Shown here: piece after piece, positions 1 to 64,000 of the stretch
How the letters are laid out: the number at the start of each line of letters is the position of its first letter
Numbering within the stretch: position 1 is the first letter of the stretch
Virus record (IMG/VR): IMGVR_UViG_3300009151_000034
Location: 1 to 64,000 of that record
DNA from: a virus
Reading direction: 5' to 3' (one strand)
DNA length: 64,000 bases
Notes under the pieces: generated by a model
The model's input: the letters and a program-made list of their open reading frames with translations, nothing else
Databases searched by the model: none
What the model was told of the DNA's origin: nothing
Made by a program: the position numbers and the translations under genes

Positions 1-169
1 CAACATTCAATGAAGCAACGTTTGCAAGACCAGTTGTGTTCAAGGTTGCTGTGTTAGTAGCTGCAACAACATTCAATGAAGCAACGTTTGCAAGACCAGT
101 TGTGTTCAAGGTTGCTGTGTTAGTAGCTGCAACAACATTCAATGAAGCAACGTTTGCAAGACCAGTTGT
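1..169. repeat. 66-bp tandem repeat (about 2.5 copies), coding
   Basis: caacattcaatgaagcaacg... recurs at 1, 67 and 133; a period of 66 bp equals 22 codons. Confidence 0.95.
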
Positions 170-223
170 AATAATTCCATTAGCAACAAGTGTATTCTTC
201 ACATTAAAATTGAAATCCGTCAT
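1..223 (-). CDS. 5' part of a repeat-rich tail fibre-like protein (runs off the window edge)
   Basis: Not in the ORF track. ATG at 223 reads MTDFNFNVKNTLVANGIITTGLANVASLNVVAATNTATLNTTGLANV..., a 22-aa repeat. An ATAAATA late-promoter-like motif lies upstream at ~261-267. Confidence 0.65.
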   Translation of the reverse strand, partial: MTDFNFNVKNTLVANGIITTGLANVASLNVVAATNTATLNTTGLANVASLNVVAATNTATLNTTGLANVASLNV

Positions 224-281
224 CTTGGTTCCCTTTCCCCAAAGATAATTCTATTATTTCTATTTATCTATAAAAAAATAC

Positions 282-310
282 TTGACATACCCAGTGATAT
301 CCAGTATAAT
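282..310 (+). promoter_or_regulatory. Consensus sigma70-type promoter, antisense to the late operon
   Basis: TTGACA (282-287), 17-bp spacer, TATAAT (305-310), with an A-tract upstream. Confidence 0.75.
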
Positions 311-331
311 CATTAATGTGAGAATGAGAAA

Positions 332-1420
332 TTATACGTTAATACCTTTGATGACATTGAAGTTGATTTGTGGTGCTTCAGACGTTACACCGCCCGTAGT
401 ATATTGAGTTATATTGAATGTTCCGGACCCAACTGCTGAAACATGTAAGTGGTATATGTTAGTTCCTGTTCTTTGGTTTAAAATGATCGTATCAGTGTTA
501 GCAACAAAGCTGTTAGTGACTGTGAACGTGGCTGGTGTGGTGGTTCCTGCTACGCTGGCCAAAGTAATTACACCAGAAGGTTTATTGATTGTGACACCCG
601 TTGTTCTTGATGTTAACTGAGTGACCGATCCTCCTGCGTTGTTTGTATATCCGATACTTCCTGTAGCAGTAACGTTACCACCAAAATATGTAATTCCGTT
701 AACCGATAAGAGATGAACTGGCGCAGTATTGCCGATACCTACGTTTCCTGTTGGAGTAATACGCATTCTTTCGTTGGCGATCAGAGTATTACCAGTGAAG
801 AAATTTAGATATCTTGCTGCCGCAGTTCCAATAGATAAATTGGTGTTCCCTGTATACAAATATCCATCTGATGGACCGTTAATTGTCCAGGTAGTAGATT
901 GTAAGAATCCATTTCCGTTCATACCTAGATCGATATAATTTGGATTTGTAGTAATTACACCACTAGTATCATTAACGATGATGTCAGCCGAAGCATTATT
1001 GCCGGTATTTGAATTGTAGATAGCGATTTCACCAAAGTTATTAGAATTTACAACATATTCTGCAACGGATTGATCGGTCGAATTATATCCTGAAGTGACA
1101 TTGAATGTGCTATTACCAATCGTAATTTTTCCTGAAATTGGCATAAAAATAAGAGTGCCGTTAGCAAATCCTTGTATCATAGGAATGCCAGAAATGTCTG
1201 CCACGTTAAATATCAGATTGGACATATCATTAACGATAGAAAACAACTGACCTGAAGTGCCCTCAAACGATAATGTTCCGTTTGACAGTGGATACATTCT
1301 CATATTAATATCAGTGTTAACCGACGAATTTGCACCAGAAAAATTAAGTGCTGGTGTTGTCGTATCAAGAGATGCTCCGATATTAGGAGTGATCAATATA
1401 TTTTTATATGAATTCGCCAT
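332..1420 (-). CDS. Tail fibre / virion structural protein
   Basis: N/T/S/G-rich, contains the ERMRITPTGNVGIGNTAP phage-fibre motif, and is preceded by TATAAATA. Confidence 0.65.
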   Translation of the reverse strand: MANSYKNILITPNIGASLDTTTPALNFSGANSSVNTDINMRMYPLSNGTLSFEGTSGQLFSIVNDMSNLIFNVADISGIPMIQGFANGTLIFMPISGKITIGNSTFNVTSGYNSTDQSVAEYVVNSNNFGEIAIYNSNTGNNASADIIVNDTSGVITTNPNYIDLGMNGNGFLQSTTWTINGPSDGYLYTGNTNLSIGTAAARYLNFFTGNTLIANERMRITPTGNVGIGNTAPVHLLSVNGITYFGGNVTATGSIGYTNNAGGSVTQLTSRTTGVTINKPSGVITLASVAGTTTPATFTVTNSFVANTDTIILNQRTGTNIYHLHVSAVGSGTFNITQYTTGGVTSEAPQINFNVIKGINV

Positions 1421-1447
1421 CGTTTTTCTTCTTCATTGTTTTTTATA

Positions 1448-1455
1448 TATTTATA
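1448..1455 (-). promoter_or_regulatory. T4-type late promoter TATAAATA
   Basis: Exact TATAAATA on the minus strand just upstream of the ATG at 1420. Confidence 0.7.
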
Positions 1456-2173
1456 CCAAATACCTACCACGAAGAGCAACAAAATTTTGTAATATTTGTT
1501 CATTTGATAATGCTGTGTTGTAAACATATACACTAGCAACGCTTCCGTTTAAGAATTGACGATACAAACCAGAATTTAATTCTGCTCCTACAAGAATAGT
1601 GGTGTATCCTACATTTTGTGGACCAGTGAAGTCAACGGTAGAATTTGCTAAAATCCCATTAACATATAATTGCCATGCAGCTCCTGTATACTTACCTACA
1701 ATATTATACCATGTATTCAATGTTAAATTTGAATATGCGTAAGTTGTTTTGTGATCAGTTCCTACTGTATTTGTTGTGCCGATTTCAAGAGATGCACCAG
1801 TAAAATTAAGTCTTAGATATGTTTGTTGCGATAAACCACCAACACCTGCACCAGTGGTATATATACTAGGTCGTCCACTAGTAGGATATGCAGCAATATT
1901 AACCCATGAAGAAACCGTGACGGATGTTGTTAATGCATTAATAACTGGGGATGATCCAACGTTTGCATACTGAGTTGTGCCATTAAAAGTAAAATATCCT
2001 TTATTACCAGTGTTATACGTAGGAGAAGCTATCAAAGTTGCATTGATAAAATTATTAGCTATGGCAACATCGGACCATAACGTTCCAGTCCCAGGATAAC
2101 TTCTGATATCAGCAGCATCAAGTTGCATGACTAGACCATCGGTAATAATTTTAGGGCCTTTATAAGCAGCCAT
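1451..2173 (-). CDS. LamG/concanavalin A-like lectin domain virion protein
   Basis: GLVMQLDAAD...SYPGTGTLWSD; WYNIVGKY...LYVNG; VYVYNTALSNEQILQNF. Confidence 0.8.
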   Translation of the reverse strand: MAAYKGPKIITDGLVMQLDAADIRSYPGTGTLWSDVAIANNFINATLIASPTYNTGNKGYFTFNGTTQYANVGSSPVINALTTSVTVSSWVNIAAYPTSGRPSIYTTGAGVGGLSQQTYLRLNFTGASLEIGTTNTVGTDHKTTYAYSNLTLNTWYNIVGKYTGAAWQLYVNGILANSTVDFTGPQNVGYTTILVGAELNSGLYRQFLNGSVASVYVYNTALSNEQILQNFVALRGRYLV

Positions 2174-4014
2174 TATACACCAAATCTTCCGCGTGTTGCA
2201 GTGAAATTTTGTATAACTTCATCTTGTGTTATTACTCTGTTATAAGTTCCAACCATCGCTATACCACCGCTGAAGTCGACAGCAACACCAGTAAAGAGGT
2301 TATCCGTCCCTATAAAAGTATTGGATTGGACTAAAGTTGATGTATTAAATGTATTTGTGAAAGTTCCTGTGGCAGATAATAGATTTCCGTTTAAATAAAA
2401 ATTTATCGTATTTGTTGTTTTGTTTATTGTAGTAGTCACAAAACACCATCGATTGTCCATGTTTGTTACCGCTGAAGATTGTAAATTGCTATATGCACTA
2501 GTTGATGGATTTATGGTTGTTAATAACAAATTATTATTAGACATATACAATGAATACCCATCCAGCGCACTAGTGTCAATATTGCTTATGATGGTAGGAA
2601 AACCTACTCTTGTGTTATCATAGATATAATATACCCATGCACAAATACTAAAAGCTGATCCGAAGGTATTTGATACGTTGGTATATGCAATACTAGTATA
2701 GGCATGAGGTGAGGTATAATTAAAATATCCTTGATTATTAGAGATAAAATTTGGGGGTGTTATATCAGACGTTGAACCTCCACCCGTTCCTATAAAAGCT
2801 TGTCTAGTAAATTGTGCGTTATTTTCTTTGCCACTTAAATCATTCCATTGTAAATAATTTGGAGTAACTTGAAAAATTGAATTGGCGAGTTGTGCAGAAC
2901 CATATATAATTCCAGTATTATCAAGTGCTAATTTTCCCACATAATCTTGAGCGTTTGCAATCGAATAAATTTCTTCAAAAACTCCTGCCGGTGTTATTTT
3001 AGAAATTAATTGAATTAATTTGTTGTCAACAAATGCACTAGACAAGGTATATAAATTATCGTAATAATCGATATAAAGTTGGTCAGCAATAACGGTTGGG
3101 TCGTTTATTGCTGAAGTATAAGTTAACATTACCCAATTGAGTGTGACCGTGGCTGTTGATATGTCGATAAGATGAATAACATTGCCAATACATAAGGCAT
3201 ACATATTATTTCCGGTGGAATCTACTACAAGACCATAAACATATTTATTTGTTCCAATACTTGCCCAAATTTGAGTCAAAACTCCTGCTGGTGTTATCTT
3301 AGCAATATCACCGTTTCCATATCCCAGATAGACATTTCCGGCCTGATCACAGACCATAGAATATATTCCTGAGTTTCCTATGACAGTTCCTAAAGTAACC
3401 CAAGGGTCTGTTTTATTTAATAATAAATCAAGTTTGGCAACCGTATAATTTCCAAAAGAAGACGAACATAAAATATAAGCAAAACTATTAGCAGTATCTA
3501 AGGTTGTTTGGTTTGGTGCGGCCTGGGCTTTTGCGTAAATAACACCACGCTCAGGGTTTGATGCAAAAGTAATATTGGTGAAAGTAGCCGGAGCATTATA
3601 TGGACCAGGAACATAATAAAGAGAGTTAGCCCCAGCCGACACAAAAACAAAAGAAGATGTTGCGTATGTTGGGTGTCTAGGATCAATACTGAATATTTGT
3701 GGGCCTGCTGTATTTACTGACAAAACATTAGTAGCTGTCCATAATATAGTGCCAGATTGAGTTGTGCTTTGGCTGACGACACTTATAAACCCATTGACGT
3801 TGCTTGGATCAGAGCAGCCAACAATAATATTACGGTTAACATCAGCATATAAATTAAGGGGATAAGTTAAAGTCCCAGTAGAAAATGGTAGGGGATCAAT
3901 TGTTTTTGGATTATTATAATTACTTGCTGCATTCGACCAACTTTTCAAATTACCAGCATCTAACAGCATAGTCAATCCGTTAGTAATTATTGAAGAACCG
4001 TGATATAACGTCAT
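2173..4014 (-). CDS. LamG-like lectin protein with a probable beta-propeller insertion
   Basis: Same termini as its neighbours (GLTMLLDAG; YNRVITQDEVIQNF). Internal D-x-x-G-N-x-Y / KITPAG repeats resemble NHL-type blades. Confidence 0.7.
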   Translation of the reverse strand: MTLYHGSSIITNGLTMLLDAGNLKSWSNAASNYNNPKTIDPLPFSTGTLTYPLNLYADVNRNIIVGCSDPSNVNGFISVVSQSTTQSGTILWTATNVLSVNTAGPQIFSIDPRHPTYATSSFVFVSAGANSLYYVPGPYNAPATFTNITFASNPERGVIYAKAQAAPNQTTLDTANSFAYILCSSSFGNYTVAKLDLLLNKTDPWVTLGTVIGNSGIYSMVCDQAGNVYLGYGNGDIAKITPAGVLTQIWASIGTNKYVYGLVVDSTGNNMYALCIGNVIHLIDISTATVTLNWVMLTYTSAINDPTVIADQLYIDYYDNLYTLSSAFVDNKLIQLISKITPAGVFEEIYSIANAQDYVGKLALDNTGIIYGSAQLANSIFQVTPNYLQWNDLSGKENNAQFTRQAFIGTGGGSTSDITPPNFISNNQGYFNYTSPHAYTSIAYTNVSNTFGSAFSICAWVYYIYDNTRVGFPTIISNIDTSALDGYSLYMSNNNLLLTTINPSTSAYSNLQSSAVTNMDNRWCFVTTTINKTTNTINFYLNGNLLSATGTFTNTFNTSTLVQSNTFIGTDNLFTGVAVDFSGGIAMVGTYNRVITQDEVIQNFTATRGRFGV

Positions 4015-4682
4015 ATTCCATATCTTCCACGCATAGCATTAAAATTTGTTTGTATTTCTGATTGAGTTAATGCACGATTATAAAGGGCTACTCTGTAAAA
4101 ATTTGCTGATACGGCGGCACCGGGTATGTCAGCTGTGCCCAACAATAAGCCATAGCCAAGAGGATTTACATATCTACCAACAAGAGAAGAATCGCGCAAT
4201 ACTCCATTAACATAAATGAACCCTGATTTGTTTTTGTCTACAACTATATCTAACGTGAAAGGTAATGAGTTTATATCTTGTGTTATATTTACAACATAGT
4301 TTGAAGACGGAGTGAAAAAAGTTACAGAAAAATGTGTAGAATCTATGACATTCACACAAAACCCCGAAACACTACCAAAATATGATCGGAAGAATATTAA
4401 ATAATTACTAGAAAATGACAATACTTTGGTCGTAAGGCTTAATGTGAATGGTAGGATAAATTGTAATGGTGAAGAAATATAACTCGTTGATCCGTCAGTT
4501 GTTATACTTTGTCCACCTGGGTATGGATTGGTGAATGTTGGGCTTCCTGTTAAAGTTAAATCGTTTCCGTTATTAGATAAATCACTCCATGTCGATCCAG
4601 TTCCGGGATAACTTTTAATGTTGGAAGCATCAGCCAACAAACTAAGACCATTTGTTGTAATACTTGGACCATACGATATCAT
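4011..4682 (-). CDS. LamG/concanavalin A-like lectin domain virion protein
   Basis: SYPGTGSTWSDLSNNGN; YNRALTQSEIQTNFNAMRGRYGI. Confidence 0.8.
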   Translation of the reverse strand: MISYGPSITTNGLSLLADASNIKSYPGTGSTWSDLSNNGNDLTLTGSPTFTNPYPGGQSITTDGSTSYISSPLQFILPFTLSLTTKVLSFSSNYLIFFRSYFGSVSGFCVNVIDSTHFSVTFFTPSSNYVVNITQDINSLPFTLDIVVDKNKSGFIYVNGVLRDSSLVGRYVNPLGYGLLLGTADIPGAAVSANFYRVALYNRALTQSEIQTNFNAMRGRYGI

Positions 4683-4683
4683 T

Positions 4684-5121
4684 TTATATTTCTACTTCTA
4701 GTTTTGGAACGTCTTTTCTTTCGGCATAGATTGTGTAGAAACAATTGATATCAGTATCTTCCGACCCAATTTGAATTTTTGTCTTCATAATTTTCTTGAC
4801 GAATAATTTTTGATGTTTTCCGTGGGGTGTTAAATCCACCGTAATACTGTTCAAATCAACAAGTTTTGACCAGTAATCAGGCAGCAATATAACATCATCA
4901 TTGACTAGTTTACCTCTGAAATATACGCCGTTTTCTGGACCCTCAAGACTTGAATATCTTAGCTGTTTGTTTTTCTTGGTTGGATGAGGAATCACGAATG
5001 ATTTTGTTACGGCGGCAAAGGAACCACTAACTTGTAACGTATATGCTGGTGTGGTTGTTCCTATACCAACATTGGCTCCATAAAAATATAAAGAACCTGT
5101 AGGTAAAAATAAATTTGCCAT
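4684..5121 (-). CDS. Tail fibre-associated protein (C-terminal chaperone-like domain)
   Basis: NVGIGTTTP plus KSFVIPHP...LRYSSLEGPENGVYFRG...LPDYW...AERKD, a motif set typical of fibre C-termini in large myoviruses. Confidence 0.6.
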   Translation of the reverse strand: MANLFLPTGSLYFYGANVGIGTTTPAYTLQVSGSFAAVTKSFVIPHPTKKNKQLRYSSLEGPENGVYFRGKLVNDDVILLPDYWSKLVDLNSITVDLTPHGKHQKLFVKKIMKTKIQIGSEDTDINCFYTIYAERKDVPKLEVEI

Positions 5122-5123
5122 TG

Positions 5124-5420
5124 TTAAGCATCAACCCATGCAGTAAATTGCTGGCCTGTTACTGCACCGTAAATAAAAGAGGTAGTTCCGGGAGCATCGC
5201 CATTAAATGATAATAGTCCACCATTTGCTGGAATTCTTATTGTTCCAGAAGCATTAGGTGCTGCGGTTCCAAAGGGATTCCACCAAAGATCGTTAGTTGC
5301 ATCAACATTACAAATAACAAGTTTTGTGCGGTTTAAATTTGCTCTTGTAAGAACTTGTGATACACCACCGGAAGAAATATTTCCTGATAAATTTATTGGT
5401 GCTGGTAATGTTAAAGGCAT
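5124..5420 (-). CDS. Hypothetical (probable virion) protein
   Basis: 98-aa ORF within the late operon, AAGGA RBS. Confidence 0.55.
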   Translation of the reverse strand: MPLTLPAPINLSGNISSGGVSQVLTRANLNRTKLVICNVDATNDLWWNPFGTAAPNASGTIRIPANGGLLSFNGDAPGTTSFIYGAVTGQQFTAWVDA

Positions 5421-5490
5421 AAAATTAATCCTTAAAATTAAATAATGGAATGAGAAAGAAATTACTAACCCATTCCATCATCATCACAAA

Positions 5491-6138
5491 TTAGACAGGA
5501 ACTTCTTCCCAAGCGAATGAAGCGAGTAATGAAGATGTTGCTGATGCTGCGGAAGTATAAAGGTGAATATAACCACCAGGAGGAATGATAATACCACCTT
5601 CGAAATCATAGAAAGAAGGAACGCTGGTTGCAACAGTTATAGCGCCAGTATCCACAACACCCAGAACCGTATCAAGAGTTGCCACGGCTGGTAATGTGAT
5701 AGAAGTGGAGGAAAAATACATCTGACCAGTTGGTGCAGGACCGTTAATGAATCGGTTCTTTGGATTAACAGAGGTTCCAGTAACAGCAGTAGTGGGGTGA
5801 AAACCAGTTGCAATACCAATAATAGAAGCCGCAGTTGGCTGGGCAAGAAGAAATGCATAACCAACCTTAGTAAGCACCAAATTGTATGCATTACCGATTG
5901 GATTATAAAGAACTGGCAAACCAGCTAATGTAGTGCTAAGACCGGCAGTTGTTGCAAAGGCAATTACAGCCTGCGTTGCACCAGAAAATAATGATTTACG
6001 ATAAGCAGCTTCGTAGTAACGACCATGAAGTTCCGAAACAATCTGGTCTCCCATGTTTCCGTAACGAGCAACTGTCTGAGAACCTACCGCAATCGAAGCA
6101 GTAGTAGCAAGTGGGCCAACCTGTCCTTGAATAATCAT
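5491..6138 (-). CDS. Hypothetical virion structural protein
   Basis: 215-aa ORF with an AGGAG RBS and TATAAATA at 6162-6169. Confidence 0.6.
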   Translation of the reverse strand: MIIQGQVGPLATTASIAVGSQTVARYGNMGDQIVSELHGRYYEAAYRKSLFSGATQAVIAFATTAGLSTTLAGLPVLYNPIGNAYNLVLTKVGYAFLLAQPTAASIIGIATGFHPTTAVTGTSVNPKNRFINGPAPTGQMYFSSTSITLPAVATLDTVLGVVDTGAITVATSVPSFYDFEGGIIIPPGGYIHLYTSAASATSSLLASFAWEEVPV

Positions 6139-6164
6139 TGTTTAAAGACTCCTTTAGTTTATAT

Positions 6165-6422
6165 TTATATGTTGAAGATTGATTGTTCTTGTCTGAATAC
6201 TTCTGGTGGATCAATTGAAGGCTGACCTGTTGCAAACAACCTTGGTAGTTCATAAAGTTGTTGATTCATAATTTTCATTTCCAAAAGAATAAGCGCCAGC
6301 AATTCTATCTGAGAACGACCTTCAAATTGAGTAGTATCCGTAACACTTTCGGCAGGCAATTGTTGTGGTGATTGCGCTGATGAAACCTGAGAAGTTATAT
6401 TGATTTGTTCAAAAAGTGCCAT
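6165..6422 (-). CDS. Hypothetical protein
   Basis: 85-aa ORF, co-oriented and closely packed. Confidence 0.55.
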   Translation of the reverse strand: MALFEQINITSQVSSAQSPQQLPAESVTDTTQFEGRSQIELLALILLEMKIMNQQLYELPRLFATGQPSIDPPEVFRQEQSIFNI

Positions 6423-6431
6423 TTATTTTTC

Positions 6432-7115
6432 CTAGGTCATTATCCAGCCGGTAGAATTCGCCGTCAAACTGAAAGCAGAATACTTGAACTGCATTACCAT
6501 GTTCGAAAACCCATCGATTTTGTCTGACCCTGCTGGTAAAATAGTTACTGCTCCCGTATTTATATTCTTAAAAGTCCAAGTCTTGCCTACATACGAAGAT
6601 GCTGATAATAAATTTACAATTATTGGAGAAGTTGAATTACACAATATTAAGTTGTCTGTGCTTAATATTGTGTAATTCGAAGTGATTGTAGTTATCGTTG
6701 TAAGTGGTGTTGAAGAAGACGAAGGAGTTGACCAATAAACGTTAGCAGCACCATTCGAAGTTAATACCTGACCAGTAGTTCCTTGTGACCCAACCGAATC
6801 AATAATGGAAATACCAGCACTGATTTTTACGTTAGCACCAAAAGTTGTCTGTGTAGTATTAGCAATAAATGTGGTTCCAACCGTATAAACAGCAGCATTG
6901 ATCGTTCCGGTAGAATAAACATTGACAAGACTGGAATTGCCTGTGATATTAAGCGTTGTATTGTTGGCACCAATTTCAAAAACTCTAGACCCATCAGTCG
7001 AGAAAAGAATACCGTCTGCCGTATTTAAGGCAAGTTCGCCCACAGCAAAACTAGCGGTAGATGGTCTAACACCGCTAGTTAAATTTCGTCTTATCTGGAA
7101 TACTGTGTTCGCCAT
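6432..7115 (-). CDS. Tail fibre-like protein with an Mtd-like N-terminal adaptor
   Basis: N-terminus FQIRR...VGELALNTADGILF; GQVLTSNG fibre motif. Confidence 0.6.
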   Translation of the reverse strand: MANTVFQIRRNLTSGVRPSTASFAVGELALNTADGILFSTDGSRVFEIGANNTTLNITGNSSLVNVYSTGTINAAVYTVGTTFIANTTQTTFGANVKISAGISIIDSVGSQGTTGQVLTSNGAANVYWSTPSSSSTPLTTITTITSNYTILSTDNLILCNSTSPIIVNLLSASSYVGKTWTFKNINTGAVTILPAGSDKIDGFSNMVMQFKYSAFSLTANSTGWIMT

Positions 7116-7129
7116 TTAATCTTTCTTTA

Positions 7130-7768
7130 CTAGTTTATGATCGAACTATCTTCCCAGTCCGTAATTTTTCTGAGTGTTTGTTTTTTCTTAGACTTATCAA
7201 GTAGTTCTATAATTTCTTTATATTTCACAAGTAATTTTTCATGCTCATCTTTAAGCTTTTGGTAATTCTGTTCGATATCAATTTTTTCCACCATCAAGTT
7301 AGACATTTTATAATTGTGTGCTTCACATTCTTGTTTTGATGTTGCAATTAATTCGTTATGAGCGTTATTTACAATGTCATAATTATTTTTATATGTTTGC
7401 ATATCATTCATAAATCTGGTGCGCTCATCCTTGACTTGAATAATGGCAGCAAGATGAGTAGCAGCGTCTTGTTCATAACGTTTCTTTTGTTCATCTAAAT
7501 CAGCACGAAGAGAGTTTATATCTTCTTCGTATTTAATTTGCATTGTATCACTAGCAGCAATTTTTTCGGTCAAATTTTCAATGGTGGCATCATCCTGAAG
7601 AGCTTTTTCTTTAAATTTGTTATATACTTCTTCTAGTTGCTGCATTTCAAGCACACGAATCGAAGAGTTTACTTCTGCTTCAATCCGTGCTTTAATGCTT
7701 TCAATTAGTAATTCTTCCTGACGTTTGATATAGCCAGAAATAAATTGTTCACGTTTATGTTGTTCCAT
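7130..7768 (-). CDS. Coiled-coil hypothetical protein
   Basis: E/K/Q-rich, heptad-like 212 aa. Confidence 0.6.
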   Translation of the reverse strand: MEQHKREQFISGYIKRQEELLIESIKARIEAEVNSSIRVLEMQQLEEVYNKFKEKALQDDATIENLTEKIAASDTMQIKYEEDINSLRADLDEQKKRYEQDAATHLAAIIQVKDERTRFMNDMQTYKNNYDIVNNAHNELIATSKQECEAHNYKMSNLMVEKIDIEQNYQKLKDEHEKLLVKYKEIIELLDKSKKKQTLRKITDWEDSSIIN

Positions 7769-7786
7769 AATATAATTTCCTTTATT

Positions 7787-9925
7787 TTAGAATGTTCCGC
7801 CGTCAAGTGTGCCATAAGCGGGAAGATTATTGATGATTTGTAATACTTGTCCGTTAGCTGCTGATCCTGGGACTGATAATTTACTTAGTGCTGTTGTGGT
7901 TGAAGCATAAAGAACGTCACCGACAACATATCCAGTCTGACCAGTTCCACCAGAAGTTGCACCAAGAGCAGTGGTAAGTGTTAATGAATTTGCAACGATA
8001 GCAGATGATACCGTGGCACTGGCTGTAATGTTAATTGCTGTTGAATTGACAACGAAAGCACCACCAACGCCCCAAGGTAGCAAAAATGCCTGTAGCGTGC
8101 CAGTATTTGCACTAGTATCAATGCTGGTGCCACTTGGTAATGTAGAAGTGCCACCAAATAGCTTGAAATATGGATTGGTATTAGTTGATGCACTAACAAT
8201 TCTTGCAAGACCAGAATAGAATGTGGTCGAAGTATTACCTGTTGGTATGGTAAATCCAGCATCTACAAAGTCAGTGAATGTAGTAGTAGTTGCCTGCTGA
8301 TCTGCCAATAAAATAACATTATCTTTTACTGACAAATTCGTAGTATCGATTGTAGTGACCGTTCCAGAAACACTCAAATTTCCAGATATTGACATATTCA
8401 ACACAGAAAGATTGGCAGAAGTAGCTGAAATCGATGTTCCAGTAAAGACTACGTTTTGAGTATTTGCAATAAATGCAGAACCGATAGTGAAAGATGCAGC
8501 ATTGACCTGACCAGCAGCAAAAACCGTTCCAGTGTTGACCGTTCCTGTAGTAACAAAGTTAGCAGCGTTTACAAGACCAGTAGCATAAACCGTTGCAGTG
8601 TTGACCGTTCCTGTAGTAACAAAGTTAGCAGCGTTTACAAGACCAGTAGCATAAACCGTTGCAGTATTTACGGTTCCTGTTGTAGTGAAATTTGCAGCAT
8701 TAACAAGACCAGTAGCATAAACCGTTGCAGTATTTACGGTTCCTGTTGTAGTGAAATTTGCAGCATTAACAAGACCAGTATGATATACTCCTATAGAATT
8801 GGCAGTAAAAGCACCACCACCAGCACTTAACAGAGAAAATGCAACTATGTTATTTGAATATACATTAGCATACATCAATGCAGTTGTGCCAATGTTCATA
8901 ACCACGTTAGTTTGTGGTGATACGTTTCCGGTTCCAGATATTGGTATACCTGCCATAGACAAAAGAGTATTACCAAAACCTACACCAGCAGGAATGTAAG
9001 AATGTGTATCCCAAGTTCCATTTGTTGTGCCGTTTGTTAGCAAAATGACTTTATAATAAGCACCAGAAGGAATATAAGGCCCGGTCGTAGTGGTATCATT
9101 ATAATAAATTTGCATACCGTTAGTAGTATTATTATTAAATTCGTAGTATGTTCCGTTCGAAAGACTCGTTGCATCAGGTAACTGGATAGATTGGGAAACA
9201 CTTCCTGTTATCAGCATATTTTGTGGGCTTGTGACAGTCAATACAACACGAGTGGCAGAAGAAACAATCGTGTTTAATTTCTGAACTACCGTGTTTGCTA
9301 CAACCGCAGTAACATAAACGGTATTTGTTGTGATTGAAGTTGTGTTGATAGTTGTTGTGCCTAGAGAATTGGCAACGATAACCTGTGGTGATGCTGTTAC
9401 GGTTGAGTTACCTGTTTGAATAACACCAGTATTTGCAAATGTTAAGGTTGGTGATGTTGTTGTATTACCTACCCATGTTATCGCCGCTGTATTGATGATA
9501 AGATTTGCGCCAAACGTGATGGTATTTTGGAAAGTCTGAGTATTTGACCAAATCCATTGATTGGCAGTATTAACGCCAGCCCCTGTTGGTGCTGCTGCCC
9601 AATAAGCATTTGATGTTGATCCACCAGAATAAAGAATCCAACCAGCAGTTCCTGTAACACCTGCACCGTTAGCTTCGATGAAGTTTACTTGGAGATTGGT
9701 AGTATATACTTTGTTGATACCAAGTAGGCTATTTGCAACAAGTGCTTGGTTAGCAGTCAATGTTCCTGGATTTTGATATCCCCCGATACGAACTATAGAA
9801 ACACCATCAGTCGAACCAATATAAAGAACATTTGCTGAGTTCGACCATGCTAGTTCACCCACAGCTAATGCTGTTGGTATCGCTGTTAGATTACTACGCT
9901 TGATTTGAATTAGATTATTTGCCAT
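7787..9925 (-). CDS. Long tail fibre-like protein
   Basis: N-terminus IQIKRS...AVGELAWS, internal 22-aa repeats, GNLSVSGTVTTIDTTNLSVKDN motif, C-terminal LDGGTF. Confidence 0.75.
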   Translation of the reverse strand: MANNLIQIKRSNLTAIPTALAVGELAWSNSANVLYIGSTDGVSIVRIGGYQNPGTLTANQALVANSLLGINKVYTTNLQVNFIEANGAGVTGTAGWILYSGGSTSNAYWAAAPTGAGVNTANQWIWSNTQTFQNTITFGANLIINTAAITWVGNTTTSPTLTFANTGVIQTGNSTVTASPQVIVANSLGTTTINTTSITTNTVYVTAVVANTVVQKLNTIVSSATRVVLTVTSPQNMLITGSVSQSIQLPDATSLSNGTYYEFNNNTTNGMQIYYNDTTTTGPYIPSGAYYKVILLTNGTTNGTWDTHSYIPAGVGFGNTLLSMAGIPISGTGNVSPQTNVVMNIGTTALMYANVYSNNIVAFSLLSAGGGAFTANSIGVYHTGLVNAANFTTTGTVNTATVYATGLVNAANFTTTGTVNTATVYATGLVNAANFVTTGTVNTATVYATGLVNAANFVTTGTVNTGTVFAAGQVNAASFTIGSAFIANTQNVVFTGTSISATSANLSVLNMSISGNLSVSGTVTTIDTTNLSVKDNVILLADQQATTTTFTDFVDAGFTIPTGNTSTTFYSGLARIVSASTNTNPYFKLFGGTSTLPSGTSIDTSANTGTLQAFLLPWGVGGAFVVNSTAINITASATVSSAIVANSLTLTTALGATSGGTGQTGYVVGDVLYASTTTALSKLSVPGSAANGQVLQIINNLPAYGTLDGGTF
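8516..8780. repeat. 66-bp (22-aa) coding tandem repeat, about 4 copies
   Basis: tagcataaaccgttgcagt at 8581, 8647 and 8713; protein unit VYATGLVNAANF(T/V)TTGTVNTAT. Confidence 0.9.
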
Positions 9926-10245
9926 TAGAATGTTCCTCCGTCAATATTAAGCGTTTTGACGATATATTTTTGTGAAATGATGTCAAATACCAATGTTGCA
10001 TTATCAGGAGGATTTACCTGAATAACATCAGACAATTCTGAAATACTCTGTGGAGATATCAAAGGAACATTTGGCGTAACAAATGGTGTTCCTGTTTGTC
10101 CTGGTAAAAACACGCCATTTTGATCATTAACTTCAATCGTGTAATTTGGTTTTTGATTTGCTCTTACAACTTGCCCAGAAGTAGGATTCGATGCCCTTGC
10201 AAGATACGCCTTTGTTTGATTCACCTTAACATTAAAACTAGACAT
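9925..10245 (-). CDS. Small fibre-associated protein
   Basis: ISELSDV...DNATLVFD; C-terminal IDGGTF. Confidence 0.6.
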   Translation of the reverse strand: MSSFNVKVNQTKAYLARASNPTSGQVVRANQKPNYTIEVNDQNGVFLPGQTGTPFVTPNVPLISPQSISELSDVIQVNPPDNATLVFDIISQKYIVKTLNIDGGTF

Positions 10246-10580
10246 TACCCCACCCCTTTTGTCACACCAGGAGTCACGGTTACAATTCCTTCGATGACAC
10301 GAGAAACGGTTCCAGCACCATCAGTGATATCGATATCATAAACATATCTACCTGATGATATACTTGATGTTGTTGCTGTATTCATTGCCAAGGTGATAGC
10401 ACCATTTGCATATCCATTTGCAGTAAAAACATATGTGGTAGAAGAGCTATAAGTCTGCTTCATACTAGAATTCGCTGTATATGAAGACAAGTTTATAGGA
10501 CTGTTGTTTGTGTCTACAACATTGAATGTAGTTAAGAAAGTGGAACCCTGATCCATAACAATGTTGATTTTTTGCCCCAT
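10245..10580 (-). CDS. Conserved virion protein of T4-like phages (fibre/baseplate attachment type)
   Basis: NIVMDQGSTF...GRYVYDI...RVIEGIVTVTPGVT pattern. Confidence 0.65.
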   Translation of the reverse strand: MGQKINIVMDQGSTFLTTFNVVDTNNSPINLSSYTANSSMKQTYSSSTTYVFTANGYANGAITLAMNTATTSSISSGRYVYDIDITDGAGTVSRVIEGIVTVTPGVTKGVG

Positions 10581-10602
10581 AACAATCCTCTTTTTATTCT
10601 AT

Positions 10603-12108
10603 TTATGATACAAACGATGTTCGTATAAATTTGACAACTGAATTGGTTGTGACCATTGATGTATTTGGTGTGAATATCAAACTAATCGTTGGGCTAGAAT
10701 ATGTTGCTGAAAATGTTCCTAATGGATCGGTGCCAGTATAAATTATACTATATTCTGTGGTTAATACGGTTGTCCCACTAGTTCCATTATGCACTAGCAA
10801 TAATTTAGATGTTTGCCATTTTTGTGGAGTTAAGTTATTATCTGCCACCATAAAAAGATATTCTGCTGCACGAACACTGGCAGAATTAAATGTGTCAATG
10901 GTCGCAGGAGTTGTGGAATTCGGAAATGTAAACGATGAAGAATAAATCTGACTGATATTATTTGAAATGATTACCCCAGACACAGCCACGTTTGCGCTTA
11001 ATGTGGTAAGTCCAGTGACTGCCATAGTATTAGAAAATGTTGCAGTATTTGTTACCGAAATCGTGTTTGAAAACGTTGCTGCACCAGTGACTGCCATAGT
11101 ATTAGAAAATGTTGCAGTATTTGTTACCGAAATCGTGTTTGAAAACGTTGCTGCACCAGTAACGGCAATCGTATTTGAGAATGTGGCAGCCCCAGTGACA
11201 CCAATCGTATTTGAGAATGTTCCTGTCCCTGTGATTGTGGCATTATTACCCAGAGTTAGTGTGTTGGCCGTTACATTAGCAGTAAAAATTCCTGTCCACC
11301 ACAATGATGTGGTGCCCAAAGAATACGTAAGATTTGCTGAAGGCGTAAAATTTGCTGTTGATGTTCCTGACGACGTTGTGGTCGTGGTTCCGCTAACAGT
11401 CATATTGCCTACGATGGTAATATTTCCGTTAACGATATGCGTTGCCGCTGGGTTTGAAAGATTTAAAAAATTAGTAACGTTAGCACTAGAAACTACAAGA
11501 TTACTTGTTATTGTTGTATTACCAGCAACCGTAATATTATTAGAAAATGAAGCAGTATTTGTTACCGCAATGGTGTTTGAAAACGTTGCAGCACCAGTAA
11601 CTGCAATGGTGTTTGAAAACGTTGCTGCACCAGTAACGGCAATGGTATTTGATAACGTTACCGCACCAGTGATAGAAACCGTGTTCGCATAAACAGCAAC
11701 AGCATTCACAGAATAATTGACCGTGTTTACTTTCATGTAAGAACCTGTAACGGTGGTATTACCTGATGGTGCAAGTGTCAAATTATTGGCTGTAAGAGCA
11801 ACGTTGCTTGATGTGGGATTTGTAGTAATAACCAAAACGTTTTGTGTTGTATTGCCTATGTTGGTGTTAGACCCGATAAAAATAACTCCACCTGTTGTTA
11901 GATTTCCACCATAAATCGCATTATTAACGATTAAATAATTGGCGCCAAAATAGCCATTAACATATCCATTACCAGTCGAAGTTGATCCGCCAGTAGTAGT
12001 ATCTACCGTTAAAGTATTTTGTGAAATTATGGTAGCAACTCGGTTGGTCAAAGTAAGCCATGCACCGAATGTATTTGTGTTGGCTACGTTAGCTACTGAT
12101 ATTGTCAT
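10603..12108 (-). CDS. Repeat-rich tail fibre-like protein
   Basis: N-terminus NTFGAWLTLTN; 12-aa TGAATFSNTIAV repeats. Confidence 0.7.
   Translation of the reverse strand: MTISVANVANTNTFGAWLTLTNRVATIISQNTLTVDTTTGGSTSTGNGYVNGYFGANYLIVNNAIYGGNLTTGGVIFIGSNTNIGNTTQNVLVITTNPTSSNVALTANNLTLAPSGNTTVTGSYMKVNTVNYSVNAVAVYANTVSITGAVTLSNTIAVTGAATFSNTIAVTGAATFSNTIAVTNTASFSNNITVAGNTTITSNLVVSSANVTNFLNLSNPAATHIVNGNITIVGNMTVSGTTTTTSSGTSTANFTPSANLTYSLGTTSLWWTGIFTANVTANTLTLGNNATITGTGTFSNTIGVTGAATFSNTIAVTGAATFSNTISVTNTATFSNTMAVTGAATFSNTISVTNTATFSNTMAVTGLTTLSANVAVSGVIISNNISQIYSSSFTFPNSTTPATIDTFNSASVRAAEYLFMVADNNLTPQKWQTSKLLLVHNGTSGTTVLTTEYSIIYTGTDPLGTFSATYSSPTISLIFTPNTSMVTTNSVVKFIRTSFVS
11010..11680. repeat. 36-bp (12-aa) coding repeats in two clusters
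   Basis: Clusters at ~11010-11230 (with a near-exact 72-bp duplication at 11012/11084) and ~11540-11680. Confidence 0.85.
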
Positions 12109-12111
12109 AGG

Positions 12112-12330
12112 TTATTTTTGTCCCAATAATGCTTGTAAGAGAAATTTTATTTCAGCCAGTTCGTTTTTGATATTATTATTTTCTTCCACTACCTGAGATA
12201 ATCTTATTTTTTCTTCTCGTTCTTCTTTGTATTTATTCAAAGACTTAAGATCAGTATTTAGAATTCCATGACTTTTTTTTTCTCTTACAAGATGTGAATG
12301 CCCTCTGACCTTAAGATAATCTTCTTGCAT
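12112..12330 (-). CDS. Small conserved T4-like hypothetical protein
   Basis: YLKVRGHSHLVREKKSHGILNTD...ELAEIKFLL, a type usually found after the VrlC-like gene. Confidence 0.65.
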   Translation of the reverse strand: MQEDYLKVRGHSHLVREKKSHGILNTDLKSLNKYKEEREEKIRLSQVVEENNNIKNELAEIKFLLQALLGQK

Positions 12331-12345
12331 GTTCTTAAAATCCTA

Positions 12346-15102
12346 TTAAATTTGAAGTGCCAAAGTTCTCATGTCAGTCATTCTTGGAATAATTTGAGTT
12401 GTATTCGAAGTCATTACGATCTTAATAGCAAATGACAAGTAATTATCAAATACCGAATCAACATAATTTACATAACGAATATTTCCGTTATTTGCTGTAT
12501 ATTTGAATGCGCCTGCCTGTGATTGTAGATTAGCAATATATCCGATAGCAACATTACTAGAGTTGATGGATGTATTCGAATTTACAATGACTGCGGTAGT
12601 ATTTGGAACTGAAATAACCTGTCTTACGTTAAATTTATTAGTTGGTGTAAATTGAGAACCGGTGACCGTCAAAGTCAAACCTGTGCCACTTCCACCAGTT
12701 GTGGCAGCAGATGTAATTGTTGCATTACTCATATAACTGCCGACATTTACTACTGTGACTGCAATAGGAACACCAGAGGAATTTGTTAATACGTTAAACG
12801 TTGCATTAGCATTTAGATACCCCGCAGTTCCTGAAAGTTGAATTATGTCAGTATTGTTATATACACCAGAACCTGCCGTTGCTATCGAAGCACCAGAAAT
12901 AATATAGCTTTGATCTGACAAGTATAAAAACGTTCCTGGGGTGAAAAGAGCATTTGTGTTACCAGCAGGGAATGATATGATGCCAGTCGTTGTGTTTGAT
13001 GTAATACCAGTGCTGAAAACAACATTTGATGTTGGTAGATTATAAATTAATTCAACAAGATCGTTAGTATTAACTAAACTGCTGATTAATGCTTGTGACG
13101 TGGATTCTGGCATAAATGACCAGTCCTTGCTATTAAACGTTGCAGAATCCTGTGCATGAAGAACTTTCGAATAAACAAAAATATTTGTGCCGGGGGGTCT
13201 ATATGCACCAAGATATGTAATAATATCTTCTGCATCCTGCCCAGCAGCCAAATTCACAACCTTGGAAATGTAACGAGCCTGGGCAAAACTTGCGTTCAAT
13301 GGTTCTGAGGCAATAGCAACCCCAGAGACGTTAGCGACGGCACCTGTTGTAGATTCGGTAACGATACTAGTTCCGTTAGCATTGAAAAGACCAATATTGT
13401 TTGTGTTGCTACTAGTCACGTTTACTACTTGAAGGTAAGTTGAGTTTGATCCAATAATTGTTGCAGTTGTGGTCACAGTCGTATTAGTCTGAGTAATGTT
13501 ATCACCAACGTTAAATGCCCCATTGGAGTTATATATACTAATTGAATATCCATATAACCGTGTGGGGGGTGTAATTCTATTATTTGTTAAAGTTACGGAA
13601 TTACGAATGGTGTCAGTATATGGCGAAATTAGATTGTTAGAGGTTCCCATTCCCATCTGAATTTGCAATGAAGAATTTGATAGGACCGTAGTATTTGAAA
13701 CTTCATTACTACGAGACATGATCATACGTTGCTGATCAATAAACTGATAAGGAGTGTCTGGTGTTAGTGGTGTATATGTTCTTGCTGTATAGGTTCCATC
13801 AGCAGCGGCAGTATTAGAGATGCCACTAAAGCCCCAAGAGACAGAGCATTCAATTGGAACAACCTGTGCAAATTGTGGTGTGATGCTATCATATTTTGGA
13901 TTATAAAGATTAACAACCGTGGCAAGAGCGCCAGATGTTCCACCTATTAAATATTGATTGGCCGAATTTGTAAAGTTTAATAGTGAAGTTGATGTTACTC
14001 GGCTAAGAATAAATGTGGCTGAAGGAGAAGTTCTACTGGTTGATGCAAAATAACCATATAGGGCAGCATCACCACGAACACGACCGATAGTGATGCCGGT
14101 ATTTGTGAAATTTACGTTTTGTGAGACCGTGACGGCAGTAGAATTAACCGTGGCAGTTACTTGAACAACCTGAGCATTCGTTTTGTTATTCGTTGCAACA
14201 TACAAGAAATTTCCTACCGTATAATCAGTATATGCGGAATCTGGGGTGGAAATTGTTGTGTTGCTGAATGTGGCAGTATTTTGGAACGGTGTGCCTGTAA
14301 CTACCTGAGTCAAGAATGGTGAGTTTGCACAAGTGACGGTTCCTGCTGCCCATGTTCCTTGAGAATTAGAAAAACGAACAAGACTTGTGGTAGGAGTTCC
14401 GTAAACAATAGCATTGGCTGTAGAAGTGGCAAGAGAAGCACCCTGATAAATTGTGGTGCCTGTCACAAATATATTTGTGCATCCACTAGTCAAATTAGCA
14501 TAACCAATATTCAACTGGTTATTTGATACATAGACCATTTCATTAGGAACAAAATTACCAATAATACCATTAATATTAAAAAAATCTACACCAGAATTAC
14601 GGAATATTGCATTTCCGCTTGTATTGAATGTTGCGGTATAAAGATTATATTTAATGCTTTCTAAAGGAATTGAAGTAAAGCTTAGATCATTTGAAGAGAT
14701 AAACAATGTTCCTAGCTGATTATTTTTAAAGACTTGATTGCCGGTTGTTACATCAGCACCACCAAGAACTGAGGTCCAGATATTATAATTGGGATTTCCA
14801 CCATCAGGAATAACAACGATAGCATATTGATGATTTGATTGAATAATAACTGGTGTATCAAAAGTAAAATTCGTTGCAACCGAAGCATTGGTGCTTGCAC
14901 TTACCTGACTTGCAGTAAGATGTTTTGTTGCATAAGGAATGATGTTTGTAGAAGGAACACCATTGACGGTATCACGAATCTGCAATGTAACACCATAGAC
15001 AGGATCAACACTTTGAAAATAAATGTCGATACCTGTTACGAAAACACCATCAATGCCGTTTTGTGGTTCATAATATGTAAAAGTTTGTGCAAGAGGATTC
15101 AT
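12346..15102 (-). CDS. VrlC/DUF4815-like structural protein, C-terminal moiety
   Basis: Begins PLAQTF...GVFVTGIDIYF and ends FAIKIVMTS...IPRMTDMRTLALQ. Confidence 0.75.
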   Translation of the reverse strand: MNPLAQTFTYYEPQNGIDGVFVTGIDIYFQSVDPVYGVTLQIRDTVNGVPSTNIIPYATKHLTASQVSASTNASVATNFTFDTPVIIQSNHQYAIVVIPDGGNPNYNIWTSVLGGADVTTGNQVFKNNQLGTLFISSNDLSFTSIPLESIKYNLYTATFNTSGNAIFRNSGVDFFNINGIIGNFVPNEMVYVSNNQLNIGYANLTSGCTNIFVTGTTIYQGASLATSTANAIVYGTPTTSLVRFSNSQGTWAAGTVTCANSPFLTQVVTGTPFQNTATFSNTTISTPDSAYTDYTVGNFLYVATNNKTNAQVVQVTATVNSTAVTVSQNVNFTNTGITIGRVRGDAALYGYFASTSRTSPSATFILSRVTSTSLLNFTNSANQYLIGGTSGALATVVNLYNPKYDSITPQFAQVVPIECSVSWGFSGISNTAAADGTYTARTYTPLTPDTPYQFIDQQRMIMSRSNEVSNTTVLSNSSLQIQMGMGTSNNLISPYTDTIRNSVTLTNNRITPPTRLYGYSISIYNSNGAFNVGDNITQTNTTVTTTATIIGSNSTYLQVVNVTSSNTNNIGLFNANGTSIVTESTTGAVANVSGVAIASEPLNASFAQARYISKVVNLAAGQDAEDIITYLGAYRPPGTNIFVYSKVLHAQDSATFNSKDWSFMPESTSQALISSLVNTNDLVELIYNLPTSNVVFSTGITSNTTTGIISFPAGNTNALFTPGTFLYLSDQSYIISGASIATAGSGVYNNTDIIQLSGTAGYLNANATFNVLTNSSGVPIAVTVVNVGSYMSNATITSAATTGGSGTGLTLTVTGSQFTPTNKFNVRQVISVPNTTAVIVNSNTSINSSNVAIGYIANLQSQAGAFKYTANNGNIRYVNYVDSVFDNYLSFAIKIVMTSNTTQIIPRMTDMRTLALQI

Positions 15103-15182
15103 TTTTGACCTTCGTTACTTATTTAAAAATTAGTTATTAGTTTATATTAACTTTTAGATATCATTATTAGCATATTATCCAT

Positions 15183-15233
15183 TATTAGTCCAACCACCCC
15201 ACACAGTTCCCCATGCCTGAGCAATATTAACCC
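15183..15233. repeat. 51-bp direct repeat of 16048-16098 (50/51 identical)
   Basis: tattagtcca(a/g)ccaccccacacagttccccatgcctgagcaatattaaccc at both sites. Confidence 0.9.
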
Positions 15234-18200
15234 CTGTCGCCACATTGGTCTACCATATCAGCAGCATAATTAACTTCTCTTGGAATATATGCTGGTGTGC
15301 TAGGTGTAGGAGCGGTGTAATTGGTAGTTGATACAGAGACTTGTTGGACTGACTTGTTATTATAAACATCTTGTTGAGCAATTTGTGGATTTTGGACTTG
15401 GAGGCTAGAAGCACTTTGTTGAATTGACAAAGTGCTTGCATAATATGTTGTTGATGCAGATGTTGTTGCGGCATTGATACCTTGTGTAAGACTAAAAATA
15501 TCAGTGACCAAGAATTGAAGCTGACCTGCCTTGAATGTTGAGTCAGGAATCAAGAACACACCATACACATCACCAGTAGATGTAGATACTAGGTTATTTA
15601 GACCTTGCCCAACATTACCCCATGCGCCCGGTGTATAGGTATACAAATTACCATTAATATCGGTAAAGATTGGAAGTGGTGATGCCCCTGATGAAACAAG
15701 AATACCACCGACAGTCTGAGTTGTTCCTGTGTATGGCGTAAGAGGAATACAGCAATTCGATACAGGAACGCTATTAAAGAAAGTATAAAATTTTGTATTT
15801 GGCTTTAGACCACGAGCAGTAAAGAATACTGGCGTTGATTTGATATAAGGCAAAATACTTACGTTGGTGACATAATTACCAATATTGACAGTCGAAGATG
15901 AAGGAGTGACAGAAATCTGCTGTCCAATTTGTTGAGTTTGCTGAGTTGTTGTGGTGGTTGTTTGTGTCTGATAGCTAGGAGAAAGCGAACCATCAGGATT
16001 TGTAGTTTGTGTTGATACTGTATCTTGTGCGGTTGATGCAGCACCGATATTAGTCCAGCCACCCCACACAGTTCCCCATGCCTGAGCAATATTAACCCAA
16101 TTTTGAGACAAGTCTAAATTGCTTACGATATCTGGACCTTTGGTTATATCTGGATCAACCGTTCCTGATGGGTATAATGTTACAGACCCAGACCAATTAT
16201 AAAAATTACCAGTTAAGCAGTTTCTGTAGCTAGTGGCAAATTGTTGTGTCTGAGTAATGGTTGCTGCTGCCGAATTAGCAAGAGCAATTATCTGGTTATA
16301 TTTGATGCCATTGATCGCAGTTGGACCATATGCATTTGTTGCTTGTGTGGAGTCAAAATACATTGGAATACGCATTTGGCTAAAATAAGGACGTGCCTCA
16401 CCTCTTGCAGAATCTAGTGCGATATTAAAATTAGGATCATTAGTATTGCCAATTGTGAAATCCTTGAACGAGTCAACAAGAATTCCGTTCTGAAAACGAT
16501 TCTGTCCTGTTGTGGAACTTCTAATGAGCAATGATGATGCAGATTGTTCGAGTAAATTTAGTGACGTGTAATATTCCATTTGAGTGATGCGATTATCAAG
16601 TTTTTTGATATCAGCCATCGTATAACGTTTTGTTTGTTGAATTGTTGTCTGAACAGCATAATCATAACGTGCATATGATGATGCATCTGTAGGAGTAAGG
16701 GTTGGATATGCAGGAACGTTAACCAATCCGATAGTCATGGTTCCTGCATTTTCTGGTGGAGCAAAAGGATTGACAGACGCAATACCTTCAGTAATAATCA
16801 TATTTCCACCAGTTGTTAATGCAACACGATCAACACGTGGCAAGTAATACTGAATTTGACCTGCCTGGAATGGAGAATCTGGTGAAGGAAAAGCAGCAGA
16901 ACTACTTACGCTGTAGTTATAAAGCGTGGTTGTTGCTGTCGGATTAATCGTCGCACCACTAGTTGTTGTTGATACTACGGCTGTATTTACGCTGTATGGT
17001 CTATGATCAACGGAATCACGCAAGTCAGTAGTTGTTTTAGTGTTGATCGAAACATATTGAGGAATTTGAGCAGTTCTGATCGAATTAGTAATTGTTGCAC
17101 TAGTATCATCGATAGGATAAGAATTTGCGGTAAAGAAACCATAACCAGCAGCAGAAGGATTGATGGTAAAATTATCAACTGATACTAATAGATACACGTT
17201 ATTTGCTACAGGCGATGCAGATGAAATTGAAGCAAGATCATAATAAGAATCTCTTTGACCATTATCAAGAGAGAACGATGCTACTTGATCGGGATTTGTT
17301 GTGGCTATGCTTGTTCCAACATAAACATGATTTATGTTAAAAACGTCAGGAATACCAAGAGACCAAGGACCATTAACGCCGTTTGGATGAGTGCTAGTCT
17401 GAATTACAATATAGGTATTGCGATTGACTATTTTTTGAGCGGCAGTCAAACCAGTGGTTAGCGTATCGAAATATACAATACAGTTTACTGATGGTGTAAT
17501 ATATTCACCAAGGTTTAGATTGGCTGTCTGATTACCACCAGTAACTGTGATTGTTTTCGTTGTATTATTTGCAAAGTTAATAGGAACACCGGCAGGATAT
17601 ATTTTCAAGTGCGGCGCTCCCGTTGGAGCAGCATTAAACACAGCATCGACATTCATTGCAATTGAATTTGAAATGCTTACGATACGTCTAATTGTGCTGT
17701 TTGCGTAAATATAATCGCCAACTGCATAATCGGACGTGAACGTGGTAGCAGAACCAAGAACATAGGTATTTGTAGTATAAATACTTACGGTTCCTGTCTT
17801 TGATGTGGCACTACTAGAACTTCCAGAGAATATATTATAACCAGGAACAACAACGAATGACCCTGGATTATTCAAGTAATAAAATGTGGATGATCCTGAT
17901 AGTGAAAGTGTCATACGTGCAGAACCAGTCGAGTTACTAAACTGAGCCGTAGATGTTGTATAGGAACCTATTTTATTTCTGTAAATATTTTGTAGTGAGG
18001 CACCATTAAATCCGCTAGGAGATACTGCTTTTTGACCGAATGGATGAATCATGGTCTCATTGAATGGGTCTTGGATTAATGTGCTGTAGGTTCCGGCAGA
18101 ATTAATCGTCTGAACAATATCAGCAACCGCAACAACACCACTGCTATATCTAATAAAACTTAATGCCTGACTGAAATTAAATCCTGGAAGCATTTGGATA

Positions 18201-19597
18201 TTTGATAGATAAAAACGATATTGAGCATCGGCACCAGGAGTTCCTGAACTATATGCAAAACCACGGCAATATGCAGTTCCGATCTTTGTTGATGTGGAAT
18301 AACCAACACTCAAAAAATTTCTTGATGTGATAGCCTGTTTTGCAATGCTATGAATTTCAATAGTTGAACCAGTAAAATTGCTGAAGTCACCACAATATTC
18401 TTTTATATTTACCCAGTAACCCATATTGATCGTAACTTGTTGATTAACAGCAGTGGCAAGATCGTTACCTCTACGCAAATCAACATTGTTATTATTAATA
18501 AATTCTACACGATATCCTTGGACATAAGCAATACCAGAAGAAGAAACGAGATTTAAGAACTGAGAATTTGCTGCTGACAAAACATAACCGTTAGCATATG
18601 TGTGTGTATCAGCCGCAGATTTATTGGTAGTTGATAGTATGAACGGATTGACAACATAATTTCCGTTAGTTTCATATGTTCTACGAGCCAATTCTTTCGA
18701 AAGCGAAGTATATTGTGGATCGGTTTTAAGAGTTACAGGCAAACCATTTTTAAAATCGATAAGTGAAAAGAATGATGAACTATTAACAATTGTTGAGGTA
18801 GAAACACTGGTTAATTTAGGAACTAGTTTTAGACGATCTGCACCAGGAGCATTATAGTTTGGCGAACCAGCAGCATTATCAAACAAAGATGTATCAGACG
18901 AAGATGAAATAATACTTTCTTGGACATTAAAACCGATAGAAACACCATCAGGAGAATTATTATACTTACCAACTACTAATGTTTGCTGGGGAACACGTAA
19001 GAAAAATCCCTTTTTGAAAATAACACCATCAGTCACGGATACGGCATAGGCAAGTCCTGCCGCGCTAGAAACGGTTGCTGCGACTACGTTTCCAAGATTA
19101 ATTCCTGATGTTGATTTGATCTGAAGAATATCACCACTTATGTATGCTGATTGGGTATAACCATTGGAATATGTGCTATTGGCAGTGTTTAAATATTTGA
19201 TATAAAAAGTATTAAGATCGCCAGAAGAAGAAGACTGAAGACCATCAATTGAATTAACGATGGTGGCAGTAAGATTGCTTTGGTTTACAAGGATATTACC
19301 AATGAATTGTGATGTTGATGATATGGCTGTCGAGTTTACAAAATTATCATTGATTTTAACATATGCATAACTATTATCAAACGTGAAAGCGCAACCTTCC
19401 ACAACCGAACCTTCCTGATAAACGCTTTTGCCGAATTTATCAATTTGATCTTGCATGATACTTTGTGCTGTATTAAGCTCACGAACCTGAATGGCTGTCG
19501 CTGGTTTATACAGGACTTTGTAATAATTTGCGGTTTGATCAAAGTCATCAAAATATGGACTGACTGATAGATTGGTAGTGAGAAGTGATGTTGTCAT
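15227..19597 (-). CDS. VrlC/DUF4815-like large structural protein, N-terminal moiety
   Basis: NLSVSPYFDDFD...YYKVLYKP...QVRELN; NYNAPGADRLK; LARRTYETNGNYVV; RFQNGILVDSF. Confidence 0.85.
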   Translation of the reverse strand: MTTSLLTTNLSVSPYFDDFDQTANYYKVLYKPATAIQVRELNTAQSIMQDQIDKFGKSVYQEGSVVEGCAFTFDNSYAYVKINDNFVNSTAISSTSQFIGNILVNQSNLTATIVNSIDGLQSSSSGDLNTFYIKYLNTANSTYSNGYTQSAYISGDILQIKSTSGINLGNVVAATVSSAAGLAYAVSVTDGVIFKKGFFLRVPQQTLVVGKYNNSPDGVSIGFNVQESIISSSSDTSLFDNAAGSPNYNAPGADRLKLVPKLTSVSTSTIVNSSSFFSLIDFKNGLPVTLKTDPQYTSLSKELARRTYETNGNYVVNPFILSTTNKSAADTHTYANGYVLSAANSQFLNLVSSSGIAYVQGYRVEFINNNNVDLRRGNDLATAVNQQVTINMGYWVNIKEYCGDFSNFTGSTIEIHSIAKQAITSRNFLSVGYSTSTKIGTAYCRGFAYSSGTPGADAQYRFYLSNIQMLPGFNFSQALSFIRYSSGVVAVADIVQTINSAGTYSTLIQDPFNETMIHPFGQKAVSPSGFNGASLQNIYRNKIGSYTTSTAQFSNSTGSARMTLSLSGSSTFYYLNNPGSFVVVPGYNIFSGSSSSATSKTGTVSIYTTNTYVLGSATTFTSDYAVGDYIYANSTIRRIVSISNSIAMNVDAVFNAAPTGAPHLKIYPAGVPINFANNTTKTITVTGGNQTANLNLGEYITPSVNCIVYFDTLTTGLTAAQKIVNRNTYIVIQTSTHPNGVNGPWSLGIPDVFNINHVYVGTSIATTNPDQVASFSLDNGQRDSYYDLASISSASPVANNVYLLVSVDNFTINPSAAGYGFFTANSYPIDDTSATITNSIRTAQIPQYVSINTKTTTDLRDSVDHRPYSVNTAVVSTTTSGATINPTATTTLYNYSVSSSAAFPSPDSPFQAGQIQYYLPRVDRVALTTGGNMIITEGIASVNPFAPPENAGTMTIGLVNVPAYPTLTPTDASSYARYDYAVQTTIQQTKRYTMADIKKLDNRITQMEYYTSLNLLEQSASSLLIRSSTTGQNRFQNGILVDSFKDFTIGNTNDPNFNIALDSARGEARPYFSQMRIPMYFDSTQATNAYGPTAINGIKYNQIIALANSAAATITQTQQFATSYRNCLTGNFYNWSGSVTLYPSGTVDPDITKGPDIVSNLDLSQNWVNIAQAWGTVWGGWTNIGAASTAQDTVSTQTTNPDGSLSPSYQTQTTTTTTQQTQQIGQQISVTPSSSTVNIGNYVTNVSILPYIKSTPVFFTARGLKPNTKFYTFFNSVPVSNCCIPLTPYTGTTQTVGGILVSSGASPLPIFTDINGNLYTYTPGAWGNVGQGLNNLVSTSTGDVYGVFLIPDSTFKAGQLQFLVTDIFSLTQGINAATTSASTTYYASTLSIQQSASSLQVQNPQIAQQDVYNNKSVQQVSVSTTNYTAPTPSTPAYIPREVNYAADMVDQCGDRG

Positions 19598-19605
19598 GTA
19601 TTCCT

Positions 19606-22600
19606 CTAAAACTTGATGACCAATTTAACTTGTTCTTGTGACGTTGCAGATTTAGTTGCTGGTGCAAAAGCCTCCAAATAAGTTACGGTGCCAGAACTAT
19701 AAACAAGATCGGGGTTAGTAATATTAAGAGAATTCGAACAAAAACCAGTAGCAGATGAAGATAATCCCGTGATAATCGAAGTAGACTCAAAGTTTCCTGT
19801 AACACCATTAAGAACTAGAACAGGATATACCGTAGTAATTGTTCCAGTGATGCTACCACCACTATTTATAGCAGCGGCTGAAACAAAATTTAGAGGGTTG
19901 TTAACGTTTGTTAGTTTTAGATATGTTGTGTTTGCAAAAAGAATTACACCGTTTGTTGCTGATGATGATGTTAAAACAATCGTCTGCCCGTTTGCAAAAG
20001 TTCCTGCGCCTGCTGTATAAAGAATATCTATATCGCTGTTAGTTGAAACGATACGAGCAATTTTATTTGAACCTGTTTGGGAAATATACTCATACTGCTG
20101 GAACGCCCCAGTATTTGAATTGAGTGTAAAACGACCCAACTGGCTGAACCTAGCATAAACATTACCAGAAGCATATGTATTATTGGCAACGCTGATTGTT
20201 GCAACGGTGGCATAGGCATTGACTAACGGATCATAAATTATATCACCAGTATCAAATTTACCAACAACGTTTGTTAATTTCATGACGGTATTTGAAATTG
20301 TCTGAACAACCTTGGCAGATGCACCAGAATTTGTTTCTGATACAATTTCAGAACCACTTCCTGTAGTAAAATATATTACGTTAGCAGTAGTAAATACCAC
20401 ATTGCTAGTTGATGAAATACCGTATGCCTTATTATAAGTGCAGGCAGTCGTCACCCATGTCCCTTGAACATTTTTAAGTTGTAACAAACTACTATTCGAA
20501 AACACACAAACTCCTGATGCGTTTGAGAATTGATTGCTAGTTGCATTAGCGGCATTGATCACGATCTCACCAGGAGTGAATATTGATCCACCAGTAAAAT
20601 TAAGATTCACTCGGTCAAAAGAATTCATGGACACGGTGATATCAGAATATTGTGGGTTTTCGATAATTCCAGCCATACGAAAATTACCATAATAAGGGAA
20701 ACGATATGATTCATTCGCCAGTGTATCGAATGTCATTGATACACCGCAATATCTTCCACCTAGTTCTGTGATAGCATCATAACCATGACCTTTGGTTGGA
20801 CTGATAATGGCATTTGCTACAGCACCAGAACCATATTGATTATTAGCCGTAATAGCAATGTTTGCGGTTGAATAACCAGTTCCGGGGTTTAAGAAAATAA
20901 CCTGAGAAATGTTATTACCAGAACCGACCGCATTGTTTACAACAGCATATGCCTGAGCACCTGTTCCGTCACCAGTAATAGATACCGTTGGCGAAATTAA
21001 ATATTCGGTTAATGAGTTTGGATAAATTGTGGCTGTGGCAATCGTTCCGTTGCCTGTGCTTGTTGGGCTTGTAGCATTGTAAAAAAATACTTTTTGTCCC
21101 GCAGTATATGATGAACCAAAACTAAATGTTGGCGATGATACCGTAATACTTGGGTTGTTTGTGACAGTAGAGATATAAGAAACCTGCTGTGAAGAAAGAC
21201 CATAAGCGTATAACCCTGTTGTCCATGTTCCCGTTGTCGAAAGAACAAGAGTAGAACTATTCGCATATGCAACAATGCCATTCGAGCCTTGATAAACATT
21301 AGCAGAATTGATAAGATTTACTGTTTCACCAACGATATAACTTATACCAGCCAACGCAGAATAATTAATAATAAGTTTTACGCTATTTAAATTTACGTTA
21401 GAAATTGTTCCCGAGACAGATTTTGATAGGACTGATGCTGGTTCGAAAGCGTTTGGAATTAAGTAATGAGCATTTGAAGAATATGTTCCAACAAAAGGAA
21501 TATCGGCAGTAATATGTGATGTATTAACCGCAACGACACGTCTTACGTTTGTGTTAGTTGATATTGAATTGCCTACCCGAATATAATTTCCTACAGCATA
21601 AACAGAACTTGCAACGAAAGAACTTGAAATGACATTGGCATAAACGGTATTATTTAAAGTTGAAACCGTTCCTGTTCCTAAAGTTCCTCCATTATTGGTG
21701 TCCATCACAGGATACCACTGGTTACTTGAATTGTAACCAAATGATGCCGTAGAAGTTCTATTGACAGCAAGGACACTAGAATTTGCAGAAATAATCGTTC
21801 CTATTGCACCCGTTTCGGATTGAACAACAGTTTCGCCAACGTTAAAATATCCCTGAGAATAAACATATGTAACATAATCAATTGGCTGGGTTGCTGAATA
21901 CCCTAGCGCAACACCTGTTGGAAGCGTGATAAATTCGATTAATGAATAATAATTTAATGGCGAATTAAACGTTATAGTTTTATTAAATCCGTTGTATCCA
22001 GTGATTTGTTTTAACTGCCCTGCTCCAAACCCAGATTTTAAATATATTGATGATTTTGTGTAATAATTGTCGCTCCAATTTGATGTGCTTGGTAGCTGAA
22101 TTGAATATGCACTAATCAAATTTTGAATATAATCATTTTCATACACGTTATAACCAGTGCCGCCGTTAGTAATAATCGCAGTATCGATAGTGCTAGGAAC
22201 TGCATTACTCGAAACCGATGAATCAATTGTGACAGGAATAAAAGCATTTGTTGTGAATGCCGCATTTGAAGTAGCATCAATGGTATACATATATTTCCAA
22301 AGATATCCATCACCTGTAGAAAATGTTCCTGATGTAGAAGTAAGCGCCGGTTTTACGGTAGATGGAGCACCATTGTTGTTGTTGAGGACTTTATATACTT
22401 GGTATGCATCTGTCACAACATAAAAAATATTATTTGATGTGCCTGCTATAAATAAATTAGGATCATTTTGGTTATACATAGAATAGACGGTATTGGTTGT
22501 CCAGTTGTATCTAGGAATAAGATTTTTTACACCAGTCGAAGTTATTAATTTACCATACAACAAATCGTTTGAGATCGATTGTTCCATAGTGTTAACATCA

Positions 22601-22776
22601 CCAAGGAACCCAGCATTATACGCAGCAGAATTTGCGCTGTCATCTACTGCGCCTGATGCGTTTGTCCATTGCTGCGGTCTAGCAACAAACATATAATATG
22701 AATTTGTCGAATTTGAAACTCTTTGCACATATGAGGTTGCAAGATCAACATAGTGTTTTATTGTTAAGACTGCCAT
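19606..22776 (-). CDS. gp8: Baseplate wedge subunit, gp8-like (extended)
   Basis: IPRYNW...FYVVTDAYQVYKVLNNNNGAPSTVKP...DGYLWKYMYTI; ISPTKGHGYDAITELG. Confidence 0.85.
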   Translation of the reverse strand: MAVLTIKHYVDLATSYVQRVSNSTNSYYMFVARPQQWTNASGAVDDSANSAAYNAGFLGDVNTMEQSISNDLLYGKLITSTGVKNLIPRYNWTTNTVYSMYNQNDPNLFIAGTSNNIFYVVTDAYQVYKVLNNNNGAPSTVKPALTSTSGTFSTGDGYLWKYMYTIDATSNAAFTTNAFIPVTIDSSVSSNAVPSTIDTAIITNGGTGYNVYENDYIQNLISAYSIQLPSTSNWSDNYYTKSSIYLKSGFGAGQLKQITGYNGFNKTITFNSPLNYYSLIEFITLPTGVALGYSATQPIDYVTYVYSQGYFNVGETVVQSETGAIGTIISANSSVLAVNRTSTASFGYNSSNQWYPVMDTNNGGTLGTGTVSTLNNTVYANVISSSFVASSVYAVGNYIRVGNSISTNTNVRRVVAVNTSHITADIPFVGTYSSNAHYLIPNAFEPASVLSKSVSGTISNVNLNSVKLIINYSALAGISYIVGETVNLINSANVYQGSNGIVAYANSSTLVLSTTGTWTTGLYAYGLSSQQVSYISTVTNNPSITVSSPTFSFGSSYTAGQKVFFYNATSPTSTGNGTIATATIYPNSLTEYLISPTVSITGDGTGAQAYAVVNNAVGSGNNISQVIFLNPGTGYSTANIAITANNQYGSGAVANAIISPTKGHGYDAITELGGRYCGVSMTFDTLANESYRFPYYGNFRMAGIIENPQYSDITVSMNSFDRVNLNFTGGSIFTPGEIVINAANATSNQFSNASGVCVFSNSSLLQLKNVQGTWVTTACTYNKAYGISSTSNVVFTTANVIYFTTGSGSEIVSETNSGASAKVVQTISNTVMKLTNVVGKFDTGDIIYDPLVNAYATVATISVANNTYASGNVYARFSQLGRFTLNSNTGAFQQYEYISQTGSNKIARIVSTNSDIDILYTAGAGTFANGQTIVLTSSSATNGVILFANTTYLKLTNVNNPLNFVSAAAINSGGSITGTITTVYPVLVLNGVTGNFESTSIITGLSSSATGFCSNSLNITNPDLVYSSGTVTYLEAFAPATKSATSQEQVKLVIKF

Positions 22777-22806
22777 TTTTTGCCCATCTACTTTTTTATA
22801 TTTATG

Positions 22807-25209
22807 TTACAAAGTCAAACCGAATTGGACAAGCACATTATTAAATTCATCCAAAAGATAATTAGTGTTTTCGCCTAGCACAGCATAATTTAGGGCGGAA
22901 ACATTATTTTGTGGTGAGTTATGAATAATTCCACTGTTTTGATATACAATAAATTGTTCTTCTGCGGATTGATTAACGGAAAATTGTGATTTGACACCGA
23001 ATTTACCAAAAAGAGCAACGCCAGAAGGATGCACAAGTTCACGGACCAGACTCTCATAAGATGATATCATACGTTGAGCAACTATCTGGTATGAATAATT
23101 TTGATAAAAATTGCTGTCTTGAATATAGTTAACATCGCTTAAAAAACCACGATCATTGGTCCAATATCCAGAACCAATACCATCCAATTCAATCATGGCA
23201 GTTCCTGTAACGACTGTCTGATTGAATGTATTCGTTGATGCAAGAACAACCGTTTCTCTAGAATTATAACCATAACCAGAATCGATAACTTGCACGGCAG
23301 TAACGATACCATTTGCATTGATAGCAGAAGCCGTAACCAAAGCATCATGACCAACGATACCACCAGAACCATCAGGTAATTGTAAGGCTGCTACTTGTGG
23401 TTCGATAATGTCTACATAGGGATCACTAGAATAATCAGTTCCTGGGGTAACACTCGCAATATACGTGATAGTTCCTGCAATAATATTATTTATTGATAAA
23501 GCACTGCCGATTGTCGTATCAAGATTTTGAGTTCCCCCAGAAATAGAAGGAAAATAATTCCAATTAAGACCTCTCGATATGCTAACAATATTACCATATG
23601 CTGATGTGCCTGAATTTATAAGATTACCAGAAGGAATAAAATATCCGTTTGCTTTTCCGTCCGAAAAAGAAACACCAATCGTGTAAGGACCAGTTCCTGA
23701 AATACCACGAATTTGTCCATTACCTAAGATGGTTTGTTTAGCATCAATGTTATTAAGTCGCACGGTGCTAGATGTTGTGCTGCTTATAAGTGTGATCCCT
23801 GATGCGATATTTATATTTGTTAAATTCGTGTCGGTGCCAGTAACCCAGATTAAATTTGGTTCTGATCTATAAACATAAAGACCTGAGATACCCAAAGAAG
23901 AATTTGATAATGTTTCACCGGAATTTACGTTTGTTGTTGATGTGGTAGTTACATATAAAAGAACCGAATTGGTGCTTGAATAAAGTGTGGTGCCAACAAC
24001 AGAAAATGGAACATTATTGTTGCTCATAGTGATAATAAATGTATTTGTGGTTGGTGATGCTATGTCCAAAGTTACATTATAGGCACTTGTAATATAATCA
24101 GTATAAACTTGATACACACTCTGGTTTGTTATTCCACCTACCGAGAAAGAAGCACCAGAGCCACCACCACCAGTTATCGAAGAAATTGATGCAGAACCAC
24201 CAACACTACCTGTTATCGTATCACCAGAAGCAAATGCAGGAGAAGTTGAAAAGTTAATTAATTTAATAACTGACGTATTTGAAAAAATAAGTTGTCCATT
24301 TGCGGTTGTTGAAGAAACTATTATTTTATCATTGTCAATGAAAGTTCCAGTCGAGCCTGTGATGTTAAGAAATAAAACTGGTAATACCGTAATAACTGCA
24401 CTGGTAGAAAATCCAGTGCCACCGCCAACTAAATTAAATGATACTTTTCCGTTTTGGTTAGTAGTTGCAACAACCCTCGCCTTACCACCAACACCACCAC
24501 CAGTAATATTAACTATATCACCAGCATTAAATCCATAACCGCTAGTTTGAAGTGAAACCGATGTTAACGATCCTGTAACATATGGTGCATTACTTATCGT
24601 CAACCCAGGAATATTTTTACAAAGTATTTTATCTCCTGTTTTAAATCTCCCTACAAGCGATGATATATTTACCACGTTAACAATTTTATTATTAACTATT
24701 TTTTGATAAACACTTTCAACAATTGCAGTGGCAGATTCACTTGCACTATAAATCTGGTTTCCTGCTAGTTGAACAAGATAGGAACTGCCAGATACTTCGA
24801 TATATTGAGGAACTACCCATACACCATCCGAAGGTTTTATAATATAGTTCGATGGGATATAAATGTCAATACTTTCACCAAAAAGAATTTGGAAAAGTAG
24901 TTCGTATGCTCTTTGTGTGCCTTTTGTGCGGTAAAGATCAAGAATGTGCTTGACAAGGAGTTGCTTATTGGATATAATAGATTCTGGAAGTGATTGAATA
25001 TAAGTGTTCTTGAAATGTTTGATGAATTGTTGTTCAGTTTGATCAATATCCATATAATCAAGTAATGATCTAGCTGAGTTAATCACATTACCTTCTTGTT
25101 CCATCCATTCATAATATGCCTGCAAGAAAGCAACAAATGTTGATCCTTGGTCACGATAGAATGCAGGAAACTGAGAAGCAATAAATGGACTGATAAATTT
25201 ATCAAGCAT
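22807..25209 (-). CDS. Baseplate wedge initiator, gp7-like
   Basis: SQFPAFYR...FVAFLQAYYEWME; LYRTKGT; IQDSNFYQNYSYQI...VHPSG; lies between gp6 and gp8. Start taken at ATG 25209. Confidence 0.75.
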   Translation of the reverse strand: MLDKFISPFIASQFPAFYRDQGSTFVAFLQAYYEWMEQEGNVINSARSLLDYMDIDQTEQQFIKHFKNTYIQSLPESIISNKQLLVKHILDLYRTKGTQRAYELLFQILFGESIDIYIPSNYIIKPSDGVWVVPQYIEVSGSSYLVQLAGNQIYSASESATAIVESVYQKIVNNKIVNVVNISSLVGRFKTGDKILCKNIPGLTISNAPYVTGSLTSVSLQTSGYGFNAGDIVNITGGGVGGKARVVATTNQNGKVSFNLVGGGTGFSTSAVITVLPVLFLNITGSTGTFIDNDKIIVSSTTANGQLIFSNTSVIKLINFSTSPAFASGDTITGSVGGSASISSITGGGGSGASFSVGGITNQSVYQVYTDYITSAYNVTLDIASPTTNTFIITMSNNNVPFSVVGTTLYSSTNSVLLYVTTTSTTNVNSGETLSNSSLGISGLYVYRSEPNLIWVTGTDTNLTNINIASGITLISSTTSSTVRLNNIDAKQTILGNGQIRGISGTGPYTIGVSFSDGKANGYFIPSGNLINSGTSAYGNIVSISRGLNWNYFPSISGGTQNLDTTIGSALSINNIIAGTITYIASVTPGTDYSSDPYVDIIEPQVAALQLPDGSGGIVGHDALVTASAINANGIVTAVQVIDSGYGYNSRETVVLASTNTFNQTVVTGTAMIELDGIGSGYWTNDRGFLSDVNYIQDSNFYQNYSYQIVAQRMISSYESLVRELVHPSGVALFGKFGVKSQFSVNQSAEEQFIVYQNSGIIHNSPQNNVSALNYAVLGENTNYLLDEFNNVLVQFGLTL

Positions 25210-25210
25210 C

Positions 25211-27013
25211 TTAGACGGTCTCGGTTGTGATGTTGATTCCGGAATCAACATCAATTTCAATTATATCGTTATTGAATGCTGTAACGTTCTCATGTGATGG
25301 CGAAGCATAAAAATTGACACCAGAATTACCAATAAAATCTGCGATGTTTATTTGCGCCAGACTTACAATGCCATTAATATAATCAATGGTTCCACTTTCA
25401 ATATATGTGTTTTGACCAGTAGCACTTATTGTTTTTAAGTAAACTATATTTGATGTGTTATTGATGGTAAGGCCAGATACCGATTGAGTGAATATAAAAT
25501 TTCCTATATTAGGATTATAGTCGGTATAAGAATATTCCACTCCATTAGATAAAAATATACTAGAGAAAAACGATCCAGTTTGTATTGCATTGCTAAAAGA
25601 AACCGAAATACTTCCTGGTGAATTTAACTGGGGTGAGATTATTTTTTTCATAATAGCATAAGTTTGATTACTTGAGATTGATGTATCGGTTGAAGTAATT
25701 GCTGCCATGAAGTCTGATAATCTAAATTCAGTATTAAAATTTTGCAGTTTTGTGTTGTTATATGAAACAATTGTGCTAGAAACCGCAGCCTGAATTCCAG
25801 CCGAAGATAGCGTGGTCTGATTAGGATTGTATTTTACTGTGCTGTATATTTCTAGATATAGATATGTTGGGTTAACAAGTTGTGGTGTTATGCCTAAAAC
25901 ATTTCTTTTAATCAAGAAATTTTGAATATCTGCCTGTTCTGATAATGTAAGATTATACCCTGAGTATGTGGCAGGAACGATAAATGTTGTTCCGAAATTG
26001 ACTGAACCTGTGAGTGTTTCGCCGCCATAAACATGCACATTTTTAATATCAGAGTAGTTTTGAAGTATTAGCTGTTTGTAGTCATTAACCGTAACAGCAC
26101 GTTCTTGAGTCTGATAACTTCTGGGAGCATTATAACGGATTGATTCGATTGATTCTGCATTTGCTCCGCTATAAGAAGTTGTTGCAGTAGTAATAGAATT
26201 TGGTGCAGCAGCAACCACATCAACAAGATTAAAGTTAGTTGAACCATCAGCGTCTGTGCCTGTTGTGTTCATGTAGTTAGCAAACACTGTTGCATTATTT
26301 AATGGGATTCTGCCAAATACACCATCACCAAAAACAATCTCATAAAAATTATTTTGTGTTGCCTGAATGAAGTATACTGCGGATGTGCTATCAAGACCAA
26401 GCAAACTTGTAGCCGCCGTGAATGTGGTTACGTTAGCGCCATTATTTTCTGATACGATAACATTAAGACTATCGGTATCAATTTGTTGGTTTGAAAGAAT
26501 GAAACGCTGATTTTGGATAGTGTTATCAACAACAAACGTATCTGTTAAGTATTTACCTTCATACACCATAAGATTATTGATATTGAAATAACCACCAGAA
26601 GGATAAAGAACTGAGCTTTGACGTGTTACAAATGTGTAACTACCGCTGCCGTTTTGAGCAGCAAATCTTGTGCCTGCCGGAATAGTGAGTGAAGATAAAG
26701 CACCCTGTGGAAATTGACACGATACAATATTGCGCGATGACTTATACGAACGAGGTGTGTAATTTAATGTTTTTGCTAGTGAAACCACACTACTTTGAAG
26801 CTGTGCTGAATCAAGGAACATTTCATTAACAGCCATATTAATATAAAAAGAATTAAGATATGTGTTATAAGAAAGAATGTCTAGCAACACAGACATGTTT
26901 GAACCAGTAAAATCATAGTCAGCAAACTGACTTTGATTCTTTAGGTATGTGGTTAAATCATACTTGATCGTATCAAAATCAAGCGAGACTAGATTTATTG
27001 AATTATTTGCCAT
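25211..27013 (-). CDS. gp6: Baseplate wedge subunit gp6
   Basis: LDFDTIK...DYDFTGSNMSVLLDILSYNT; FGDGVFG; AESIESIRYNAPR...RAVTVNDY. Confidence 0.92.
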   Translation of the reverse strand: MANNSINLVSLDFDTIKYDLTTYLKNQSQFADYDFTGSNMSVLLDILSYNTYLNSFYINMAVNEMFLDSAQLQSSVVSLAKTLNYTPRSYKSSRNIVSCQFPQGALSSLTIPAGTRFAAQNGSGSYTFVTRQSSVLYPSGGYFNINNLMVYEGKYLTDTFVVDNTIQNQRFILSNQQIDTDSLNVIVSENNGANVTTFTAATSLLGLDSTSAVYFIQATQNNFYEIVFGDGVFGRIPLNNATVFANYMNTTGTDADGSTNFNLVDVVAAAPNSITTATTSYSGANAESIESIRYNAPRSYQTQERAVTVNDYKQLILQNYSDIKNVHVYGGETLTGSVNFGTTFIVPATYSGYNLTLSEQADIQNFLIKRNVLGITPQLVNPTYLYLEIYSTVKYNPNQTTLSSAGIQAAVSSTIVSYNNTKLQNFNTEFRLSDFMAAITSTDTSISSNQTYAIMKKIISPQLNSPGSISVSFSNAIQTGSFFSSIFLSNGVEYSYTDYNPNIGNFIFTQSVSGLTINNTSNIVYLKTISATGQNTYIESGTIDYINGIVSLAQINIADFIGNSGVNFYASPSHENVTAFNNDIIEIDVDSGINITTETV

Positions 27014-27435
27014 TATCGTAATCTTGCCAGAATGAGGTTAATTGATTGAATCTGTGATGTATTTATGATAGAATAAGTTATGCTTACAGCCAATGAATCT
27101 TGTAATTGATTAGATTTAACATCGATTTCAATTACACTCACACGAGGTTCATTTTGATTTATTGTTGTGGTGATATGATATTTCAAGTCTTCTTGTGCAA
27201 TAATATCATTAGGTTCAAATAATGTTGCTAGAGTATTACAACCAACATTAGGCTGGAATAATCTTTCTCCGTAATTAGTCAGCACAAGATTTTTTAATGC
27301 CTGTGAAATAGATTTTTCGTTCGTTACTCTGGCAAGCGCACCAGTAATAGGATTTATATCTAAATTATCAAGAAAATCTGAAAATAATACTTGATTGGAT
27401 TTAAGCTGTGTGAAATTATCGGCTCTTGTTGACAT
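27013..27435 (-). CDS. gp25: Baseplate wedge subunit gp25
   Basis: KNLVLTNYGERLFQPNVG...EPRV (GPW_gp25 pattern). Confidence 0.92.
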   Translation of the reverse strand: MSTRADNFTQLKSNQVLFSDFLDNLDINPITGALARVTNEKSISQALKNLVLTNYGERLFQPNVGCNTLATLFEPNDIIAQEDLKYHITTTINQNEPRVSVIEIDVKSNQLQDSLAVSITYSIINTSQIQSINLILARLR

Positions 27436-27443
27436 TTTTATTC

Positions 27444-27716
27444 CTAGCCTGAAAATATAGTTTGTGTGCTACCAGGACTTCCTACATGACCACATGAAGC
27501 CAAATCCCCCACTCTACATACAGGAATACCATTGACACTAAATGTTGCAGAACCAGTTGCCATTACAGCAGAACCATGAGAACCTGATCCGTGTGGGGAT
27601 ACTACATCACCAACTCTCACAACAGGTTTACCATTAATAAAAACATTTGGTGATCCTGTTAAAATCAAACCACCAGCATAATCAACCGTTGCTCTTAATA
27701 CACCCTGTAATGACAT
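27444..27716 (-). CDS. PAAR-repeat spike tip protein (gp5.4-like)
   Basis: GSPNVFINGKPVVRVGD...H...VNGIPVCRVGD...CGH. Confidence 0.9.
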   Translation of the reverse strand: MSLQGVLRATVDYAGGLILTGSPNVFINGKPVVRVGDVVSPHGSGSHGSAVMATGSATFSVNGIPVCRVGDLASCGHVGSPGSTQTIFSG

Positions 27717-27726
27717 ATATTATTCC

Positions 27727-28479
27727 TTATACATACTGATTGATATTAACGCCAGCAGGACCAGTAACATTTACCGTAGTTGCAGCAGTTATACTTGCAG
27801 GACCAAGAGACGTAAAACTTATCAATGCACCATTCAAAGTGATGCCTGTTGGACCAATAGATAATGTTCCAAAAGGCGTGATAACATTAAAAGCAGAACA
27901 TGTAATATTCACTATACCTGTAGACTGAATTTCGACACCACCAATTCCCGTTTTTGATGACCAACCCCTGCCAATAATATCAGTCTTTACTCCACCGACA
28001 TGTGTTACCTGATCGCCAGTAATATCGGCATGTTCATCAAATAACACTGATCTAATATTGAAACCATCTATACTTTCTTCTTTATTTAGTCCTGTGTGTG
28101 TATACTGTGTTCCTGCAACGCCAACGGTATGATTTCCACCAATACCAGAATAACGATTGCCAGCAGTCTGTTCATGAATCGATCCGTCAACGTTTAGATC
28201 ATAAGAGCCATTGACTTTAACATCCTTATGACCATCAATCGTTTCTGAAAATCCATCCTTGTAATAATTATATGCCTTATCTGCAACGGTTTGATTCCAT
28301 TTGCCAGATGAATCGATTTCAATATATGTTCCCATCCGATGAGAAATTTTAAGACTTTCGCTGCCTGGGGTATCATTAATATGTATTTCGTGACCAGAAC
28401 GTGTTATCGTTGCTTGATTATAAGGATATTGAGAAGTAAATATTGAGTCTGGATGTTTCGCATTAAAGTTATCAGACAT
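27727..28479 (-). CDS. gp5 C-terminal beta-helix spike moiety
   Basis: YPYN...TRSGHEIHINDTPGSE...HRMGTYIEI followed by V-x-G octapeptide-like repeats. Confidence 0.85.
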   Translation of the reverse strand: MSDNFNAKHPDSIFTSQYPYNQATITRSGHEIHINDTPGSESLKISHRMGTYIEIDSSGKWNQTVADKAYNYYKDGFSETIDGHKDVKVNGSYDLNVDGSIHEQTAGNRYSGIGGNHTVGVAGTQYTHTGLNKEESIDGFNIRSVLFDEHADITGDQVTHVGGVKTDIIGRGWSSKTGIGGVEIQSTGIVNITCSAFNVITPFGTLSIGPTGITLNGALISFTSLGPASITAATTVNVTGPAGVNINQYV

Positions 28480-28480
28480 T

Positions 28481-30043
28481 TTAGAATAGACCTCCTAGAC
28501 CTATATTCATTTGAGTTTTTTTCATATTTAATAACATTTGTGTGGTGGAAAATTTTGATATCGAAAAATCCACCAAAGGACTTGCAGGAATCGTTCTAGG
28601 TTGCGGTGTATATACTGACGCATAATCTTTTCCATAGCTGATCAATGATGCAGCAGCAAGAGCACCAGCAGCAGCAATAGTAAATCCTACACCAAGAATT
28701 CTTGTGGCAGCAAATGCCTGAGTGATACTAGTAACGGCAGTAAAACCACTAACAAGACCAGTTGGACCTAGCACACCACTAATTATACTAGATTCGAAAT
28801 TTGTAATAAATGCTTTTTGGGCATTGAAAAAAATATGTTGTTGCGAAGAAATATAATTTGGTTCACCATTTCTGGGTATATATGATGCTGCTCCTTTACC
28901 TGTTGGATCAAGGAACATAATATAACCAGGATAAGGATCGGCATTCTGGTAATATTGCTGGACATAACCGTCTGGCGGTTTAATTGAAATTGTTGGAGGA
29001 ACAGGTGTAGAACCTGTAGCAATACTAGCAAGAGGTGCAGTAACGATATTATCGAATAGATTACTTGCGCCATTAACAACACTGCCAATTGCAGAACTGA
29101 CAGCACCAGTAATATTGTTTACGGCATGTAACGTTTCTGCAACAACACCATTGATTGTATCAAAAATTCCCTGATTGAACAAATTCATTCCGCAAACTCT
29201 TATATTTAATGCGTTCAACAAATTGGCTATTTCGGCTATGGAATTTGCAGCACTATTTAGAAGGCCCAATACTTTGAATACACCAAATCGTCTGCATAGT
29301 TCAAGAATAGCATTAGTGAGTGCCTGGACTAATAAATTCTTTAATGCACCAGCGATATTACCTAGAATACCGGCAGCAAGTTGTAAAAGATTTTTCAGAC
29401 TCAAGAACGATAGATTGAGACACGGAATAGATGCATTTCTTGCTAGTGGATCATTGAGTGATTTCAGAGTCATTACGTCTGATTTATTATATTTACTTTC
29501 GTATGCAATCGTAGGAACCTTGGCATTAATCATTCCCTTTTCAATTGCACTGGTAATAACGGTTCCGATATCACTACCAATCGAAATTACCGATGATATT
29601 CCTTGATCGATAAGATTAATGGGTGTTGCACTGCTGTTAAGACCTGATCTCCAATTTTTTGCATTACCACCACTTGATGCAGGAGGAATACTTCCCTTGG
29701 TATTATCGATAGCAGGAGCACCGTTACTGAATTGACCAGGAATAACATCCCCAATTTTTCCCCAGGTTCCTTGGACCATTGGTAGTTGTTTCGAAGGACC
29801 ATCCAACCAAATACCAATAACATTTGATCCCAAAACAAGTCCGACTGGTGCGGTTCCCATTTTACCAACAGCAGCAGAAGTTGCTGGCTGCTGCACGATA
29901 ACCCATGGTAATTTACTTAGCGGAATATTATCCCACATACCACGAATACGAACACGAACACGACCTGATTGATCTGGATCGTTAACGTCAACAACAACCC
30001 CATGCCAGTGATTGTTAAAAAATTCAGAATTAATTTCGGGCAT
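28481..30043 (-). CDS. gp5 N-terminal OB-fold moiety with a long C-terminal extension
   Basis: WHGVVVDVNDPDQSGRVRVRI...LPW...GSNVIGIWLDG...QLPMVQG. Confidence 0.85.
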   Translation of the reverse strand: MPEINSEFFNNHWHGVVVDVNDPDQSGRVRVRIRGMWDNIPLSKLPWVIVQQPATSAAVGKMGTAPVGLVLGSNVIGIWLDGPSKQLPMVQGTWGKIGDVIPGQFSNGAPAIDNTKGSIPPASSGGNAKNWRSGLNSSATPINLIDQGISSVISIGSDIGTVITSAIEKGMINAKVPTIAYESKYNKSDVMTLKSLNDPLARNASIPCLNLSFLSLKNLLQLAAGILGNIAGALKNLLVQALTNAILELCRRFGVFKVLGLLNSAANSIAEIANLLNALNIRVCGMNLFNQGIFDTINGVVAETLHAVNNITGAVSSAIGSVVNGASNLFDNIVTAPLASIATGSTPVPPTISIKPPDGYVQQYYQNADPYPGYIMFLDPTGKGAASYIPRNGEPNYISSQQHIFFNAQKAFITNFESSIISGVLGPTGLVSGFTAVTSITQAFAATRILGVGFTIAAAGALAAASLISYGKDYASVYTPQPRTIPASPLVDFSISKFSTTQMLLNMKKTQMNIGLGGLF

Positions 30044-30053
30044 TTATACCTCT

Positions 30054-31313
30054 TTACACAGTATTGGGTTTGGCCTTAATACATTCGATAATGCATGTAT
30101 ATCTGGGGCGTTCATTATTTTTTTCTCCTATTCTATGATGAACACGAGTTACCAAAAAATTACCAGACAACAAAGGATCATTTATTGGGCTTCCGTCAGT
30201 ATCGTGCTTTGTTACAATGTTACATGTTATCATTGTTCCTGGTTTGATAATCGTATCGCCAGGAACACGTATTCTTAGTGAGTTTTGAAGAAGCAAGGCC
30301 ATATAGGTTCTGTAATTTGGAGTTCCTTGTGGCACATATGTTTCTTTTGATGATGAATAGTCGGTAGGTGTCATAGTCAATGGAACGTCAGAATTATTAA
30401 AATAAGTATTCAAAAGACCGCCGATGATACTGTTATCTGTTCCGGCTGTGAGAAAATTGGTATCTACAGGATTTACCAGACCGTTTCCGAAATTTTGTGT
30501 GGTTAAATCAACTGATAGAGATATTTGTGGTCCTGCATATATGATCATATCAAGTGATGAAAATTGACGATCTACCTTATATGCAAGGATATTCTTTTGA
30601 GCATTTGGGTCTTGGTAGTCTATCATTCCACCATAGCTTTGATTGAATGTTGCTATTGGTTTTTGAGCAAACATTCCTTCTATGGTAACAAATTTATATA
30701 CTTGCTGTTCGTTGTCTCGGGTTTCAAAATAAACATAAGATGAAGAACTATGGTCTGGTGATATCGCTCGGTTACGTAACATATTGATTGCTTGCATAGG
30801 GAACATGGCACTAATTCTGATAGGCATGATACCTTTTGTCTGCTCAACGACAATTGGTTTTTTTAACATACCAAGACTTCTATGATTTTTGTGGACATTT
30901 TTAATGATATCAGCGCAGGTTGAGTTATCATTTCTATCAAATATTTCTGAAAATTGATTGCGATGATCAAAAAAAACTTCCTGAGAAACACATTTAAGAG
31001 TATATGTTTTAATTTTTTCGTTTGTGGGCGTGGACATAACATCAATTATACTTTCAAGCTGAAAAACAAATGATGCCTGTTCGCTATCAGGAACCGAAAA
31101 CGAAAACGTAACAATCTCATCGCCGTTTAATTTCATCTGCCCCATAACATCTTGTTCATCCAAGACCATGATATCACAGACCGTTGCAGGCACAAAAATG
31201 CTTTCATAGACAGAGGCAACAATAAAAGATTTAGTTAAATCTAATATTTGGTTTCTTCTTCCACTTCGTATTTTCAGTGAATTAATTTCTAAATATCCAA
31301 TTTCATATGACAT
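30054..31313 (-). CDS. Baseplate hub / tail protein (gp27-like position)
   Basis: SVYESIF; YVYFET; IRVPGDT...LSGNFLVTRVHH; lies between gp53 and gp5. Confidence 0.7.
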   Translation of the reverse strand: MSYEIGYLEINSLKIRSGRRNQILDLTKSFIVASVYESIFVPATVCDIMVLDEQDVMGQMKLNGDEIVTFSFSVPDSEQASFVFQLESIIDVMSTPTNEKIKTYTLKCVSQEVFFDHRNQFSEIFDRNDNSTCADIIKNVHKNHRSLGMLKKPIVVEQTKGIMPIRISAMFPMQAINMLRNRAISPDHSSSSYVYFETRDNEQQVYKFVTIEGMFAQKPIATFNQSYGGMIDYQDPNAQKNILAYKVDRQFSSLDMIIYAGPQISLSVDLTTQNFGNGLVNPVDTNFLTAGTDNSIIGGLLNTYFNNSDVPLTMTPTDYSSSKETYVPQGTPNYRTYMALLLQNSLRIRVPGDTIIKPGTMITCNIVTKHDTDGSPINDPLLSGNFLVTRVHHRIGEKNNERPRYTCIIECIKAKPNTV

Positions 31314-31318
31314 GTTAT

Positions 31319-32200
31319 TTATTTGTTCAATAATGTTTTAAGTTCGGCAGAAATTTGCTTCGAATATTGACTGTTTAATGCACGTATCGATTTATTTTTT
31401 TGGTTTATTTCGTTTTCATAATCATAATAGTAAACAGGAGACCAATAAGAACTTTCCACGGTAGAAATATTGTTTGCTATTGATGTTGCAGTTGTGAAAT
31501 GAGTGTTGACACCACTTTCGTTTCCATATAGATAACTTGCTGATACAATTGTTCCAGTTGTGGTAATCCCCGAAAGATGCTGAATAGAAACATAACTAGA
31601 ATTTGCAAAAGTTACTTGTCCATTACCTGTATGAGTAGCATCGAACACAACTTTGACAATTTCGTTGTCAATGAAATTTGTTCCGTTGGTGACATTATAT
31701 CCTGCAATCCCGTTTGTTGCGATTATCCAATCAACTTGTTTGCGATCATAATTTAGCGGTGTAGAACTATTGATTACATCTCCATAGTTTGGTTGATAAT
31801 AATCACGTAATGAAGCCACGAGATTATTATATGACGAAACCGAAATTGGTCCAGATGCGCTATACCAGTTGTTTCGGTAGTATTTTACTTTGTTATATGC
31901 ATTAGCAAGTGAACCATATTTCATTGCCAAAAAATTATTGAACGTATCAGTGTCTATATACCAATCATAATATGGATCAACGATCTTATTGGACATGTAA
32001 AGAATCCAACTCATAAACTGGTCGTTGTAATAACGATTGGATATGGTATCGGCTCTTTCCCCTGAATTTACATCATATTGATAATAAAGATATGGATTTT
32101 GATATATTGTGTTTAAAATACCAACTCGTTTTGTGATATCCACTACCTGATGACCGTTGTAAGTTATTGTAGGAAACTTTTCAAAATATCTTTCAACCAT
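31319..32200 (-). CDS. gp53: Baseplate wedge protein gp53
   Basis: YFEKFPTITY; YDVNSGERADTISNRYY...WILYMSN...DPYYDW; YDYENEINQKNKSI. Confidence 0.88.
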   Translation of the reverse strand: MVERYFEKFPTITYNGHQVVDITKRVGILNTIYQNPYLYYQYDVNSGERADTISNRYYNDQFMSWILYMSNKIVDPYYDWYIDTDTFNNFLAMKYGSLANAYNKVKYYRNNWYSASGPISVSSYNNLVASLRDYYQPNYGDVINSSTPLNYDRKQVDWIIATNGIAGYNVTNGTNFIDNEIVKVVFDATHTGNGQVTFANSSYVSIQHLSGITTTGTIVSASYLYGNESGVNTHFTTATSIANNISTVESSYWSPVYYYDYENEINQKNKSIRALNSQYSKQISAELKTLLNK

Positions 32201-32201
32201 A

Positions 32202-33230
32202 TTATTGAACTCCTACAGGCGTTGGTGGTTTAGAAGGTGCTGCTGGATAATATCCTGGATTATTTGGCATATTAGAATTTGGTCCAGTGTAATTAGAAGC
32301 ATTGAAATCTTTTTGTGACCAGATTTCGATTTCCATCAAAGTCATACTTAATCTTACAGCAGTTGGTGCATTAAGAGATTTGAAGAACGAAGGAGCAACA
32401 CCAGGAGCATAATCAATTGAGATATTTGTAATAACACATGGCTTCATATCAAAAAGAAATTCACTAGGATTTAATGTCACATAAGCAATATCAGGATAAT
32501 TAAAGAAAATTCCTCCACCGGCCTGCATTGAAGTATCAAGTCCTGGTAAACTATGGAATTTGAATTGCTGAACTATCTTACGCAAATCTTGAGATTCTTT
32601 TTGGTTTTTTGGTGTCAATATCCAATCAAAATTATGTTCTTTAAAGTTTACGTTTTCGAACATGGCAGTTAAAAATGGATTAAGCGCAAGTCCTGTAAGA
32701 GAACTTGCCGCACCATACGCAGTATTATAACCTCTAAGAACATCACCGGCAGCACCCGCAGCTATATTACCCACAGTCATAGCACCACCAATGACTTTAT
32801 TTTTTAAATTTTCTATGCTACTAGTTTTAATATCATTAAATCCTTTTTTAATATTATCCGCTGACATACCAGTTAATGCTTCTGATCCAGCACCAAAAAG
32901 ACCGCCAAGACCTTGATGCCCGTAATGAATATTCATTTGGTCACGAAGGTTTTTTGGCAAGGGCAGACGTATTGTTCCTGTAGATGCTGGTGCAGAAGAA
33001 TTATTAATAGCACTTTGTTTTCCTAGTGATCTTCTTTGATATTTTACAAAACGAAAAGTAATATAAAAATTTCTATTAGAGGCAGCCGAAATTAAATCAT
33101 TAGGAAATATATAATTTCCTTGATAATTATTTGTGTTGTTGTTTGTAAGAGCATTAACCCCAGATACTGCAAAATCTGCTGCACCTACTAAAGCTGTTCC
33201 TGCTTTGACAACATCAGGTATTGATGACAT
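32202..33230 (-). CDS. gp48: Baseplate tail-tube cap gp48-like
   Basis: IRLPLP; ALNP...FENVNFKEHNFDWILTPKNQKES; FFNYPD; KPCVITNISIDY. Confidence 0.8.
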   Translation of the reverse strand: MSSIPDVVKAGTALVGAADFAVSGVNALTNNNTNNYQGNYIFPNDLISAASNRNFYITFRFVKYQRRSLGKQSAINNSSAPASTGTIRLPLPKNLRDQMNIHYGHQGLGGLFGAGSEALTGMSADNIKKGFNDIKTSSIENLKNKVIGGAMTVGNIAAGAAGDVLRGYNTAYGAASSLTGLALNPFLTAMFENVNFKEHNFDWILTPKNQKESQDLRKIVQQFKFHSLPGLDTSMQAGGGIFFNYPDIAYVTLNPSEFLFDMKPCVITNISIDYAPGVAPSFFKSLNAPTAVRLSMTLMEIEIWSQKDFNASNYTGPNSNMPNNPGYYPAAPSKPPTPVGVQ

Positions 33231-33241
33231 CGATATTCCCT

Positions 33242-33271
33242 TATAAATACTCTGGTTCTCTTTTATTTATA
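33242..33271. promoter_or_regulatory. Pair of opposed T4-type late promoters
   Basis: TATAAATA on + at 33242-33249 (towards gp4) and on - at 33264-33271 (towards gp48), at the strand switch. Confidence 0.8.
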
Positions 33272-33284
33272 ATGAATGTAAAAT

Positions 33285-33734
33285 ATGGCAAGAAAATATC
33301 TACAAGGCACTTTTAAACCAAGAAGCCCAAATAAATACAAAGGCGATCCTAGCAAAATTATTTATCGTTCTTCATGGGAATTAAAACTCATGATGAGACT
33401 TGATGAACATCCTAATGTTATTTGGTGGAAATCTGAGGAACTTGCAATACCTTATCGATCTCCCGTTGACGGAAAACTGCATCGATACTTTCCTGATTTT
33501 ATTGTAAATATTAAAAACAAACAAGGAGTTATTGAGACTTTGATGATCGAGGTTAAGCCTTCCAAAGAAACAAAAGAACCTAAAAAACAAACAACTGTCA
33601 CCAAAAGTTATATTCGAGAAGTATTTACTTGGGGTATAAATAGTGAGAAATGGCGTATGGCAGAAGAATATTGTAAAGATCGCGGATGGAAGTTTTGTAT
33701 CTTCACCGAAAAAGAATTAAACATAAGGTTATAA
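33285..33734 (+). CDS. gp4: Head completion protein gp4 (TnsA-like nuclease fold)
   Basis: KYKGDPSKIIYRSSWE...SEE...YRSPVDGKLHRYFPDF...IEVKP. Confidence 0.92.
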   Translation: MARKYLQGTFKPRSPNKYKGDPSKIIYRSSWELKLMMRLDEHPNVIWWKSEELAIPYRSPVDGKLHRYFPDFIVNIKNKQGVIETLMIEVKPSKETKEPKKQTTVTKSYIREVFTWGINSEKWRMAEEYCKDRGWKFCIFTEKELNIRL

Positions 33735-34337
33735 ATGACATCATATATTTTTCAGCAACTGGCTAACAAGGGTAGGGCAGAAGGGATCGATGAGACCATT
33801 CGCCAAAAAGATACTCGCACATGGTTTAGACAGGCTGCCCAAGATATAAGAACGGTCAACAAGAACCGCATGATGAACGACAAAAACAACATCCAACCAA
33901 TTTTAAATATTAAAAGTATTGGTAGAATGTATATGTTTTTCTATGACCCAAAACATAAAGCCACGTTGCCTTATTATGATACTTTTCCATTGATTTTTCC
34001 TCTCAAATTTTATGACGATGGATTTCTTGGTATAAATCTCCATTACCTTCCGCCAGTGCTTCGTGCAAAATTAATGGATGCTTTATATAAGACTAGCAAC
34101 AATCAAAAATATGATGAAACAACCAAACTAAAAATTTCTTATGATATTCTTGATTCGGCGTCAAAATTTAAGTGGTTTGAGCCATGTGTGAAACGTTATT
34201 TGTGGGATCATGTTCGCAGTAAATATCTAAATATAGAACCTAGAATGTGGGATGCTGCTTTATTTCTACCCACGGAAAGATTCAAAAAAGCAACAAAACA
34301 GACGGTCTGGAAAGATTCACGAGGAATGATAAAGTAA
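33735..34337 (+). CDS. gp2: DNA end protector protein gp2
   Basis: GRMYMFFYDPKHKATLPYYDTFPL...GFLGINLHYLPP. Confidence 0.92.
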   Translation: MTSYIFQQLANKGRAEGIDETIRQKDTRTWFRQAAQDIRTVNKNRMMNDKNNIQPILNIKSIGRMYMFFYDPKHKATLPYYDTFPLIFPLKFYDDGFLGINLHYLPPVLRAKLMDALYKTSNNQKYDETTKLKISYDILDSASKFKWFEPCVKRYLWDHVRSKYLNIEPRMWDAALFLPTERFKKATKQTVWKDSRGMIK

Positions 34338-34987
34338 TGGCATTCGATATAGCAAGTTTTTCATCACATATTGGTGCTACGGGAACGTTACGAAATAACA
34401 GATTTTATGTCTCGATGGTTCCTCCAAAATCATTACCTTTTAGTATAACACTAAGTCGTCTCTTTTCGTATCGTGCAGAAAGTATTCACTTGCCTGGAGC
34501 TATTCTTGATATGATAGGCAATCGAGTTTATGGTCTTGGCGTTGAAAAGAAATTTGCTGATGATATTCGTTTCACCGATAACACCATAACATTCTTAGAA
34601 GATGGTGGAAATTCCATATATAAATTTTTCTATGCATGGATGAATACCATCATTGATTTCACTGGGTCTACATCACAACTTACGTATGCAGGGCAACCAT
34701 CATACCGAGTAGAATATAAAGACAATATCATTACTGACATATACATTTATGTTCTTGATGCTTCAGGATTTTTAATTTCGACTGTAGTTCTTCGTGAGGC
34801 TTTTCCGTCTTCCGTAAATGATATAAATTTGGATTGGAATGCAAAAAGTGATTTGATGAAAGTTGTCGTAAATTTCACGTATAGCAGTTGGTATATTCAG
34901 AATTTGAATGTTCCAATTCCATTCTCACCACCTGTTAGTTCATCACCACAGGCCTTTGAAACGTTCAATCAGGCCATATCCAACTGA
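34337..34987 (+). CDS. Tail tube-like baseplate subunit (gp54-like)
   Basis: True start ATG 34337 overlaps the gp2 stop (MAFDIASF); RNNRFYV...AESIHLPG...AFPSSVNDINLDW...VNFTY. Confidence 0.75.
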   Translation: MAFDIASFSSHIGATGTLRNNRFYVSMVPPKSLPFSITLSRLFSYRAESIHLPGAILDMIGNRVYGLGVEKKFADDIRFTDNTITFLEDGGNSIYKFFYAWMNTIIDFTGSTSQLTYAGQPSYRVEYKDNIITDIYIYVLDASGFLISTVVLREAFPSSVNDINLDWNAKSDLMKVVVNFTYSSWYIQNLNVPIPFSPPVSSSPQAFETFNQAISN

Positions 34988-35051
34988 GTCTGTTACTTTT
35001 AAACTACCATCTTTAATTTCACCTGCCAATTAGTATTAAAGGATTTATATT

Positions 35052-35762
35052 ATGGCTTTACCGAAAATAAAATTTCCAACCTATGAATTGACGATTCCTT
35101 CTACCAAGAAAAAAGAAACATTTCGTCCGTTTCTTGTTCGTGAAGAAAAAATTCTACTCATGGCAAAACAATCTGAAGACCCAACAGAAATGTTTCGGGC
35201 TATCAAACAAGTCGTAAACAACTGCGCTATCGATACCAATTTTGATGTTGATAAGTTAACCATTTTTGATATGGAATATATTTTCCTTCGTATCAGAGCA
35301 TTTTCGGTTAACAACATCGTTAAGGTTTCGTATCGGGATAATGAAGATCAACAAATTTATGAATTCGAAATTGATCTAAACAAAGTTGATGTTAAGTTTC
35401 CAGAAAACGTTAACAATATTATTAAGATAACCGAAGAAACTGGTCTGAGAATGAAATATCCTTCTGCCATTCTTTTCAATGATACCGAATTTTTCCAGAG
35501 TGGCGATGATTCTTTTTATGAACTTATTATTCGTTGCATTGATACAATCTTTGATGGTGATGATTTATACAACCCCGCCGACTATACCAAAGAAGATATC
35601 GAAGAATTTTTGAATCAGGTTGGTGTTAATACGTATCAAGAAATTGTTAAATTTATGGAAAACACTCCAAAACTCAATCATACACTAGAATATACAAATT
35701 CTAGTGGAACACCGAGAACTATCGAACTCACCACGCTAACCGATTTTTTTACCTTGGGCTGA
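35052..35762 (+). CDS. gp26: Baseplate hub subunit/assembly chaperone (gp26-like)
   Basis: MALPKI..PTYELTIPS...FRPFLVREEKILLMA...FDMEYIFLRIRA; ends DFFTLG. Confidence 0.88.
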   Translation: MALPKIKFPTYELTIPSTKKKETFRPFLVREEKILLMAKQSEDPTEMFRAIKQVVNNCAIDTNFDVDKLTIFDMEYIFLRIRAFSVNNIVKVSYRDNEDQQIYEFEIDLNKVDVKFPENVNNIIKITEETGLRMKYPSAILFNDTEFFQSGDDSFYELIIRCIDTIFDGDDLYNPADYTKEDIEEFLNQVGVNTYQEIVKFMENTPKLNHTLEYTNSSGTPRTIELTTLTDFFTLG

Positions 35763-35794
35763 GTCATAACACCTTAGAGAATTATTATATTTCT

Positions 35795-35935
35795 ATGTTC
35801 TCTTTGATTCAGCACCATAAATATAGCATAACCGAAATCGAGGACTTAATACCTTTTGAGCGTGATCTTTTTGTTGAAATGTTGTTATCATATTTGAAAG
35901 AACTCGAAGAACATAGGAACAACGCTAATGGCTAA
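35795..35935 (+). CDS. gp51: Baseplate hub assembly catalyst gp51-like (probably also made as a -1 frameshift fusion to gp26)
   Basis: Not in the ORF track: MFSLIQHHKYSITEIEDLIPFERDLFVEMLLSYLKELEEHRNNANG. The frame is open back to the T7 run at 35744. Confidence 0.8.
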   Translation: MFSLIQHHKYSITEIEDLIPFERDLFVEMLLSYLKELEEHRNNANG

Positions 35936-36509
35936 ATTTGCTGTAAAAGACCTAAATGATGATGATACCCCAATAAAGCCATCACATGATGAAGTGCTGG
36001 CGATGAATGGTATTCCGCCTGAACCCCCCATTCGGCCAATTCCCCAAATTACACAGCCTATGGTATCAGTTCCTACACCGCAACCAATTCCTGTTGTTAC
36101 AGTTGGTGATACTGGTTTGGGGGCATCAATAATAGCACAGCAAACCGTTCAGGCACAATCCATTCAGGCCACAGCACAAGCACAGGCTCAGGTTGGTGTT
36201 GCCCAGGCTGCTATTGATAATAAAATTGTTGACGAGCAGATTAAAAAAGAAGAAGAACATTGGGTAAAATCTTATTGGCGTCCTGCAATGGGTTGGCTGT
36301 ATATGGTAATTTGTTTTATGGATTTTATTGGATTTCCATTCATTTCTATGTTTTTACCTATAATATTCAAACATGACGGCATTGTATCAAATTATGTTGC
36401 TTGGCAAAGTTTGTCTTTAAGCAATGGTGGTCTTATTCATCTTGCATTCGGAGCAATTCTTGGTGTTTCTGCCTGGACACGCGGACAAGAAAAAATAGCT
36501 AAAATATAA
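35928..36509 (+). CDS. Holin-like membrane protein (3TM/GTA-holin type)
   Basis: WRPAMGWLYMVICFMDF...HLAFGAILGVSAWTRGQEK; hydrophobic segments after a P/Q-rich N-terminus. Confidence 0.65.
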   Translation: MAKFAVKDLNDDDTPIKPSHDEVLAMNGIPPEPPIRPIPQITQPMVSVPTPQPIPVVTVGDTGLGASIIAQQTVQAQSIQATAQAQAQVGVAQAAIDNKIVDEQIKKEEEHWVKSYWRPAMGWLYMVICFMDFIGFPFISMFLPIIFKHDGIVSNYVAWQSLSLSNGGLIHLAFGAILGVSAWTRGQEKIAKI

Positions 36510-39157
36510 TGGCAATGAAGAAAAATCTTCCAAAAAAATCAAAAAGTGGTGACGGAAAAAACATATTCAAAGCTGGTGCTAATACTTTTGATAAAATGTT
36601 TCCTGCTTTTGCATCAAAAAACAAATATAAAAGTAAAGAAGATTCAGATCAGAAAGAAGAAAGAAATTCTTTTGAGACTCGCAGAACTATGGGCGAAGCT
36701 GCTGCAAATGTTGTCGAAAAATTAAAAGAAACTTCATCACTAGTTAAACTTTCTCTTTACGAAACAACCAAGCATAACGAATTACTACAAAAAATTATCG
36801 ACGCTTATCATGATGATTCTGGTTTTGATTTTCCTGATCTTCCAAGATTGAAATTGAAAGGACGTAGAGCAATAAGAAGCGCCGCAGAACGCAAAGCTGA
36901 AAGGGCTAGACGTAAAGCTGAAGAAAAAGCAAAAAAAGCAGAAGAGGCTAGACGTAAAGCAGAAAGCGAAAGAAAGGCAGCAGAAGAAGCTAGACGTAAA
37001 GCAGAAAACGAAAGAATTGAAGCGGAAAAAAGATTAAAAGATGCTCAAAATAAAGCAGAAAGCGAAAGAATAGAAGCTGAAAAAAGATTAAAAGATGCCG
37101 AAAAAAGAGCAATAGAAGCTGAAAAAAGAGCAATAGAAGCTGAAAAAAGCTTAAAAAATGCTCAAAATATAGCAAACAAAGAACCAATACCTACAGAACT
37201 AAAACCATTAGAACAAGTAAAACCAGTAGAACGAGAATCTGTTACTCGTGACGGCAGACCATCTAATATTCCTGATGAAATATACGTATTAAACGGTAAA
37301 CGTTATGGTAAATTTAAAAACGGTGGTTGGGCAGTGGAAACTTCATTAGGTAAATGGGGCATTTCACCCGGCGGTGAAACATTAAACCAATTAAAAAAGA
37401 TGAGAGAACAAGTTATTTCTGGTAAGAAACCGTCAACTATTACAACAACACCTAACAAAAATTTAACAACTGAAATGAAAACTGCCCTGGCCATGGGGAA
37501 AAGTGCAATTATCAGTAGTGGCACTAGGTTTGGTGCCGATCTGCGTGGTGCGACTAATATTGCTGGCGGTGCTATTATTTTAGGTTTAATTATCCGTGAT
37601 ATAGCACATGGTGATATTAAAGGGGCTTTGGAAACTGGAAAAATTACCGCTGCTGGAATTTTAATATCACCAGCGGCAGGATTTATACTTCGGGGCGCAG
37701 CAAAAAGTGCTATGATGCCAATACTTGCGACTGCTGCTGCTAAACTTATTCCTGGCGTTGGTTTACTTGCTACTTTTTATTCTATGGCAGTAAGATTATT
37801 TTATGATCCGAAAAATCCTGATTGGGTTGGCGCGGGGCTTGATTTGGTATCAGGGATTGCAATTTATTTTGGTCCTATTGGTGCGGCAATTTCGATAGGC
37901 ATAACTGTTGCGTCTCTTGCAAGAGATATTTACGCTATTGTATATGGTGTTCAAATTGAACAAGATACCTATTTTAATGAAAAACTTGCTCTTCTAGAAA
38001 TTTATGTAAAAGAAGCATTGGTCGAAGTAATTCAGCATTTTGCAGATATTAGAAAAGAAATTACACAATCGGCTATTATTTCTCCTAGTAACATGCCAAC
38101 TTTTGATATGGAAGCTTTTCCGAAGGGAATTATCACTGAAAAAGATGCTGAAAAATATGCCATGAGTTATGGTTTAATTCCAAACACCAAATTATATAAT
38201 GATTGGATGGAAAATTGGAAAAACCAAAAAAAATCAGGAGTGTCACCAATTGGATTTTTTACATCAAATATGGGAGCCGATAATTTAGAATTAAAGTCTC
38301 TCACCTTTGATGCCACTAAAATCACCATAGATGCAGAAGAATTTTTGATGACCAACAATAATCTTGGTTATGGTGGTGGTGCTGTTAGTCCTGGAATGAA
38401 AAATTTTGGCGCTGGTAGTGGTTTCCAAAATGCATCATATTCTCCACCAATGAACAATTTTGCAGCGCCTTCTGCTGCTGGTCGTGTTGATGCTCCTAGT
38501 ATTACTTCTACTCCTGGAATTGGTTTAGGAAGAACTGATACGGGACCAAATCTTCCTGCGAAAGACATAATTGATTTTTTCGTTTCGCAAGGATGGACAC
38601 CAGAACAAGCTGCTGGTATTGCTGGTAATCTTCAGCAAGAAAGTAGTCTCGATCATACACAATCTACTGTGCAAGAAAATAATGGTGTAGAATATTACGG
38701 TCTTGCCCAATGGTCCCCAGAAAGACAAGCAAATTTTAAAAAACTTTACGGAAAAGACATAAGACAATCAACTGCTCTTGAACAACTACAATTTATACAA
38801 GATGAATTGTCAGGCAAATATAAAAGAGTTGCTGAAGCATTGCGCCAAGAAACAACACCAGAAGGCGCTGCAAAATTATTTAATGAAAAATACGAAGTCG
38901 GATCAGAAGTTGAAAAAAGAATGGGATACGGAAAAGATTTCTTTTCGCAATATTCAAATCAAGGGTCTAATTTAAATAATCTATCAAGAAACCAAGCAGC
39001 ACAACAGCAACGAAACAGGAATATAGAAGTTCCTGGCCAACAACAAAACAACAATCAAAACGGAATGGGAAATATGTCTCCACCACCAAATCCTGGTAAT
39101 AGTCGTTCATATGGCGAGTCCGCAGCTAATCGAATTATAGAACTAACGGGTGCATAA
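36509..39157 (+). CDS. Tape-measure-like tail protein with a phage tail lysozyme domain
   Basis: K/E/A/R coiled-coil repeats (~36880-37170), a hydrophobic G/A-rich middle, and FFVSQGWTPEQAAGIAGNLQQES...YGLAQWS. Confidence 0.75.
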   Translation: MAMKKNLPKKSKSGDGKNIFKAGANTFDKMFPAFASKNKYKSKEDSDQKEERNSFETRRTMGEAAANVVEKLKETSSLVKLSLYETTKHNELLQKIIDAYHDDSGFDFPDLPRLKLKGRRAIRSAAERKAERARRKAEEKAKKAEEARRKAESERKAAEEARRKAENERIEAEKRLKDAQNKAESERIEAEKRLKDAEKRAIEAEKRAIEAEKSLKNAQNIANKEPIPTELKPLEQVKPVERESVTRDGRPSNIPDEIYVLNGKRYGKFKNGGWAVETSLGKWGISPGGETLNQLKKMREQVISGKKPSTITTTPNKNLTTEMKTALAMGKSAIISSGTRFGADLRGATNIAGGAIILGLIIRDIAHGDIKGALETGKITAAGILISPAAGFILRGAAKSAMMPILATAAAKLIPGVGLLATFYSMAVRLFYDPKNPDWVGAGLDLVSGIAIYFGPIGAAISIGITVASLARDIYAIVYGVQIEQDTYFNEKLALLEIYVKEALVEVIQHFADIRKEITQSAIISPSNMPTFDMEAFPKGIITEKDAEKYAMSYGLIPNTKLYNDWMENWKNQKKSGVSPIGFFTSNMGADNLELKSLTFDATKITIDAEEFLMTNNNLGYGGGAVSPGMKNFGAGSGFQNASYSPPMNNFAAPSAAGRVDAPSITSTPGIGLGRTDTGPNLPAKDIIDFFVSQGWTPEQAAGIAGNLQQESSLDHTQSTVQENNGVEYYGLAQWSPERQANFKKLYGKDIRQSTALEQLQFIQDELSGKYKRVAEALRQETTPEGAAKLFNEKYEVGSEVEKRMGYGKDFFSQYSNQGSNLNNLSRNQAAQQQRNRNIEVPGQQQNNNQNGMGNMSPPPNPGNSRSYGESAANRIIELTGA

Positions 39158-39160
39158 AAA

Positions 39161-41050
39161 ATGGCAAATAAAGATAGACCGTCAGGAGCGCCATCATCAG
39201 AGGAAATAGCCAATTACCAAAATCTTTTAAAGAGACTGGCAAAAGAAAATCCTCCTTCTGATAAAATTGAAGAAACAAAAGAAATTGCGCCTGATGATAG
39301 CATCGTCGTCACTAATATTTCTGGTGAAAAAAAGAAAGTTAAACTTAAAAACGTTTCTGATTTCAACATCAAAGAGGCAGCCAAAAAGAAAGGAAACAAT
39401 CCTCTTATTAAAGCTGGTGTTGGTCTTTTTGATAAAATGTTTCCAGGACTTAGTAAAATTATTGATCAGTTTTCCAAAGGCGAAAAAAAAGCCCGCGATG
39501 AAAATAAACAAACCGCAACTTCCACAACTATTGCTTTTAATGGTATTGCAGAACAAATAGGAAATAGCAACAAACTACTTTCTAGTTCGCTGGAAGAACA
39601 AACCAAAACCACAGATTTACTTGAAAAACTTTTAAAAAAAGTTTCTGGTGATAGCATTGTTCCTATACCAAAAGGGTTTCCTAGTTTGTTGATGGGGATA
39701 TGGAGTAAGGCACCATCAAAATTAAAATGGGGTTTGGCTGCTGCTGGGCTTGCATTGACTGCATTAGGTCTTAGTCGTTTTTTTGCATCTGGTGAAAATG
39801 AAAAATCTGAAGAAGAACAAGATCAAGATCAACTAGAAGAAGATGATAGAGAAAGTTCAAGATTGGGCAGAGGAGATGATGATAATATAACATTACCTCC
39901 ACCACCACCGCCAGAACCAGTAACACCAAATCAAATTAGCCCAGCACCAGTAATTGCCGAATCTTCACCTATGATTTCACAGGCGGGACCAGGACAAAGA
40001 GATGAACCAGGACAAGTAAATACCCCACCATCAGCAATACCACAACCATCAAGTCAAGGTTCTTCGGGAAGTGGTATTATGCCACAACCCCCCGTAAATA
40101 GTAATCAAAGTGGTTTAAATTCGGGTTCTAAATTTAATAATGTTGGTGGTGGAGGTGGAATCGAAACCGCATCATATAAACCCCCAAATATAAGTGGTAG
40201 TGCATTTACACCATCATTGAACCCAAGTAACAAAACTAGCAACGATAATGATAAGATCGTTATCAAAGCAGATGAAATTACATTTTCTGCAAGTAAATTT
40301 ATTTTGAATAAAAGAAATAATGAAGCACCAATACCAGGATTTGGTGGCGGCGATGGTGGTGGAGGTGGAGGTGGTGGCGGTGGTGGTGGAGGTGGTGGCG
40401 GTGGTGGAAAAAAACCTGATGTTGACAGAGTTGATTCTAATGTCCTGCAAATGGTCGATTCACTAAAACAAACTTTGGGTAAAGACTTGGTGATTAGCAG
40501 TGGTTTTAGAGCAGAACCAACTCCTGGCATTGAGGGCAATCCACATGACACAGAAAAAGCAGTAGATATATCCGTCAGTCAAAGCAAATTAAGCGATGAT
40601 GATGTTCGGGCATTAACCAAAGCAGCGTTAAGTGCCGGATTTACTGGTATTGGCGTGGAAGGCAATCACGTCCATCTTGATACTTCTCATAGTCAAAAAA
40701 CTCTATGGGGAAAAGATGGTCATTTTGGTTCTGCACCTGATTGGGCCAAACAATTAACCAATTGGAATAATGCAGTTGGTGGTAGTTCTGGTGGAGGGTC
40801 TATGGCTTCAATTATGCCAAAAGATACTCATGGACCTGCTTTGAGTAATGCTTCTGCACAATATTCTGCCGCACAAAATGCTCCGCCAAAATTTACAATT
40901 ACGCCACCGTCAAACACACAAACATCTCAGCCTATTAATAATCCAGGCATTTCAATAGTTCAGCCTTCTGTTGATAAAAATGAACCAGGAAATTTAGAAC
41001 CGCCTGATTGGGCAACTCGTTATCCACGTTATTTTTCTTTTGCTGCATAA
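39161..41050 (+). CDS. Tape-measure-like tail protein with a peptidase M15-type domain
   Basis: VISSGFR...H...AVDI...GFTGIGVEGNHVHLD Zn-peptidase motif after a poly-Gly linker. Confidence 0.72.
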   Translation: MANKDRPSGAPSSEEIANYQNLLKRLAKENPPSDKIEETKEIAPDDSIVVTNISGEKKKVKLKNVSDFNIKEAAKKKGNNPLIKAGVGLFDKMFPGLSKIIDQFSKGEKKARDENKQTATSTTIAFNGIAEQIGNSNKLLSSSLEEQTKTTDLLEKLLKKVSGDSIVPIPKGFPSLLMGIWSKAPSKLKWGLAAAGLALTALGLSRFFASGENEKSEEEQDQDQLEEDDRESSRLGRGDDDNITLPPPPPPEPVTPNQISPAPVIAESSPMISQAGPGQRDEPGQVNTPPSAIPQPSSQGSSGSGIMPQPPVNSNQSGLNSGSKFNNVGGGGGIETASYKPPNISGSAFTPSLNPSNKTSNDNDKIVIKADEITFSASKFILNKRNNEAPIPGFGGGDGGGGGGGGGGGGGGGGGGKKPDVDRVDSNVLQMVDSLKQTLGKDLVISSGFRAEPTPGIEGNPHDTEKAVDISVSQSKLSDDDVRALTKAALSAGFTGIGVEGNHVHLDTSHSQKTLWGKDGHFGSAPDWAKQLTNWNNAVGGSSGGGSMASIMPKDTHGPALSNASAQYSAAQNAPPKFTITPPSNTQTSQPINNPGISIVQPSVDKNEPGNLEPPDWATRYPRYFSFAA

Positions 41051-41084
41051 AAAAAGGTGTTGTAATCAAATACAACACCTTTTT
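41049..41084. terminator. Bidirectional intrinsic terminator
   Basis: aaaaaggtgttgta-atcaaa-tacaacaccttttt between convergent genes. Confidence 0.9.
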
Positions 41085-41096
41085 AAAGTTTAAAAC

Positions 41097-42020
41097 TTAT
41101 TTTTCAGCAAGCTTCTTGAAGAACTCCATATCCTCGTCATCATCATCGGTATTGACTACAGGAAGTGTGGCCTTTGCCTTTGGTGTATCGTGCCAAGGAA
41201 CTTCATCATCAATTTCACTCTTCTTGGAATGAACGGCAGCACGCCTTGCAGCAGGAGCCTCTGTATTACCAAGAACCAAGTCAAGACGCTTCTTAAGATC
41301 AACATAAGGCTTGAAGTTAGACTCAGAAATAAATGCCTGAACCGAATGTTCTTGCTTCCAGATCGTCTCTAGTTCACCATCATCATCCGAAAGTGGTGAT
41401 GTGTCAGCAAAACCAGACTGATCATAGTTGCGTTGCTTGTCAACCGTGCGAATCTTAATCTTGAAATTAGCACCAGCCCAAAGATCGAACGGATTAAACT
41501 TCTGTTCGTCTTCAAACGCAGGGTTCATCGCAGAATTGATCTTATCGAAAATCTTCTTGCCAAACTTAAACAAAAACACCTTGCCGTTATTCTCTGGGTT
41601 TAGCTTGTCTTCAATGACAAAAATATTGCAGATAAAACGAAGATTACGCTTTTGAGCACGAGCCTGTTTACGAGTAGGTGAATCGTCATCAGTAGAAACA
41701 TTCCATAGCTTGCTGTTTACTTCTGCGACCGGATCGGCATTACCTGAACCTAGCGTGGTGCGAGAATTTTCGATATACCACTGACCAGTCGGACCCTTGA
41801 AGCTATGTTCCCAGAGACGAACGAAAGGTGTTGATTCATCCCCTGGTGCTGGTAGGAAACGAATAACAGCAAACCCATTACCTGCCTTATCAATGTTTGG
41901 ATACCAGAATCGATTATCTTGCCAACTTTCTGCTGGTGTAGACAACTTAGCTAGATCACCTGAAAGCTTATCGAGTGAAGCCTTACCTGAATTAGCTCGT
42001 AGTTTAGTAAAATCTGACAT
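41097..42020 (-). CDS. gp32: Single-stranded DNA-binding protein gp32
   Basis: DNRFWYP..DKAGNGFAVIRFLP; WYIENSRTTLG; FKFGKKIFDKI; acidic C-terminus. Confidence 0.96.
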   Translation of the reverse strand: MSDFTKLRANSGKASLDKLSGDLAKLSTPAESWQDNRFWYPNIDKAGNGFAVIRFLPAPGDESTPFVRLWEHSFKGPTGQWYIENSRTTLGSGNADPVAEVNSKLWNVSTDDDSPTRKQARAQKRNLRFICNIFVIEDKLNPENNGKVFLFKFGKKIFDKINSAMNPAFEDEQKFNPFDLWAGANFKIKIRTVDKQRNYDQSGFADTSPLSDDDGELETIWKQEHSVQAFISESNFKPYVDLKKRLDLVLGNTEAPAARRAAVHSKKSEIDDEVPWHDTPKAKATLPVVNTDDDDEDMEFFKKLAEK

Positions 42021-42103
42021 TATATTCTCCGTATTTGCTTGTATGTTTTATATATTTTGTATGATGAGAAAGACCATCTCTCACATCATTATTTAGTATA
42101 ACT

Positions 42104-42682
42104 CTATGGCGTAAACTTGTCAATGATGATTTTACGAATTCGTTCCTTATCATAATTAAGAAACGGAGTGTATTTTCGTATCTTTAGTGACAAGCTTTGC
42201 CATACAGGATCATTAGCAAGTTTCTTATTCCACATGGATAGGCAGCTAACAAGATCAATAAGAACCACGACCGTTTCCAATGTAATATCTTTACCTAGAT
42301 ATAATTTTAGTAATTTCGGATGTTGGTTATCATTGACCTTGAAATTCTCATCGAATTTTTCATCAAGTTTTGATAAATCATTTTGGATAATATAGGTGAG
42401 TGATTGAATTTTCTTTTGCCAATCTTCATAAATTCTTTTGGCCGATTCAGTATAGGCAATTTCTCTAACCCATATGTTTTCATTAGACACAAAATTTGCT
42501 AGTAAAAATTGCTTTGGGTCTTCATGCTTTGCTAGTTTCTCAAAAAAGAATTTATCTTTTCGTTTATTGAAAGAATCTGCTGTAGCACGAACTTTCCATT
42601 TAAATTTTATAGCATCATATTTTTGTGTTGTAAAATGCTGTTTGATAGCAAGATAAGATTGGTAAGCTTCAAACGGTGTCAT
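42104..42682 (-). CDS. gp59: Helicase loader gp59
   Basis: YLAIKQHFT..KYD...SFNKRKDKFFFEKLA; adjacent to gp32. Confidence 0.92.
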   Translation of the reverse strand: MTPFEAYQSYLAIKQHFTTQKYDAIKFKWKVRATADSFNKRKDKFFFEKLAKHEDPKQFLLANFVSNENIWVREIAYTESAKRIYEDWQKKIQSLTYIIQNDLSKLDEKFDENFKVNDNQHPKLLKLYLGKDITLETVVVLIDLVSCLSMWNKKLANDPVWQSLSLKIRKYTPFLNYDKERIRKIIIDKFTP

Positions 42683-42685
42683 ATC

Positions 42686-42910
42686 TTAGGCAGGCAGACT
42701 TTCGGTTTTTTTAATGATGTTCAAAAATTCTGCTTCGCTCTGAATTTTAGATTTCATCACCGAATCTTTCTTAATAAGGGATGCTGCGTATTCAACATCC
42801 AAACCTTTCTCTTCACACCAATACACGATAGCATCAATGTAATCAAGCCTTTTCTCTACGCAAATCTTTTCAATATCATTTACGAAGTTGATGTTATGCT
42901 TTGGGATCAC
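42686..42910 (-). CDS. gp33: Late-transcription coactivator gp33
   Basis: IEKI..EKRLDYIDAIVYWCEE...KSKIQSEAEFLN; gp33-gp59-gp32 synteny. Confidence 0.88.
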   Translation of the reverse strand: MIPKHNINFVNDIEKICVEKRLDYIDAIVYWCEEKGLDVEYAASLIKKDSVMKSKIQSEAEFLNIIKKTESLPA

Positions 42911-43100
42911 GACTTACGTTCCATTTTGTTAAAGCCTTTTTGTTAAGATAATCATGAAGACGAAATCCAATAAAAACAATTAAAAAATCAATTGCACTAT
43001 CAGGAAAGTATTTTGTCATAATAAAAGCAATTACAACAAGGCCCATAATAAACCAAACCAACCCATTAGTCAAGTGAGAAAAAGTCATTTTCAACTCCAT
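42894..43100 (-). CDS. Small membrane protein
   Basis: Two hydrophobic stretches in 68 aa. Confidence 0.5.
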   Translation of the reverse strand: MELKMTFSHLTNGLVWFIMGLVVIAFIMTKYFPDSAIDFLIVFIGFRLHDYLNKKALTKWNVSRDPKA

Positions 43101-43696
43101 AAATTCTGATAATATTTTCCAAACAACCTGTAGCCATTCTGCATTCGTTCAGAGTGTTTGTCAATACCTTCACGATCTACTTCAATGTTTTTATAATTAA
43201 ATTCTTCTTCGGGGTTGTTATTTTTATAAAATTCTGTTTCCCAATCTTTGCCTGCTTGTTCGAAAGCCCAGATCATTTCATCCAGAACATAATCCCATCT
43301 ATCAAACCAAAACTCATCAAGAGAATCTTTTTCATGATCTTCTACTGGTTTCGCTGAAGTAGATTTTATATTTTCTAGAACATCATTATCATCAACCAAT
43401 GGACCACCCTTTTTGTCTTTTTTAAGAGCAACAAGAACAGGATGAATAATCAATGCAAGGGTATCGTCGGCGTTCCAAATATCATAAGTATCAATTTTAA
43501 TTTTAACTTTTCGTTCGCGCATACTAAAAACCAAAAGACAAAGCGAAGAAAATCCTGGGATTTTATTTAAAAAATTGCTAAATTTAACAATTGCATCATA
43601 TCCTTCATCATCATCACGGTCTTTCCAAAATAGAATCTTCTCAGCAATTTGATGAGACCCAAACCAATTTGGATTTTTACCAATGTAAATCTTCAT
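43091..43696 (-). CDS. Conserved phage hypothetical protein
   Basis: KIDTYDIWNADDTLALII...RWDYVLDEMIWAF...GYRLFGKYYQNLW, a recurrent myophage pattern. Confidence 0.7.
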   Translation of the reverse strand: MKIYIGKNPNWFGSHQIAEKILFWKDRDDDEGYDAIVKFSNFLNKIPGFSSLCLLVFSMRERKVKIKIDTYDIWNADDTLALIIHPVLVALKKDKKGGPLVDDNDVLENIKSTSAKPVEDHEKDSLDEFWFDRWDYVLDEMIWAFEQAGKDWETEFYKNNNPEEEFNYKNIEVDREGIDKHSERMQNGYRLFGKYYQNLWS

Positions 43697-43701
43697 TATT
43701 T

Positions 43702-43977
43702 TTAGTCCTCTTTTTTAACCCATTCTTCTGGATTTGGTTCGTATACACAAATAAACGATTCAGGATATGTTTCATCACCGTATACAAAAACATATGGCCC
43801 ATCACTGCCCTGTTCCGTTACAAACACATGATGAAAGATAAGATCAGATGGTTTATCCATATCACCAAAATTGCGCTTGATATCATCGACTACAAAAGAA
43901 TTATATAAATCAATATCTTCCTGCTGTGTATCTTTCCATATAAGTTTAATATCTTTTTCAAACCAATGATTTTCCAT
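43702..43977 (-). CDS. Hypothetical protein
   Basis: Acidic 91-aa ORF with an AAGGA RBS. Confidence 0.55.
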   Translation of the reverse strand: MENHWFEKDIKLIWKDTQQEDIDLYNSFVVDDIKRNFGDMDKPSDLIFHHVFVTEQGSDGPYVFVYGDETYPESFICVYEPNPEEWVKKED

Positions 43978-44083
43978 TTTATATTTTCCTTTAAATTATT
44001 TCCACCGCGATCTCTGCCGCGATCCGTGGAATCTATGTGAGACATCTACAGAGCACACAGCATAATATTCTCCTAAGTGTTTT

Positions 44084-44179
44084 TGGTAGTCCCTGACGGA
44101 TTCGAACCGCCAACCGCGCACCTATCTAGTGCATACGAAAGGTATAAGCTTTCCGCTCTACCGATTGAGCTAAGGGACC
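44084..44179 (-). tRNA. tRNA-Ile(UAU) with a long variable arm
   Basis: GGTCCCT/AGGGACT acceptor stem plus ACCA; D arm GCTC..GAGC; anticodon arm GAAAG-CT TAT AC-CTTTC; ~25-nt variable region; GGCGG-TTCGAAT-CCGTC. Confidence 0.85.
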
Positions 44180-44361
44180 ATAAAATTTTAGTCTCGTCGT
44201 AAATTCCAAATATCACCGTAAAGGTTTTTAAGAATGGATTGCGCTTCAAAATAGTTATCATTTTCTGTGGTGATATAAACTGTCCTTTGTGAAGAAACGC
44301 CACGCCCTTCATCAACCGCAGTCCAGGCTTTCCATCGATACATAATAATCTCCAAAAAAGT

Positions 44362-44447
44362 TGGTGGGAAAGGTAGGATTCGAACCTACTCACCTATAAG
44401 GAACGAATTTACAGTCCGCCACCGCTCTCCAACTCAGCCGCTTTCCC
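44362..44447 (-). tRNA. tRNA-Tyr(GUA)
   Basis: GGGAAAG/CTTTCCC plus ACCA; anticodon loop CT GTA AA; long V arm; GTAGG-TTCGAAT-CCTAC. Confidence 0.9.
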
Positions 44448-44456
44448 ATTAAACGT

Positions 44457-44485
44457 ATTATAGACCATTCCTCAAACTATGTCAA
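44457..44485 (-). promoter_or_regulatory. Consensus sigma70-type promoter for the tRNA-Tyr and tRNA-Ile genes
   Basis: TTGACA-17 bp-TATAAT, ending 9 nt upstream of tRNA-Tyr. Confidence 0.85.
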
Positions 44486-44493
44486 GGATAATT

Positions 44494-44570
44494 TGGCGAT
44501 CTCTACTGGACTCGAACCAGTGACCCACAGCTTAGAAGGCTGTTGCTCTATCCATCTGAGCTAAGAGACC
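44494..44570 (-). tRNA. tRNA-Arg(UCU)
   Basis: GGTCTCT/AGAGATC plus GCCA; ACAGC-CT TCT AA-GCTGT; ACTGG-TTCGAGT-CCAGT. Confidence 0.95.
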
Positions 44571-44579
44571 ATTAGCTCT

Positions 44580-44786
44580 TTAACCTACTCGGAATGTAGA
44601 GAATCGAACGCCTGGGTTGCCTTTAGGGCGATTCACAGTTGCATACTTAACTCTTACACCACTAAAATCTGGCATTCCAACTACCATACAACTTTCTTCT
44701 AATTTCCAAGGTGTCATGATTTGTTCACGAACACCAATTGGAGCACCTGATTCTTCATCAACATATCCAAAATACTTATAATCCAT
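44580..44786 (-). CDS. Hypothetical protein
   Basis: 68-aa ORF packed behind the 374-aa gene. Confidence 0.5.
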   Translation of the reverse strand: MDYKYFGYVDEESGAPIGVREQIMTPWKLEESCMVVGMPDFSGVRVKYATVNRPKGNPGVRFSTFRVG

Positions 44787-44787
44787 A

Positions 44788-45912
44788 TCACACTACCTTC
44801 AGAAGAATTGTATCTTCATTAATACGCTGTTGAATATTATCTGTCTTTTTTAACTCTGTCAAGAGTTTTGTTGCTGCTCTTTTTCCGCCATTTAGGACGG
44901 TAGCAATGTGATCAGCTACCTTACGGCCACCACGAACTGTCATGCTCTTATCTTCGTCATATTTAGTGATGGCAGTGCGATAAACATCCAAGCCACCACG
45001 ATCCAGAGCATAAAAGACTGTCAGTGTCTTATATTTAGTATTTAAGACCCAAAGCTCTTGTGCTCCAATAATCTTCTCGGGTTTGATCGAGGCTACCTTG
45101 AATTCCTTGCTTTCAGTAGCAGGGATAAGAAATTTTAGCTTCTTGTCAACACTAACCGTCTTAGGCTTCCTAGGTTCGCGCATCTTCTTCGTATTAGACG
45201 CAAACCGTTCACAATCAGTCAAAATACTCACATAGAATTTAGCGCGGGCCTTTTTGTTATCATTAGAAAGATTTGCATAACCTTCTACGAGTTGAGCATC
45301 ACAAGACCGTGAAAGAACTTCGGCAGCTTCGTTTGCAATGGGCTGATAAAATGCAGCAATCTTAGAAACCAGAAGAGGCGGAATTTCCTTAGTCTGAAGC
45401 CATTCATACATAGACAAGGTATAACCATTCGCATCGATGGCTTCTTCAAATTCACCAATGAAATCAGAAGCCTTATCACGAATACGATCTTGGATATTAA
45501 CCGCCTTGTCTTCTAGGGCAGCCACATCTTTCCGAAAAGTCAAAGCCTCTGTAACTTTTTCGTTTGCGAAAACCATGCTGCTAGGACCAAGATTAGCACC
45601 ACGGGAAATCATACGAAATATCCAAGCAGCCTGATCAGGAACTCGATTATCTGGAACACTCTTCATCTGTTTCGCCTCTGTGGTTCGGCCTGTATTTGTC
45701 AGATATGTTTCTAGATAATCACGAGCATTTTCGGTATTGCACATATAGCTATACCAAGTCATATTTTTCATACGAGTTAGATTGTCAATAGGATCGTAGG
45801 TGAAAGTCGGTTCATCTCCCATATACTTCTGGTTGATCAGTTGTTGTTCAGTCTTTGTGGGACGAACCTTCTTAACTTTTTTAGCAGTAGCAATTAAGAG
45901 ACGATTGGCCAT
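44788..45912 (-). CDS. Conserved T4-like hypothetical protein
   Basis: KYMGDEP; NIQDRIR; ASIKPEKIIGAQELWVLNTKYK; RINEDTILLKV. Confidence 0.75.
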   Translation of the reverse strand: MANRLLIATAKKVKKVRPTKTEQQLINQKYMGDEPTFTYDPIDNLTRMKNMTWYSYMCNTENARDYLETYLTNTGRTTEAKQMKSVPDNRVPDQAAWIFRMISRGANLGPSSMVFANEKVTEALTFRKDVAALEDKAVNIQDRIRDKASDFIGEFEEAIDANGYTLSMYEWLQTKEIPPLLVSKIAAFYQPIANEAAEVLSRSCDAQLVEGYANLSNDNKKARAKFYVSILTDCERFASNTKKMREPRKPKTVSVDKKLKFLIPATESKEFKVASIKPEKIIGAQELWVLNTKYKTLTVFYALDRGGLDVYRTAITKYDEDKSMTVRGGRKVADHIATVLNGGKRAATKLLTELKKTDNIQQRINEDTILLKVV

Positions 45913-45917
45913 TTTAA

Positions 45918-46190
45918 TCAGTCCTTATTGTGTGGTCGAAAATCTAGCAGGGTGAAATCTCGGATGGCTTCTTCTTCGTCGGTATCCATCCTCGATTTAG
46001 AATCTACCACATCAAGGCATTGTCCGTCAAGCACAAACCCCATGTTGGTCAGAAAAATTTCAATTTTTTCTAGGACCGTGGTAAGACCTGCTTCATCTTC
46101 ATCATAAATGAATGTGATACATGTGCTTTCCTGGAAATCCATTTCAGTGTATCCAAATCGTTCAAATTCTAATTTAACTTTTGTTTTCAT
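45918..46190 (-). CDS. Hypothetical protein
   Basis: Start taken at ATG 46190, right after the upstream stop. Confidence 0.55.
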   Translation of the reverse strand: MKTKVKLEFERFGYTEMDFQESTCITFIYDEDEAGLTTVLEKIEIFLTNMGFVLDGQCLDVVDSKSRMDTDEEEAIRDFTLLDFRPHNKD

Positions 46191-46191
46191 A

Positions 46192-46767
46192 TTATGCTGC
46201 TTCCATGTCCATATAGTCATCTAAAGTTATTGTTTTTTTAGTTATAAGATTTATGGGTTTGCATACCTCATAAACATCCGAGACCCTATAAGCTTCTAAA
46301 CCTTTGGTGTATGTATCAGGTTTTATACTATAATTAAAATCGAGTTGGTCAGCAATCCTAGAACAGGAGTTTGATAATTGCATATGGTGATCAGGCGGAA
46401 TTAAAAAGAAATCAAGTCTATCGTGGCAGGGATTAAACATGGCAATTCGAAGATGCCCGGTTTTTAATTGAAGACCTTTAAAAGTCCCCTTAAAAGATTT
46501 TTGTTTACTATTAAAACGTAAAGTGATAATTTTAGCATCACTCCCATCTTCAAAATCAGCACCAGTTGCGTGTGCTTTAAGACATTTTGTATTAGCAAGT
46601 TCTTCAATGATAATTTCCCAAAGAGGTTCCATTCTAAACCTATCTTTGGCCAGTTTTTCCATAACATCATATTCTTTATTGGTGTAATTTTCACAGACTT
46701 GACGAGCAAGATTTATGATAGCCAATTGACATCTGATTGAATTTGAATGTTCTTTGTCCTCTGTCAT
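46192..46767 (-). CDS. Hypothetical protein, possible PD-(D/E)XK nuclease fold
   Basis: E...GADFEDGSDAK resembles a D-(x)n-D/E-x-K active site; function uncertain. Confidence 0.45.
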   Translation of the reverse strand: MTEDKEHSNSIRCQLAIINLARQVCENYTNKEYDVMEKLAKDRFRMEPLWEIIIEELANTKCLKAHATGADFEDGSDAKIITLRFNSKQKSFKGTFKGLQLKTGHLRIAMFNPCHDRLDFFLIPPDHHMQLSNSCSRIADQLDFNYSIKPDTYTKGLEAYRVSDVYEVCKPINLITKKTITLDDYMDMEAA

Positions 46768-47057
46768 ACTCGGGATTCGCCATAAAAATTCTGATATTCT
46801 TCGTCTGTCATAAGAGATTCACATACCGCAAAAAGATCACCATCCTGATACAAAGTCCATACATTATTATTGGCATCAACATGACGGGCGTTGTTCAGAA
46901 TATTATCCCAGGCTTCCCAATACCACTCTTCATCAGGACCATTACCACAAACCTTAGCATCTTCCGTGTCAATGTTCGCCCAATCAAACATGTCAACAAA
47001 ATCTCTCGGGATATAAACACCACGGGAATCGTTCAGTAGAATTTCAATGCCGCTCAT
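46764..47057 (-). CDS. Acidic hypothetical protein
   Basis: RGVYIPRDF...YWEAWD..L...LYQDGDLFA; AGGAG RBS; own promoter TTGACG-17-TACACT at 47167-47139. Confidence 0.65.
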   Translation of the reverse strand: MSGIEILLNDSRGVYIPRDFVDMFDWANIDTEDAKVCGNGPDEEWYWEAWDNILNNARHVDANNNVWTLYQDGDLFAVCESLMTDEEYQNFYGESRV

Positions 47058-47195
47058 TTTAAACTCCTATATGGTTGTGGTGGGTAGCAGGGACCAACCG
47101 TAAAGTCAATCCCTGCTATTGTAATATTTTGTTAGTAAAGTGTATGTGTCCATATTGAAAGCGTCAATTATATAAATACATAAAAGGAGAAAAAC

Positions 47196-47816
47196 ATGAC
47201 ATACACATATCTAATAGGCTGGTCATTATATGATAAATGGTATTATGGGGTTAGGTTTGCAAAAAAATGCGATCCGAAAGAATTATGGCAAACATATTTC
47301 ACATCATCTAAACATGTTAAAGCTTTTCGTAAGTCTTATGGAGAGCCTGATGTTATTGAGATAAGAAAAATATTCTCTTGTCAAGATAAAGCAATTTTGT
47401 GGGAAAATAAAGTTCTTAAAAGATTAGATGTTATACACAAAGATAAGTGGTTGAATAAAACAGATAACATTGCAATACGGTCTACTGAACCTAGAGTGTA
47501 TGGGGCACCATGGAATAAAGGAAAATCAACCGCAAGAACTAAAGAATCTATAGAAAAACAAAAAATCACTATAACAGGAAAAAAACGTGGGCCTTATAAT
47601 ATCTTGGAAACTGATGAAAGATTAGCCTTAAGAGCCAACATTTCAAAATCATTAAAAAATAACCAACGCGCCAAGGGTGTAAAATTTTCCGAGGAAGAAA
47701 AAATAAAACGTAGCGTGGCAAACATTGGTTGTTTCTGGTGGACAAATGGATTAATACAAGTAAAAAGCAAAATTTGTCCACCAGGGTTTGTAAGAGGTAA
47801 ACTTAAGAAACGTTAG
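47196..47816 (+). CDS. Free-standing GIY-YIG/Seg-like homing endonuclease
   Basis: YTYLIGW...WYYGVR...YFTSS...E...WLN, NUMOD-like PWNKGK and WWTNG...PPGFVRG. It is antisense to its neighbours, with TATAAATA at 47171-47178 and an AGGAG RBS. Confidence 0.85.
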   Translation: MTYTYLIGWSLYDKWYYGVRFAKKCDPKELWQTYFTSSKHVKAFRKSYGEPDVIEIRKIFSCQDKAILWENKVLKRLDVIHKDKWLNKTDNIAIRSTEPRVYGAPWNKGKSTARTKESIEKQKITITGKKRGPYNILETDERLALRANISKSLKNNQRAKGVKFSEEEKIKRSVANIGCFWWTNGLIQVKSKICPPGFVRGKLKKR

Positions 47817-48759
47817 CCATTTTAAGTGCTAGATCAAGGGCTTCAATTTTCACATTCCGATTGGTGCCATACCACGCAGAGGTGAGGCGGTTGTCTGCGC
47901 TGCGACCCATAAGATGGTCGGTGGTAAACGTCACTGCGTTGACCGCATTCCACCAGCTACCAGGGGCCATATCCGCACCGGGCTGAGTGTCAAGCACTCC
48001 AAGGGCGATGTTGGCGGTCTTGGATAGTTCCTTCTTCGCCTTATCACCGCCAGCAACCGGAAAGATGCGCTTCATGAAATCAACCACATTCTCGCCAGTG
48101 TATTGCTTTGTGCTGAGAAAAGAAGCCATTTCCTTATACTGTGCGAGTTTGTCAGCAGCAACGCCAAGCATCGATTTTACGTTGTCACCATTGAATTCAC
48201 GGCGATGGCTGATCTTGACAAACCGTTCGACCTTAGAGTTAAGACTGAGAGTCAGAGTGTTGTTACAAACCACGCGGATAGGAGTGAAGCGAACGTCGGT
48301 TGAGAAGCCATACTTATGAAAGTTGGTGAAGTGAAGATAGGATTCGATCTCATCACTGCCGTTGATCGTAAAGCCATCTTTAATCTTCGCCAAGGCCCAT
48401 ACGATCTGACCATCCTTCAGACTACCGGCGGTATGCATTTCCATGTCACCTTCGGCAATAAAATCGTTAAAGAACTCGAAAGCCTCGCTATTCTGAACCG
48501 GATTCCAATCATCAGAAACCACATCAAGAATGCGGTTATCGCTTTGACGAACCAGAGCAGATTGGCCGATGCTGACATTCTTACCGCCAACCTTAGCAAA
48601 AGCAGGAACCTTCTCGACACTCCAATCCAAGCCAGCAGCCTCAAGCATTTGATCGGGAGTAAGATCAGCAGGAACTCGGACACCAAGACCGTGCCAAGGG
48701 GTTTCCCCAACATAAGCCATCTGAGCCTTACCGTTGATCATTTCGATTTCGTGAGCCAT
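47803..48759 (-). CDS. DUF932/DUF945-family protein
   Basis: MAYVGETPWHGLG...AGLDWSVEK...VQNSEAFEFF...TAGSLKDG...TPIRVVCNNTL. Confidence 0.88.
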   Translation of the reverse strand: MAHEIEMINGKAQMAYVGETPWHGLGVRVPADLTPDQMLEAAGLDWSVEKVPAFAKVGGKNVSIGQSALVRQSDNRILDVVSDDWNPVQNSEAFEFFNDFIAEGDMEMHTAGSLKDGQIVWALAKIKDGFTINGSDEIESYLHFTNFHKYGFSTDVRFTPIRVVCNNTLTLSLNSKVERFVKISHRREFNGDNVKSMLGVAADKLAQYKEMASFLSTKQYTGENVVDFMKRIFPVAGGDKAKKELSKTANIALGVLDTQPGADMAPGSWWNAVNAVTFTTDHLMGRSADNRLTSAWYGTNRNVKIEALDLALKMANVS

Positions 48760-48863
48760 TGTTTTAGTATCCTTCACTGTGTTTCGATAAACATGTTATA
48801 GACTGGTTGGAGCAGGAAGTCAACAGGTTTTTTTAGTCTTCGAGATATTTTTTTAAAACTCAC

Positions 48864-49241
48864 TCACTTCTTATATTCTGTTATGGAGCCATCGAGGCGA
48901 AAGACACGGCAGAACACACCGTCTTTTTTTGTAAAGCGACCGCCGTATTCTCTTGGATGGTAGCCATAGATGTCGGGCTGATCTGACCCATCTTCCCAAG
49001 CCCTGAGCCACCTATTACCACAGCAATCACAATCCCATCCGGCTTGAACCCCATCAAAATAGATGCCGACACTTTGAGCACGACGGTCTGCATCAATCTT
49101 ATCACGCGCTTCGATTATCACATAATGACAGACATATTCGTCTACATCAAAACGCCCACCCGAATTGTTTTGATGATATGCCCAGTAAAGAGAAGGCGTT
49201 TCATGGCTAATCTTGGGTGAGATGTGTGTTTCAGTCACCAT
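48864..49241 (-). CDS. Conserved phage hypothetical protein
   Basis: QNNSGGRF...VIIEA...GIYFDGV...DCDCCGNRW. Confidence 0.7.
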   Translation of the reverse strand: MVTETHISPKISHETPSLYWAYHQNNSGGRFDVDEYVCHYVIIEARDKIDADRRAQSVGIYFDGVQAGWDCDCCGNRWLRAWEDGSDQPDIYGYHPREYGGRFTKKDGVFCRVFRLDGSITEYKK

Positions 49242-49255
49242 TTTAAAATTCCTTA

Positions 49256-49468
49256 TTATGCTTCACGGCGAGGATCATACCAGACCTGCATGGTGGTGGG
49301 TTTCTTCCAGGCACCACGGTTGACGTAGGCAGTAGCACGGTCGGCGGCGATGCTCCAATACTTGCGAAGGATCGAGAAGGGGATCACATCATCGCCGTTA
49401 CCGTGGATCATGTTTTGGAAATGGTAGGAACGCGCACCGATGAAGGCGAGGCGGGATTTCTGGTCCAT
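49256..49468 (-). CDS. Early hypothetical protein
   Basis: CAGGAGATAG leader shared with other early genes. Confidence 0.6.
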   Translation of the reverse strand: MDQKSRLAFIGARSYHFQNMIHGNGDDVIPFSILRKYWSIAADRATAYVNRGAWKKPTTMQVWYDPRREA

Positions 49469-49512
49469 GGTCTCTATCTCCTGTCCAATCTCTTTTGTGA
49501 TATATGTTAAAA

Positions 49513-49857
49513 TTAAGACGCTTTAGCAGCCATCTTAGCTTGGGCTTCTTCGTTGAGTTGCGCCCAATATTTCACGATACGCATAACACCGTTGACGTTC
49601 CGAGTCAACCACTGTTCAACCTGCCAGTCTTGCAGTGTGCCGTGTTTAATGAACGTCTTAGCAGTCAAACATCCCTCGCGGGCATCCCCTTTAGTGAACC
49701 CACGGTTGTTCACCATCTTCGCATCATTCTCGGCCTTCTCAGCCTCAGTCTGGCGGCGGAAAAGGGCAAGGCAGGCACGCCCCACGATCTGCATTTTCTT
49801 TTCTTCATTGGCTTCAAGGATCATGCGCTCAAGTGTGTGTTTGGTGATGATCGTCAT
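49513..49857 (-). CDS. Early hypothetical protein
   Basis: Own promoter and AGGAG RBS; ALFRRQTEAEK...NNRGF. Confidence 0.7.
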   Translation of the reverse strand: MTIITKHTLERMILEANEEKKMQIVGRACLALFRRQTEAEKAENDAKMVNNRGFTKGDAREGCLTAKTFIKHGTLQDWQVEQWLTRNVNGVMRIVKYWAQLNEEAQAKMAAKAS

Positions 49858-49906
49858 GTGCTATCTCCTGTCTATGAAAAGAATATAGCCCATCCGCCAA
49901 CCAAAG

Positions 49907-50539
49907 TCAACCGGAAATATCGTAGTCTTCAATCATTTTTTGTGATGCTTCATTGCCAGACACAAGGGCATCACCAGACACCCAGGCATTATCAGACACA
50001 CGGGAATTACCACACACACGGGCATCACCAAACACACAGGCGTCACCAGACACAATGGCATCACCAGACACCCAGGCATCACCATACACACAGGCATCAC
50101 CAGACACCCAGGCAGTATCAGATACACAGGCATCACAATACACACAGGCATAGCCAGACACACAGGCATTACCATACACCCACGCATTATCAGACACAAT
50201 GGCATCACCAAACACACGGGCATCGTCATAGACACGGGCATAGCCATACACACGGGCATTGCCATACACACGGGCATTATCAGACACACAGGCATTGCCA
50301 GACACACGGGCATCGTCATAGACACGGGCATTGCCATACACCATGGCACTACCAGACACACAGGCATTGCCAGACACACGGGCATCGTCATAGACACGGG
50401 CATAGCCATACACACGGGCATCCGTATCGACAAACGCAGAGGCAGAAACATCTGTCGTGTCAGCAACCCATCCACCGCCATTTGAGTGCTGATGGGCGGG
50501 AACAGGGCCATTGCCGTCATTGAAATCATAAGTGGTCAT
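49907..50539 (-). CDS. Hexapeptide-repeat (left-handed beta-helix-like) protein
   Basis: MTTYDFNDGNGPVPAHQHSNGGGWVADT followed by more than 20 (G/D)(N/D/Y)A(R/C/W)V(S/Y) units (18-bp repeat); start 50539 has an AAGGAG RBS. Confidence 0.85.
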   Translation of the reverse strand: MTTYDFNDGNGPVPAHQHSNGGGWVADTTDVSASAFVDTDARVYGYARVYDDARVSGNACVSGSAMVYGNARVYDDARVSGNACVSDNARVYGNARVYGYARVYDDARVFGDAIVSDNAWVYGNACVSGYACVYCDACVSDTAWVSGDACVYGDAWVSGDAIVSGDACVFGDARVCGNSRVSDNAWVSGDALVSGNEASQKMIEDYDISG

Positions 50540-50590
50540 TGTAGTCTCCTTGCTCTCTATAGCCACATAATAGCATATCTACGCCAGATG

Positions 50591-50770
50591 TCAACCGGAA
50601 ATGTAACGTGCCGGGTCAATTTCCTCCGGGCCAATCTCAATATCGTTCTCAGACATCAGATTGGTGATCTTGGCCAAGCGGTCTTGGAGGTAGGCCAGTT
50701 CAGTCACCAACTGACTACGTGTCTTGATGTCAAAGAAAAGATCAAACACGTAGGGAAGATCGTTTGTCAT
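50591..50770 (-). CDS. Small early protein (59 aa)
   Basis: Not in track: MTNDLPYVFDLFFDIKTRSQLVTELAYLQDRLAK...; own promoter and AGGAG RBS. Confidence 0.65.
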   Translation of the reverse strand: MTNDLPYVFDLFFDIKTRSQLVTELAYLQDRLAKITNLMSENDIEIGPEEIDPARYISG

Positions 50771-50837
50771 GCTGTAGGCTCCTGTGTTGATGAGGGCAGT
50801 ATAGCGGATTTTTTCAGATAGTCAAGCAGTTATTTTG

Positions 50838-50972
50838 TCAAATCATAAAAAAAATTGGAAGAAGAAGCGCAAAAATACCAGCCGTCGCAACCGTGGCCAT
50901 AAGTGAGAACCATTCTTGCGCGCCGGTTTCCATGTCCTGATCTGTCAAGCCGTCCTGCGAAATCGTCATCAT
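50838..50972 (-). CDS. Small membrane protein (44 aa)
   Basis: Not in track: MMTISQDGLTDQDMETGAQEWFSLMATVATAGIFALLLPIFFMI; GAGG RBS. Confidence 0.5.
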   Translation of the reverse strand: MMTISQDGLTDQDMETGAQEWFSLMATVATAGIFALLLPIFFMI

Positions 50973-50990
50973 ATTTACTTCCTCTTAAAA

Positions 50991-51236
50991 TTAAAGAAGC
51001 TTCGCGGTAATTACATTGATACTATCATTATTGAACACACTAATCATCGTGGTGTGTCCAGTTTCGAGATGGCTGATCATGATCACATCGCCAACCTTGA
51101 CCATATCTTTCATGCCATTAAAAAACCCGGCAGATGTAACCTCATCATACGTTGCACCCTTGGCGTTATAATACCATGTCGTGAAACCCATGCAGTAGTT
51201 TGCCACGCCCATGTCCCGAATTTTAAAGCTGCTCAT
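50991..51236 (-). CDS. Small early protein
   Basis: Start 51236 (MSSFKIRD) follows a promoter and GAGGA; GFTTWYY...GFFN...GDVI. Confidence 0.65.
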   Translation of the reverse strand: MSSFKIRDMGVANYCMGFTTWYYNAKGATYDEVTSAGFFNGMKDMVKVGDVIMISHLETGHTTMISVFNNDSINVITAKLL

Positions 51237-51313
51237 TGTCTCTGTATCCTCTGTTGATAACAGCATCTTATCAGGTTTCAGCCAAAAGTCAATTGGTTTT
51301 TGGTTTTTATTTG

Positions 51314-51484
51314 TTAATCCATGTCATCGAAAAAATCATAGCCAGCCGTCTCACAGAATTTCCAAGCCGCATCGAAAGCCTCAGACCGATTGCCGATCCA
51401 ACCACGGGTTTCGATCAATTTGCAGTCGGCTTCATCCGCCAGAGTCAGACAATTTCCGAGATAGAATCCGAAGAAGTGTTCCAT
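51314..51484 (-). CDS. Small early protein (56 aa)
   Basis: Not in track: MEHFFGFYLGNCLTLADEADCK...; own promoter and AAGGGA RBS. Confidence 0.65.
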   Translation of the reverse strand: MEHFFGFYLGNCLTLADEADCKLIETRGWIGNRSEAFDAAWKFCETAGYDFFDDMD

Positions 51485-51544
51485 GTCTCTGTATCCCTTG
51501 TTGATAGAAGCATCTTATAGGGTTATGCCGATCATGTCAAGCAT

Positions 51545-51712
51545 TTATTTTGCACTTTTAAGTCCAGAGATTGCACTGAATTCTCCAAGAATAGTTCCCT
51601 TTTCCGTCATGAGAACAGAATCAAACCCTGCGCGGATCATGTGGGCAACCGCCTTTTCCATCGTGATAAAGGATTTGGTGTAGGCAAAGTTCGTAAATTG
51701 CACCAGAAACAT
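51545..51712 (-). CDS. Small early protein (55 aa)
   Basis: Not in track: MFLVQFTNFAYTKSFITMEKAVAHM...; own promoter and AGGGAG RBS. Confidence 0.65.
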   Translation of the reverse strand: MFLVQFTNFAYTKSFITMEKAVAHMIRAGFDSVLMTEKGTILGEFSAISGLKSAK

Positions 51713-51770
51713 CAGGTAGTCTCCCTTGTCGGTAAAAGCATATTATCAGAATCAACAGGATAGTCAAGTC

Positions 51771-52037
51771 TTATTTTGCCATAAATTTCGTAATAATGTC
51801 GAGCATTTCGGGAGAGATTTCAACCACGACACTCTGTTCGTTTCCGTTTTTGAAGGCAATCGTAAGCGCACCGTCATATTTTGAAATGTAGTTGGGGGTC
51901 AAATAGGTCGCCTTGGTGTAGCCTTCGTTGAGCGCCTCGGGATAGAACCGAGCATGTTCGCGGTGTTCAGTTACATTAGCGAACACCTGCAAGTCTTTGA
52001 CAAAGGTGTTTTCGATAACGCGGATGTTGCTGGTCAT
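51771..52037 (-). CDS. Small early protein
   Basis: Start 52037 (MTSNIRV) downstream of its promoter and AAGGGA. Confidence 0.65.
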   Translation of the reverse strand: MTSNIRVIENTFVKDLQVFANVTEHREHARFYPEALNEGYTKATYLTPNYISKYDGALTIAFKNGNEQSVVVEISPEMLDIITKFMAK

Positions 52038-52106
52038 GGTGTGGTATCCCTTGGTTGATGAAGGTATCATATATGAGGTCGAGAATGGAGTCAATCCCTT
52101 ATTTTA

Positions 52107-52319
52107 TTATTTTCGCGCCAACCATTCGGGCATCGTGATATTGGCGTCCTGAACAGTGATAAGGCGTTTCGTCCCTTCATTAACGATCTCATATTCATCA
52201 TCGAGATATTCCACAGTGCAGAGGCTTTTGGGACGAAACTCACCACCCAAAATGCAAAAAGCTTTTGCAGTCTCACGTGAAGGCACAAGGATGGTTTGGA
52301 AGGTCACGGTCTTGGTCAT
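52107..52319 (-). CDS. Small early protein
   Basis: Own promoter and AGGAG RBS; RETAKAF...ITMPEWLA. Confidence 0.65.
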   Translation of the reverse strand: MTKTVTFQTILVPSRETAKAFCILGGEFRPKSLCTVEYLDDEYEIVNEGTKRLITVQDANITMPEWLARK

Positions 52320-52468
52320 ATGGCTATCTCCTGTCTATGAAAAGAATATACAGGGCATCTTGATCCTCGTCAACACTTTTTTTAAAACTTTTTCGATAAA
52401 AAGTTCTTGACCACCTATAAGAATATAGCTATAAGAGCCTCCAACGACAGTTTATATGGAGTTTTGAT

Positions 52469-53371
52469 ATGCCTCGTGGTGTTCCGTCTGCTGGTTTCCG
52501 TCTTACTAAGAGGCGTGCTGAAGGCAATTTTGTCGCAAAGCCTACCAACAAGCCTGTCATGAATAAGATCATGCATGTGGTTCAAATGCCTGTTGTGCAT
52601 GAGACCGACGCGCAAATTGAAGCTAAACTGAATGACCGTTTTGACATTCTCACTTCGATGACCAACGCAGCCATTCGTGGTGATGTGCGTTCTCTGATTG
52701 TTTCCGGTCCTGCGGGGTTGGGAAAAAGCTTTACGGTAGAACAGGCCCTTACTAAGTGGGATCATCGTGGGCTTAACCATACGATTATCAAAGGCTATGT
52801 CCGCACTACTGGTCTTTACCGTCTTCTTTATCAAAATCGTCATCGTGGTCAGGTTTTGGTGTTCGATGACGCTGATGATGTTTTTACAGATGATAAATCG
52901 ATTGGTCTGCTTAAGGCGGTTTGTGATAGCACAAAGAAACGGGTTGTTAGCTATTTGACTGAAGGTGTTCTTATCGATGAAGATAGTGCAACAGCGATTC
53001 CTAAAAAATTCGAATTTGAAGGCACGATCATTTTCATTACCAACTACGATTTTGATGTTATGATTGATCGTGGACATAAGCTTACACCACATTTTCAGGC
53101 TCTTGTTTCCCGTAGTCATTATATTGATCTGGCCATGAAGACTAAGCGTGATTATCTTGTTCGTATTAAACAAGTTATGCGTCTTGGTCTTCTGCGTAAT
53201 CAGGGTCTTGATCAACAAGCAGAATATGATGTGTTAAATTTTATCAACCAAAATATTGAAAGGCTTCGTGAATTGTCTCTGCGAATGGCTATTAAGCTTG
53301 GAACCATCCGCAAGACAACAGGCCATGATTGGGAAAAAACTGCCCTAGTTACTTGCTGCAAAAATTCATGA
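52469..53371 (+). CDS. AAA+ family ATPase
   Basis: Walker A GPAGLGKS, Walker B VLVFDDAD, IIFITN, ALVSRS; own divergent promoter. Confidence 0.85.
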   Translation: MPRGVPSAGFRLTKRRAEGNFVAKPTNKPVMNKIMHVVQMPVVHETDAQIEAKLNDRFDILTSMTNAAIRGDVRSLIVSGPAGLGKSFTVEQALTKWDHRGLNHTIIKGYVRTTGLYRLLYQNRHRGQVLVFDDADDVFTDDKSIGLLKAVCDSTKKRVVSYLTEGVLIDEDSATAIPKKFEFEGTIIFITNYDFDVMIDRGHKLTPHFQALVSRSHYIDLAMKTKRDYLVRIKQVMRLGLLRNQGLDQQAEYDVLNFINQNIERLRELSLRMAIKLGTIRKTTGHDWEKTALVTCCKNS

Positions 53372-53375
53372 AACG

Positions 53376-53409
53376 AAAAAGGGGAGCCATAAAAAGCTCC
53401 CCTTTTTTT
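53376..53409. terminator. Bidirectional intrinsic terminator
   Basis: aaaaa-ggggagc-cataaaaa-gctcccc-ttttttt between convergent genes. Confidence 0.9.
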
Positions 53410-54160
53410 AAGTCAAAACACCAAGACGATCTTTTTCAATAATATATTCTTTTACTAAGTCCGACCTAAGAATATCATCTTTGGTAAACTCTACAAACTG
53501 AAAAGATTTAATATTTTTGATGATCCGCATGAAGTCTTTGATGCCATTTTTATCACGATCATAAATGAAATCTGATTGGCTAAAATCTCCCGCAAAAATG
53601 ATCTTGCAGTTCTTACCAACTCGGGTGATAACAGAATCAAGTTCGTGTGATGTGGCATTCTGGCATTCGTCTGTAATGACAATACAATCATTCAAAGTAA
53701 TGCCACGAATGAATGAAGTTGAAATAAACTCAACTAAACCGCGTGTTTTTAAATATTCGTATGCGTCTGATCTATGAAAAAGTTCTGTGCAAATTGCATA
53801 GTATGGTGCTTCATAAACCTTAGTTTTTTCTTTATTTGTTCCTGGCAAGAAACCCATATCTCTTGTTGGAACTACTGATCTTACGATATAGATTTTTTTA
53901 TATTGTGAGTCTGTTTGCAATAGTTCTTCAAGAGCCAAATAAAGAGAAATGAATGTTTTACCTGTTCCTGCAATACCATGAAGCATCAGATGTTTGCCTT
54001 CATTATAGGCTTTAAATGTGATCTTCTGGTTTTGTGTCAATGGTCGAATTTCATCTAATGTAAAATTCAACGTCTGTGTGGGCGGTTTCCCTTCATTGGT
54101 TTTTTGTTTTCTTTTTTCTTTTCTTGAAGTTCGCCGTGTTCTTGCTGGTGAAGATTCCAT
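53408..54160 (-). CDS. phoH: PhoH-family ATPase
   Basis: PLTQNQ; GIAGTGKT; GFLPG; FIRGITL...DECQN...TRVG...GD..QSD. Confidence 0.95.
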   Translation of the reverse strand: MESSPARTRRTSRKEKRKQKTNEGKPPTQTLNFTLDEIRPLTQNQKITFKAYNEGKHLMLHGIAGTGKTFISLYLALEELLQTDSQYKKIYIVRSVVPTRDMGFLPGTNKEKTKVYEAPYYAICTELFHRSDAYEYLKTRGLVEFISTSFIRGITLNDCIVITDECQNATSHELDSVITRVGKNCKIIFAGDFSQSDFIYDRDKNGIKDFMRIIKNIKSFQFVEFTKDDILRSDLVKEYIIEKDRLGVLT

Positions 54161-54171
54161 TTTTTATCTCT

Positions 54172-54417
54172 TTAAAAAGTGTTTATTGTCGATCTAGTAA
54201 ATCCCTTCGAGTGTGTTTTCTTTATCTCCTTTAATCTGTCTCTGAATGCTGAATCTGGCTTTTTCAATCCTAACCGAATCGAATCACCGATAGCAGGCGC
54301 TGAAAGAGTTTGTGTAATATGAGGATTTTTCTTGAGAAATATATCTAGCTCTTTAATTGATAACATATCCTCAAATGTTTCCTGAGTTTCATTATTCAAA
54401 AATTGGTATGTGGGCAT
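54172..54417 (-). CDS. FmdB-like small regulatory protein
   Basis: MPTYQF...E.FE..LSI.EL..FLK.NP pattern. Confidence 0.65.
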   Translation of the reverse strand: MPTYQFLNNETQETFEDMLSIKELDIFLKKNPHITQTLSAPAIGDSIRLGLKKPDSAFRDRLKEIKKTHSKGFTRSTINTF

Positions 54418-54596
54418 CAATCGTATTCCTCATCTTCTTCCATTTCTAGTAACCCTGCAATATTCTTTGATCTAAGAACATTAACAAGACGCTTATTTTT
54501 GCGCTTTTCTTTGTCTTGTAGTTTATTATGATAGTTAGTTTCTTCATCTACATAATCACGTTCGATTTTGCGGACATTAATTTTAGACTTGCTCAT
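54417..54596 (-). CDS. Small charged hypothetical protein (59 aa)
   Basis: Not in track: MSKSKINVRKIERDYVDEE...; overlaps both neighbours at start/stop codons. Confidence 0.6.
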   Translation of the reverse strand: MSKSKINVRKIERDYVDEETNYHNKLQDKEKRKNKRLVNVLRSKNIAGLLEMEEDEEYD

Positions 54597-55009
54597 GCTG
54601 GTAGTAATCCTGGAAACCCCTTGTTGATAAGTTCGCGTGTAATATTCGGATAAGGTAATTTTTTATCTTTAACAGCCAAAAGAAGTTTTGCATCGGCTTC
54701 AGAAACAGTTTCAAGTAATTCCACGAAAAGTGCTTCACGGCGAAGTTGTTTTAATGTTTGATGACCGTTTTGCACAAAAAGATATAATTTACGAGTTTGA
54801 GTGTATAATGATCCTTCCTGATCCACAAGAGTATTTGGTTTATATGGTGGCGAACCTTCTGGTAAGAGCCAAACTATATTTGGATCAAATGCACCACGGA
54901 TCATTGATTCTAGTGGCGCGCTAAAATTTTGTTTCAAAACCATAATACGTTCATCATCTGTCTGCATCTTCGAAGCTTTTTCAAAGATTTCCGCCAACCC
55001 TAATTTCAT
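54593..55009 (-). CDS. Conserved T4-like hypothetical protein
   Basis: FDPNIVWLLPEGSPPYKP...RKLYLF...RREALFVELLE...KDKKL. Confidence 0.75.
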   Translation of the reverse strand: MKLGLAEIFEKASKMQTDDERIMVLKQNFSAPLESMIRGAFDPNIVWLLPEGSPPYKPNTLVDQEGSLYTQTRKLYLFVQNGHQTLKQLRREALFVELLETVSEADAKLLLAVKDKKLPYPNITRELINKGFPGLLPA

Positions 55010-55395
55010 TATACGAAGTCTCCAATACTTTCGGTTAAATTCTTAAGTTTATGATCCATAAAATACGTCAACAAATTCTTGGCTTTTTTGCCTTCTTGTT
55101 CCGTATAACTATTTACTACTTCATTATATATGTTTTCAGGAATGTTAGCAAGATCAATTAGCTGTTCATTTCTTTTGTAATTTCGCAACATGGTTTCATT
55201 ACAAAACAATTTAGGTTCAGAATGTTTGAGCCACTCCTCTAGTTTTTTCTTGAAAAGTGGTTTTTGTCTTTCTCCAATAACTAAACAATTATCGTTTGAT
55301 AAAATATTAGGAATGCCATCGCTAGTATCACCAGATATGATATGCTCAATCCGATATTTTTCAATTTCTTCTCGTGTCATATATTTTTTTATCAT
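55009..55395 (-). CDS. rnh: RNase H (T4 rnh-type 5' nuclease), C-terminal half
   Basis: HIISGDTSDGIPNILS...RNYKRNEQLIDL..IPE. Confidence 0.85.
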   Translation of the reverse strand: MIKKYMTREEIEKYRIEHIISGDTSDGIPNILSNDNCLVIGERQKPLFKKKLEEWLKHSEPKLFCNETMLRNYKRNEQLIDLANIPENIYNEVVNSYTEQEGKKAKNLLTYFMDHKLKNLTESIGDFV

Positions 55396-55480
55396 AATTT
55401 GTTAAAAATCCTTGTCGCTTTATATAAATAAAAGAAGTAACGTCAAAAGAAAGTATTTTAGTTATGGCATATATTTATGG

Positions 55481-55981
55481 TCAATCTTTCCTTTGGATTA
55501 AAACATCCTTTACTGGTTGATATATTGCAACATTATCATAGGCCAGTAATTGTATAAAATCGTGATCCCCAGAAAGTATAAGAATTTTTTCCTTGGAAGA
55601 ATACTCCATTACCAATGACGCAATAACATCATCTGCCTCTGCATGTTCAATATCAATAACTGGATATGGAAAATTGACCATGAGTTCATTACGAAGTTTA
55701 TTGAAACATTCGAAAATCATTTTCCAATCTAGTTCAGAGGCTTCTCGGTTCTTTTTACGATTTGCCTTATAATACGGAAAAACTTCTTTACGCCAGTATC
55801 GTTTGCCATCACATGCAATAACAAGCTCACCATATTCTTTTTTAAATTTTGAACGATATGAACGAATCGAATTCAAAACCATATGGCGAATCATATTTTC
55901 TTCAACCTTGGCGTTTTTATGATTGCCAAGTTGAACCATAAGATTTGATAACATAACTTGTGATAAGTCCACAATGATCAT
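55481..55981 (-). CDS. rnh: RNase H (T4 rnh-type 5' nuclease), N-terminal half
   Basis: IIVDLSQ...IRHMVLNS...YWRK..FPYYKANRKK...EADDVIA...ILSGDHDFIQL. Confidence 0.9.
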   Translation of the reverse strand: MIIVDLSQVMLSNLMVQLGNHKNAKVEENMIRHMVLNSIRSYRSKFKKEYGELVIACDGKRYWRKEVFPYYKANRKKNREASELDWKMIFECFNKLRNELMVNFPYPVIDIEHAEADDVIASLVMEYSSKEKILILSGDHDFIQLLAYDNVAIYQPVKDVLIQRKD

Positions 55982-56000
55982 ATTTTAAAAGAGCCTAAGC

Positions 56001-56372
56001 TCATCCTCCGTTTTCTGATGTTACGACAATTTTTACTAAATCTGATAAAGTTAATATACCTTCATCATCTTCTTCAAATATATTTTTACACATTTCTTGA
56101 AATGGATGGTGTATTCCATAACTTTTTAATAATAAAGACCTCAAAGCTTCGATTACAAATGCACCATCTTTAATATCTCCATCATCTTCGGCAGGCTCAA
56201 ATCCTGCTATGGAAAGTTGATCAAAAAACTTAGGCATAATCGTTTCGATAGTTTCTTGAATATGGAACTGTTTGACTAGTTCCATATTATCTTCAATTTC
56301 TTCTATCGTTTGAGGACTTTGTGGCTTTGGGTGTTTTTTAGGAAAACTAACTACATTATTAGAGTATGCCAT
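56001..56372 (-). CDS. Hypothetical protein
   Basis: NNVVSFPK...EALRSLLLK...HPFQ; upstream of rnh. Confidence 0.65.
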   Translation of the reverse strand: MAYSNNVVSFPKKHPKPQSPQTIEEIEDNMELVKQFHIQETIETIMPKFFDQLSIAGFEPAEDDGDIKDGAFVIEALRSLLLKSYGIHHPFQEMCKNIFEEDDEGILTLSDLVKIVVTSENGG

Positions 56373-56396
56373 ATTTGGGTGTTCCTGTCAATAGAG

Positions 56397-57404
56397 TTAT
56401 TTGTCAAAATAGATAATTTCACTGCCAGTTCCCACAAAATTAAAATCATAAATTTTACAACTTGGAGATTTTTTAAGGATGTTTTGAGCAAGTTTTTCTC
56501 TGTCTGAAACTGGAACATAAAAGATAAAAAACCCACCACCACCTGCGCCCAAAAGTTTACCACCAATAGCACCAGACATTATTGCCGTTTCGTAAATGCC
56601 ATCAAAATAATCATTACTAATTTCTTTGGTAACACGTTTTTTATCGTGCCATGCCATATCTAGTAAATTTCCAAAACTATCCACATCACCACGTTCGATA
56701 AAGTCAACAGCCTTTATTGCTTTGTCTCTACCATTAGCAACTAAATTAAACTTATCTTCTTGTAACATGGCTGCCTTTTGATTTTTGAGAATTTCATTAG
56801 CAGATCGGCCAACACCACTATAAACAAGTAAAAGATTTTCGTTAAGCTTTTGAATTGTCTCGGAAGTTATTTTTGGTTTGATAACAGTCACAGATTCATC
56901 GGAATGAAATTTTAAATAATTGAAACCCCCATAAGCAGCAGCATATTGGTCTTGTTTACCGATAGGATATTGGCAACGGTCAATTTCAATTTTACATGCA
57001 GCAGAAGCTAAAATTTCAGAATATTTTATTGGAGTTTTTTTACGATTTTCATTTTCATAAATCATCGTATTAATAAGACCAACGGTGAATGCAGAAGATG
57101 ATCCTAAACCAGTTCCTCTAGCAAGAACATCTGAAATTGAAGCCGTAGTGTATTTTTCACTTGTAACATATTCTTTAAATGTTTCACGAGTAATATCATG
57201 ACGCATTTTATCAATTTCGTCAACAATTTCTATGCTGTCATAAATGTTCCTGAAACCAGAATGCGGAACATTATGAGTCATTACATAAATGTATTTATCA
57301 ATCGTGGCAGAAAAAGCGGCGCCAGAAGACTTCTGATAAAAAGAAGACATATCACTACCACCACTAAAAAAACTTATCCTCAAAGGGGTCTTAGAAATAA
57401 TCAT
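56397..57404 (-). CDS. hddA: D-glycero-alpha-D-manno-heptose 7-phosphate kinase (GHMP family)
   Basis: KTPLRISFFSGGSD; GTGLGSSSA; IGKQDQYAAAYGG; GGKLLGAGGGGF. Confidence 0.88.
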   Translation of the reverse strand: MIISKTPLRISFFSGGSDMSSFYQKSSGAAFSATIDKYIYVMTHNVPHSGFRNIYDSIEIVDEIDKMRHDITRETFKEYVTSEKYTTASISDVLARGTGLGSSSAFTVGLINTMIYENENRKKTPIKYSEILASAACKIEIDRCQYPIGKQDQYAAAYGGFNYLKFHSDESVTVIKPKITSETIQKLNENLLLVYSGVGRSANEILKNQKAAMLQEDKFNLVANGRDKAIKAVDFIERGDVDSFGNLLDMAWHDKKRVTKEISNDYFDGIYETAIMSGAIGGKLLGAGGGGFFIFYVPVSDREKLAQNILKKSPSCKIYDFNFVGTGSEIIYFDK

Positions 57405-58414
57405 TACAAAGTCCTGTATATAAAAGTTTCGGTTTGTTTTTTACGACTTTCTAGTGTTGGATATTGTGCCAAAAGTTGTTTAAGCATCATTTCCCATTGA
57501 TTTTTAATACGATTTATATTATAACGAGAATCGACAAAAATTTTATTGAAATCAATCATATTTTTGTGAAGATTATTTTTATACATTTGAATTGCTGCAT
57601 CCAAGTGGTTTGTAAAAATATTTACATGAACATTATTATTTTGGCTACCATTATACATCATATTAAGACCACCTGATGTTTCTGGCAACGCACCAAAGTT
57701 TGGATGCACACAAATCAAACCAGCAGACATAGCTTCAAGCATAGCGCGACAGGAAGTTTCTAGCCAAATCGAAGGATATGCAAAAATATGAGATTTATTT
57801 AAATGTGTTTTTAAATCGATATTTGGAACAAATCCGTAATATGTAATTTGTGGATGGTTTTTACAACGATCAAAAAGTTTTTCGAATGGAGCATCAGCAG
57901 TATTCCATCCATAAATTTTGAAACTTGAAAACACATCAAGATGAATTTCTGGATGCTTCTTTGCTAATGCTTCAAAAGCAGGAACAAGAATTTCCAAACC
58001 ACGTTGAGGGGTTGATGTGTAAACTAAACGAATTTTACCATCTCCTTCAGTATACCGCAAAAATGGATCAGCGGGTTCGATACCAGATTCTAAAATGATT
58101 GATTTTTCATCATAAGGAAGCCCGTGAATGAGTTGATATCGACCATATTGCCAATTAGAAACAAATACAAATTTATGAATATCTTTAAGAAATGATGGGT
58201 CTTTGAATTTATTGGATTCTGGGTCTTCGGCCAAATCATGTGCCCAAAAAATTCTAATCTTGTCTTGTTCTAATGTTCTTGGTCTAGAACAAATAATTTG
58301 AAAGTTATCAAGTAGTTCTGGGTCCAGCATTGTTGTTAGTTTGCGTTTTGCAATTTCAGTCCCACCGAATGCATTTTGAGAAATTTCGTTCTCTTCAAAA
58401 CCTGCCATAATCAA
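57404..58414 (-). CDS. GT-B fold glycosyltransferase (GT4-like)
   Basis: GGTE; WAHD; YTSTPQRGL; YPSIWLETSCRAMLEAMSAG...GALPET (E-x7-E motif). Confidence 0.88.
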   Translation of the reverse strand: MIMAGFEENEISQNAFGGTEIAKRKLTTMLDPELLDNFQIICSRPRTLEQDKIRIFWAHDLAEDPESNKFKDPSFLKDIHKFVFVSNWQYGRYQLIHGLPYDEKSIILESGIEPADPFLRYTEGDGKIRLVYTSTPQRGLEILVPAFEALAKKHPEIHLDVFSSFKIYGWNTADAPFEKLFDRCKNHPQITYYGFVPNIDLKTHLNKSHIFAYPSIWLETSCRAMLEAMSAGLICVHPNFGALPETSGGLNMMYNGSQNNNVHVNIFTNHLDAAIQMYKNNLHKNMIDFNKIFVDSRYNINRIKNQWEMMLKQLLAQYPTLESRKKQTETFIYRTL

Positions 58415-58422
58415 AACAATCC

Positions 58423-59145
58423 TTATAGAGTATAATTTGATTTTTGTGCATCATTAAAGAACATGCACACAGTTTCATAAGAATAATCATAAAGAGGCTT
58501 TCCGATTATAGAAAGTTTCTTGATGATATCTGGGGTCATCGTAATAATATCACATCCCACATTTTGAGCCTGAACAAAATTATATACTTCTCTGGTTGAA
58601 GCCCAAAGAAATTCTACATTTTTATCAGCGGGAGTTTTCGTATTAATACAATATTTAACTGAATATTCTGGATCAACACCAGCATCAGCAATTCGACCAG
58701 CAAAAATTGAGATAATAGAAGGTGTATTTGTATCAAGATGATCTAGAATCGAAGAAGTTTGAAGTGCAGTAAAAACAGCAGTAACATTGCAACGAATTCC
58801 TTTTTTGCTGATTTTATTAATCAAATCATATGTAGGAACTCGCTTAGTATTCATCACAGGAATTTTAACATAAATTGGATAACCAAATCTTGTTTCCAAA
58901 CCAGCAAGAATTTCAGCCTGTCGAATGATTTCATCATCTTCATCAGCGAATACTTCAAGACTGATGTTTGTATCAGGCCGAATTTCTTTTAGCTTTGGAA
59001 TAATTCTTTCGCAAAAATCCATGTAATTTGTAATACCAGCCGATCTCATAAGAGAAGGATTGGTGGTAAATCCTTTCACTATCGGATTGGCTGCTGCATT
59101 TAAAATTCCATCATAATCTGCACCATCAGCAAAAATTTTAGTCAT
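58423..59145 (-). CDS. tal: Transaldolase (TalC/FSA-type)
   Basis: IFADGA; GFTTNPSL; YVKIP Schiff-base Lys; NVTAVF; SIFAGRIADAG; LWASTRE. Confidence 0.92.
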   Translation of the reverse strand: MTKIFADGADYDGILNAAANPIVKGFTTNPSLMRSAGITNYMDFCERIIPKLKEIRPDTNISLEVFADEDDEIIRQAEILAGLETRFGYPIYVKIPVMNTKRVPTYDLINKISKKGIRCNVTAVFTALQTSSILDHLDTNTPSIISIFAGRIADAGVDPEYSVKYCINTKTPADKNVEFLWASTREVYNFVQAQNVGCDIITMTPDIIKKLSIIGKPLYDYSYETVCMFFNDAQKSNYTL

Positions 59146-59671
59146 TATTTAATTCCTTTATTAGATTCACGGCAGTTAAAATATCTTGCGCGAAAAATGT
59201 TGGTTGAACGTGTTTATATTCATCTGGAGAATAATATTCTTTGCCAATGAAAATAGTGGAAAGATTACTTTTGGCACCACAAACTATATCTTTCCATCTA
59301 TCGCCAATCATATAACTTACACTTGGATGTATATCATAATCTTCAATTAAAGTCAATACCATTCCGTTATTTGGTTTGTAGTTAAAAGATTTTCGATCTA
59401 ATGCACAAATGATATCATCTACGCCCATATCTAAAATTATCTTAGTCATAATTTCGAGCGTTTCATAATTCATTTTTCCATCAAGATGATCTGGTTGATT
59501 GGTAACTACAAATACCATATACCCCATTTTCTTTAGGGTGTCAATCGATTCTTCAGCGTAAGGAAGAATTTCAAATTCTTCAAGAGACCAGGGTGCTGTA
59601 GAAATTCCGGTTTTTCTTGGGACTAACTTATTTATAACACCGTCACGATCAAGAAAAACTGCTTTTACCAT
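59138..59671 (-). CDS. gmhB: D,D-heptose 1,7-bisphosphate phosphatase (HAD IIIA)
   Basis: AVFLDRDGVIN; VVTNQPD; KPNNGM; SYMIGDRWKDI. Confidence 0.88.
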   Translation of the reverse strand: MVKAVFLDRDGVINKLVPRKTGISTAPWSLEEFEILPYAEESIDTLKKMGYMVFVVTNQPDHLDGKMNYETLEIMTKIILDMGVDDIICALDRKSFNYKPNNGMVLTLIEDYDIHPSVSYMIGDRWKDIVCGAKSNLSTIFIGKEYYSPDEYKHVQPTFFAQDILTAVNLIKELNND

Positions 59672-60249
59672 TTTGTCTTCATAATTTGAAGATCAGGATG
59701 AGAAACCACACAATGCCAAACTACTGCTTGGAATGCTTCACTATGTGGTGTAACTCGGGAAGAATTTGGCATAGGGACGACAATAGCAACATCACTGTTT
59801 TGTGCCGCATAACCATCAAATTTTCCTACGATGGATAGAATAGCAGAACCCATTTCTTTAGCATGTTCTATGGCCTTAATCAAATTTACAGAAACATTTT
59901 TTTCTTTGTTCCCACCACCAACCGAAAGAATAATGATGGTATCTTCAACTTCTAGTTTTGATACTTTAAGCCATTCAACAAATATAGATTCAAAACCATC
60001 ATCGTTCGCTCTAGCCGTAAGTTCCGAAACATTATCCGTTGGAGCATAAGTTTCTATACCGCATAACTTACGAAGATCATTGACCATATGACTAGCATTT
60101 GCAGCAGAGCCACCAATACCAAGAACGAAAACTCGGTTGCCATTTTTTTGAGCCACGCGAAGATAATTAACAAATTCTTGGATATCATTTTTGTTAATTT
60201 GTTTAGCGATTTCAATTACTTCTTCTAAGTATGTTGAGATGTGTTGCAT
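59665..60249 (-). CDS. gmhA: Phosphoheptose (sedoheptulose-7-P) isomerase, SIS domain
   Basis: GIGGSAANASHMVNDL; LTARANDDGFESIF; SVGGG; TPHSEAFQ. Confidence 0.85.
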   Translation of the reverse strand: MQHISTYLEEVIEIAKQINKNDIQEFVNYLRVAQKNGNRVFVLGIGGSAANASHMVNDLRKLCGIETYAPTDNVSELTARANDDGFESIFVEWLKVSKLEVEDTIIILSVGGGNKEKNVSVNLIKAIEHAKEMGSAILSIVGKFDGYAAQNSDVAIVVPMPNSSRVTPHSEAFQAVVWHCVVSHPDLQIMKTKW

Positions 60250-60647
60250 AATCTATTCCTTAATTCAGTGCTGCTATATGAATGCAGACGGTCAATATAA
60301 ATGATTTTGATACCAAGTTCTTGGCAAATATCTTCACCAGTTACTTGCGTTCCTTTATATTCACTGCCCAAGTAACGAGTATCAATTTTTGTTGTAGCTA
60401 AAATATTTTCCAAATCACGTTCAGTGTCATATGGAATGATTCGGTCAATGTAATGACATGCATTCAACTGAACATAACGTTCGAATGTAGTTTGCATTGG
60501 TTTGTTTTTTGTTTCGGGGCGGTCAATCGTTGGATCAGTGTGAAGACCTGTAATCAAATAATCACAGGTCTGTTTGCACCTTTGCAACAAAATAACATGC
60601 CCAGGATGAAATAAATCAAAAGCCCCGCATGTAAATCCAATAATCAT
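60225..60647 (-). CDS. Cytidylyltransferase-family nucleotidyltransferase (TagD/HldC-like)
   Basis: GAFDLFHPGH (HxGH); ITGLHTDP; ERY; GSEY; YSSTELR. Confidence 0.88.
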   Translation of the reverse strand: MIIGFTCGAFDLFHPGHVILLQRCKQTCDYLITGLHTDPTIDRPETKNKPMQTTFERYVQLNACHYIDRIIPYDTERDLENILATTKIDTRYLGSEYKGTQVTGEDICQELGIKIIYIDRLHSYSSTELRNRLCNTSQHT

Positions 60648-60664
60648 TTATTATCTCAATACGT

Positions 60665-61054
60665 TCATGTTTCTGGAACCTCTAAAGTTGCCTGACGCGG
60701 AATGAACGCTTGCCGAATTGTCTTAGGACCAAAATATTGTGCCACCAGATGTTCAACAACAGCAGGATTAAATGGCTTGCATGAAAATACGTCAAGATAC
60801 ATTTGATCCAATTCGTTTACGAAATGGCAGCAAATATTGCTAGTCTCGATAAGTTGAACAAGCGTATAACCTGCCTTATTACCATCACCAAAATTAACAA
60901 TCTGTGGCTCACCATACGCAACCATGTCAATGTCTTTAACTAGTTGCTTAGCAAAGTTGTAGATATTATCATAATCTGTGATTGAATTATGATTACATCC
61001 AGCACAATCCATGATGCTATGGTATCCCCAATATTCAGTTTGTTCATCATTCAT
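60665..61054 (-). CDS. speD: Pyruvoyl-dependent decarboxylase, SpeD/AdoMetDC family
   Basis: WGYHSIMD; GYTLVQLIETSNICCHF; YLDVFSCKPF. Confidence 0.85.
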   Translation of the reverse strand: MNDEQTEYWGYHSIMDCAGCNHNSITDYDNIYNFAKQLVKDIDMVAYGEPQIVNFGDGNKAGYTLVQLIETSNICCHFVNELDQMYLDVFSCKPFNPAVVEHLVAQYFGPKTIRQAFIPRQATLEVPET

Positions 61055-61069
61055 ATCATATTCTCCTTT

Positions 61070-61738
61070 TTATTCTGGAATAAAAACTGTGTCAAGTCGA
61101 GTTATTTGTTTGTAACTTTTATAACCAATTGATTTCATTAGTTCTTTAACTTCTTTAACTTTTTTGTAGTCACATTCTAATATAATCATTGGCTTATGTT
61201 TTTCGATGGTTTTTACTGCTCCTTTAATTGCTTTTGGTTCATATCCCTCAAGATCAAATTGAATAAGTTTGACATTTTGGAATGAAAAACTATCCAAAGG
61301 AACAACCGGGATAGTCTGTTCAAAAACATCACCCTCAAAAATTTCAATTTGATTCATGCCACAATTTCCAGGAACTATTGCATTGATTGTTCCTATATTA
61401 TGGGTTTCTCCAAGACCACAATTAAATTTGATGATTCCTGGAATTTGACAATTATTTACCAAACAAAAAAAACTAAGAGGGTCTGGTTCAAAAGTATATA
61501 CATTTTTAAAAAAACTAGTATATAAAAGTGGATACATACCACAATTACCACCAGCCTGAATTACTACTCCATCTTTAATAGGAAATTCTTCACGTAAAAA
61601 TGGTTCGATTTGATGTAACCAATCTGAAGCAATGATACCAAATGTATCAGTATCATCCTTTGGCCACACCCAATGTGTAATATTATGAATTGGTGCATTT
61701 AATATTACACATTGATTGGATAAATTATTGATATTCAT
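61070..61738 (-). CDS. FkbM-family SAM-dependent methyltransferase
   Basis: QAGGNCGMYP; VYTFEPD; LDSF...LIQFDLEGYE...GAVKTIEKHKP. Confidence 0.88.
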   Translation of the reverse strand: MNINNLSNQCVILNAPIHNITHWVWPKDDTDTFGIIASDWLHQIEPFLREEFPIKDGVVIQAGGNCGMYPLLYTSFFKNVYTFEPDPLSFFCLVNNCQIPGIIKFNCGLGETHNIGTINAIVPGNCGMNQIEIFEGDVFEQTIPVVPLDSFSFQNVKLIQFDLEGYEPKAIKGAVKTIEKHKPMIILECDYKKVKEVKELMKSIGYKSYKQITRLDTVFIPE

Positions 61739-62013
61739 CAGTATCTATCCGTCACATCTTCGCAATATTCAACTAACTTAATATCAAATGACAACCATTT
61801 GTTATTAGTGATATCCCAACAACGAACCGTGTCTGGATTTTGTTGGTGAAACGCCATTTCTCCTGCACGTTCTTCCATGTATTTTACAGGAAGAAGATTT
61901 GGTTTCATAGTTAGGCGAAATGTTTGTGGTTGATTATTATCATCTCGAAGAGTCATCGACATAACATATTTTCGCAAGTCTTCAAGAATTTGATCTCTTT
62001 TATAAAGCATCAA
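61738..62013 (-). CDS. Hypothetical protein (possible WYL-like/SH3 fold)
   Basis: TMKPNLLP...CWDITNNKWLSF pattern; the fold is a guess. Confidence 0.55.
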   Translation of the reverse strand: MMLYKRDQILEDLRKYVMSMTLRDDNNQPQTFRLTMKPNLLPVKYMEERAGEMAFHQQNPDTVRCWDITNNKWLSFDIKLVEYCEDVTDRY

Positions 62014-62283
62014 TTAATTTCCTTCGACAAGAAGTTTTTGAGACGTTTGTAGTTGCTCATTAAGTGCAACAGCATTCGCAAATTCAGTATATCCGCCAAT
62101 CATGAATCCGTCAACTACTACTACAGGATAAGTCAAAGCAGTTGGAAATTTTTCTTTGAGACCTTCCCGAGTGAAATCCTCGTTTAAACGATTTTCGGTA
62201 TAAGAAAGTTTCTTGCGTTCTAAAAATTCTTTTAGATTCGTGCAAAAATCGCAATTGGTTTTGGTATAAATTTCGATATGCAT
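62014..62283 (-). CDS. Glutaredoxin
   Basis: IYTKTNCDFC; TYPVVVVDG..IGGYTEF. Confidence 0.9.
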   Translation of the reverse strand: MHIEIYTKTNCDFCTNLKEFLERKKLSYTENRLNEDFTREGLKEKFPTALTYPVVVVDGFMIGGYTEFANAVALNEQLQTSQKLLVEGN

Positions 62284-62900
62284 TAAACGATTGCCTCGGA
62301 AACGACCATACCAACAACTACATACATGGATTCGGCAGTATTAAGGCTCGAAAAATAACTACGATATTTATTCATCGCCTCATCAGTATTATTTGCCCAG
62401 ACAATACGAGTTTGTTGTGCAGTTACTGGTTGAATATTTGGGCGCAAAGGAACAAAATTTACTGTCCCATCAATTAGAAAAATATTTTGCTCTGGACGTT
62501 GTTGGGGTTGCTGCATATTTCCAGAAACAACTGCACCGAATCCATTTGCCTGATGTTCTGCAAGCAAACGTTGTGCTTCGGCAGCAATTTTTGCTTGAAT
62601 ATACCCAGGCTTTGGACCCTTGCGTTTAAGTTCTTGCTGTTCCTGTTGTGGTTGTTGTGGTTGGGTTGATGCACCAATATTTCTTAGGGGTGCGTTTAGT
62701 TCGTGGCGAATCAGTGCATCAGATTGTTCTGCAAGCGCAGTAAGGTCAAAGCCCTCATAAACGGGACCATTTTTTGTTTCACTCATTTTATTTCTCCATT
62801 TTGTGTATAATTTTGCAGGCTTCTTCCACCACTTTTCTGCTAATGGTGGCGGTGGAATCGGCTCTGGTTTAGGTTCGTCCGGTTGTCCTAGCCAACCCAT
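62283..62900 (-). CDS. Hypothetical protein (second in-frame start at 62786)
   Basis: GGAG RBS before both ATG 62900 and ATG 62786. Confidence 0.6.
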   Translation of the reverse strand: MGWLGQPDEPKPEPIPPPPLAEKWWKKPAKLYTKWRNKMSETKNGPVYEGFDLTALAEQSDALIRHELNAPLRNIGASTQPQQPQQEQQELKRKGPKPGYIQAKIAAEAQRLLAEHQANGFGAVVSGNMQQPQQRPEQNIFLIDGTVNFVPLRPNIQPVTAQQTRIVWANNTDEAMNKYRSYFSSLNTAESMYVVVGMVVSEAIV

Positions 62901-62909
62901 ATGCCTCTC

Positions 62910-63293
62910 CTATTTTAAAATTTCAACTTTCAGTTTTGTTACGCCCGTAGTATACATGCCTAGACGATGAGCGCAACCCAAAGTTACATCTAATCCTCTA
63001 CCACGTATAAATGGCCCTCTATCATTGACAGTCACAATGATCGATTTTTTTGTTTCTAAATTGGTAAGACGCAGTTTAGTGCCAAAAGGAAGTGTTCTAT
63101 GGGCAACCGTTAATCCCCAAGGATTAAAACGTTCGCCATTGGCCGTTACCTTACCGTGCTTATACCATGATGCTATCGTGTTGTATGTTTTGATAACAGT
63201 GTGGTATTCGTGAACCTCCGTAGAATGAGCATTGTTAGCCATGAAAAAAATCAAAATACTCAAACTGAGAAGGGCGAATATACGCTTTCTCAA
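62910..63293 (-). CDS. RlpA-like (DPBB) lytic transglycosylase with a signal peptide
   Basis: ASWY...TANGERFN...AHRTLPFGT...VTVNDRGPFIRGRGLD. Confidence 0.9.
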   Translation of the reverse strand: MRKRIFALLSLSILIFFMANNAHSTEVHEYHTVIKTYNTIASWYKHGKVTANGERFNPWGLTVAHRTLPFGTKLRLTNLETKKSIIVTVNDRGPFIRGRGLDVTLGCAHRLGMYTTGVTKLKVEILK

Positions 63294-63324
63294 ATTTGAT
63301 ACTCCTGTTTTGTGGATATAATTT

Positions 63325-63792
63325 TTACGCTGCCATCAATTCCTTAAGCCGATCAGCACATACTGAGGCGGCAAAAGCATAAGGTTTAACAATCGGGTCT
63401 TTATCACAAGTTCCTCTTATATATCCTATTGCTTGTTGTATGATGCAGGAAGAACCATACTTCTCTTGAGGATTAATGTCAAGATGAATTTCGCAATGCC
63501 GGTTCCCAATTATATCAGCAATTTTACTATATAGCCCTTGCGCCTTATAAACTTCATTCATAAGACGAATTGCTGGTTTTCCAACTTTTTGGTCATAATC
63601 TCTTTCTCTGGTAATTTCACCAAAGATTTTACAGCCATTGTTGCCGTTAATATGGACCACAACAACAACAGCATAATCTGCATACCAAAGACCGTTTTTC
63701 TTTAATCGTTCTGAATCTGAACCGATATAAATTTTAGAATCTTCTGATGTAGTATTTATATATGTTGTAAGATCGTTGAGGTCCATATTCAT
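63325..63792 (-). CDS. RNase H-like YkuK/DUF458 family protein
   Basis: KIYIGSDS...VVVH...RLMNEV...EIHLDIN...S...KPYAFAAS..AD. Confidence 0.85.
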   Translation of the reverse strand: MNMDLNDLTTYINTTSEDSKIYIGSDSERLKKNGLWYADYAVVVVVHINGNNGCKIFGEITRERDYDQKVGKPAIRLMNEVYKAQGLYSKIADIIGNRHCEIHLDINPQEKYGSSCIIQQAIGYIRGTCDKDPIVKPYAFAASVCADRLKELMAA

Positions 63793-63793
63793 G

Positions 63794-63883
63794 TTATTTT
63801 TTCCTATTATTTTTCGCTTTGCGTTTTGCGCTACCGATCTTACGCCGCCCTTTTCGTGGACGATTTTTTGCTGGCCAGGGCAT
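63794..63883 (-). CDS. Tiny, highly basic protein (29 aa)
   Basis: Not in track: MPWPAKNRPRKGRRKIGSAKRKAKNNRKK; AAGGAG RBS. Confidence 0.6.
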   Translation of the reverse strand: MPWPAKNRPRKGRRKIGSAKRKAKNNRKK

Positions 63884-64000
63884 TAGATTTCTCCTTTATG
63901 TTGCAATGTGATCTATGGACTTTTACCATGATCCATTCATTATAAAAATCATCACGTTCTAGCACTTTTTCTGTAAATTGTAATCTAGCTTCGTGATAAT
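63840..64000 (-). CDS. 3' end of a probable GIY-YIG-like protein (starts outside the window)
   Basis: ...YHEARLQFTEKVLERDDFYNEWIMVKVHRSH..., an E-x-Q-F / YN-W-I pattern seen in Seg-like proteins of T4-like phages. Confidence 0.5.
   Translation of the reverse strand, partial: YHEARLQFTEKVLERDDFYNEWIMVKVHRSHCNIKEKSNALASKKSSTKRAA

Follow-up and report, generated by a model that had tools for sequence, protein, structure and literature searches.

A conserved six-gene cluster of a T4-like phage with predicted enzymes for nucleotide-heptose synthesis and glycosyl transfer

Six neighbouring genes on the minus strand of IMG/VR record IMGVR_UViG_3300009151_000034 (positions 56397-60647 of the window, i.e., the 64,000-nucleotide stretch that was analysed) raise the question of which sugar a phage might activate for itself and to which acceptor it might attach it. 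The source is a complete T4-like myovirus genome of 149,097 bp with terminal repeats, in keeping with the phage origin originally predicted. All six ORFs were present, with the coordinates and families proposed; they overlap by 25, 7, 8 and 1 nt and are separated at a single junction by 8 nt, and rnh and other DNA-metabolism genes were indeed found as their neighbours. The description as a self-contained operon did not hold, as the six genes lie unbounded within a co-directional, tightly packed array of more than 10 kb, with no convincing promoter or terminator found at the cluster edges.

A survey of co-occurrence, which the original prediction had proposed, revealed all six genes in one order in each of 32 distinct full loci from IMG/VR phages, at median identities of 49-67%; this shared order is far beyond chance. 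Minimal variant clusters (L062-L064) keep exactly the nucleotidyltransferase (NT), the GT4 glycosyltransferase and the HddA-like kinase, which links these three activities to one another. Directly upstream of the cluster, a SAM-decarboxylase-like (pyruvoyl) protein (60665..61054, minus strand; PF02675 at 1e-19, phrog_3125) precedes the NT in 23 of the 32 full loci with a median identity of 66%. The FkbM-family methyltransferase further upstream (61070..61738, minus strand; PF05050 at 5e-12, TIGR01444, phrog_8156) was without an ortholog in any of 65 IMG/VR loci and, among these, was found in the present genome only. Viral FkbM::GT-B fusions exist. On the other side, a small acidic backbone ORF of 123 aa (56001..56372, minus strand) lies between the cluster and rnh and follows HddA in nearly all loci; Pfam/PHROG-type searches gave no family match for it, and weak matches were obtained to phiM12_259 and RHph_101 at the same position. 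Homologs of a 374-aa protein encoded 11 kb away (44788..45912, minus strand; phrog_11903 at 2.5e-55), found via tblastn and blastp at 1e-18 to 1e-39, adjoin the GT in phiM12, RHph_I1_18 and some IMG/VR loci and lie two genes after the GT in Cr30. The AF2 model of this protein (pLDDT 75) had no match in a Foldseek search against the PDB.

Families were assigned via Pfam, NCBIfam, PHROG and PDB profile searches. The NCBIfam scores of all six proteins fall below the curated equivalog cut-offs, so that the proteins are regarded as divergent family members; their catalytic motifs vary little or not at all among 29-47 diverged orthologs. The NT (60225..60647, minus strand; 140 aa) is a cytidylyltransferase-like HxGH enzyme (PF01467 at 5.8e-13; phrog_7878 at 128 bits) with rfaE_dom_II as best NCBIfam match (76 bits vs 59.5 bits for TagD) and a PDB profile ranking of ECT, TagD, HldC-like 5x9q and 3glv. 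FDLxHxGH and RxHxYSSxELR show no variation among 26-32 orthologs, and the Arg that PMC11573728 describes in the STTR5 motif is absent. The NT sequence is nearer to the CTP:phospho-alcohol cytidylyltransferases ECT and TagD than to the solved HldC-type enzyme, which counts against a heptose module; the proposed activity as a heptose-1-phosphate NT would thus rest on genomic context. The GmhA-like SIS-domain isomerase (59665..60249, minus strand; 194 aa; PF13580 SIS_2, TIGR00441 gmhA) has phosphoheptose isomerases as all of its top 13 PDB matches (1tk9 at 5.9e-11) and keeps GGSAxNASH..NDL and TPHSE..WH among orthologs; as a point against, the catalytic Glu65 of E. coli GmhA is aligned with an Asp. 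For the GmhB-like HAD-IIIA phosphatase (59138..59671, minus strand; 177 aa), matching HAD families in Pfam as well as NF006506 and TIGR00213 GmhB, the sole PDB matches are D,D-heptose 1,7-bisphosphate phosphatases; DRDGV, TNQP, YKPNNGM and GDRWKD are kept, and no Cys-rich Zn loop was seen on checking ortholog motifs.

The small transaldolase of the TalC/Staphylococcus type (58423..59145, minus strand; 240 aa; PF00923 at 1.5e-34) scores 253 bits against TIGR02134 and only 65 bits against TIGR00875 fsa_talC_mipB, a different subfamily to which cyanophage talC presumably belongs. Alignment to the Thermoplasma and Thermotoga transaldolases revealed the Asp, the Glu, the Schiff-base Lys (VKIP), N.T and the Phe (SIFAGR) to be kept, and this signature is of the transaldolase and not of the fructose-6-phosphate aldolase type. 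The HddA-like kinase (56397..57404, minus strand; 335 aa) has both GHMP domains, N and C, matches NF049969 HddA at 154 bits and, in the PDB, WcbL 4usm (3.5e-37), C. jejuni HddA 4n3o (1.3e-34) and 3k85 (4e-32) best, and GLGSSSA and GAGGGGF are kept in 47 orthologs. Judged from these comparisons, heptose-pathway enzymes are the best or only characterised relatives of four independent enzyme families of the cluster, and a heptose pathway is well supported.

Most likely, the six gene products convert common sugar phosphates to a nucleotide-activated heptose and attach it to an acceptor; substrates, products, anomer, nucleotide and acceptor are all inferred here. The transaldolase would form sedoheptulose-7-phosphate from host fructose-6-phosphate and erythrose-4-phosphate, and the isomerase would convert it to D-glycero-D-manno-heptose-7-phosphate. 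Phosphorylation at C1 by the kinase would give the alpha anomer, removal of the 7-phosphate would fall to the phosphatase, and the NT would yield NDP-D-glycero-alpha-D-manno-heptose, the nucleotide being ADP or CDP and not GDP as in the textbook route, from which the GT4 enzyme would transfer heptose in alpha linkage. In the present genome, the FkbM enzyme may also O-methylate the sugar. A retaining EX7E GT4 requires an alpha-linked donor, and this matches the HddA-type kinase. The full route of the original prediction stands as a coherent enzyme set from fructose-6-phosphate and erythrose-4-phosphate to the GT but is not the textbook one: the predicted pathway is a hybrid, in which the GHMP kinase is that of the alpha route but an HxGH NT of the TagD/ECT/RfaE-II type takes the place of HddC. 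Profile searches of the complete 149-kb genome revealed no HddC (PF00483), PfkB kinase (PF00294) or epimerase (PF01370), which leaves the HxGH enzyme as the only candidate activator.

The retaining GT-B enzyme of family GT4 (57404..58414, minus strand; PF00534 and PF13692) has 336 aa when read from a TTG, and its probable start is the ATG at 58408, which fits the 334-aa public gene call. Within the cluster, this gene is conserved best (median 67%), on par with rnh and PhoH; its EX7E motif (E219...E227) is nearly invariant among orthologs, and in some homologs this motif is interrupted by an intein that contains a LAGLIDADG endonuclease. The protein is soluble and near-neutral (family median pI 6.1) and has no transmembrane segment. 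Its AF2 model (pLDDT 96) has BshA, TarM, GtfA, SdgB, HepE, PglA and MshA, and also SenB and sucrose-phosphate synthase, as Foldseek neighbours; as their acceptors range from small molecules, teichoic acids and lipid-linked molecules to proteins, the fold does not discriminate between acceptors. Orthologs of 41-44% identity share the nrdC-GT-rnh-phoH position in the cultured phages phiM12 and N3, Cr30, DLP6 (DLP_6) and RHph_I1_18 and likewise in M7 and M19; the hosts of phages with such orthologs are Sinorhizobium, Rhizobium, Caulobacter, Ochrobactrum and Stenotrophomonas. Heptose genes are missing around the syntenic orthologs of phiM12/N3, RHph_I1_18 and P0248 contigs; Cr30 has HddA, GmhA and an epimerase alongside, and DLP6 has other GTs and a methyltransferase. 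On the sequence evidence, the GT4 gene is an ancestral, vertically kept core gene of the phiM12/Cr30/DLP6-like T4 clade, which is new here, and sugar genes appear to have accreted around this conserved core, the GT itself not being a pathway add-on.

Because the hosts are very different and several members have the GT without sugar-synthesis genes, the acceptor would be one that the whole clade shares and not an O-antigen particular to a host. We therefore tentatively favour a phage-autonomous glycosylation module, in which the NDP-heptose route and the GT4 enzyme serve such a shared acceptor, the leading guess being a protein, either of the virion, otherwise phage-made or conserved. Hints of a protein acceptor come from the bacterial GT relative P0211, which is flanked by two TPR+GT41 proteins, from four relatives that are GT4::GT41 fusions, and from two protein O-glycosyltransferases, GtfA and SdgB, which rank high among the structural neighbours; a soluble, near-neutral GT without a transmembrane segment would also suit such an acceptor. 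The GT41 association is confined to distant cellular relatives of 35-45% identity.

The main rival, which we consider rather unlikely, is remodelling of the host envelope, where heptose would be transferred to a lipid-linked or an LPS-core, capsule or EPS intermediate of the infected cell; receptor masking would then result in superinfection exclusion or protect progeny against adsorption to debris. LPS, capsule and EPS synthesis typically involves GT4 enzymes, both the source annotations and the best viral match to the GT in structure are of the 'RfaG'/LPS glucosyltransferase type, and HddA-like kinases of cyanophage clusters sit among capsule/LPS-type genes. The published reading of LPS-type genes (rfaE, glycosyltransferases) in pelagimyophages and cyanophages as envelope remodelling agrees with this (PMC7029224). 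However, the five host genera of the syntenic orthologs have unrelated surface glycans, and the GT resembles replication genes in its conservation and serves as a target for an intein. Moreover, the cluster proteins are all without membrane segments, and family annotation of the neighbouring genes revealed no flippase, polymerase or ligase.

It is improbable that the product is no heptose glycoconjugate at all, i.e., that the enzymes act on another sugar phosphate (pentose or hexose, as in the phage arabinose pathway) or that the GT, like BshA, MshA and SenB, forms the glycoside of a small molecule. The sub-cut-off family scores, the likeness of the NT to CTP:phospho-alcohol transferases, and BshA, MshA, SenB and sucrose-phosphate synthase among the closest GT folds would all suit it. 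Phage transaldolases are usually read as pentose-phosphate auxiliary genes, and the present one may simply raise pentose-phosphate flux. Against this, isomerase, kinase and phosphatase independently indicate heptose enzymes, the isomerase is of the GmhA/DiaA SIS_2 and not the KdsD/API type, and the transaldolase, of TIGR02134 rather than TIGR00875, lies between gmhB and the GT in every one of the 32 full loci.

Phage DNA, an acceptor offered in the original prediction, is unlikely, and heptosylation of a hydroxylated base that blocks restriction or CRISPR is highly improbable, given that the complete genome shows no visible source of a hydroxyl handle and that DNA of Sinorhizobium phage N3, a carrier of a GT ortholog, migrated together with lambda DNA in 2D-PFGE and was deemed unmodified (PMC5646251). 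The suggested search of the rest of the genome for a dCMP/dUMP hydroxymethylase or TET/JBP gene found none; profile searches (PF00303, PF12851, PF00145, PF01702, PF13640) gave no thymidylate-synthase (TS) homolog, TET/JBP, C5-methylase, TGT or 2OG-Fe(II) oxygenase, the thymidylate source being a normal ThyX. DLP6 also is without a TS homolog, phiM12 and Cr30 have a high-scoring canonical ThyA only, and a weak TS-like ORF seen in one complete relative is missing from the present genome. Proteins of the GT family are close to neutral in charge, and T4 beta-GT was not among the best 40-50 matches listed in PDB and viral fold searches. In favour of DNA, the cluster lies among rnh, nrdC and phoH, to which relatives add dCMP deaminase, UvsX and DNA polymerase, and DLP6, whose DNA is listed as restriction-resistant (PMC8228603), has a GT ortholog, which also counts against a protein acceptor. 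There is precedent in a metagenomic phage cluster (HAD/APH kinase-phosphatase, cytidylyltransferase, GT-B) that places one to two heptoses on 5hmC (bioRxiv 10.1101/2023.12.21.572611) and in RB69 and DLP3, where isomerase, kinase, GmhB-like HAD, nucleotidyltransferase and MshA-like GT4 arabinosylate 5-hydroxycytosine (PMC13326640).

The favoured protein acceptor is modelled on the autonomous glycosylation of giant viruses and of mycobacteriophage virions. In mycobacteriophages the genes lie beside structural genes, whereas the GT described here lies among early/replication genes, a difference that counts against a protein acceptor.

Six reading frames were found on the minus strand at 56397-60647, exactly where the original prediction had placed them, coding in order for an HxGH nucleotidyltransferase (NT; 60225-60647), a GmhA-like isomerase, a GmhB-like phosphatase, a transaldolase, a retaining GT4 glycosyltransferase (GT; 57404-58414) and an HddA-like kinase. 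Their junctions consist of overlaps of 25, 7, 8 and 1 nt and one gap of 8 nt. Promoter and terminator scans gave results at chance level, and no operon boundary was defined. The sequence TATAAATA was present in one copy within gmhB, the window holding 14 copies in total against 8 expected.

With the kinase as query, IMG/VR yielded 65 loci, 38 of them with all six genes and 32 of the latter distinct. The anticipated co-occurrence of the six genes in other phages was borne out, the order NT-GmhA-GmhB-transaldolase-GT4-HddA being kept in 32 of 32 distinct loci, with a small ORF (56001-56372, minus strand, in the window), rnh and PhoH following downstream and a SAM-decarboxylase gene usually lying upstream. 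The cluster is widespread. Median identities to the window proteins were 67% for GT4, 61% for GmhA, 59% for NT, 53% for HddA, 52% for the transaldolase and 49% for GmhB, as compared with 67% for the N-domain of rnh and 68% for PhoH, which implies that the GT is as constrained as the replication genes. At three loci (L062-L064), NT, GT4 and HddA alone are retained, linking those three functions.

The source record, whose first 64 kb form the window, comprises 149,097 bp with direct terminal repeats, a CheckV completeness of 100% and a GC content of 37%. At 62-66% identity, the major capsid protein resembles its counterparts in DLP_6 (Stenotrophomonas), phiM12/M7/M19/N3 (Sinorhizobium) and Mosig (Pelagibacter), and the genome also codes for a baseplate hub, gp32, gp59, rnh and PhoH of T4 type; on these grounds the phage is classified, at the level of sequence, as a T4-like myovirus from the branch related to phiM12/Cr30/DLP6. 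No match was obtained in a DNA-level similarity search against the phage collection.

The T4-type rnh/FEN gene is split in the window (55009-55981, minus strand) into an N-domain (55481-55981) and a C part (55009-55395), 85 nt apart and separated by an AT-rich spacer with a promoter-like site; in phiM12 and metagenomic relatives it is a single ORF. In a 97%-identical relative (L008), about 1.2 kb lie between the halves, suggesting an inserted mobile element. The array of replication genes is interrupted, between PhoH and gene X (a phrog_11903 protein gene), by the stretch 47000-53400, which reaches a GC content of 0.47 as against 0.33-0.39 in the surroundings and carries a homing-endonuclease-like gene (47196-47816, plus strand) and ORFs on both strands.

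To characterise the cluster proteins, family profiles were combined with motif conservation over 29-47 diverged orthologs. All NCBIfam scores fell below the curated equivalog cut-offs, implying that these proteins are divergent members of their families. The NT (140 aa, HxGH, PF01467) scored best with NCBIfam rfaE_dom_II (76 bits; cut-off 181.5) and matched phrog_7878 with 128 bits. Subfamily signals differ: NCBIfam and PHROGs point to RfaE domain II, whereas the PDB profile search points to ethanolamine-phosphate and glycerol-3-phosphate cytidylyltransferases, with ECT and TagD ranking above the HldC-like 5x9q and 3glv. The HxGH and RxHxYSSxELR motifs are intact and conserved across orthologs. 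Absent from the NT is the Arg of the STTR5 motif, which marks NTP-promiscuous heptose nucleotidyltransferases (PMC11573728).

The isomerase matched SIS_2 and gmhA, and its PDB matches were phosphoheptose isomerases only, plus DiaA weakly. GGSA..H and the His-containing TPHSE..WH are conserved, an Asp occupies the position aligned to Glu65, and the score lies far below the GmhA cut-off. For the phosphatase (HAD-IIIA), GmhB was the sole kind of PDB match and all four HAD motifs (DRDGV, TNQP, YKPNNGM, GDRWKD) are conserved; it is predicted to be a GmhB-type 7-phosphatase. The kinase belongs to the GHMP family, with NF049969 HddA as best NCBIfam match (154 bits versus a cut-off of 600) and near-full-length PDB matches to Burkholderia WcbL (3.5e-37) and Campylobacter jejuni HddA (1.3e-34). 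GLGSSSA and GAGGGGF are conserved, and the protein is assigned as a putative heptose-7-phosphate 1-kinase of the HddA/WcbL type.

The transaldolase scored 253 bits with TIGR02134 (cut-off 282) and only 65 bits with fsa_talC_mipB. Transaldolases of the small TalC/MipB subfamily are marked by the Schiff-base Lys together with Asp/Glu and Phe, whereas fructose-6-phosphate aldolase has Tyr and Gln. Alignment with 1vpx/3s0c revealed D, E (SLEV), K (VKIP), N.T, F (SIFAGR) and S.R all to be kept, and the predicted catalytic residues conform to the transaldolase and not to the fructose-6-phosphate-aldolase signature. The presence of the gene within the cluster in every locus, together with its TIGR02134 subfamily, supports a dedicated supply of sedoheptulose-7-phosphate, which this enzyme would provide.

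In the complete genome, no match was obtained for an HddC-type NTP_transferase (PF00483; control positive in 14 of 14 genomes), a PfkB kinase (PF00294) or the C6 epimerase HldD (GmhD; PF01370). This leaves the HxGH NT as the only candidate activator, and without the epimerase a D,D-heptose is expected. A retaining GT4 requires an alpha-linked donor, which fits a kinase of the HddA type; we infer that the NT would yield ADP- or CDP-D-glycero-alpha-D-manno-heptose. The heptose route of the original prediction is supported as regards the heptose-type enzyme set, and departs from the textbook in combining an HddA-type kinase with an HxGH NT in place of HddC. Taken by itself, this pathway is considered probable. 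An arabinose-type reading was set aside, the isomerase being of the GmhA/SIS_2 and the kinase of the HddA type. Heptose chemistry and its occurrence in viruses are known already; new are the combination of enzymes, the embedded transaldolase and the core status of the GT.

The GT matched Glycos_transf_1. Its AF2 model (pLDDT 96) returned BshA, TarM, GtfA, MshA and PimA in Foldseek with E values of 1e-12 to 1e-9, and E219 and E227 of the EX7E motif are at least 90% conserved among 85 sequences. The protein thus shows the predicted GT-B fold and C-terminal EX7E expected of a retaining glycosyltransferase of CAZy family GT4. By sequence, no PDB entry matched the GT. Since the structural matches are GT4 enzymes at large, whose acceptors are of all kinds, the fold does not name the acceptor. 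A 351-aa product encoded at G000:C1:92125-93180 of the source genome (minus strand; L004:8125-9180) was rejected as a second GT, its Glycos_transf_1 score being 13.7 bits and a direct Pfam scan giving no match.

Relatives of the GT numbered 2861 at 90% clustering (E ≤ 0.001), and 271 clusters at 50% identity were obtained at E ≤ 1e-30. Using tblastn, orthologs with 41-44% identity over more than 90% of the length were located in DLP_6, Cr30, phiM12/M7/M19/N3, OspM_OC and RHph_I1_18. The gene order in phiM12 and RHph_I1_18 is glutaredoxin (nrdC), GT, gene X, small ORF, rnh and, further on, phoH, with no sugar-synthesis genes at these two GT loci, and metagenomic contigs of homolog P0248 likewise show GT, small ORF and rnh in succession. 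Beyond this arrangement, a methyltransferase, a GT-A and a GT29-like protein occur in DLP6, an epimerase, HddA and GmhA in Cr30, and the full heptose route in the sub-clade of the source phage. A syntenic GT with varying sugar genes implies that the sugar-supply genes accreted around a conserved transferase. Judged from these sequence comparisons, the GT is the ancestral element of the locus; the donor probably differs between lineages, and the acceptor is likely constant across them.

Inteins typically occupy highly conserved sites of important proteins, and an intein within a glycosyltransferase is unusual. Four homologs of about 690 aa (P0132, P0153, P0163, P0234) carry a Hint + LAGLIDADG intein inside the EX7E motif of the GT (ETSC...E), between Ser and Cys.

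Upstream of the DLP_6 ortholog (L073:4675-6728), matches to Methyltransf_23, an annotated GT-A and GT29 (sialyltransferase-like) were observed, which suggests an oligosaccharide-building set. The Methyltransf_23 Pfam family is common to the enzyme beside the GT in DLP6 and to a methyltransferase of the source genome (G000:C1:78033-78677, minus strand; L003:14033-14677), which lies near a gene for a gp53-like tail-fibre C-domain. Gene X (44788-45912, minus strand; 374 aa) lies 11 kb from the cluster in the source phage, while its homologs adjoin the GT in phiM12, RHph_I1_18 and some IMG/VR loci and stand two genes after the GT in Cr30. Its AF2 model (pLDDT 75) comprises a helical N part, a basic linker and a small beta C domain; searches for Pfam, Atlas and Foldseek matches returned none and gave no functional clue.

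Some indirect evidence on the acceptor was obtained from more remote, cellular relatives. The bacterial homolog P0211 (contig L083; L082 is the contig of homolog P0176) lies between two TPR+GT41 (OGT-like) proteins, and four distant relatives are GT4::GT41 fusions, one of them on a contig that looks eukaryotic, with genes for Arf/Ras, leishmanolysin and a START domain. The closest folds in Foldseek include GtfA and SdgB. The conservation of the GT throughout the clade, the GT41 association, the GtfA/SdgB folds and the analogy with virus-autonomous virion glycosylation together speak, indirectly, for a protein or other clade-wide acceptor. A heptose pathway serving a protein or other clade-wide acceptor is, as a joint reading, the leading explanation, held tentatively and at somewhat less than even confidence. 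For phiM12, Cr30 and DLP6, the literature searched contains no account of glycosylation on virion proteins or of heptose genes that have been characterised, and no phage of the clade is known to carry a glycosylated protein.

Transfer to the host envelope, one of three acceptors named by the original prediction, is the usual reading of such genes in marine T4-like phages, and typical GT4-family roles as well as automatic annotations fit it. A syntenic GT common to phages whose hosts have unrelated surface glycans fits poorly, however, and the cluster proteins are all soluble; we regard an envelope acceptor as rather unlikely.

Hypermodification of phage DNA by heptose transfer has precedents. 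In contig 53, a kinase/phosphatase, a cytidylyltransferase and a GT-B place heptose on 5hmC (bioRxiv 10.1101/2023.12.21.572611), and RB69/DLP3 make arabinosyl-5-hydroxycytosine via an isomerase, kinase, HAD, nucleotidyltransferase and MshA-like GT4 (PMC13326640). Both precedents, however, need a hydroxyl-handle enzyme, and the search for a hydroxymethylase or TET/JBP gene suggested by the original prediction found none: the complete genome is without matches to PF00303 (thymidylate synthase (TS) homolog), PF12851 (TET/JBP; a weak search, its control being positive in no control genome), PF00145 (C5 methylase) and PF13640 (2OG oxygenase). No TGT was found in the complete genome, which has an ordinary ThyX. 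The weightiest observation is that DNA of N3, a phage with the orthologous GT, co-migrates with lambda DNA in 2D-PFGE and was judged 'not modified' (PMC5646251). This evidence is indirect and conflicts with a review that lists DLP6 DNA as restriction-resistant. Canonical ThyA only is present in phiM12 and Cr30, and DLP6 has no TS homolog. With no handle enzyme detected and N3 DNA judged unmodified, phage DNA as the acceptor is considered very improbable.

A divergent TS-like ORF of about 230 aa (L077:1417-2112; PF00303, 44 bits) was observed in G002, a complete genome of 167,756 bp with the same cluster, and could be a hydroxymethylase-type enzyme. It has no counterpart in the source genome, nor was a TS-like ORF found in five more contigs that hold the cluster, all of them fragments.

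The original interpretation is supported in part: the heptose enzyme set and the co-occurrence stand, the DNA acceptor is very improbable and the pathway departs from the textbook one. Returning to the clade-wide acceptor, we offer as a possible but doubtful fuller proposal a core system of a large T4-like clade (phiM12, Cr30, DLP6 and abundant uncultured relatives), in which an ancient GT4 would decorate a macromolecule made by the phage, most likely a virion or other phage protein. In the sub-clade of the source phage the sugar would be a heptose in alpha linkage, built from central metabolites and in some cases methylated or tailored in other ways, with a so far undescribed HxGH alpha-heptose-1-phosphate NT providing an ADP- or CDP-alpha-heptose that has no known cellular example. 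If true, this would constitute a new enzymatic route to alpha-heptose activation, the phage transaldolase would be a supplier of sugar precursor rather than a booster of the pentose-phosphate pathway, and glycosylation would be a conserved-backbone function of a major T4-like lineage. Since GT orthologs occur in the cultured, tractable Cr30 (Caulobacter), phiM12/N3 (Sinorhizobium) and DLP6 (Stenotrophomonas), the acceptor can be tested at the bench.

Among known systems, the GDP-D-glycero-alpha-D-manno-heptose pathway (GmhA, HddA, GmhB, HddC) serves the S-layer glycan of Aneurinibacillus thermoaerophilus and the capsules of Campylobacter jejuni and Burkholderia pseudomallei (WcbL). The cluster resembles it in the GmhA-like isomerase, the GHMP HddA/WcbL-like kinase and the HAD-IIIA GmhB-like phosphatase; it differs in the HxGH NT, which replaces the HddC guanylyltransferase, in having its own transaldolase, in being phage-encoded and in the low identity to the solved enzymes, below NCBIfam cut-offs. 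The ADP-L-glycero-beta-D-manno-heptose pathway uses GmhA, HldE or HldA+HldC, GmhB and HldD. A point of resemblance is the monodomain HxGH NT, with rfaE_dom_II as best NCBIfam match but ECT and TagD ahead of HldC-like entries in the PDB profile search; the phage has a GHMP alpha-route kinase instead of PfkB, no HldD, no STTR5 Arg and a retaining GT4 instead of an inverting GT9 heptosyltransferase. NDP-heptose enzymes have been reported from viruses, their role there being stated as unknown (Tang et al. 2024, in PMC11573728).

The phage DNA-glycosylation clusters of contig 53 and RB69/DLP3 are alike in isomerase or kinase, HAD phosphatase, nucleotidyltransferase, MshA/BshA-like GT-B and early-gene location, but always include a hydroxyl-handle enzyme (methylase + TET, or a thymidylate-synthase homolog) of the kind not detected here. 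Caulobacter phage Cr30, also T4-like and from this clade, has orthologs of GT (42% identity), HddA (38%) and GmhA (34%) beside an nrdC-type glutaredoxin. Its locus (glutaredoxin, UDP-glucose 4-epimerase, GT, HddA, GmhA), for which the searched literature holds annotation and no functional study, differs in having the epimerase and in being without GmhB, HxGH NT and transaldolase. Virion glycosylation is autonomous in chloroviruses, mimiviruses and mycobacteriophages (compare PMC4691112). The cluster genes do not lie beside structural genes, and the relation is one of analogy, not homology; in common with those viruses is a sugar-nucleotide pathway combined with glycosyltransferases and methyltransferases, independent of the host's glycans.

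What the first reader, a model, noticed from the sequence alone, without database searches (positions are those of the whole stretch)
60225..60647. Non-canonical activation step: alpha-pathway kinase paired with a cytidylyltransferase-fold enzyme
Known: HddA (alpha anomer) normally pairs with the guanylyltransferase HddC to give GDP-heptose, while HxGH-fold HldC/HldE enzymes act on the beta anomer to give ADP-heptose. Seen: HddA is present, no HddC-like gene is in the window, and a TagD-like HxGH enzyme overlaps gmhA by 25 bp. Inference: the product may be an unusual donor such as CDP- or ADP-alpha-heptose, orthogonal to host LPS metabolism.
Basis: partly seen in the sequence, partly recalled or inferred. 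Interest (0 to 1): 0.7.

Follow-up and report, generated by a model that had tools for sequence, protein, structure and literature searches.

The report
Phage heptose pathway with odd activating enzyme
A complete T4-like phage genome carries its own pathway for making an activated seven-carbon sugar, and it pairs a kinase of the "alpha" route with a small activating enzyme of a fold otherwise known only from the "beta" route. The same pairing recurs in many other viruses, so it probably marks an unstudied way of making sugar donors.

Summary
ORF 60225-60647 (-) encodes a 140-aa HxGH nucleotidyltransferase (PF01467). It overlaps a GmhA-like gene by 25 bp, in an operon NTase-GmhA-GmhB-transaldolase-GT4-HddA-like GHMP kinase. 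The complete 149-kb phage genome has no HddC-type (PF00483/PF12804) transferase, no PfkB kinase and no second PF01467 gene.

The enzyme is neither a TagD nor an HldC orthologue. It belongs to a separate clade, rich in phages and Flavobacteriia.

The pairing is not a quirk of this window:
- 32 of 35 kinase-anchored viral loci carry the NTase.
- The pairing recurs in five other architectures: Caulobacter phage Cr30, a cyanophage, a megaphage and two groups of metagenome contigs.
- Gene fusions exist: GmhA::NTase and small-HAD::NTase, each beside a GHMP kinase.

Caveat: orthologues with the same polar invariants occur in Flavobacteriia that lack heptose genes. Other phage copies sit next to phosphomannomutase or 4,6-dehydratases. 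The clade is therefore probably a general (manno-type) sugar-1-phosphate activator.

A 2023 preprint showed that a phage HAD/APH + CTP_transf + GT4 set heptosylates DNA, so phage heptose activation by this Pfam family has a precedent.

The anomer, the nucleotide and the acceptor remain untested. First-stage notes of this scan describe the same operon on this genome. One describes a similar kinase-phosphatase/cytidylyltransferase cluster on another genome.

Verdict: new variant of a known kind, moderate interest.

The parts
60225..60647 (-). HxGH (CTP_transf_like) nucleotidyltransferase, 140 aa; proposed heptose-1-phosphate nucleotidylyltransferase
   Evidence: PF01467 E 5.8e-13. NCBIfam rfaE_dom_II 76 bits and TagD 59.5 bits, both below cut-off. 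Model pLDDT 82.6 with TagD/ECT/CCT/HldC fold. Only NTase of any fold found in the genome.
59665..60249 (-). GmhA-like SIS-domain sedoheptulose-7-phosphate isomerase, 194 aa
   Evidence: PF13580 SIS_2. Best NCBIfam model gmhA TIGR00441, 55.6 bits, below cut-off. Overlaps the NTase by 25 bp.
59138..59671 (-). GmhB-like HAD-IIIA phosphatase, 177 aa
   Evidence: HAD families. NCBIfam HAD-IIIA PRK06769 78.8 bits and heptose-1,7-bisphosphate 7-phosphatase models 47-68 bits.
58423..59145 (-). Transaldolase (supplies sedoheptulose-7-phosphate), 240 aa
   Evidence: PF00923 E 1.5e-34. TIGR02134 253 bits.
57404..58414 (-). GT4-type (retaining, GT-B) glycosyltransferase, 336 aa; acceptor unknown
   Evidence: PF00534 and PF13692. 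Model pLDDT 90. Listed fold matches include BshA, GtfA, HepE, a mannosyltransferase, PimA, TarM, SdgB and PglA, besides glycogen, sucrose-phosphate and trehalose synthases. The most conserved protein of the operon (62-72% identity).
56397..57404 (-). HddA-like GHMP sugar kinase, 335 aa
   Evidence: PF00288 and PF08544. NF049969 HddA 154 bits, best model but below cut-off. PDB WcbL E 1e-36 to 1e-37.
61070..61738 (-). FkbM-family methyltransferase just upstream; possibly a sugar O-methyltransferase of the same pathway (uncertain)
   Evidence: PF05050 and TIGR01444. Related loci L014 and L015 have a methyltransferase beside the NTase.

Best explanation
The ORF encodes the activation enzyme of a self-contained phage pathway. 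[quoted passage not shown] Shown here: the gene content, the absence of any other nucleotidyltransferase or PfkB kinase, the conservation of the module and the gene fusions. Inferred: the substrate, the anomer, the nucleotide and the acceptor. The enzyme belongs to a distinct HxGH clade that probably activates manno-configured sugar 1-phosphates in general (heptose-1-P here, perhaps mannose-1-P elsewhere).
For: (1) It is the only nucleotidyltransferase in a complete genome that encodes every other step. (2) The module NTase-GmhA-GmhB-Tal-GT4-HddA is conserved at 45-70% protein identity in related viral contigs: 32 of 35 kinase-anchored loci with >5 kb upstream carry the NTase, and 11 of 12 NTase-anchored loci with >5 kb downstream carry the kinase. 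(3) The same GHMP + HxGH pairing, never with a PfkB kinase, occurs in other layouts: Caulobacter phage Cr30; cyanophage SynMITS9220M01, as GT-GHMP-GmhA-HAD::NTase-SDR; megaphage LR756511; contigs L178/L179, as GT2-GHMP-HAD::NTase-SDR; and a JGI contig with SDR::GHMP beside GmhA-like SIS::NTase. (4) Fusions of the NTase to a GmhA-like domain and to a small HAD phosphatase are Rosetta-stone links to the heptose route. (5) Other fusions or neighbours are sugar-nucleotide enzymes, namely UDPG/GDP-Man dehydrogenase, cupin, phosphomannomutase and RmlB/C/D-like genes, not glycerol-phosphate enzymes. (6) No TagF-type CDP-glycerol consumer and no GT9 heptosyltransferase is present; the operon's transferase is a retaining GT4, whose characterised members use alpha-linked donors (CAZy knowledge). 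(7) WcbL, the closest solved kinase, binds the alpha anomer and its proposed product is alpha-heptose-1,7-bisphosphate (PMC4691232). (8) In E. coli a phage set of HAD/APH-like enzyme + CTP_transf + GT4 was necessary and sufficient to put heptose on 5hmC (bioRxiv 10.1101/2023.12.21.572611). A cluster of the same architecture in Agathobaculum phage AB434P2 has an NTase 50% identical to this one.
Against: No biochemistry exists for any member of this clade. The closest cellular orthologues (50-57% identity, Flavobacteriia) head polysaccharide loci with no GmhA, GmhB or HddA within 8 kb. None was found genome-wide in 10 such genomes. Yet all polar invariants are identical to those of the heptose-linked phage enzymes, so heptose-1-P cannot be the only substrate of the clade. 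Some phages carry the NTase without heptose genes. Two viral loci have the heptose genes without the NTase in 16 kb (L154/L159). All known HxGH heptose enzymes (HldC, HldE) use the beta anomer. Viral heptose enzymes assayed by Tang et al. 2024 reportedly made ADP-heptose of the beta series (PMC11461863, PMC11573728); I could not check whether these belong to this clade.
Confidence: 0.6

Rival explanations
1. [quoted passage not shown] Either this diverged GHMP kinase gives the beta phosphate or the enzymes tolerate both anomers. The phage then simply boosts or copies the host LPS precursor.
For: The best NCBIfam profile for the NTase is rfaE_dom_II. HldC is a close fold match. Viral heptose enzymes were reported to make ADP-heptose that activates ALPK1 (PMC11461863, PMC11573728). 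The kinase scores only 154 bits against the HddA model's 600-bit cut-off.
Against: There is no PfkB kinase in the genome. GHMP sugar kinases with known products give the alpha-D phosphate, and WcbL binds the alpha anomer. The HENase motif (F/L)xxGxSTT is replaced by RxHx(Y/F)SS(S/T). There is no GT9 heptosyltransferase, only a retaining GT4. E. coli HldE domain II lies on a very long branch from the clade.
Confidence: 0.15
2. The NTase makes a CDP-alcohol such as CDP-glycerol (true TagD/ECT-like chemistry) for an unrelated purpose. The phage-made alpha-heptose-1-P is activated by a host ManC/HddC-type guanylyltransferase.
For: Pairwise, the best solved relatives are ethanolamine-phosphate cytidylyltransferase and TagD. 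A K-x-K motif and the leading Arg of the RTEGISTT-like motif resemble cytidylyltransferases. The NTase occurs in genomes without heptose genes. Sources name it glycerol-3-phosphate cytidylyltransferase.
Against: The TagD model scores 59.5 bits against a cut-off of 165.4. The phage has no TagF-like glycerophosphotransferase, and in five flavobacterial genomes such a gene was either absent or not linked to the NTase. The fusion partners are GmhA-like, HAD, cupin, UDPG dehydrogenase and GT2 domains, which are sugar-nucleotide enzymes. Linkage with GHMP kinases is tight and recurrent.
Confidence: 0.1
3. The NTase is a general hexose-1-phosphate (for example mannose-1-P) activator that merely travels with the heptose genes. 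The heptose branch uses another, unrecognised activating enzyme or ends at the sugar phosphate.
For: Phosphomannomutase lies next to the NTase in L019 and in Acinetobacter phage Ab1-TPeters. The NTase stands in the RmlA position of an RmlB/C/D-like operon in cyanophages S-B43 and S-H68. ManC, GDP-mannose dehydratase and UDPG dehydrogenase are neighbours in Flavobacteriia. Active-site residues are identical across these contexts.
Against: A GT4 needs a nucleotide-linked donor and no other nucleotidyltransferase is encoded. The GmhA::NTase and HAD::NTase fusions beside GHMP kinases argue for direct participation. D,D-heptose-1-P is a homologue of mannose-1-P, so both activities may reside in one enzyme.
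Confidence: 0.1

Closest known systems
[quoted passage not shown]
   Same: Same HxGH Rossmann-like fold and size, and a role directly after GmhB in a heptose pathway. It is the best NCBIfam profile match (76 bits) and a close fold match.
   Different: The score is far below the cut-off. The motif (F/L)xxGxSTT is replaced by RxHx(Y/F)SS(S/T). The partner is a GHMP kinase, not a PfkB kinase. The following transferase is GT4, not GT9. The clade lies on a long branch from E. coli HldE-II.
[quoted passage not shown]
   Same: GmhA, a GHMP kinase and a HAD phosphatase in one cluster. The closest solved kinases are WcbL and its orthologues.
   Different: The last step there is a GlmU/RmlA-fold guanylyltransferase (PF00483). 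The phage genome has none and carries an HxGH enzyme instead.
Phage 'contig 53' hypermodification cluster (HAD/APH-like + CTP_transf + GT53), bioRxiv 10.1101/2023.12.21.572611
   Same: Phage-encoded, with a CTP_transf_like/TIGR02199-type NTase and a GT4 retaining GT-B whose top fold match is BshA. All three genes were needed to attach heptose in E. coli.
   Different: There the kinase is APH-like and fused to a small HAD, precursor supply is left to the host, and the acceptor is 5hmC in DNA. This phage has a GHMP kinase, its own GmhA/GmhB/transaldolase, and no detectable route to hydroxymethyl-pyrimidines. Sequence relatedness to contig 53 itself could not be tested.
TagD / TarD, ECT and CCT cytidylyltransferases
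   Same: Fold, HxGH, a K-x-K loop and a leading Arg in the C-terminal motif. These are the best pairwise PDB matches.
   Different: They act on primary alcohol phosphates. The TagD model scores only 59.5 bits against a cut-off of 165.4. No glycerophosphotransferase is present. The genomic partners are sugar-1-phosphate and NDP-sugar enzymes.

Membership tests
PF01467 CTP_transf_like (HxGH nucleotidyltransferase superfamily) | Pfam score above the gathering threshold, HxGH motif, Rossmann-like fold | tested here: met
   49.6 bits against 21; H14-P-G-H17; fold matches to TagD, ECT, CCT and HldC.
HldC / HldE domain II (TIGR02199) | Score at or above the curated equivalog cut-off | tested here: not met
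   76.2 bits against a cut-off of 181.5.
HldC / HldE domain II (TIGR02199) | C-terminal (F/L)xxGxSTT motif (PMC11573728) | tested here: not met
   The window has R120-L-H-S-Y-S-S-T127; the clade consensus is RxHx(Y/F)SS(S/T); E. coli HldE has FEDGCSTT at the aligned columns.
HldC / HldE domain II (TIGR02199) | Partner kinase of the PfkB/ribokinase family (HldA or HldE domain I) | tested here: not met
   No PF00294 match in the complete genome.
HldC / HldE domain II (TIGR02199) | Specificity for the beta anomer of heptose-1-P and for ATP | not testable with these tools
   Needs an enzyme assay.
TagD glycerol-3-phosphate cytidylyltransferase (TIGR01518) | Score at or above the curated equivalog cut-off | tested here: not met
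   59.5 bits against a cut-off of 165.4.
TagD glycerol-3-phosphate cytidylyltransferase (TIGR01518) | A CDP-glycerol consumer (TagB/TagF-type PF04464) in the same genome or locus | tested here: not met
   No PF04464 in the phage. In five flavobacterial genomes with the orthologue it was absent (2) or unlinked (3).
HddA (NF049969) - for the partner kinase | GHMP kinase fold with closest relatives among characterised heptokinases | tested here: met
   PF00288 and PF08544; WcbL 4usk/4usm E 1e-36 to 1e-37, 4n3o, 3k85; HddA is the best NCBIfam model.
HddA (NF049969) - for the partner kinase | Score at or above the curated equivalog cut-off | tested here: not met
   154.4 bits against a cut-off of 600, so it is a diverged relative.
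HddC (alpha-heptose-1-P guanylyltransferase) | PF00483 / PF12804 nucleotidyltransferase fold | tested here: not met
   No such gene in the genome. The candidate enzyme has a different fold.
Phage heptose module of the contig-53 type (kinase + HAD + CTP_transf + GT4) | CTP_transf_like NTase together with a retaining GT4 GT-B, an anomeric kinase and a HAD phosphatase | tested here: met
   All four functions are present in the operon. The kinase and HAD families differ from contig 53.
Phage heptose module of the contig-53 type (kinase + HAD + CTP_transf + GT4) | A hydroxymethyl-pyrimidine DNA acceptor is made by the phage | tested here: not met
   No PF00303 or PF00145 match. The PF12851 search also found nothing, but its control rang in no genome, so it is uninformative.

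The most novel reading that the evidence does not exclude
This whole clade (about 70 clusters at 50% identity with E<=1e-30, in phages, giant-virus-like contigs and Flavobacteriia) may be an unrecognised class of HxGH-fold nucleotidyltransferases. They would act on alpha-D-manno-configured sugar 1-phosphates, convergently with the RmlA/ManC/HddC fold. [quoted passage not shown] Retaining GT4 enzymes would then use this donor to heptosylate phage or host targets.
Probability: 0.4. Interest if true: 0.75.

Novelty: new variant of a known kind. Interest (0 to 1): 0.55.

Why it matters
Only two activation routes for bacterial heptoses are in the textbooks: PfkB kinase + HxGH adenylyltransferase (ADP-beta-heptose) and GHMP kinase + RmlA-fold guanylyltransferase (GDP-alpha-heptose). 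A third, mixed route that is widespread in viruses would add a new sugar donor and a new specificity to a well-studied enzyme fold. It would give glycoengineering a compact five-gene cassette that runs from central metabolism to an activated heptose. It also bears on two current topics: which NDP-heptoses exist in nature, since these are immune agonists through ALPK1, and how phages glycosylate DNA or other targets. Caulobacter phage Cr30 and cyanophage SynMITS9220M01 are cultured and carry the same pairing, so the question can be tested directly.

Tried and rejected
- A megablast of the operon against 50,697 phage records found nothing; protein-level searches were needed.
- The word-index search for longer (fused) relatives found none. 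The exhaustive HMMER search then did find fusions, so the first negative was a sensitivity artefact.
- DNA hypermodification as the purpose: no ThyA/dCMP-hydroxymethylase-family gene and no C5-methylase was found; the Tet/JBP search also found nothing, but its control did not ring, so it is uninformative. Not supported for this phage, though not excluded.
- CDP-glycerol reading: no TagF-like gene.
- I considered that the enzyme cytidylylates a primary sugar phosphate (S7P, F6P or heptose-7-P), as in the C. jejuni CDP-6-glucitol pathway. That enzyme is PF01128 (IspD fold), so it is no precedent for this fold, and the idea leaves the kinase and phosphatase unexplained.
- Fold comparison could not separate TagD-like from HldC-like.
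- The tree has few columns and many unresolved forks. It shows only that the clade is far from E. coli HldE-II and that the flavobacterial sequences form one nested group.
- Promoter and terminator scans were at chance level.
- NCBIfam could not assign the GmhB-like phosphatase to the alpha or beta type.
- The Science 2024 paper of Tang et al. is not in the library. Only two commentaries could be read, so I could not check whether its viral enzymes belong to this clade.

Full report
**What is there.** The window is the first 64 kb of a complete virus record (149,097 bp, direct terminal repeats). It is an AT-rich (37% GC) T4-like phage. On the minus strand, eight genes are packed with overlaps or gaps of at most 17 bp:
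- FkbM-family methyltransferase, 61070-61738
- S-adenosylmethionine decarboxylase, 60665-61054
- the ORF in question, 60225-60647
- GmhA-like SIS protein, 59665-60249
- GmhB-like HAD-IIIA phosphatase, 59138-59671
- transaldolase, 58423-59145
- GT4-type glycosyltransferase, 57404-58414
- HddA-like GHMP kinase, 56397-57404

The 25-bp overlap with gmhA is exact. It arises from a seven-residue C-terminal extension of the NTase relative to its relatives, and an AAGGA motif precedes the gmhA ATG. Promoter-like and terminator-like sites are at chance level, so co-transcription is plausible but not shown.

**Is an hddC hidden elsewhere?** No. Searches of the whole record found no PF00483 and no PF12804 nucleotidyltransferase, no PfkB kinase, and only one PF01467 gene, which is this one. 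The 14 control genomes matched in each search.

**What kind of enzyme is it?**
- It has H14-P-G-H17 and the fold of the small HxGH nucleotidyltransferases. The model has pLDDT 82.6, and the top fold matches are TarD/TagD, ECT and CCT, with HldC close behind.
- By profile it is nearest to rfaE_dom_II (76 bits, cut-off 181.5), then to TagD (59.5 bits, cut-off 165.4).
- By pairwise comparison it is nearest to ECT and TagD, with HldC weaker. It is an orthologue of neither.
- The C-terminal motif reads R-x-H-x-(Y/F/W)-S-S-(S/T). E. coli HldE has FEDGCSTT at the aligned columns, and the heptose nucleotidyltransferase motif is (F/L)xxGxSTT (PMC11573728). The leading Arg and a K47-N-K49 loop recall cytidylyltransferases. 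Position 5 is aromatic, not the Arg of the promiscuous 'STTR5' enzymes.
- In a tree the clade sits on long branches away from E. coli HldE domain II.
- An exhaustive HMMER search counts 70 clusters (50% identity) at E<=1e-30 and 1,484 at E<=1e-10. The nearest clusters are from Uroviricota and Bacteroidota.

**Is the pairing with the GHMP kinase more than an accident?** Yes.
- In IMG/VR, the order NTase-GmhA-GmhB-Tal-GT4-HddA is kept in dozens of related contigs at only 45-70% protein identity.
- 32 of 35 kinase-anchored loci with more than 5 kb upstream carry the NTase. 11 of 12 NTase-anchored loci with more than 5 kb downstream carry the kinase.
- Variants keep NTase, GT4 and kinase while swapping other parts. 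L014, for example, reads NTase-methyltransferase-GalE-like SDR-GT4-HddA-GmhA.
- No PF00483-type enzyme was detected in any of these loci with a ManC query.

The same pairing appears in unrelated layouts:
- Caulobacter phage Cr30: glutaredoxin-epimerase-GT-GHMP kinase-GmhA, with the NTase about 6 kb away across the record ends.
- Cyanophage SynMITS9220M01: GT, GHMP kinase gp204 (best model HddA), GmhA, gp206 (a small HAD domain fused to the NTase) and an SDR.
- The 595-kb megaphage LR756511: GHMP kinase directly followed by the NTase.
- Contigs L178/L179: GT2, GHMP kinase, HAD::NTase, SDR, GT11, beside ribonucleotide reductase.
- A JGI contig in which a GmhA-like SIS domain is fused to the NTase, lying beside an SDR::GHMP-kinase fusion.

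Fusion of the NTase to the isomerase in one lineage and to a phosphatase in another is classical evidence that these proteins work in one pathway. In none of these loci is the kinase of the PfkB type.

**The complication.**
- The closest cellular relatives (50-57% identity, more than 434 loci) are in Flavobacteriia. There the gene stands at the head of polysaccharide loci. A NusG/UpxY-like gene lies upstream (20 of 80 loci, mostly on the opposite strand). A UDP-glucose dehydrogenase-family gene lies nearby, mostly downstream, in 54 of 80 loci, an SDR epimerase/dehydratase in 58 of 80 and ManC in 23 of 80.
- None of the 80 loci has GmhA, GmhB or HddA within 8 kb.
- Ten such genomes have none anywhere: five by family-model searches and five by searches with this phage's own proteins.
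- The gene is accessory, found in 6 of 121 Flavobacteriaceae sampled.
- Every polar invariant of the heptose-linked phage enzymes is identical in the flavobacterial ones: D11, H14, H17, R43, K47, N48, Q52, E56, R57, Q60, Y73, T75, E76, D78, R91, R120, H122, S125, S126 and R130. Only three fixed differences exist, and none is an obvious ligand residue.
- Heptose-1-P therefore cannot be the sole substrate of the clade.

Other phage contexts point to what the common denominator may be:
- a phosphomannomutase directly after the NTase in L019 and in Acinetobacter phage Ab1-TPeters;
- an NTase::cupin fusion in Acinetobacter phage vB_AbaM_3098 and in P0169, reminiscent of bifunctional ManC;
- the NTase in the RmlA position of a 4,6-dehydratase / 3,5-epimerase / reductase operon in cyanophages S-B43 and S-H68;
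- a UDPG/GDP-mannose dehydrogenase::NTase fusion.

All of these are enzymes that make alpha-hexose-1-phosphates or use NDP-hexoses. [quoted passage not shown] The simplest reading that fits all contexts is a sugar-1-phosphate nucleotidylyltransferase with a preference for manno-configured alpha phosphates. This is an inference, not a result.

**Anomer and transferase.**
- The closest solved kinase, WcbL, binds the alpha anomer, and its proposed product is alpha-heptose-1,7-bisphosphate (PMC4691232). GHMP sugar kinases with known products give the alpha-D phosphate (established knowledge).
- Nucleotidyl transfer does not touch the anomeric centre, so the donor would be alpha-linked.
- The operon's transferase is a GT-B enzyme (model pLDDT 90). 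The listed solved fold matches include BshA, GtfA, HepE, a GDP-mannose-dependent mannosyltransferase, PimA, TarM, SdgB and PglA, besides glycogen, sucrose-phosphate and trehalose synthases. By established CAZy knowledge these belong to retaining families, mostly GT4, that use alpha-linked donors.
- The genome has no GT9 heptosyltransferase, the family that uses ADP-beta-heptose.
- These points agree with an alpha donor but do not prove it.
- The acceptor is unknown. Protein O-glycosyltransferases are among the fold matches. GT4 homologues occur in Cr30, in Stenotrophomonas, Sinorhizobium, Rhizobium and Ochrobactrum phages, and in Pelagibacter podophages, most of them without the heptose genes.

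**What is already known.**
- Commentaries on Tang et al. (Science 2024) state that NDP-heptose enzymes occur in viruses, that monodomain nucleotidyltransferases exist, and that CDP- and UDP-beta-heptose are made by some of them (PMC11573728, PMC11461863).
- A 2023 preprint reconstituted a phage cluster in E. coli: a HAD/APH-like bifunctional enzyme, a 'CTP transf.' enzyme and GT53 (GT4, retaining, GT-B, top match BshA). All three were needed to form 5-heptosyl- and di-heptosyl-hydroxymethylcytosine (bioRxiv 10.1101/2023.12.21.572611).
- Agathobaculum phage AB434P2 has a cluster of this architecture: TIGR01689-type HAD::APH-like protein, an NTase 50% identical to the one here, a 328-aa unknown protein and a dUMP hydroxymethylase. 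Its HAD domain is homologous to the one fused to the NTase in the cyanophage (31% identity, E 1e-13).
- Phage heptose activation by this Pfam family, feeding a GT4, thus has an experimental precedent.
- As far as I could find, three things have not been described: the pairing with an HddA-type GHMP kinase, its breadth, and the implication that an HxGH enzyme handles an alpha sugar phosphate.
- For this phage, DNA is an unlikely acceptor. No ThyA/dCMP-hydroxymethylase-family gene and no C5 methylase was found. The Tet/JBP search also found nothing, but its control did not ring, so it is uninformative.

**Verdict.** I put 0.6 on 'this enzyme activates the phage-made heptose-1-phosphate, most likely the alpha anomer'. 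I give smaller weights to a beta-type product, to a CDP-alcohol role with host activation of the heptose, and to a hexose-only role. The nucleotide cannot be called from sequence. It is a new variant of a known kind of system, of moderate interest. It is directly testable because two cultured phages, Cr30 and SynMITS9220M01, carry the same pairing.

Noticed in passing
window 55009-55981 (-): The T4-type RNase H / flap endonuclease gene is in two ORFs in different frames (166 aa at 55481-55981 and 128 aa at 55009-55395), separated by an 85-nt spacer. Relatives such as L154 and Cr30 have one ORF of about 270-285 aa.
   Followed up: partly
window 60665-61738 (-): An S-adenosylmethionine decarboxylase and an FkbM-family methyltransferase lie directly upstream of the NTase. 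Related loci (L014, L015) place other methyltransferases beside the NTase, so the heptose may be O-methylated.
   Followed up: partly
L165:6223-7506 (IMGVR_UViG_3300030616_000506, 144-kb viral contig): A Fom1-like fusion of a CTP_transf_like domain with PEP mutase (a phosphonate-pathway hallmark) lies close to an HddA-like GHMP kinase, an SDR, methyltransferases and a UDPG dehydrogenase. This looks like a phage-encoded phosphonate/glycan cluster.
   Followed up: no
L024-L103 (Flavobacteriia), e.g. L057:7977-8426 and L049:7571-8435: Orthologues of the NTase head polysaccharide loci, after a NusG/UpxY-like gene in a quarter of them, in genomes without heptose genes. Polaribacter loci carry two tandem PF01467 genes. 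The substrate there is unknown.
   Followed up: partly
L174:1314-4500 (Agathobaculum phage AB434P2): HAD::APH-like protein, NTase, a 328-aa unknown protein and a dUMP hydroxymethylase stand in a row. This is a likely DNA-hypermodification cluster on hydroxymethyl-uracil, with the architecture of the published contig 53.
   Followed up: partly
P0228, P0173, P0143: There are unusual fusions of the NTase clade with a SET domain, with a GT2 domain and with DUF6794.
   Followed up: no
L154:5012-10978 and L159: In a variant module (epimerase-GT4-GmhA-transaldolase-SDR-GFO/IDH/MocA oxidoreductase-HddA) no NTase was found within 16 kb. How the heptose is activated there is open.
   Followed up: partly
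window 62910-63293 (-): A small secreted protein has an RlpA-like (double-psi beta-barrel) sequence signature. This was judged by eye from the translation only.
   Followed up: no
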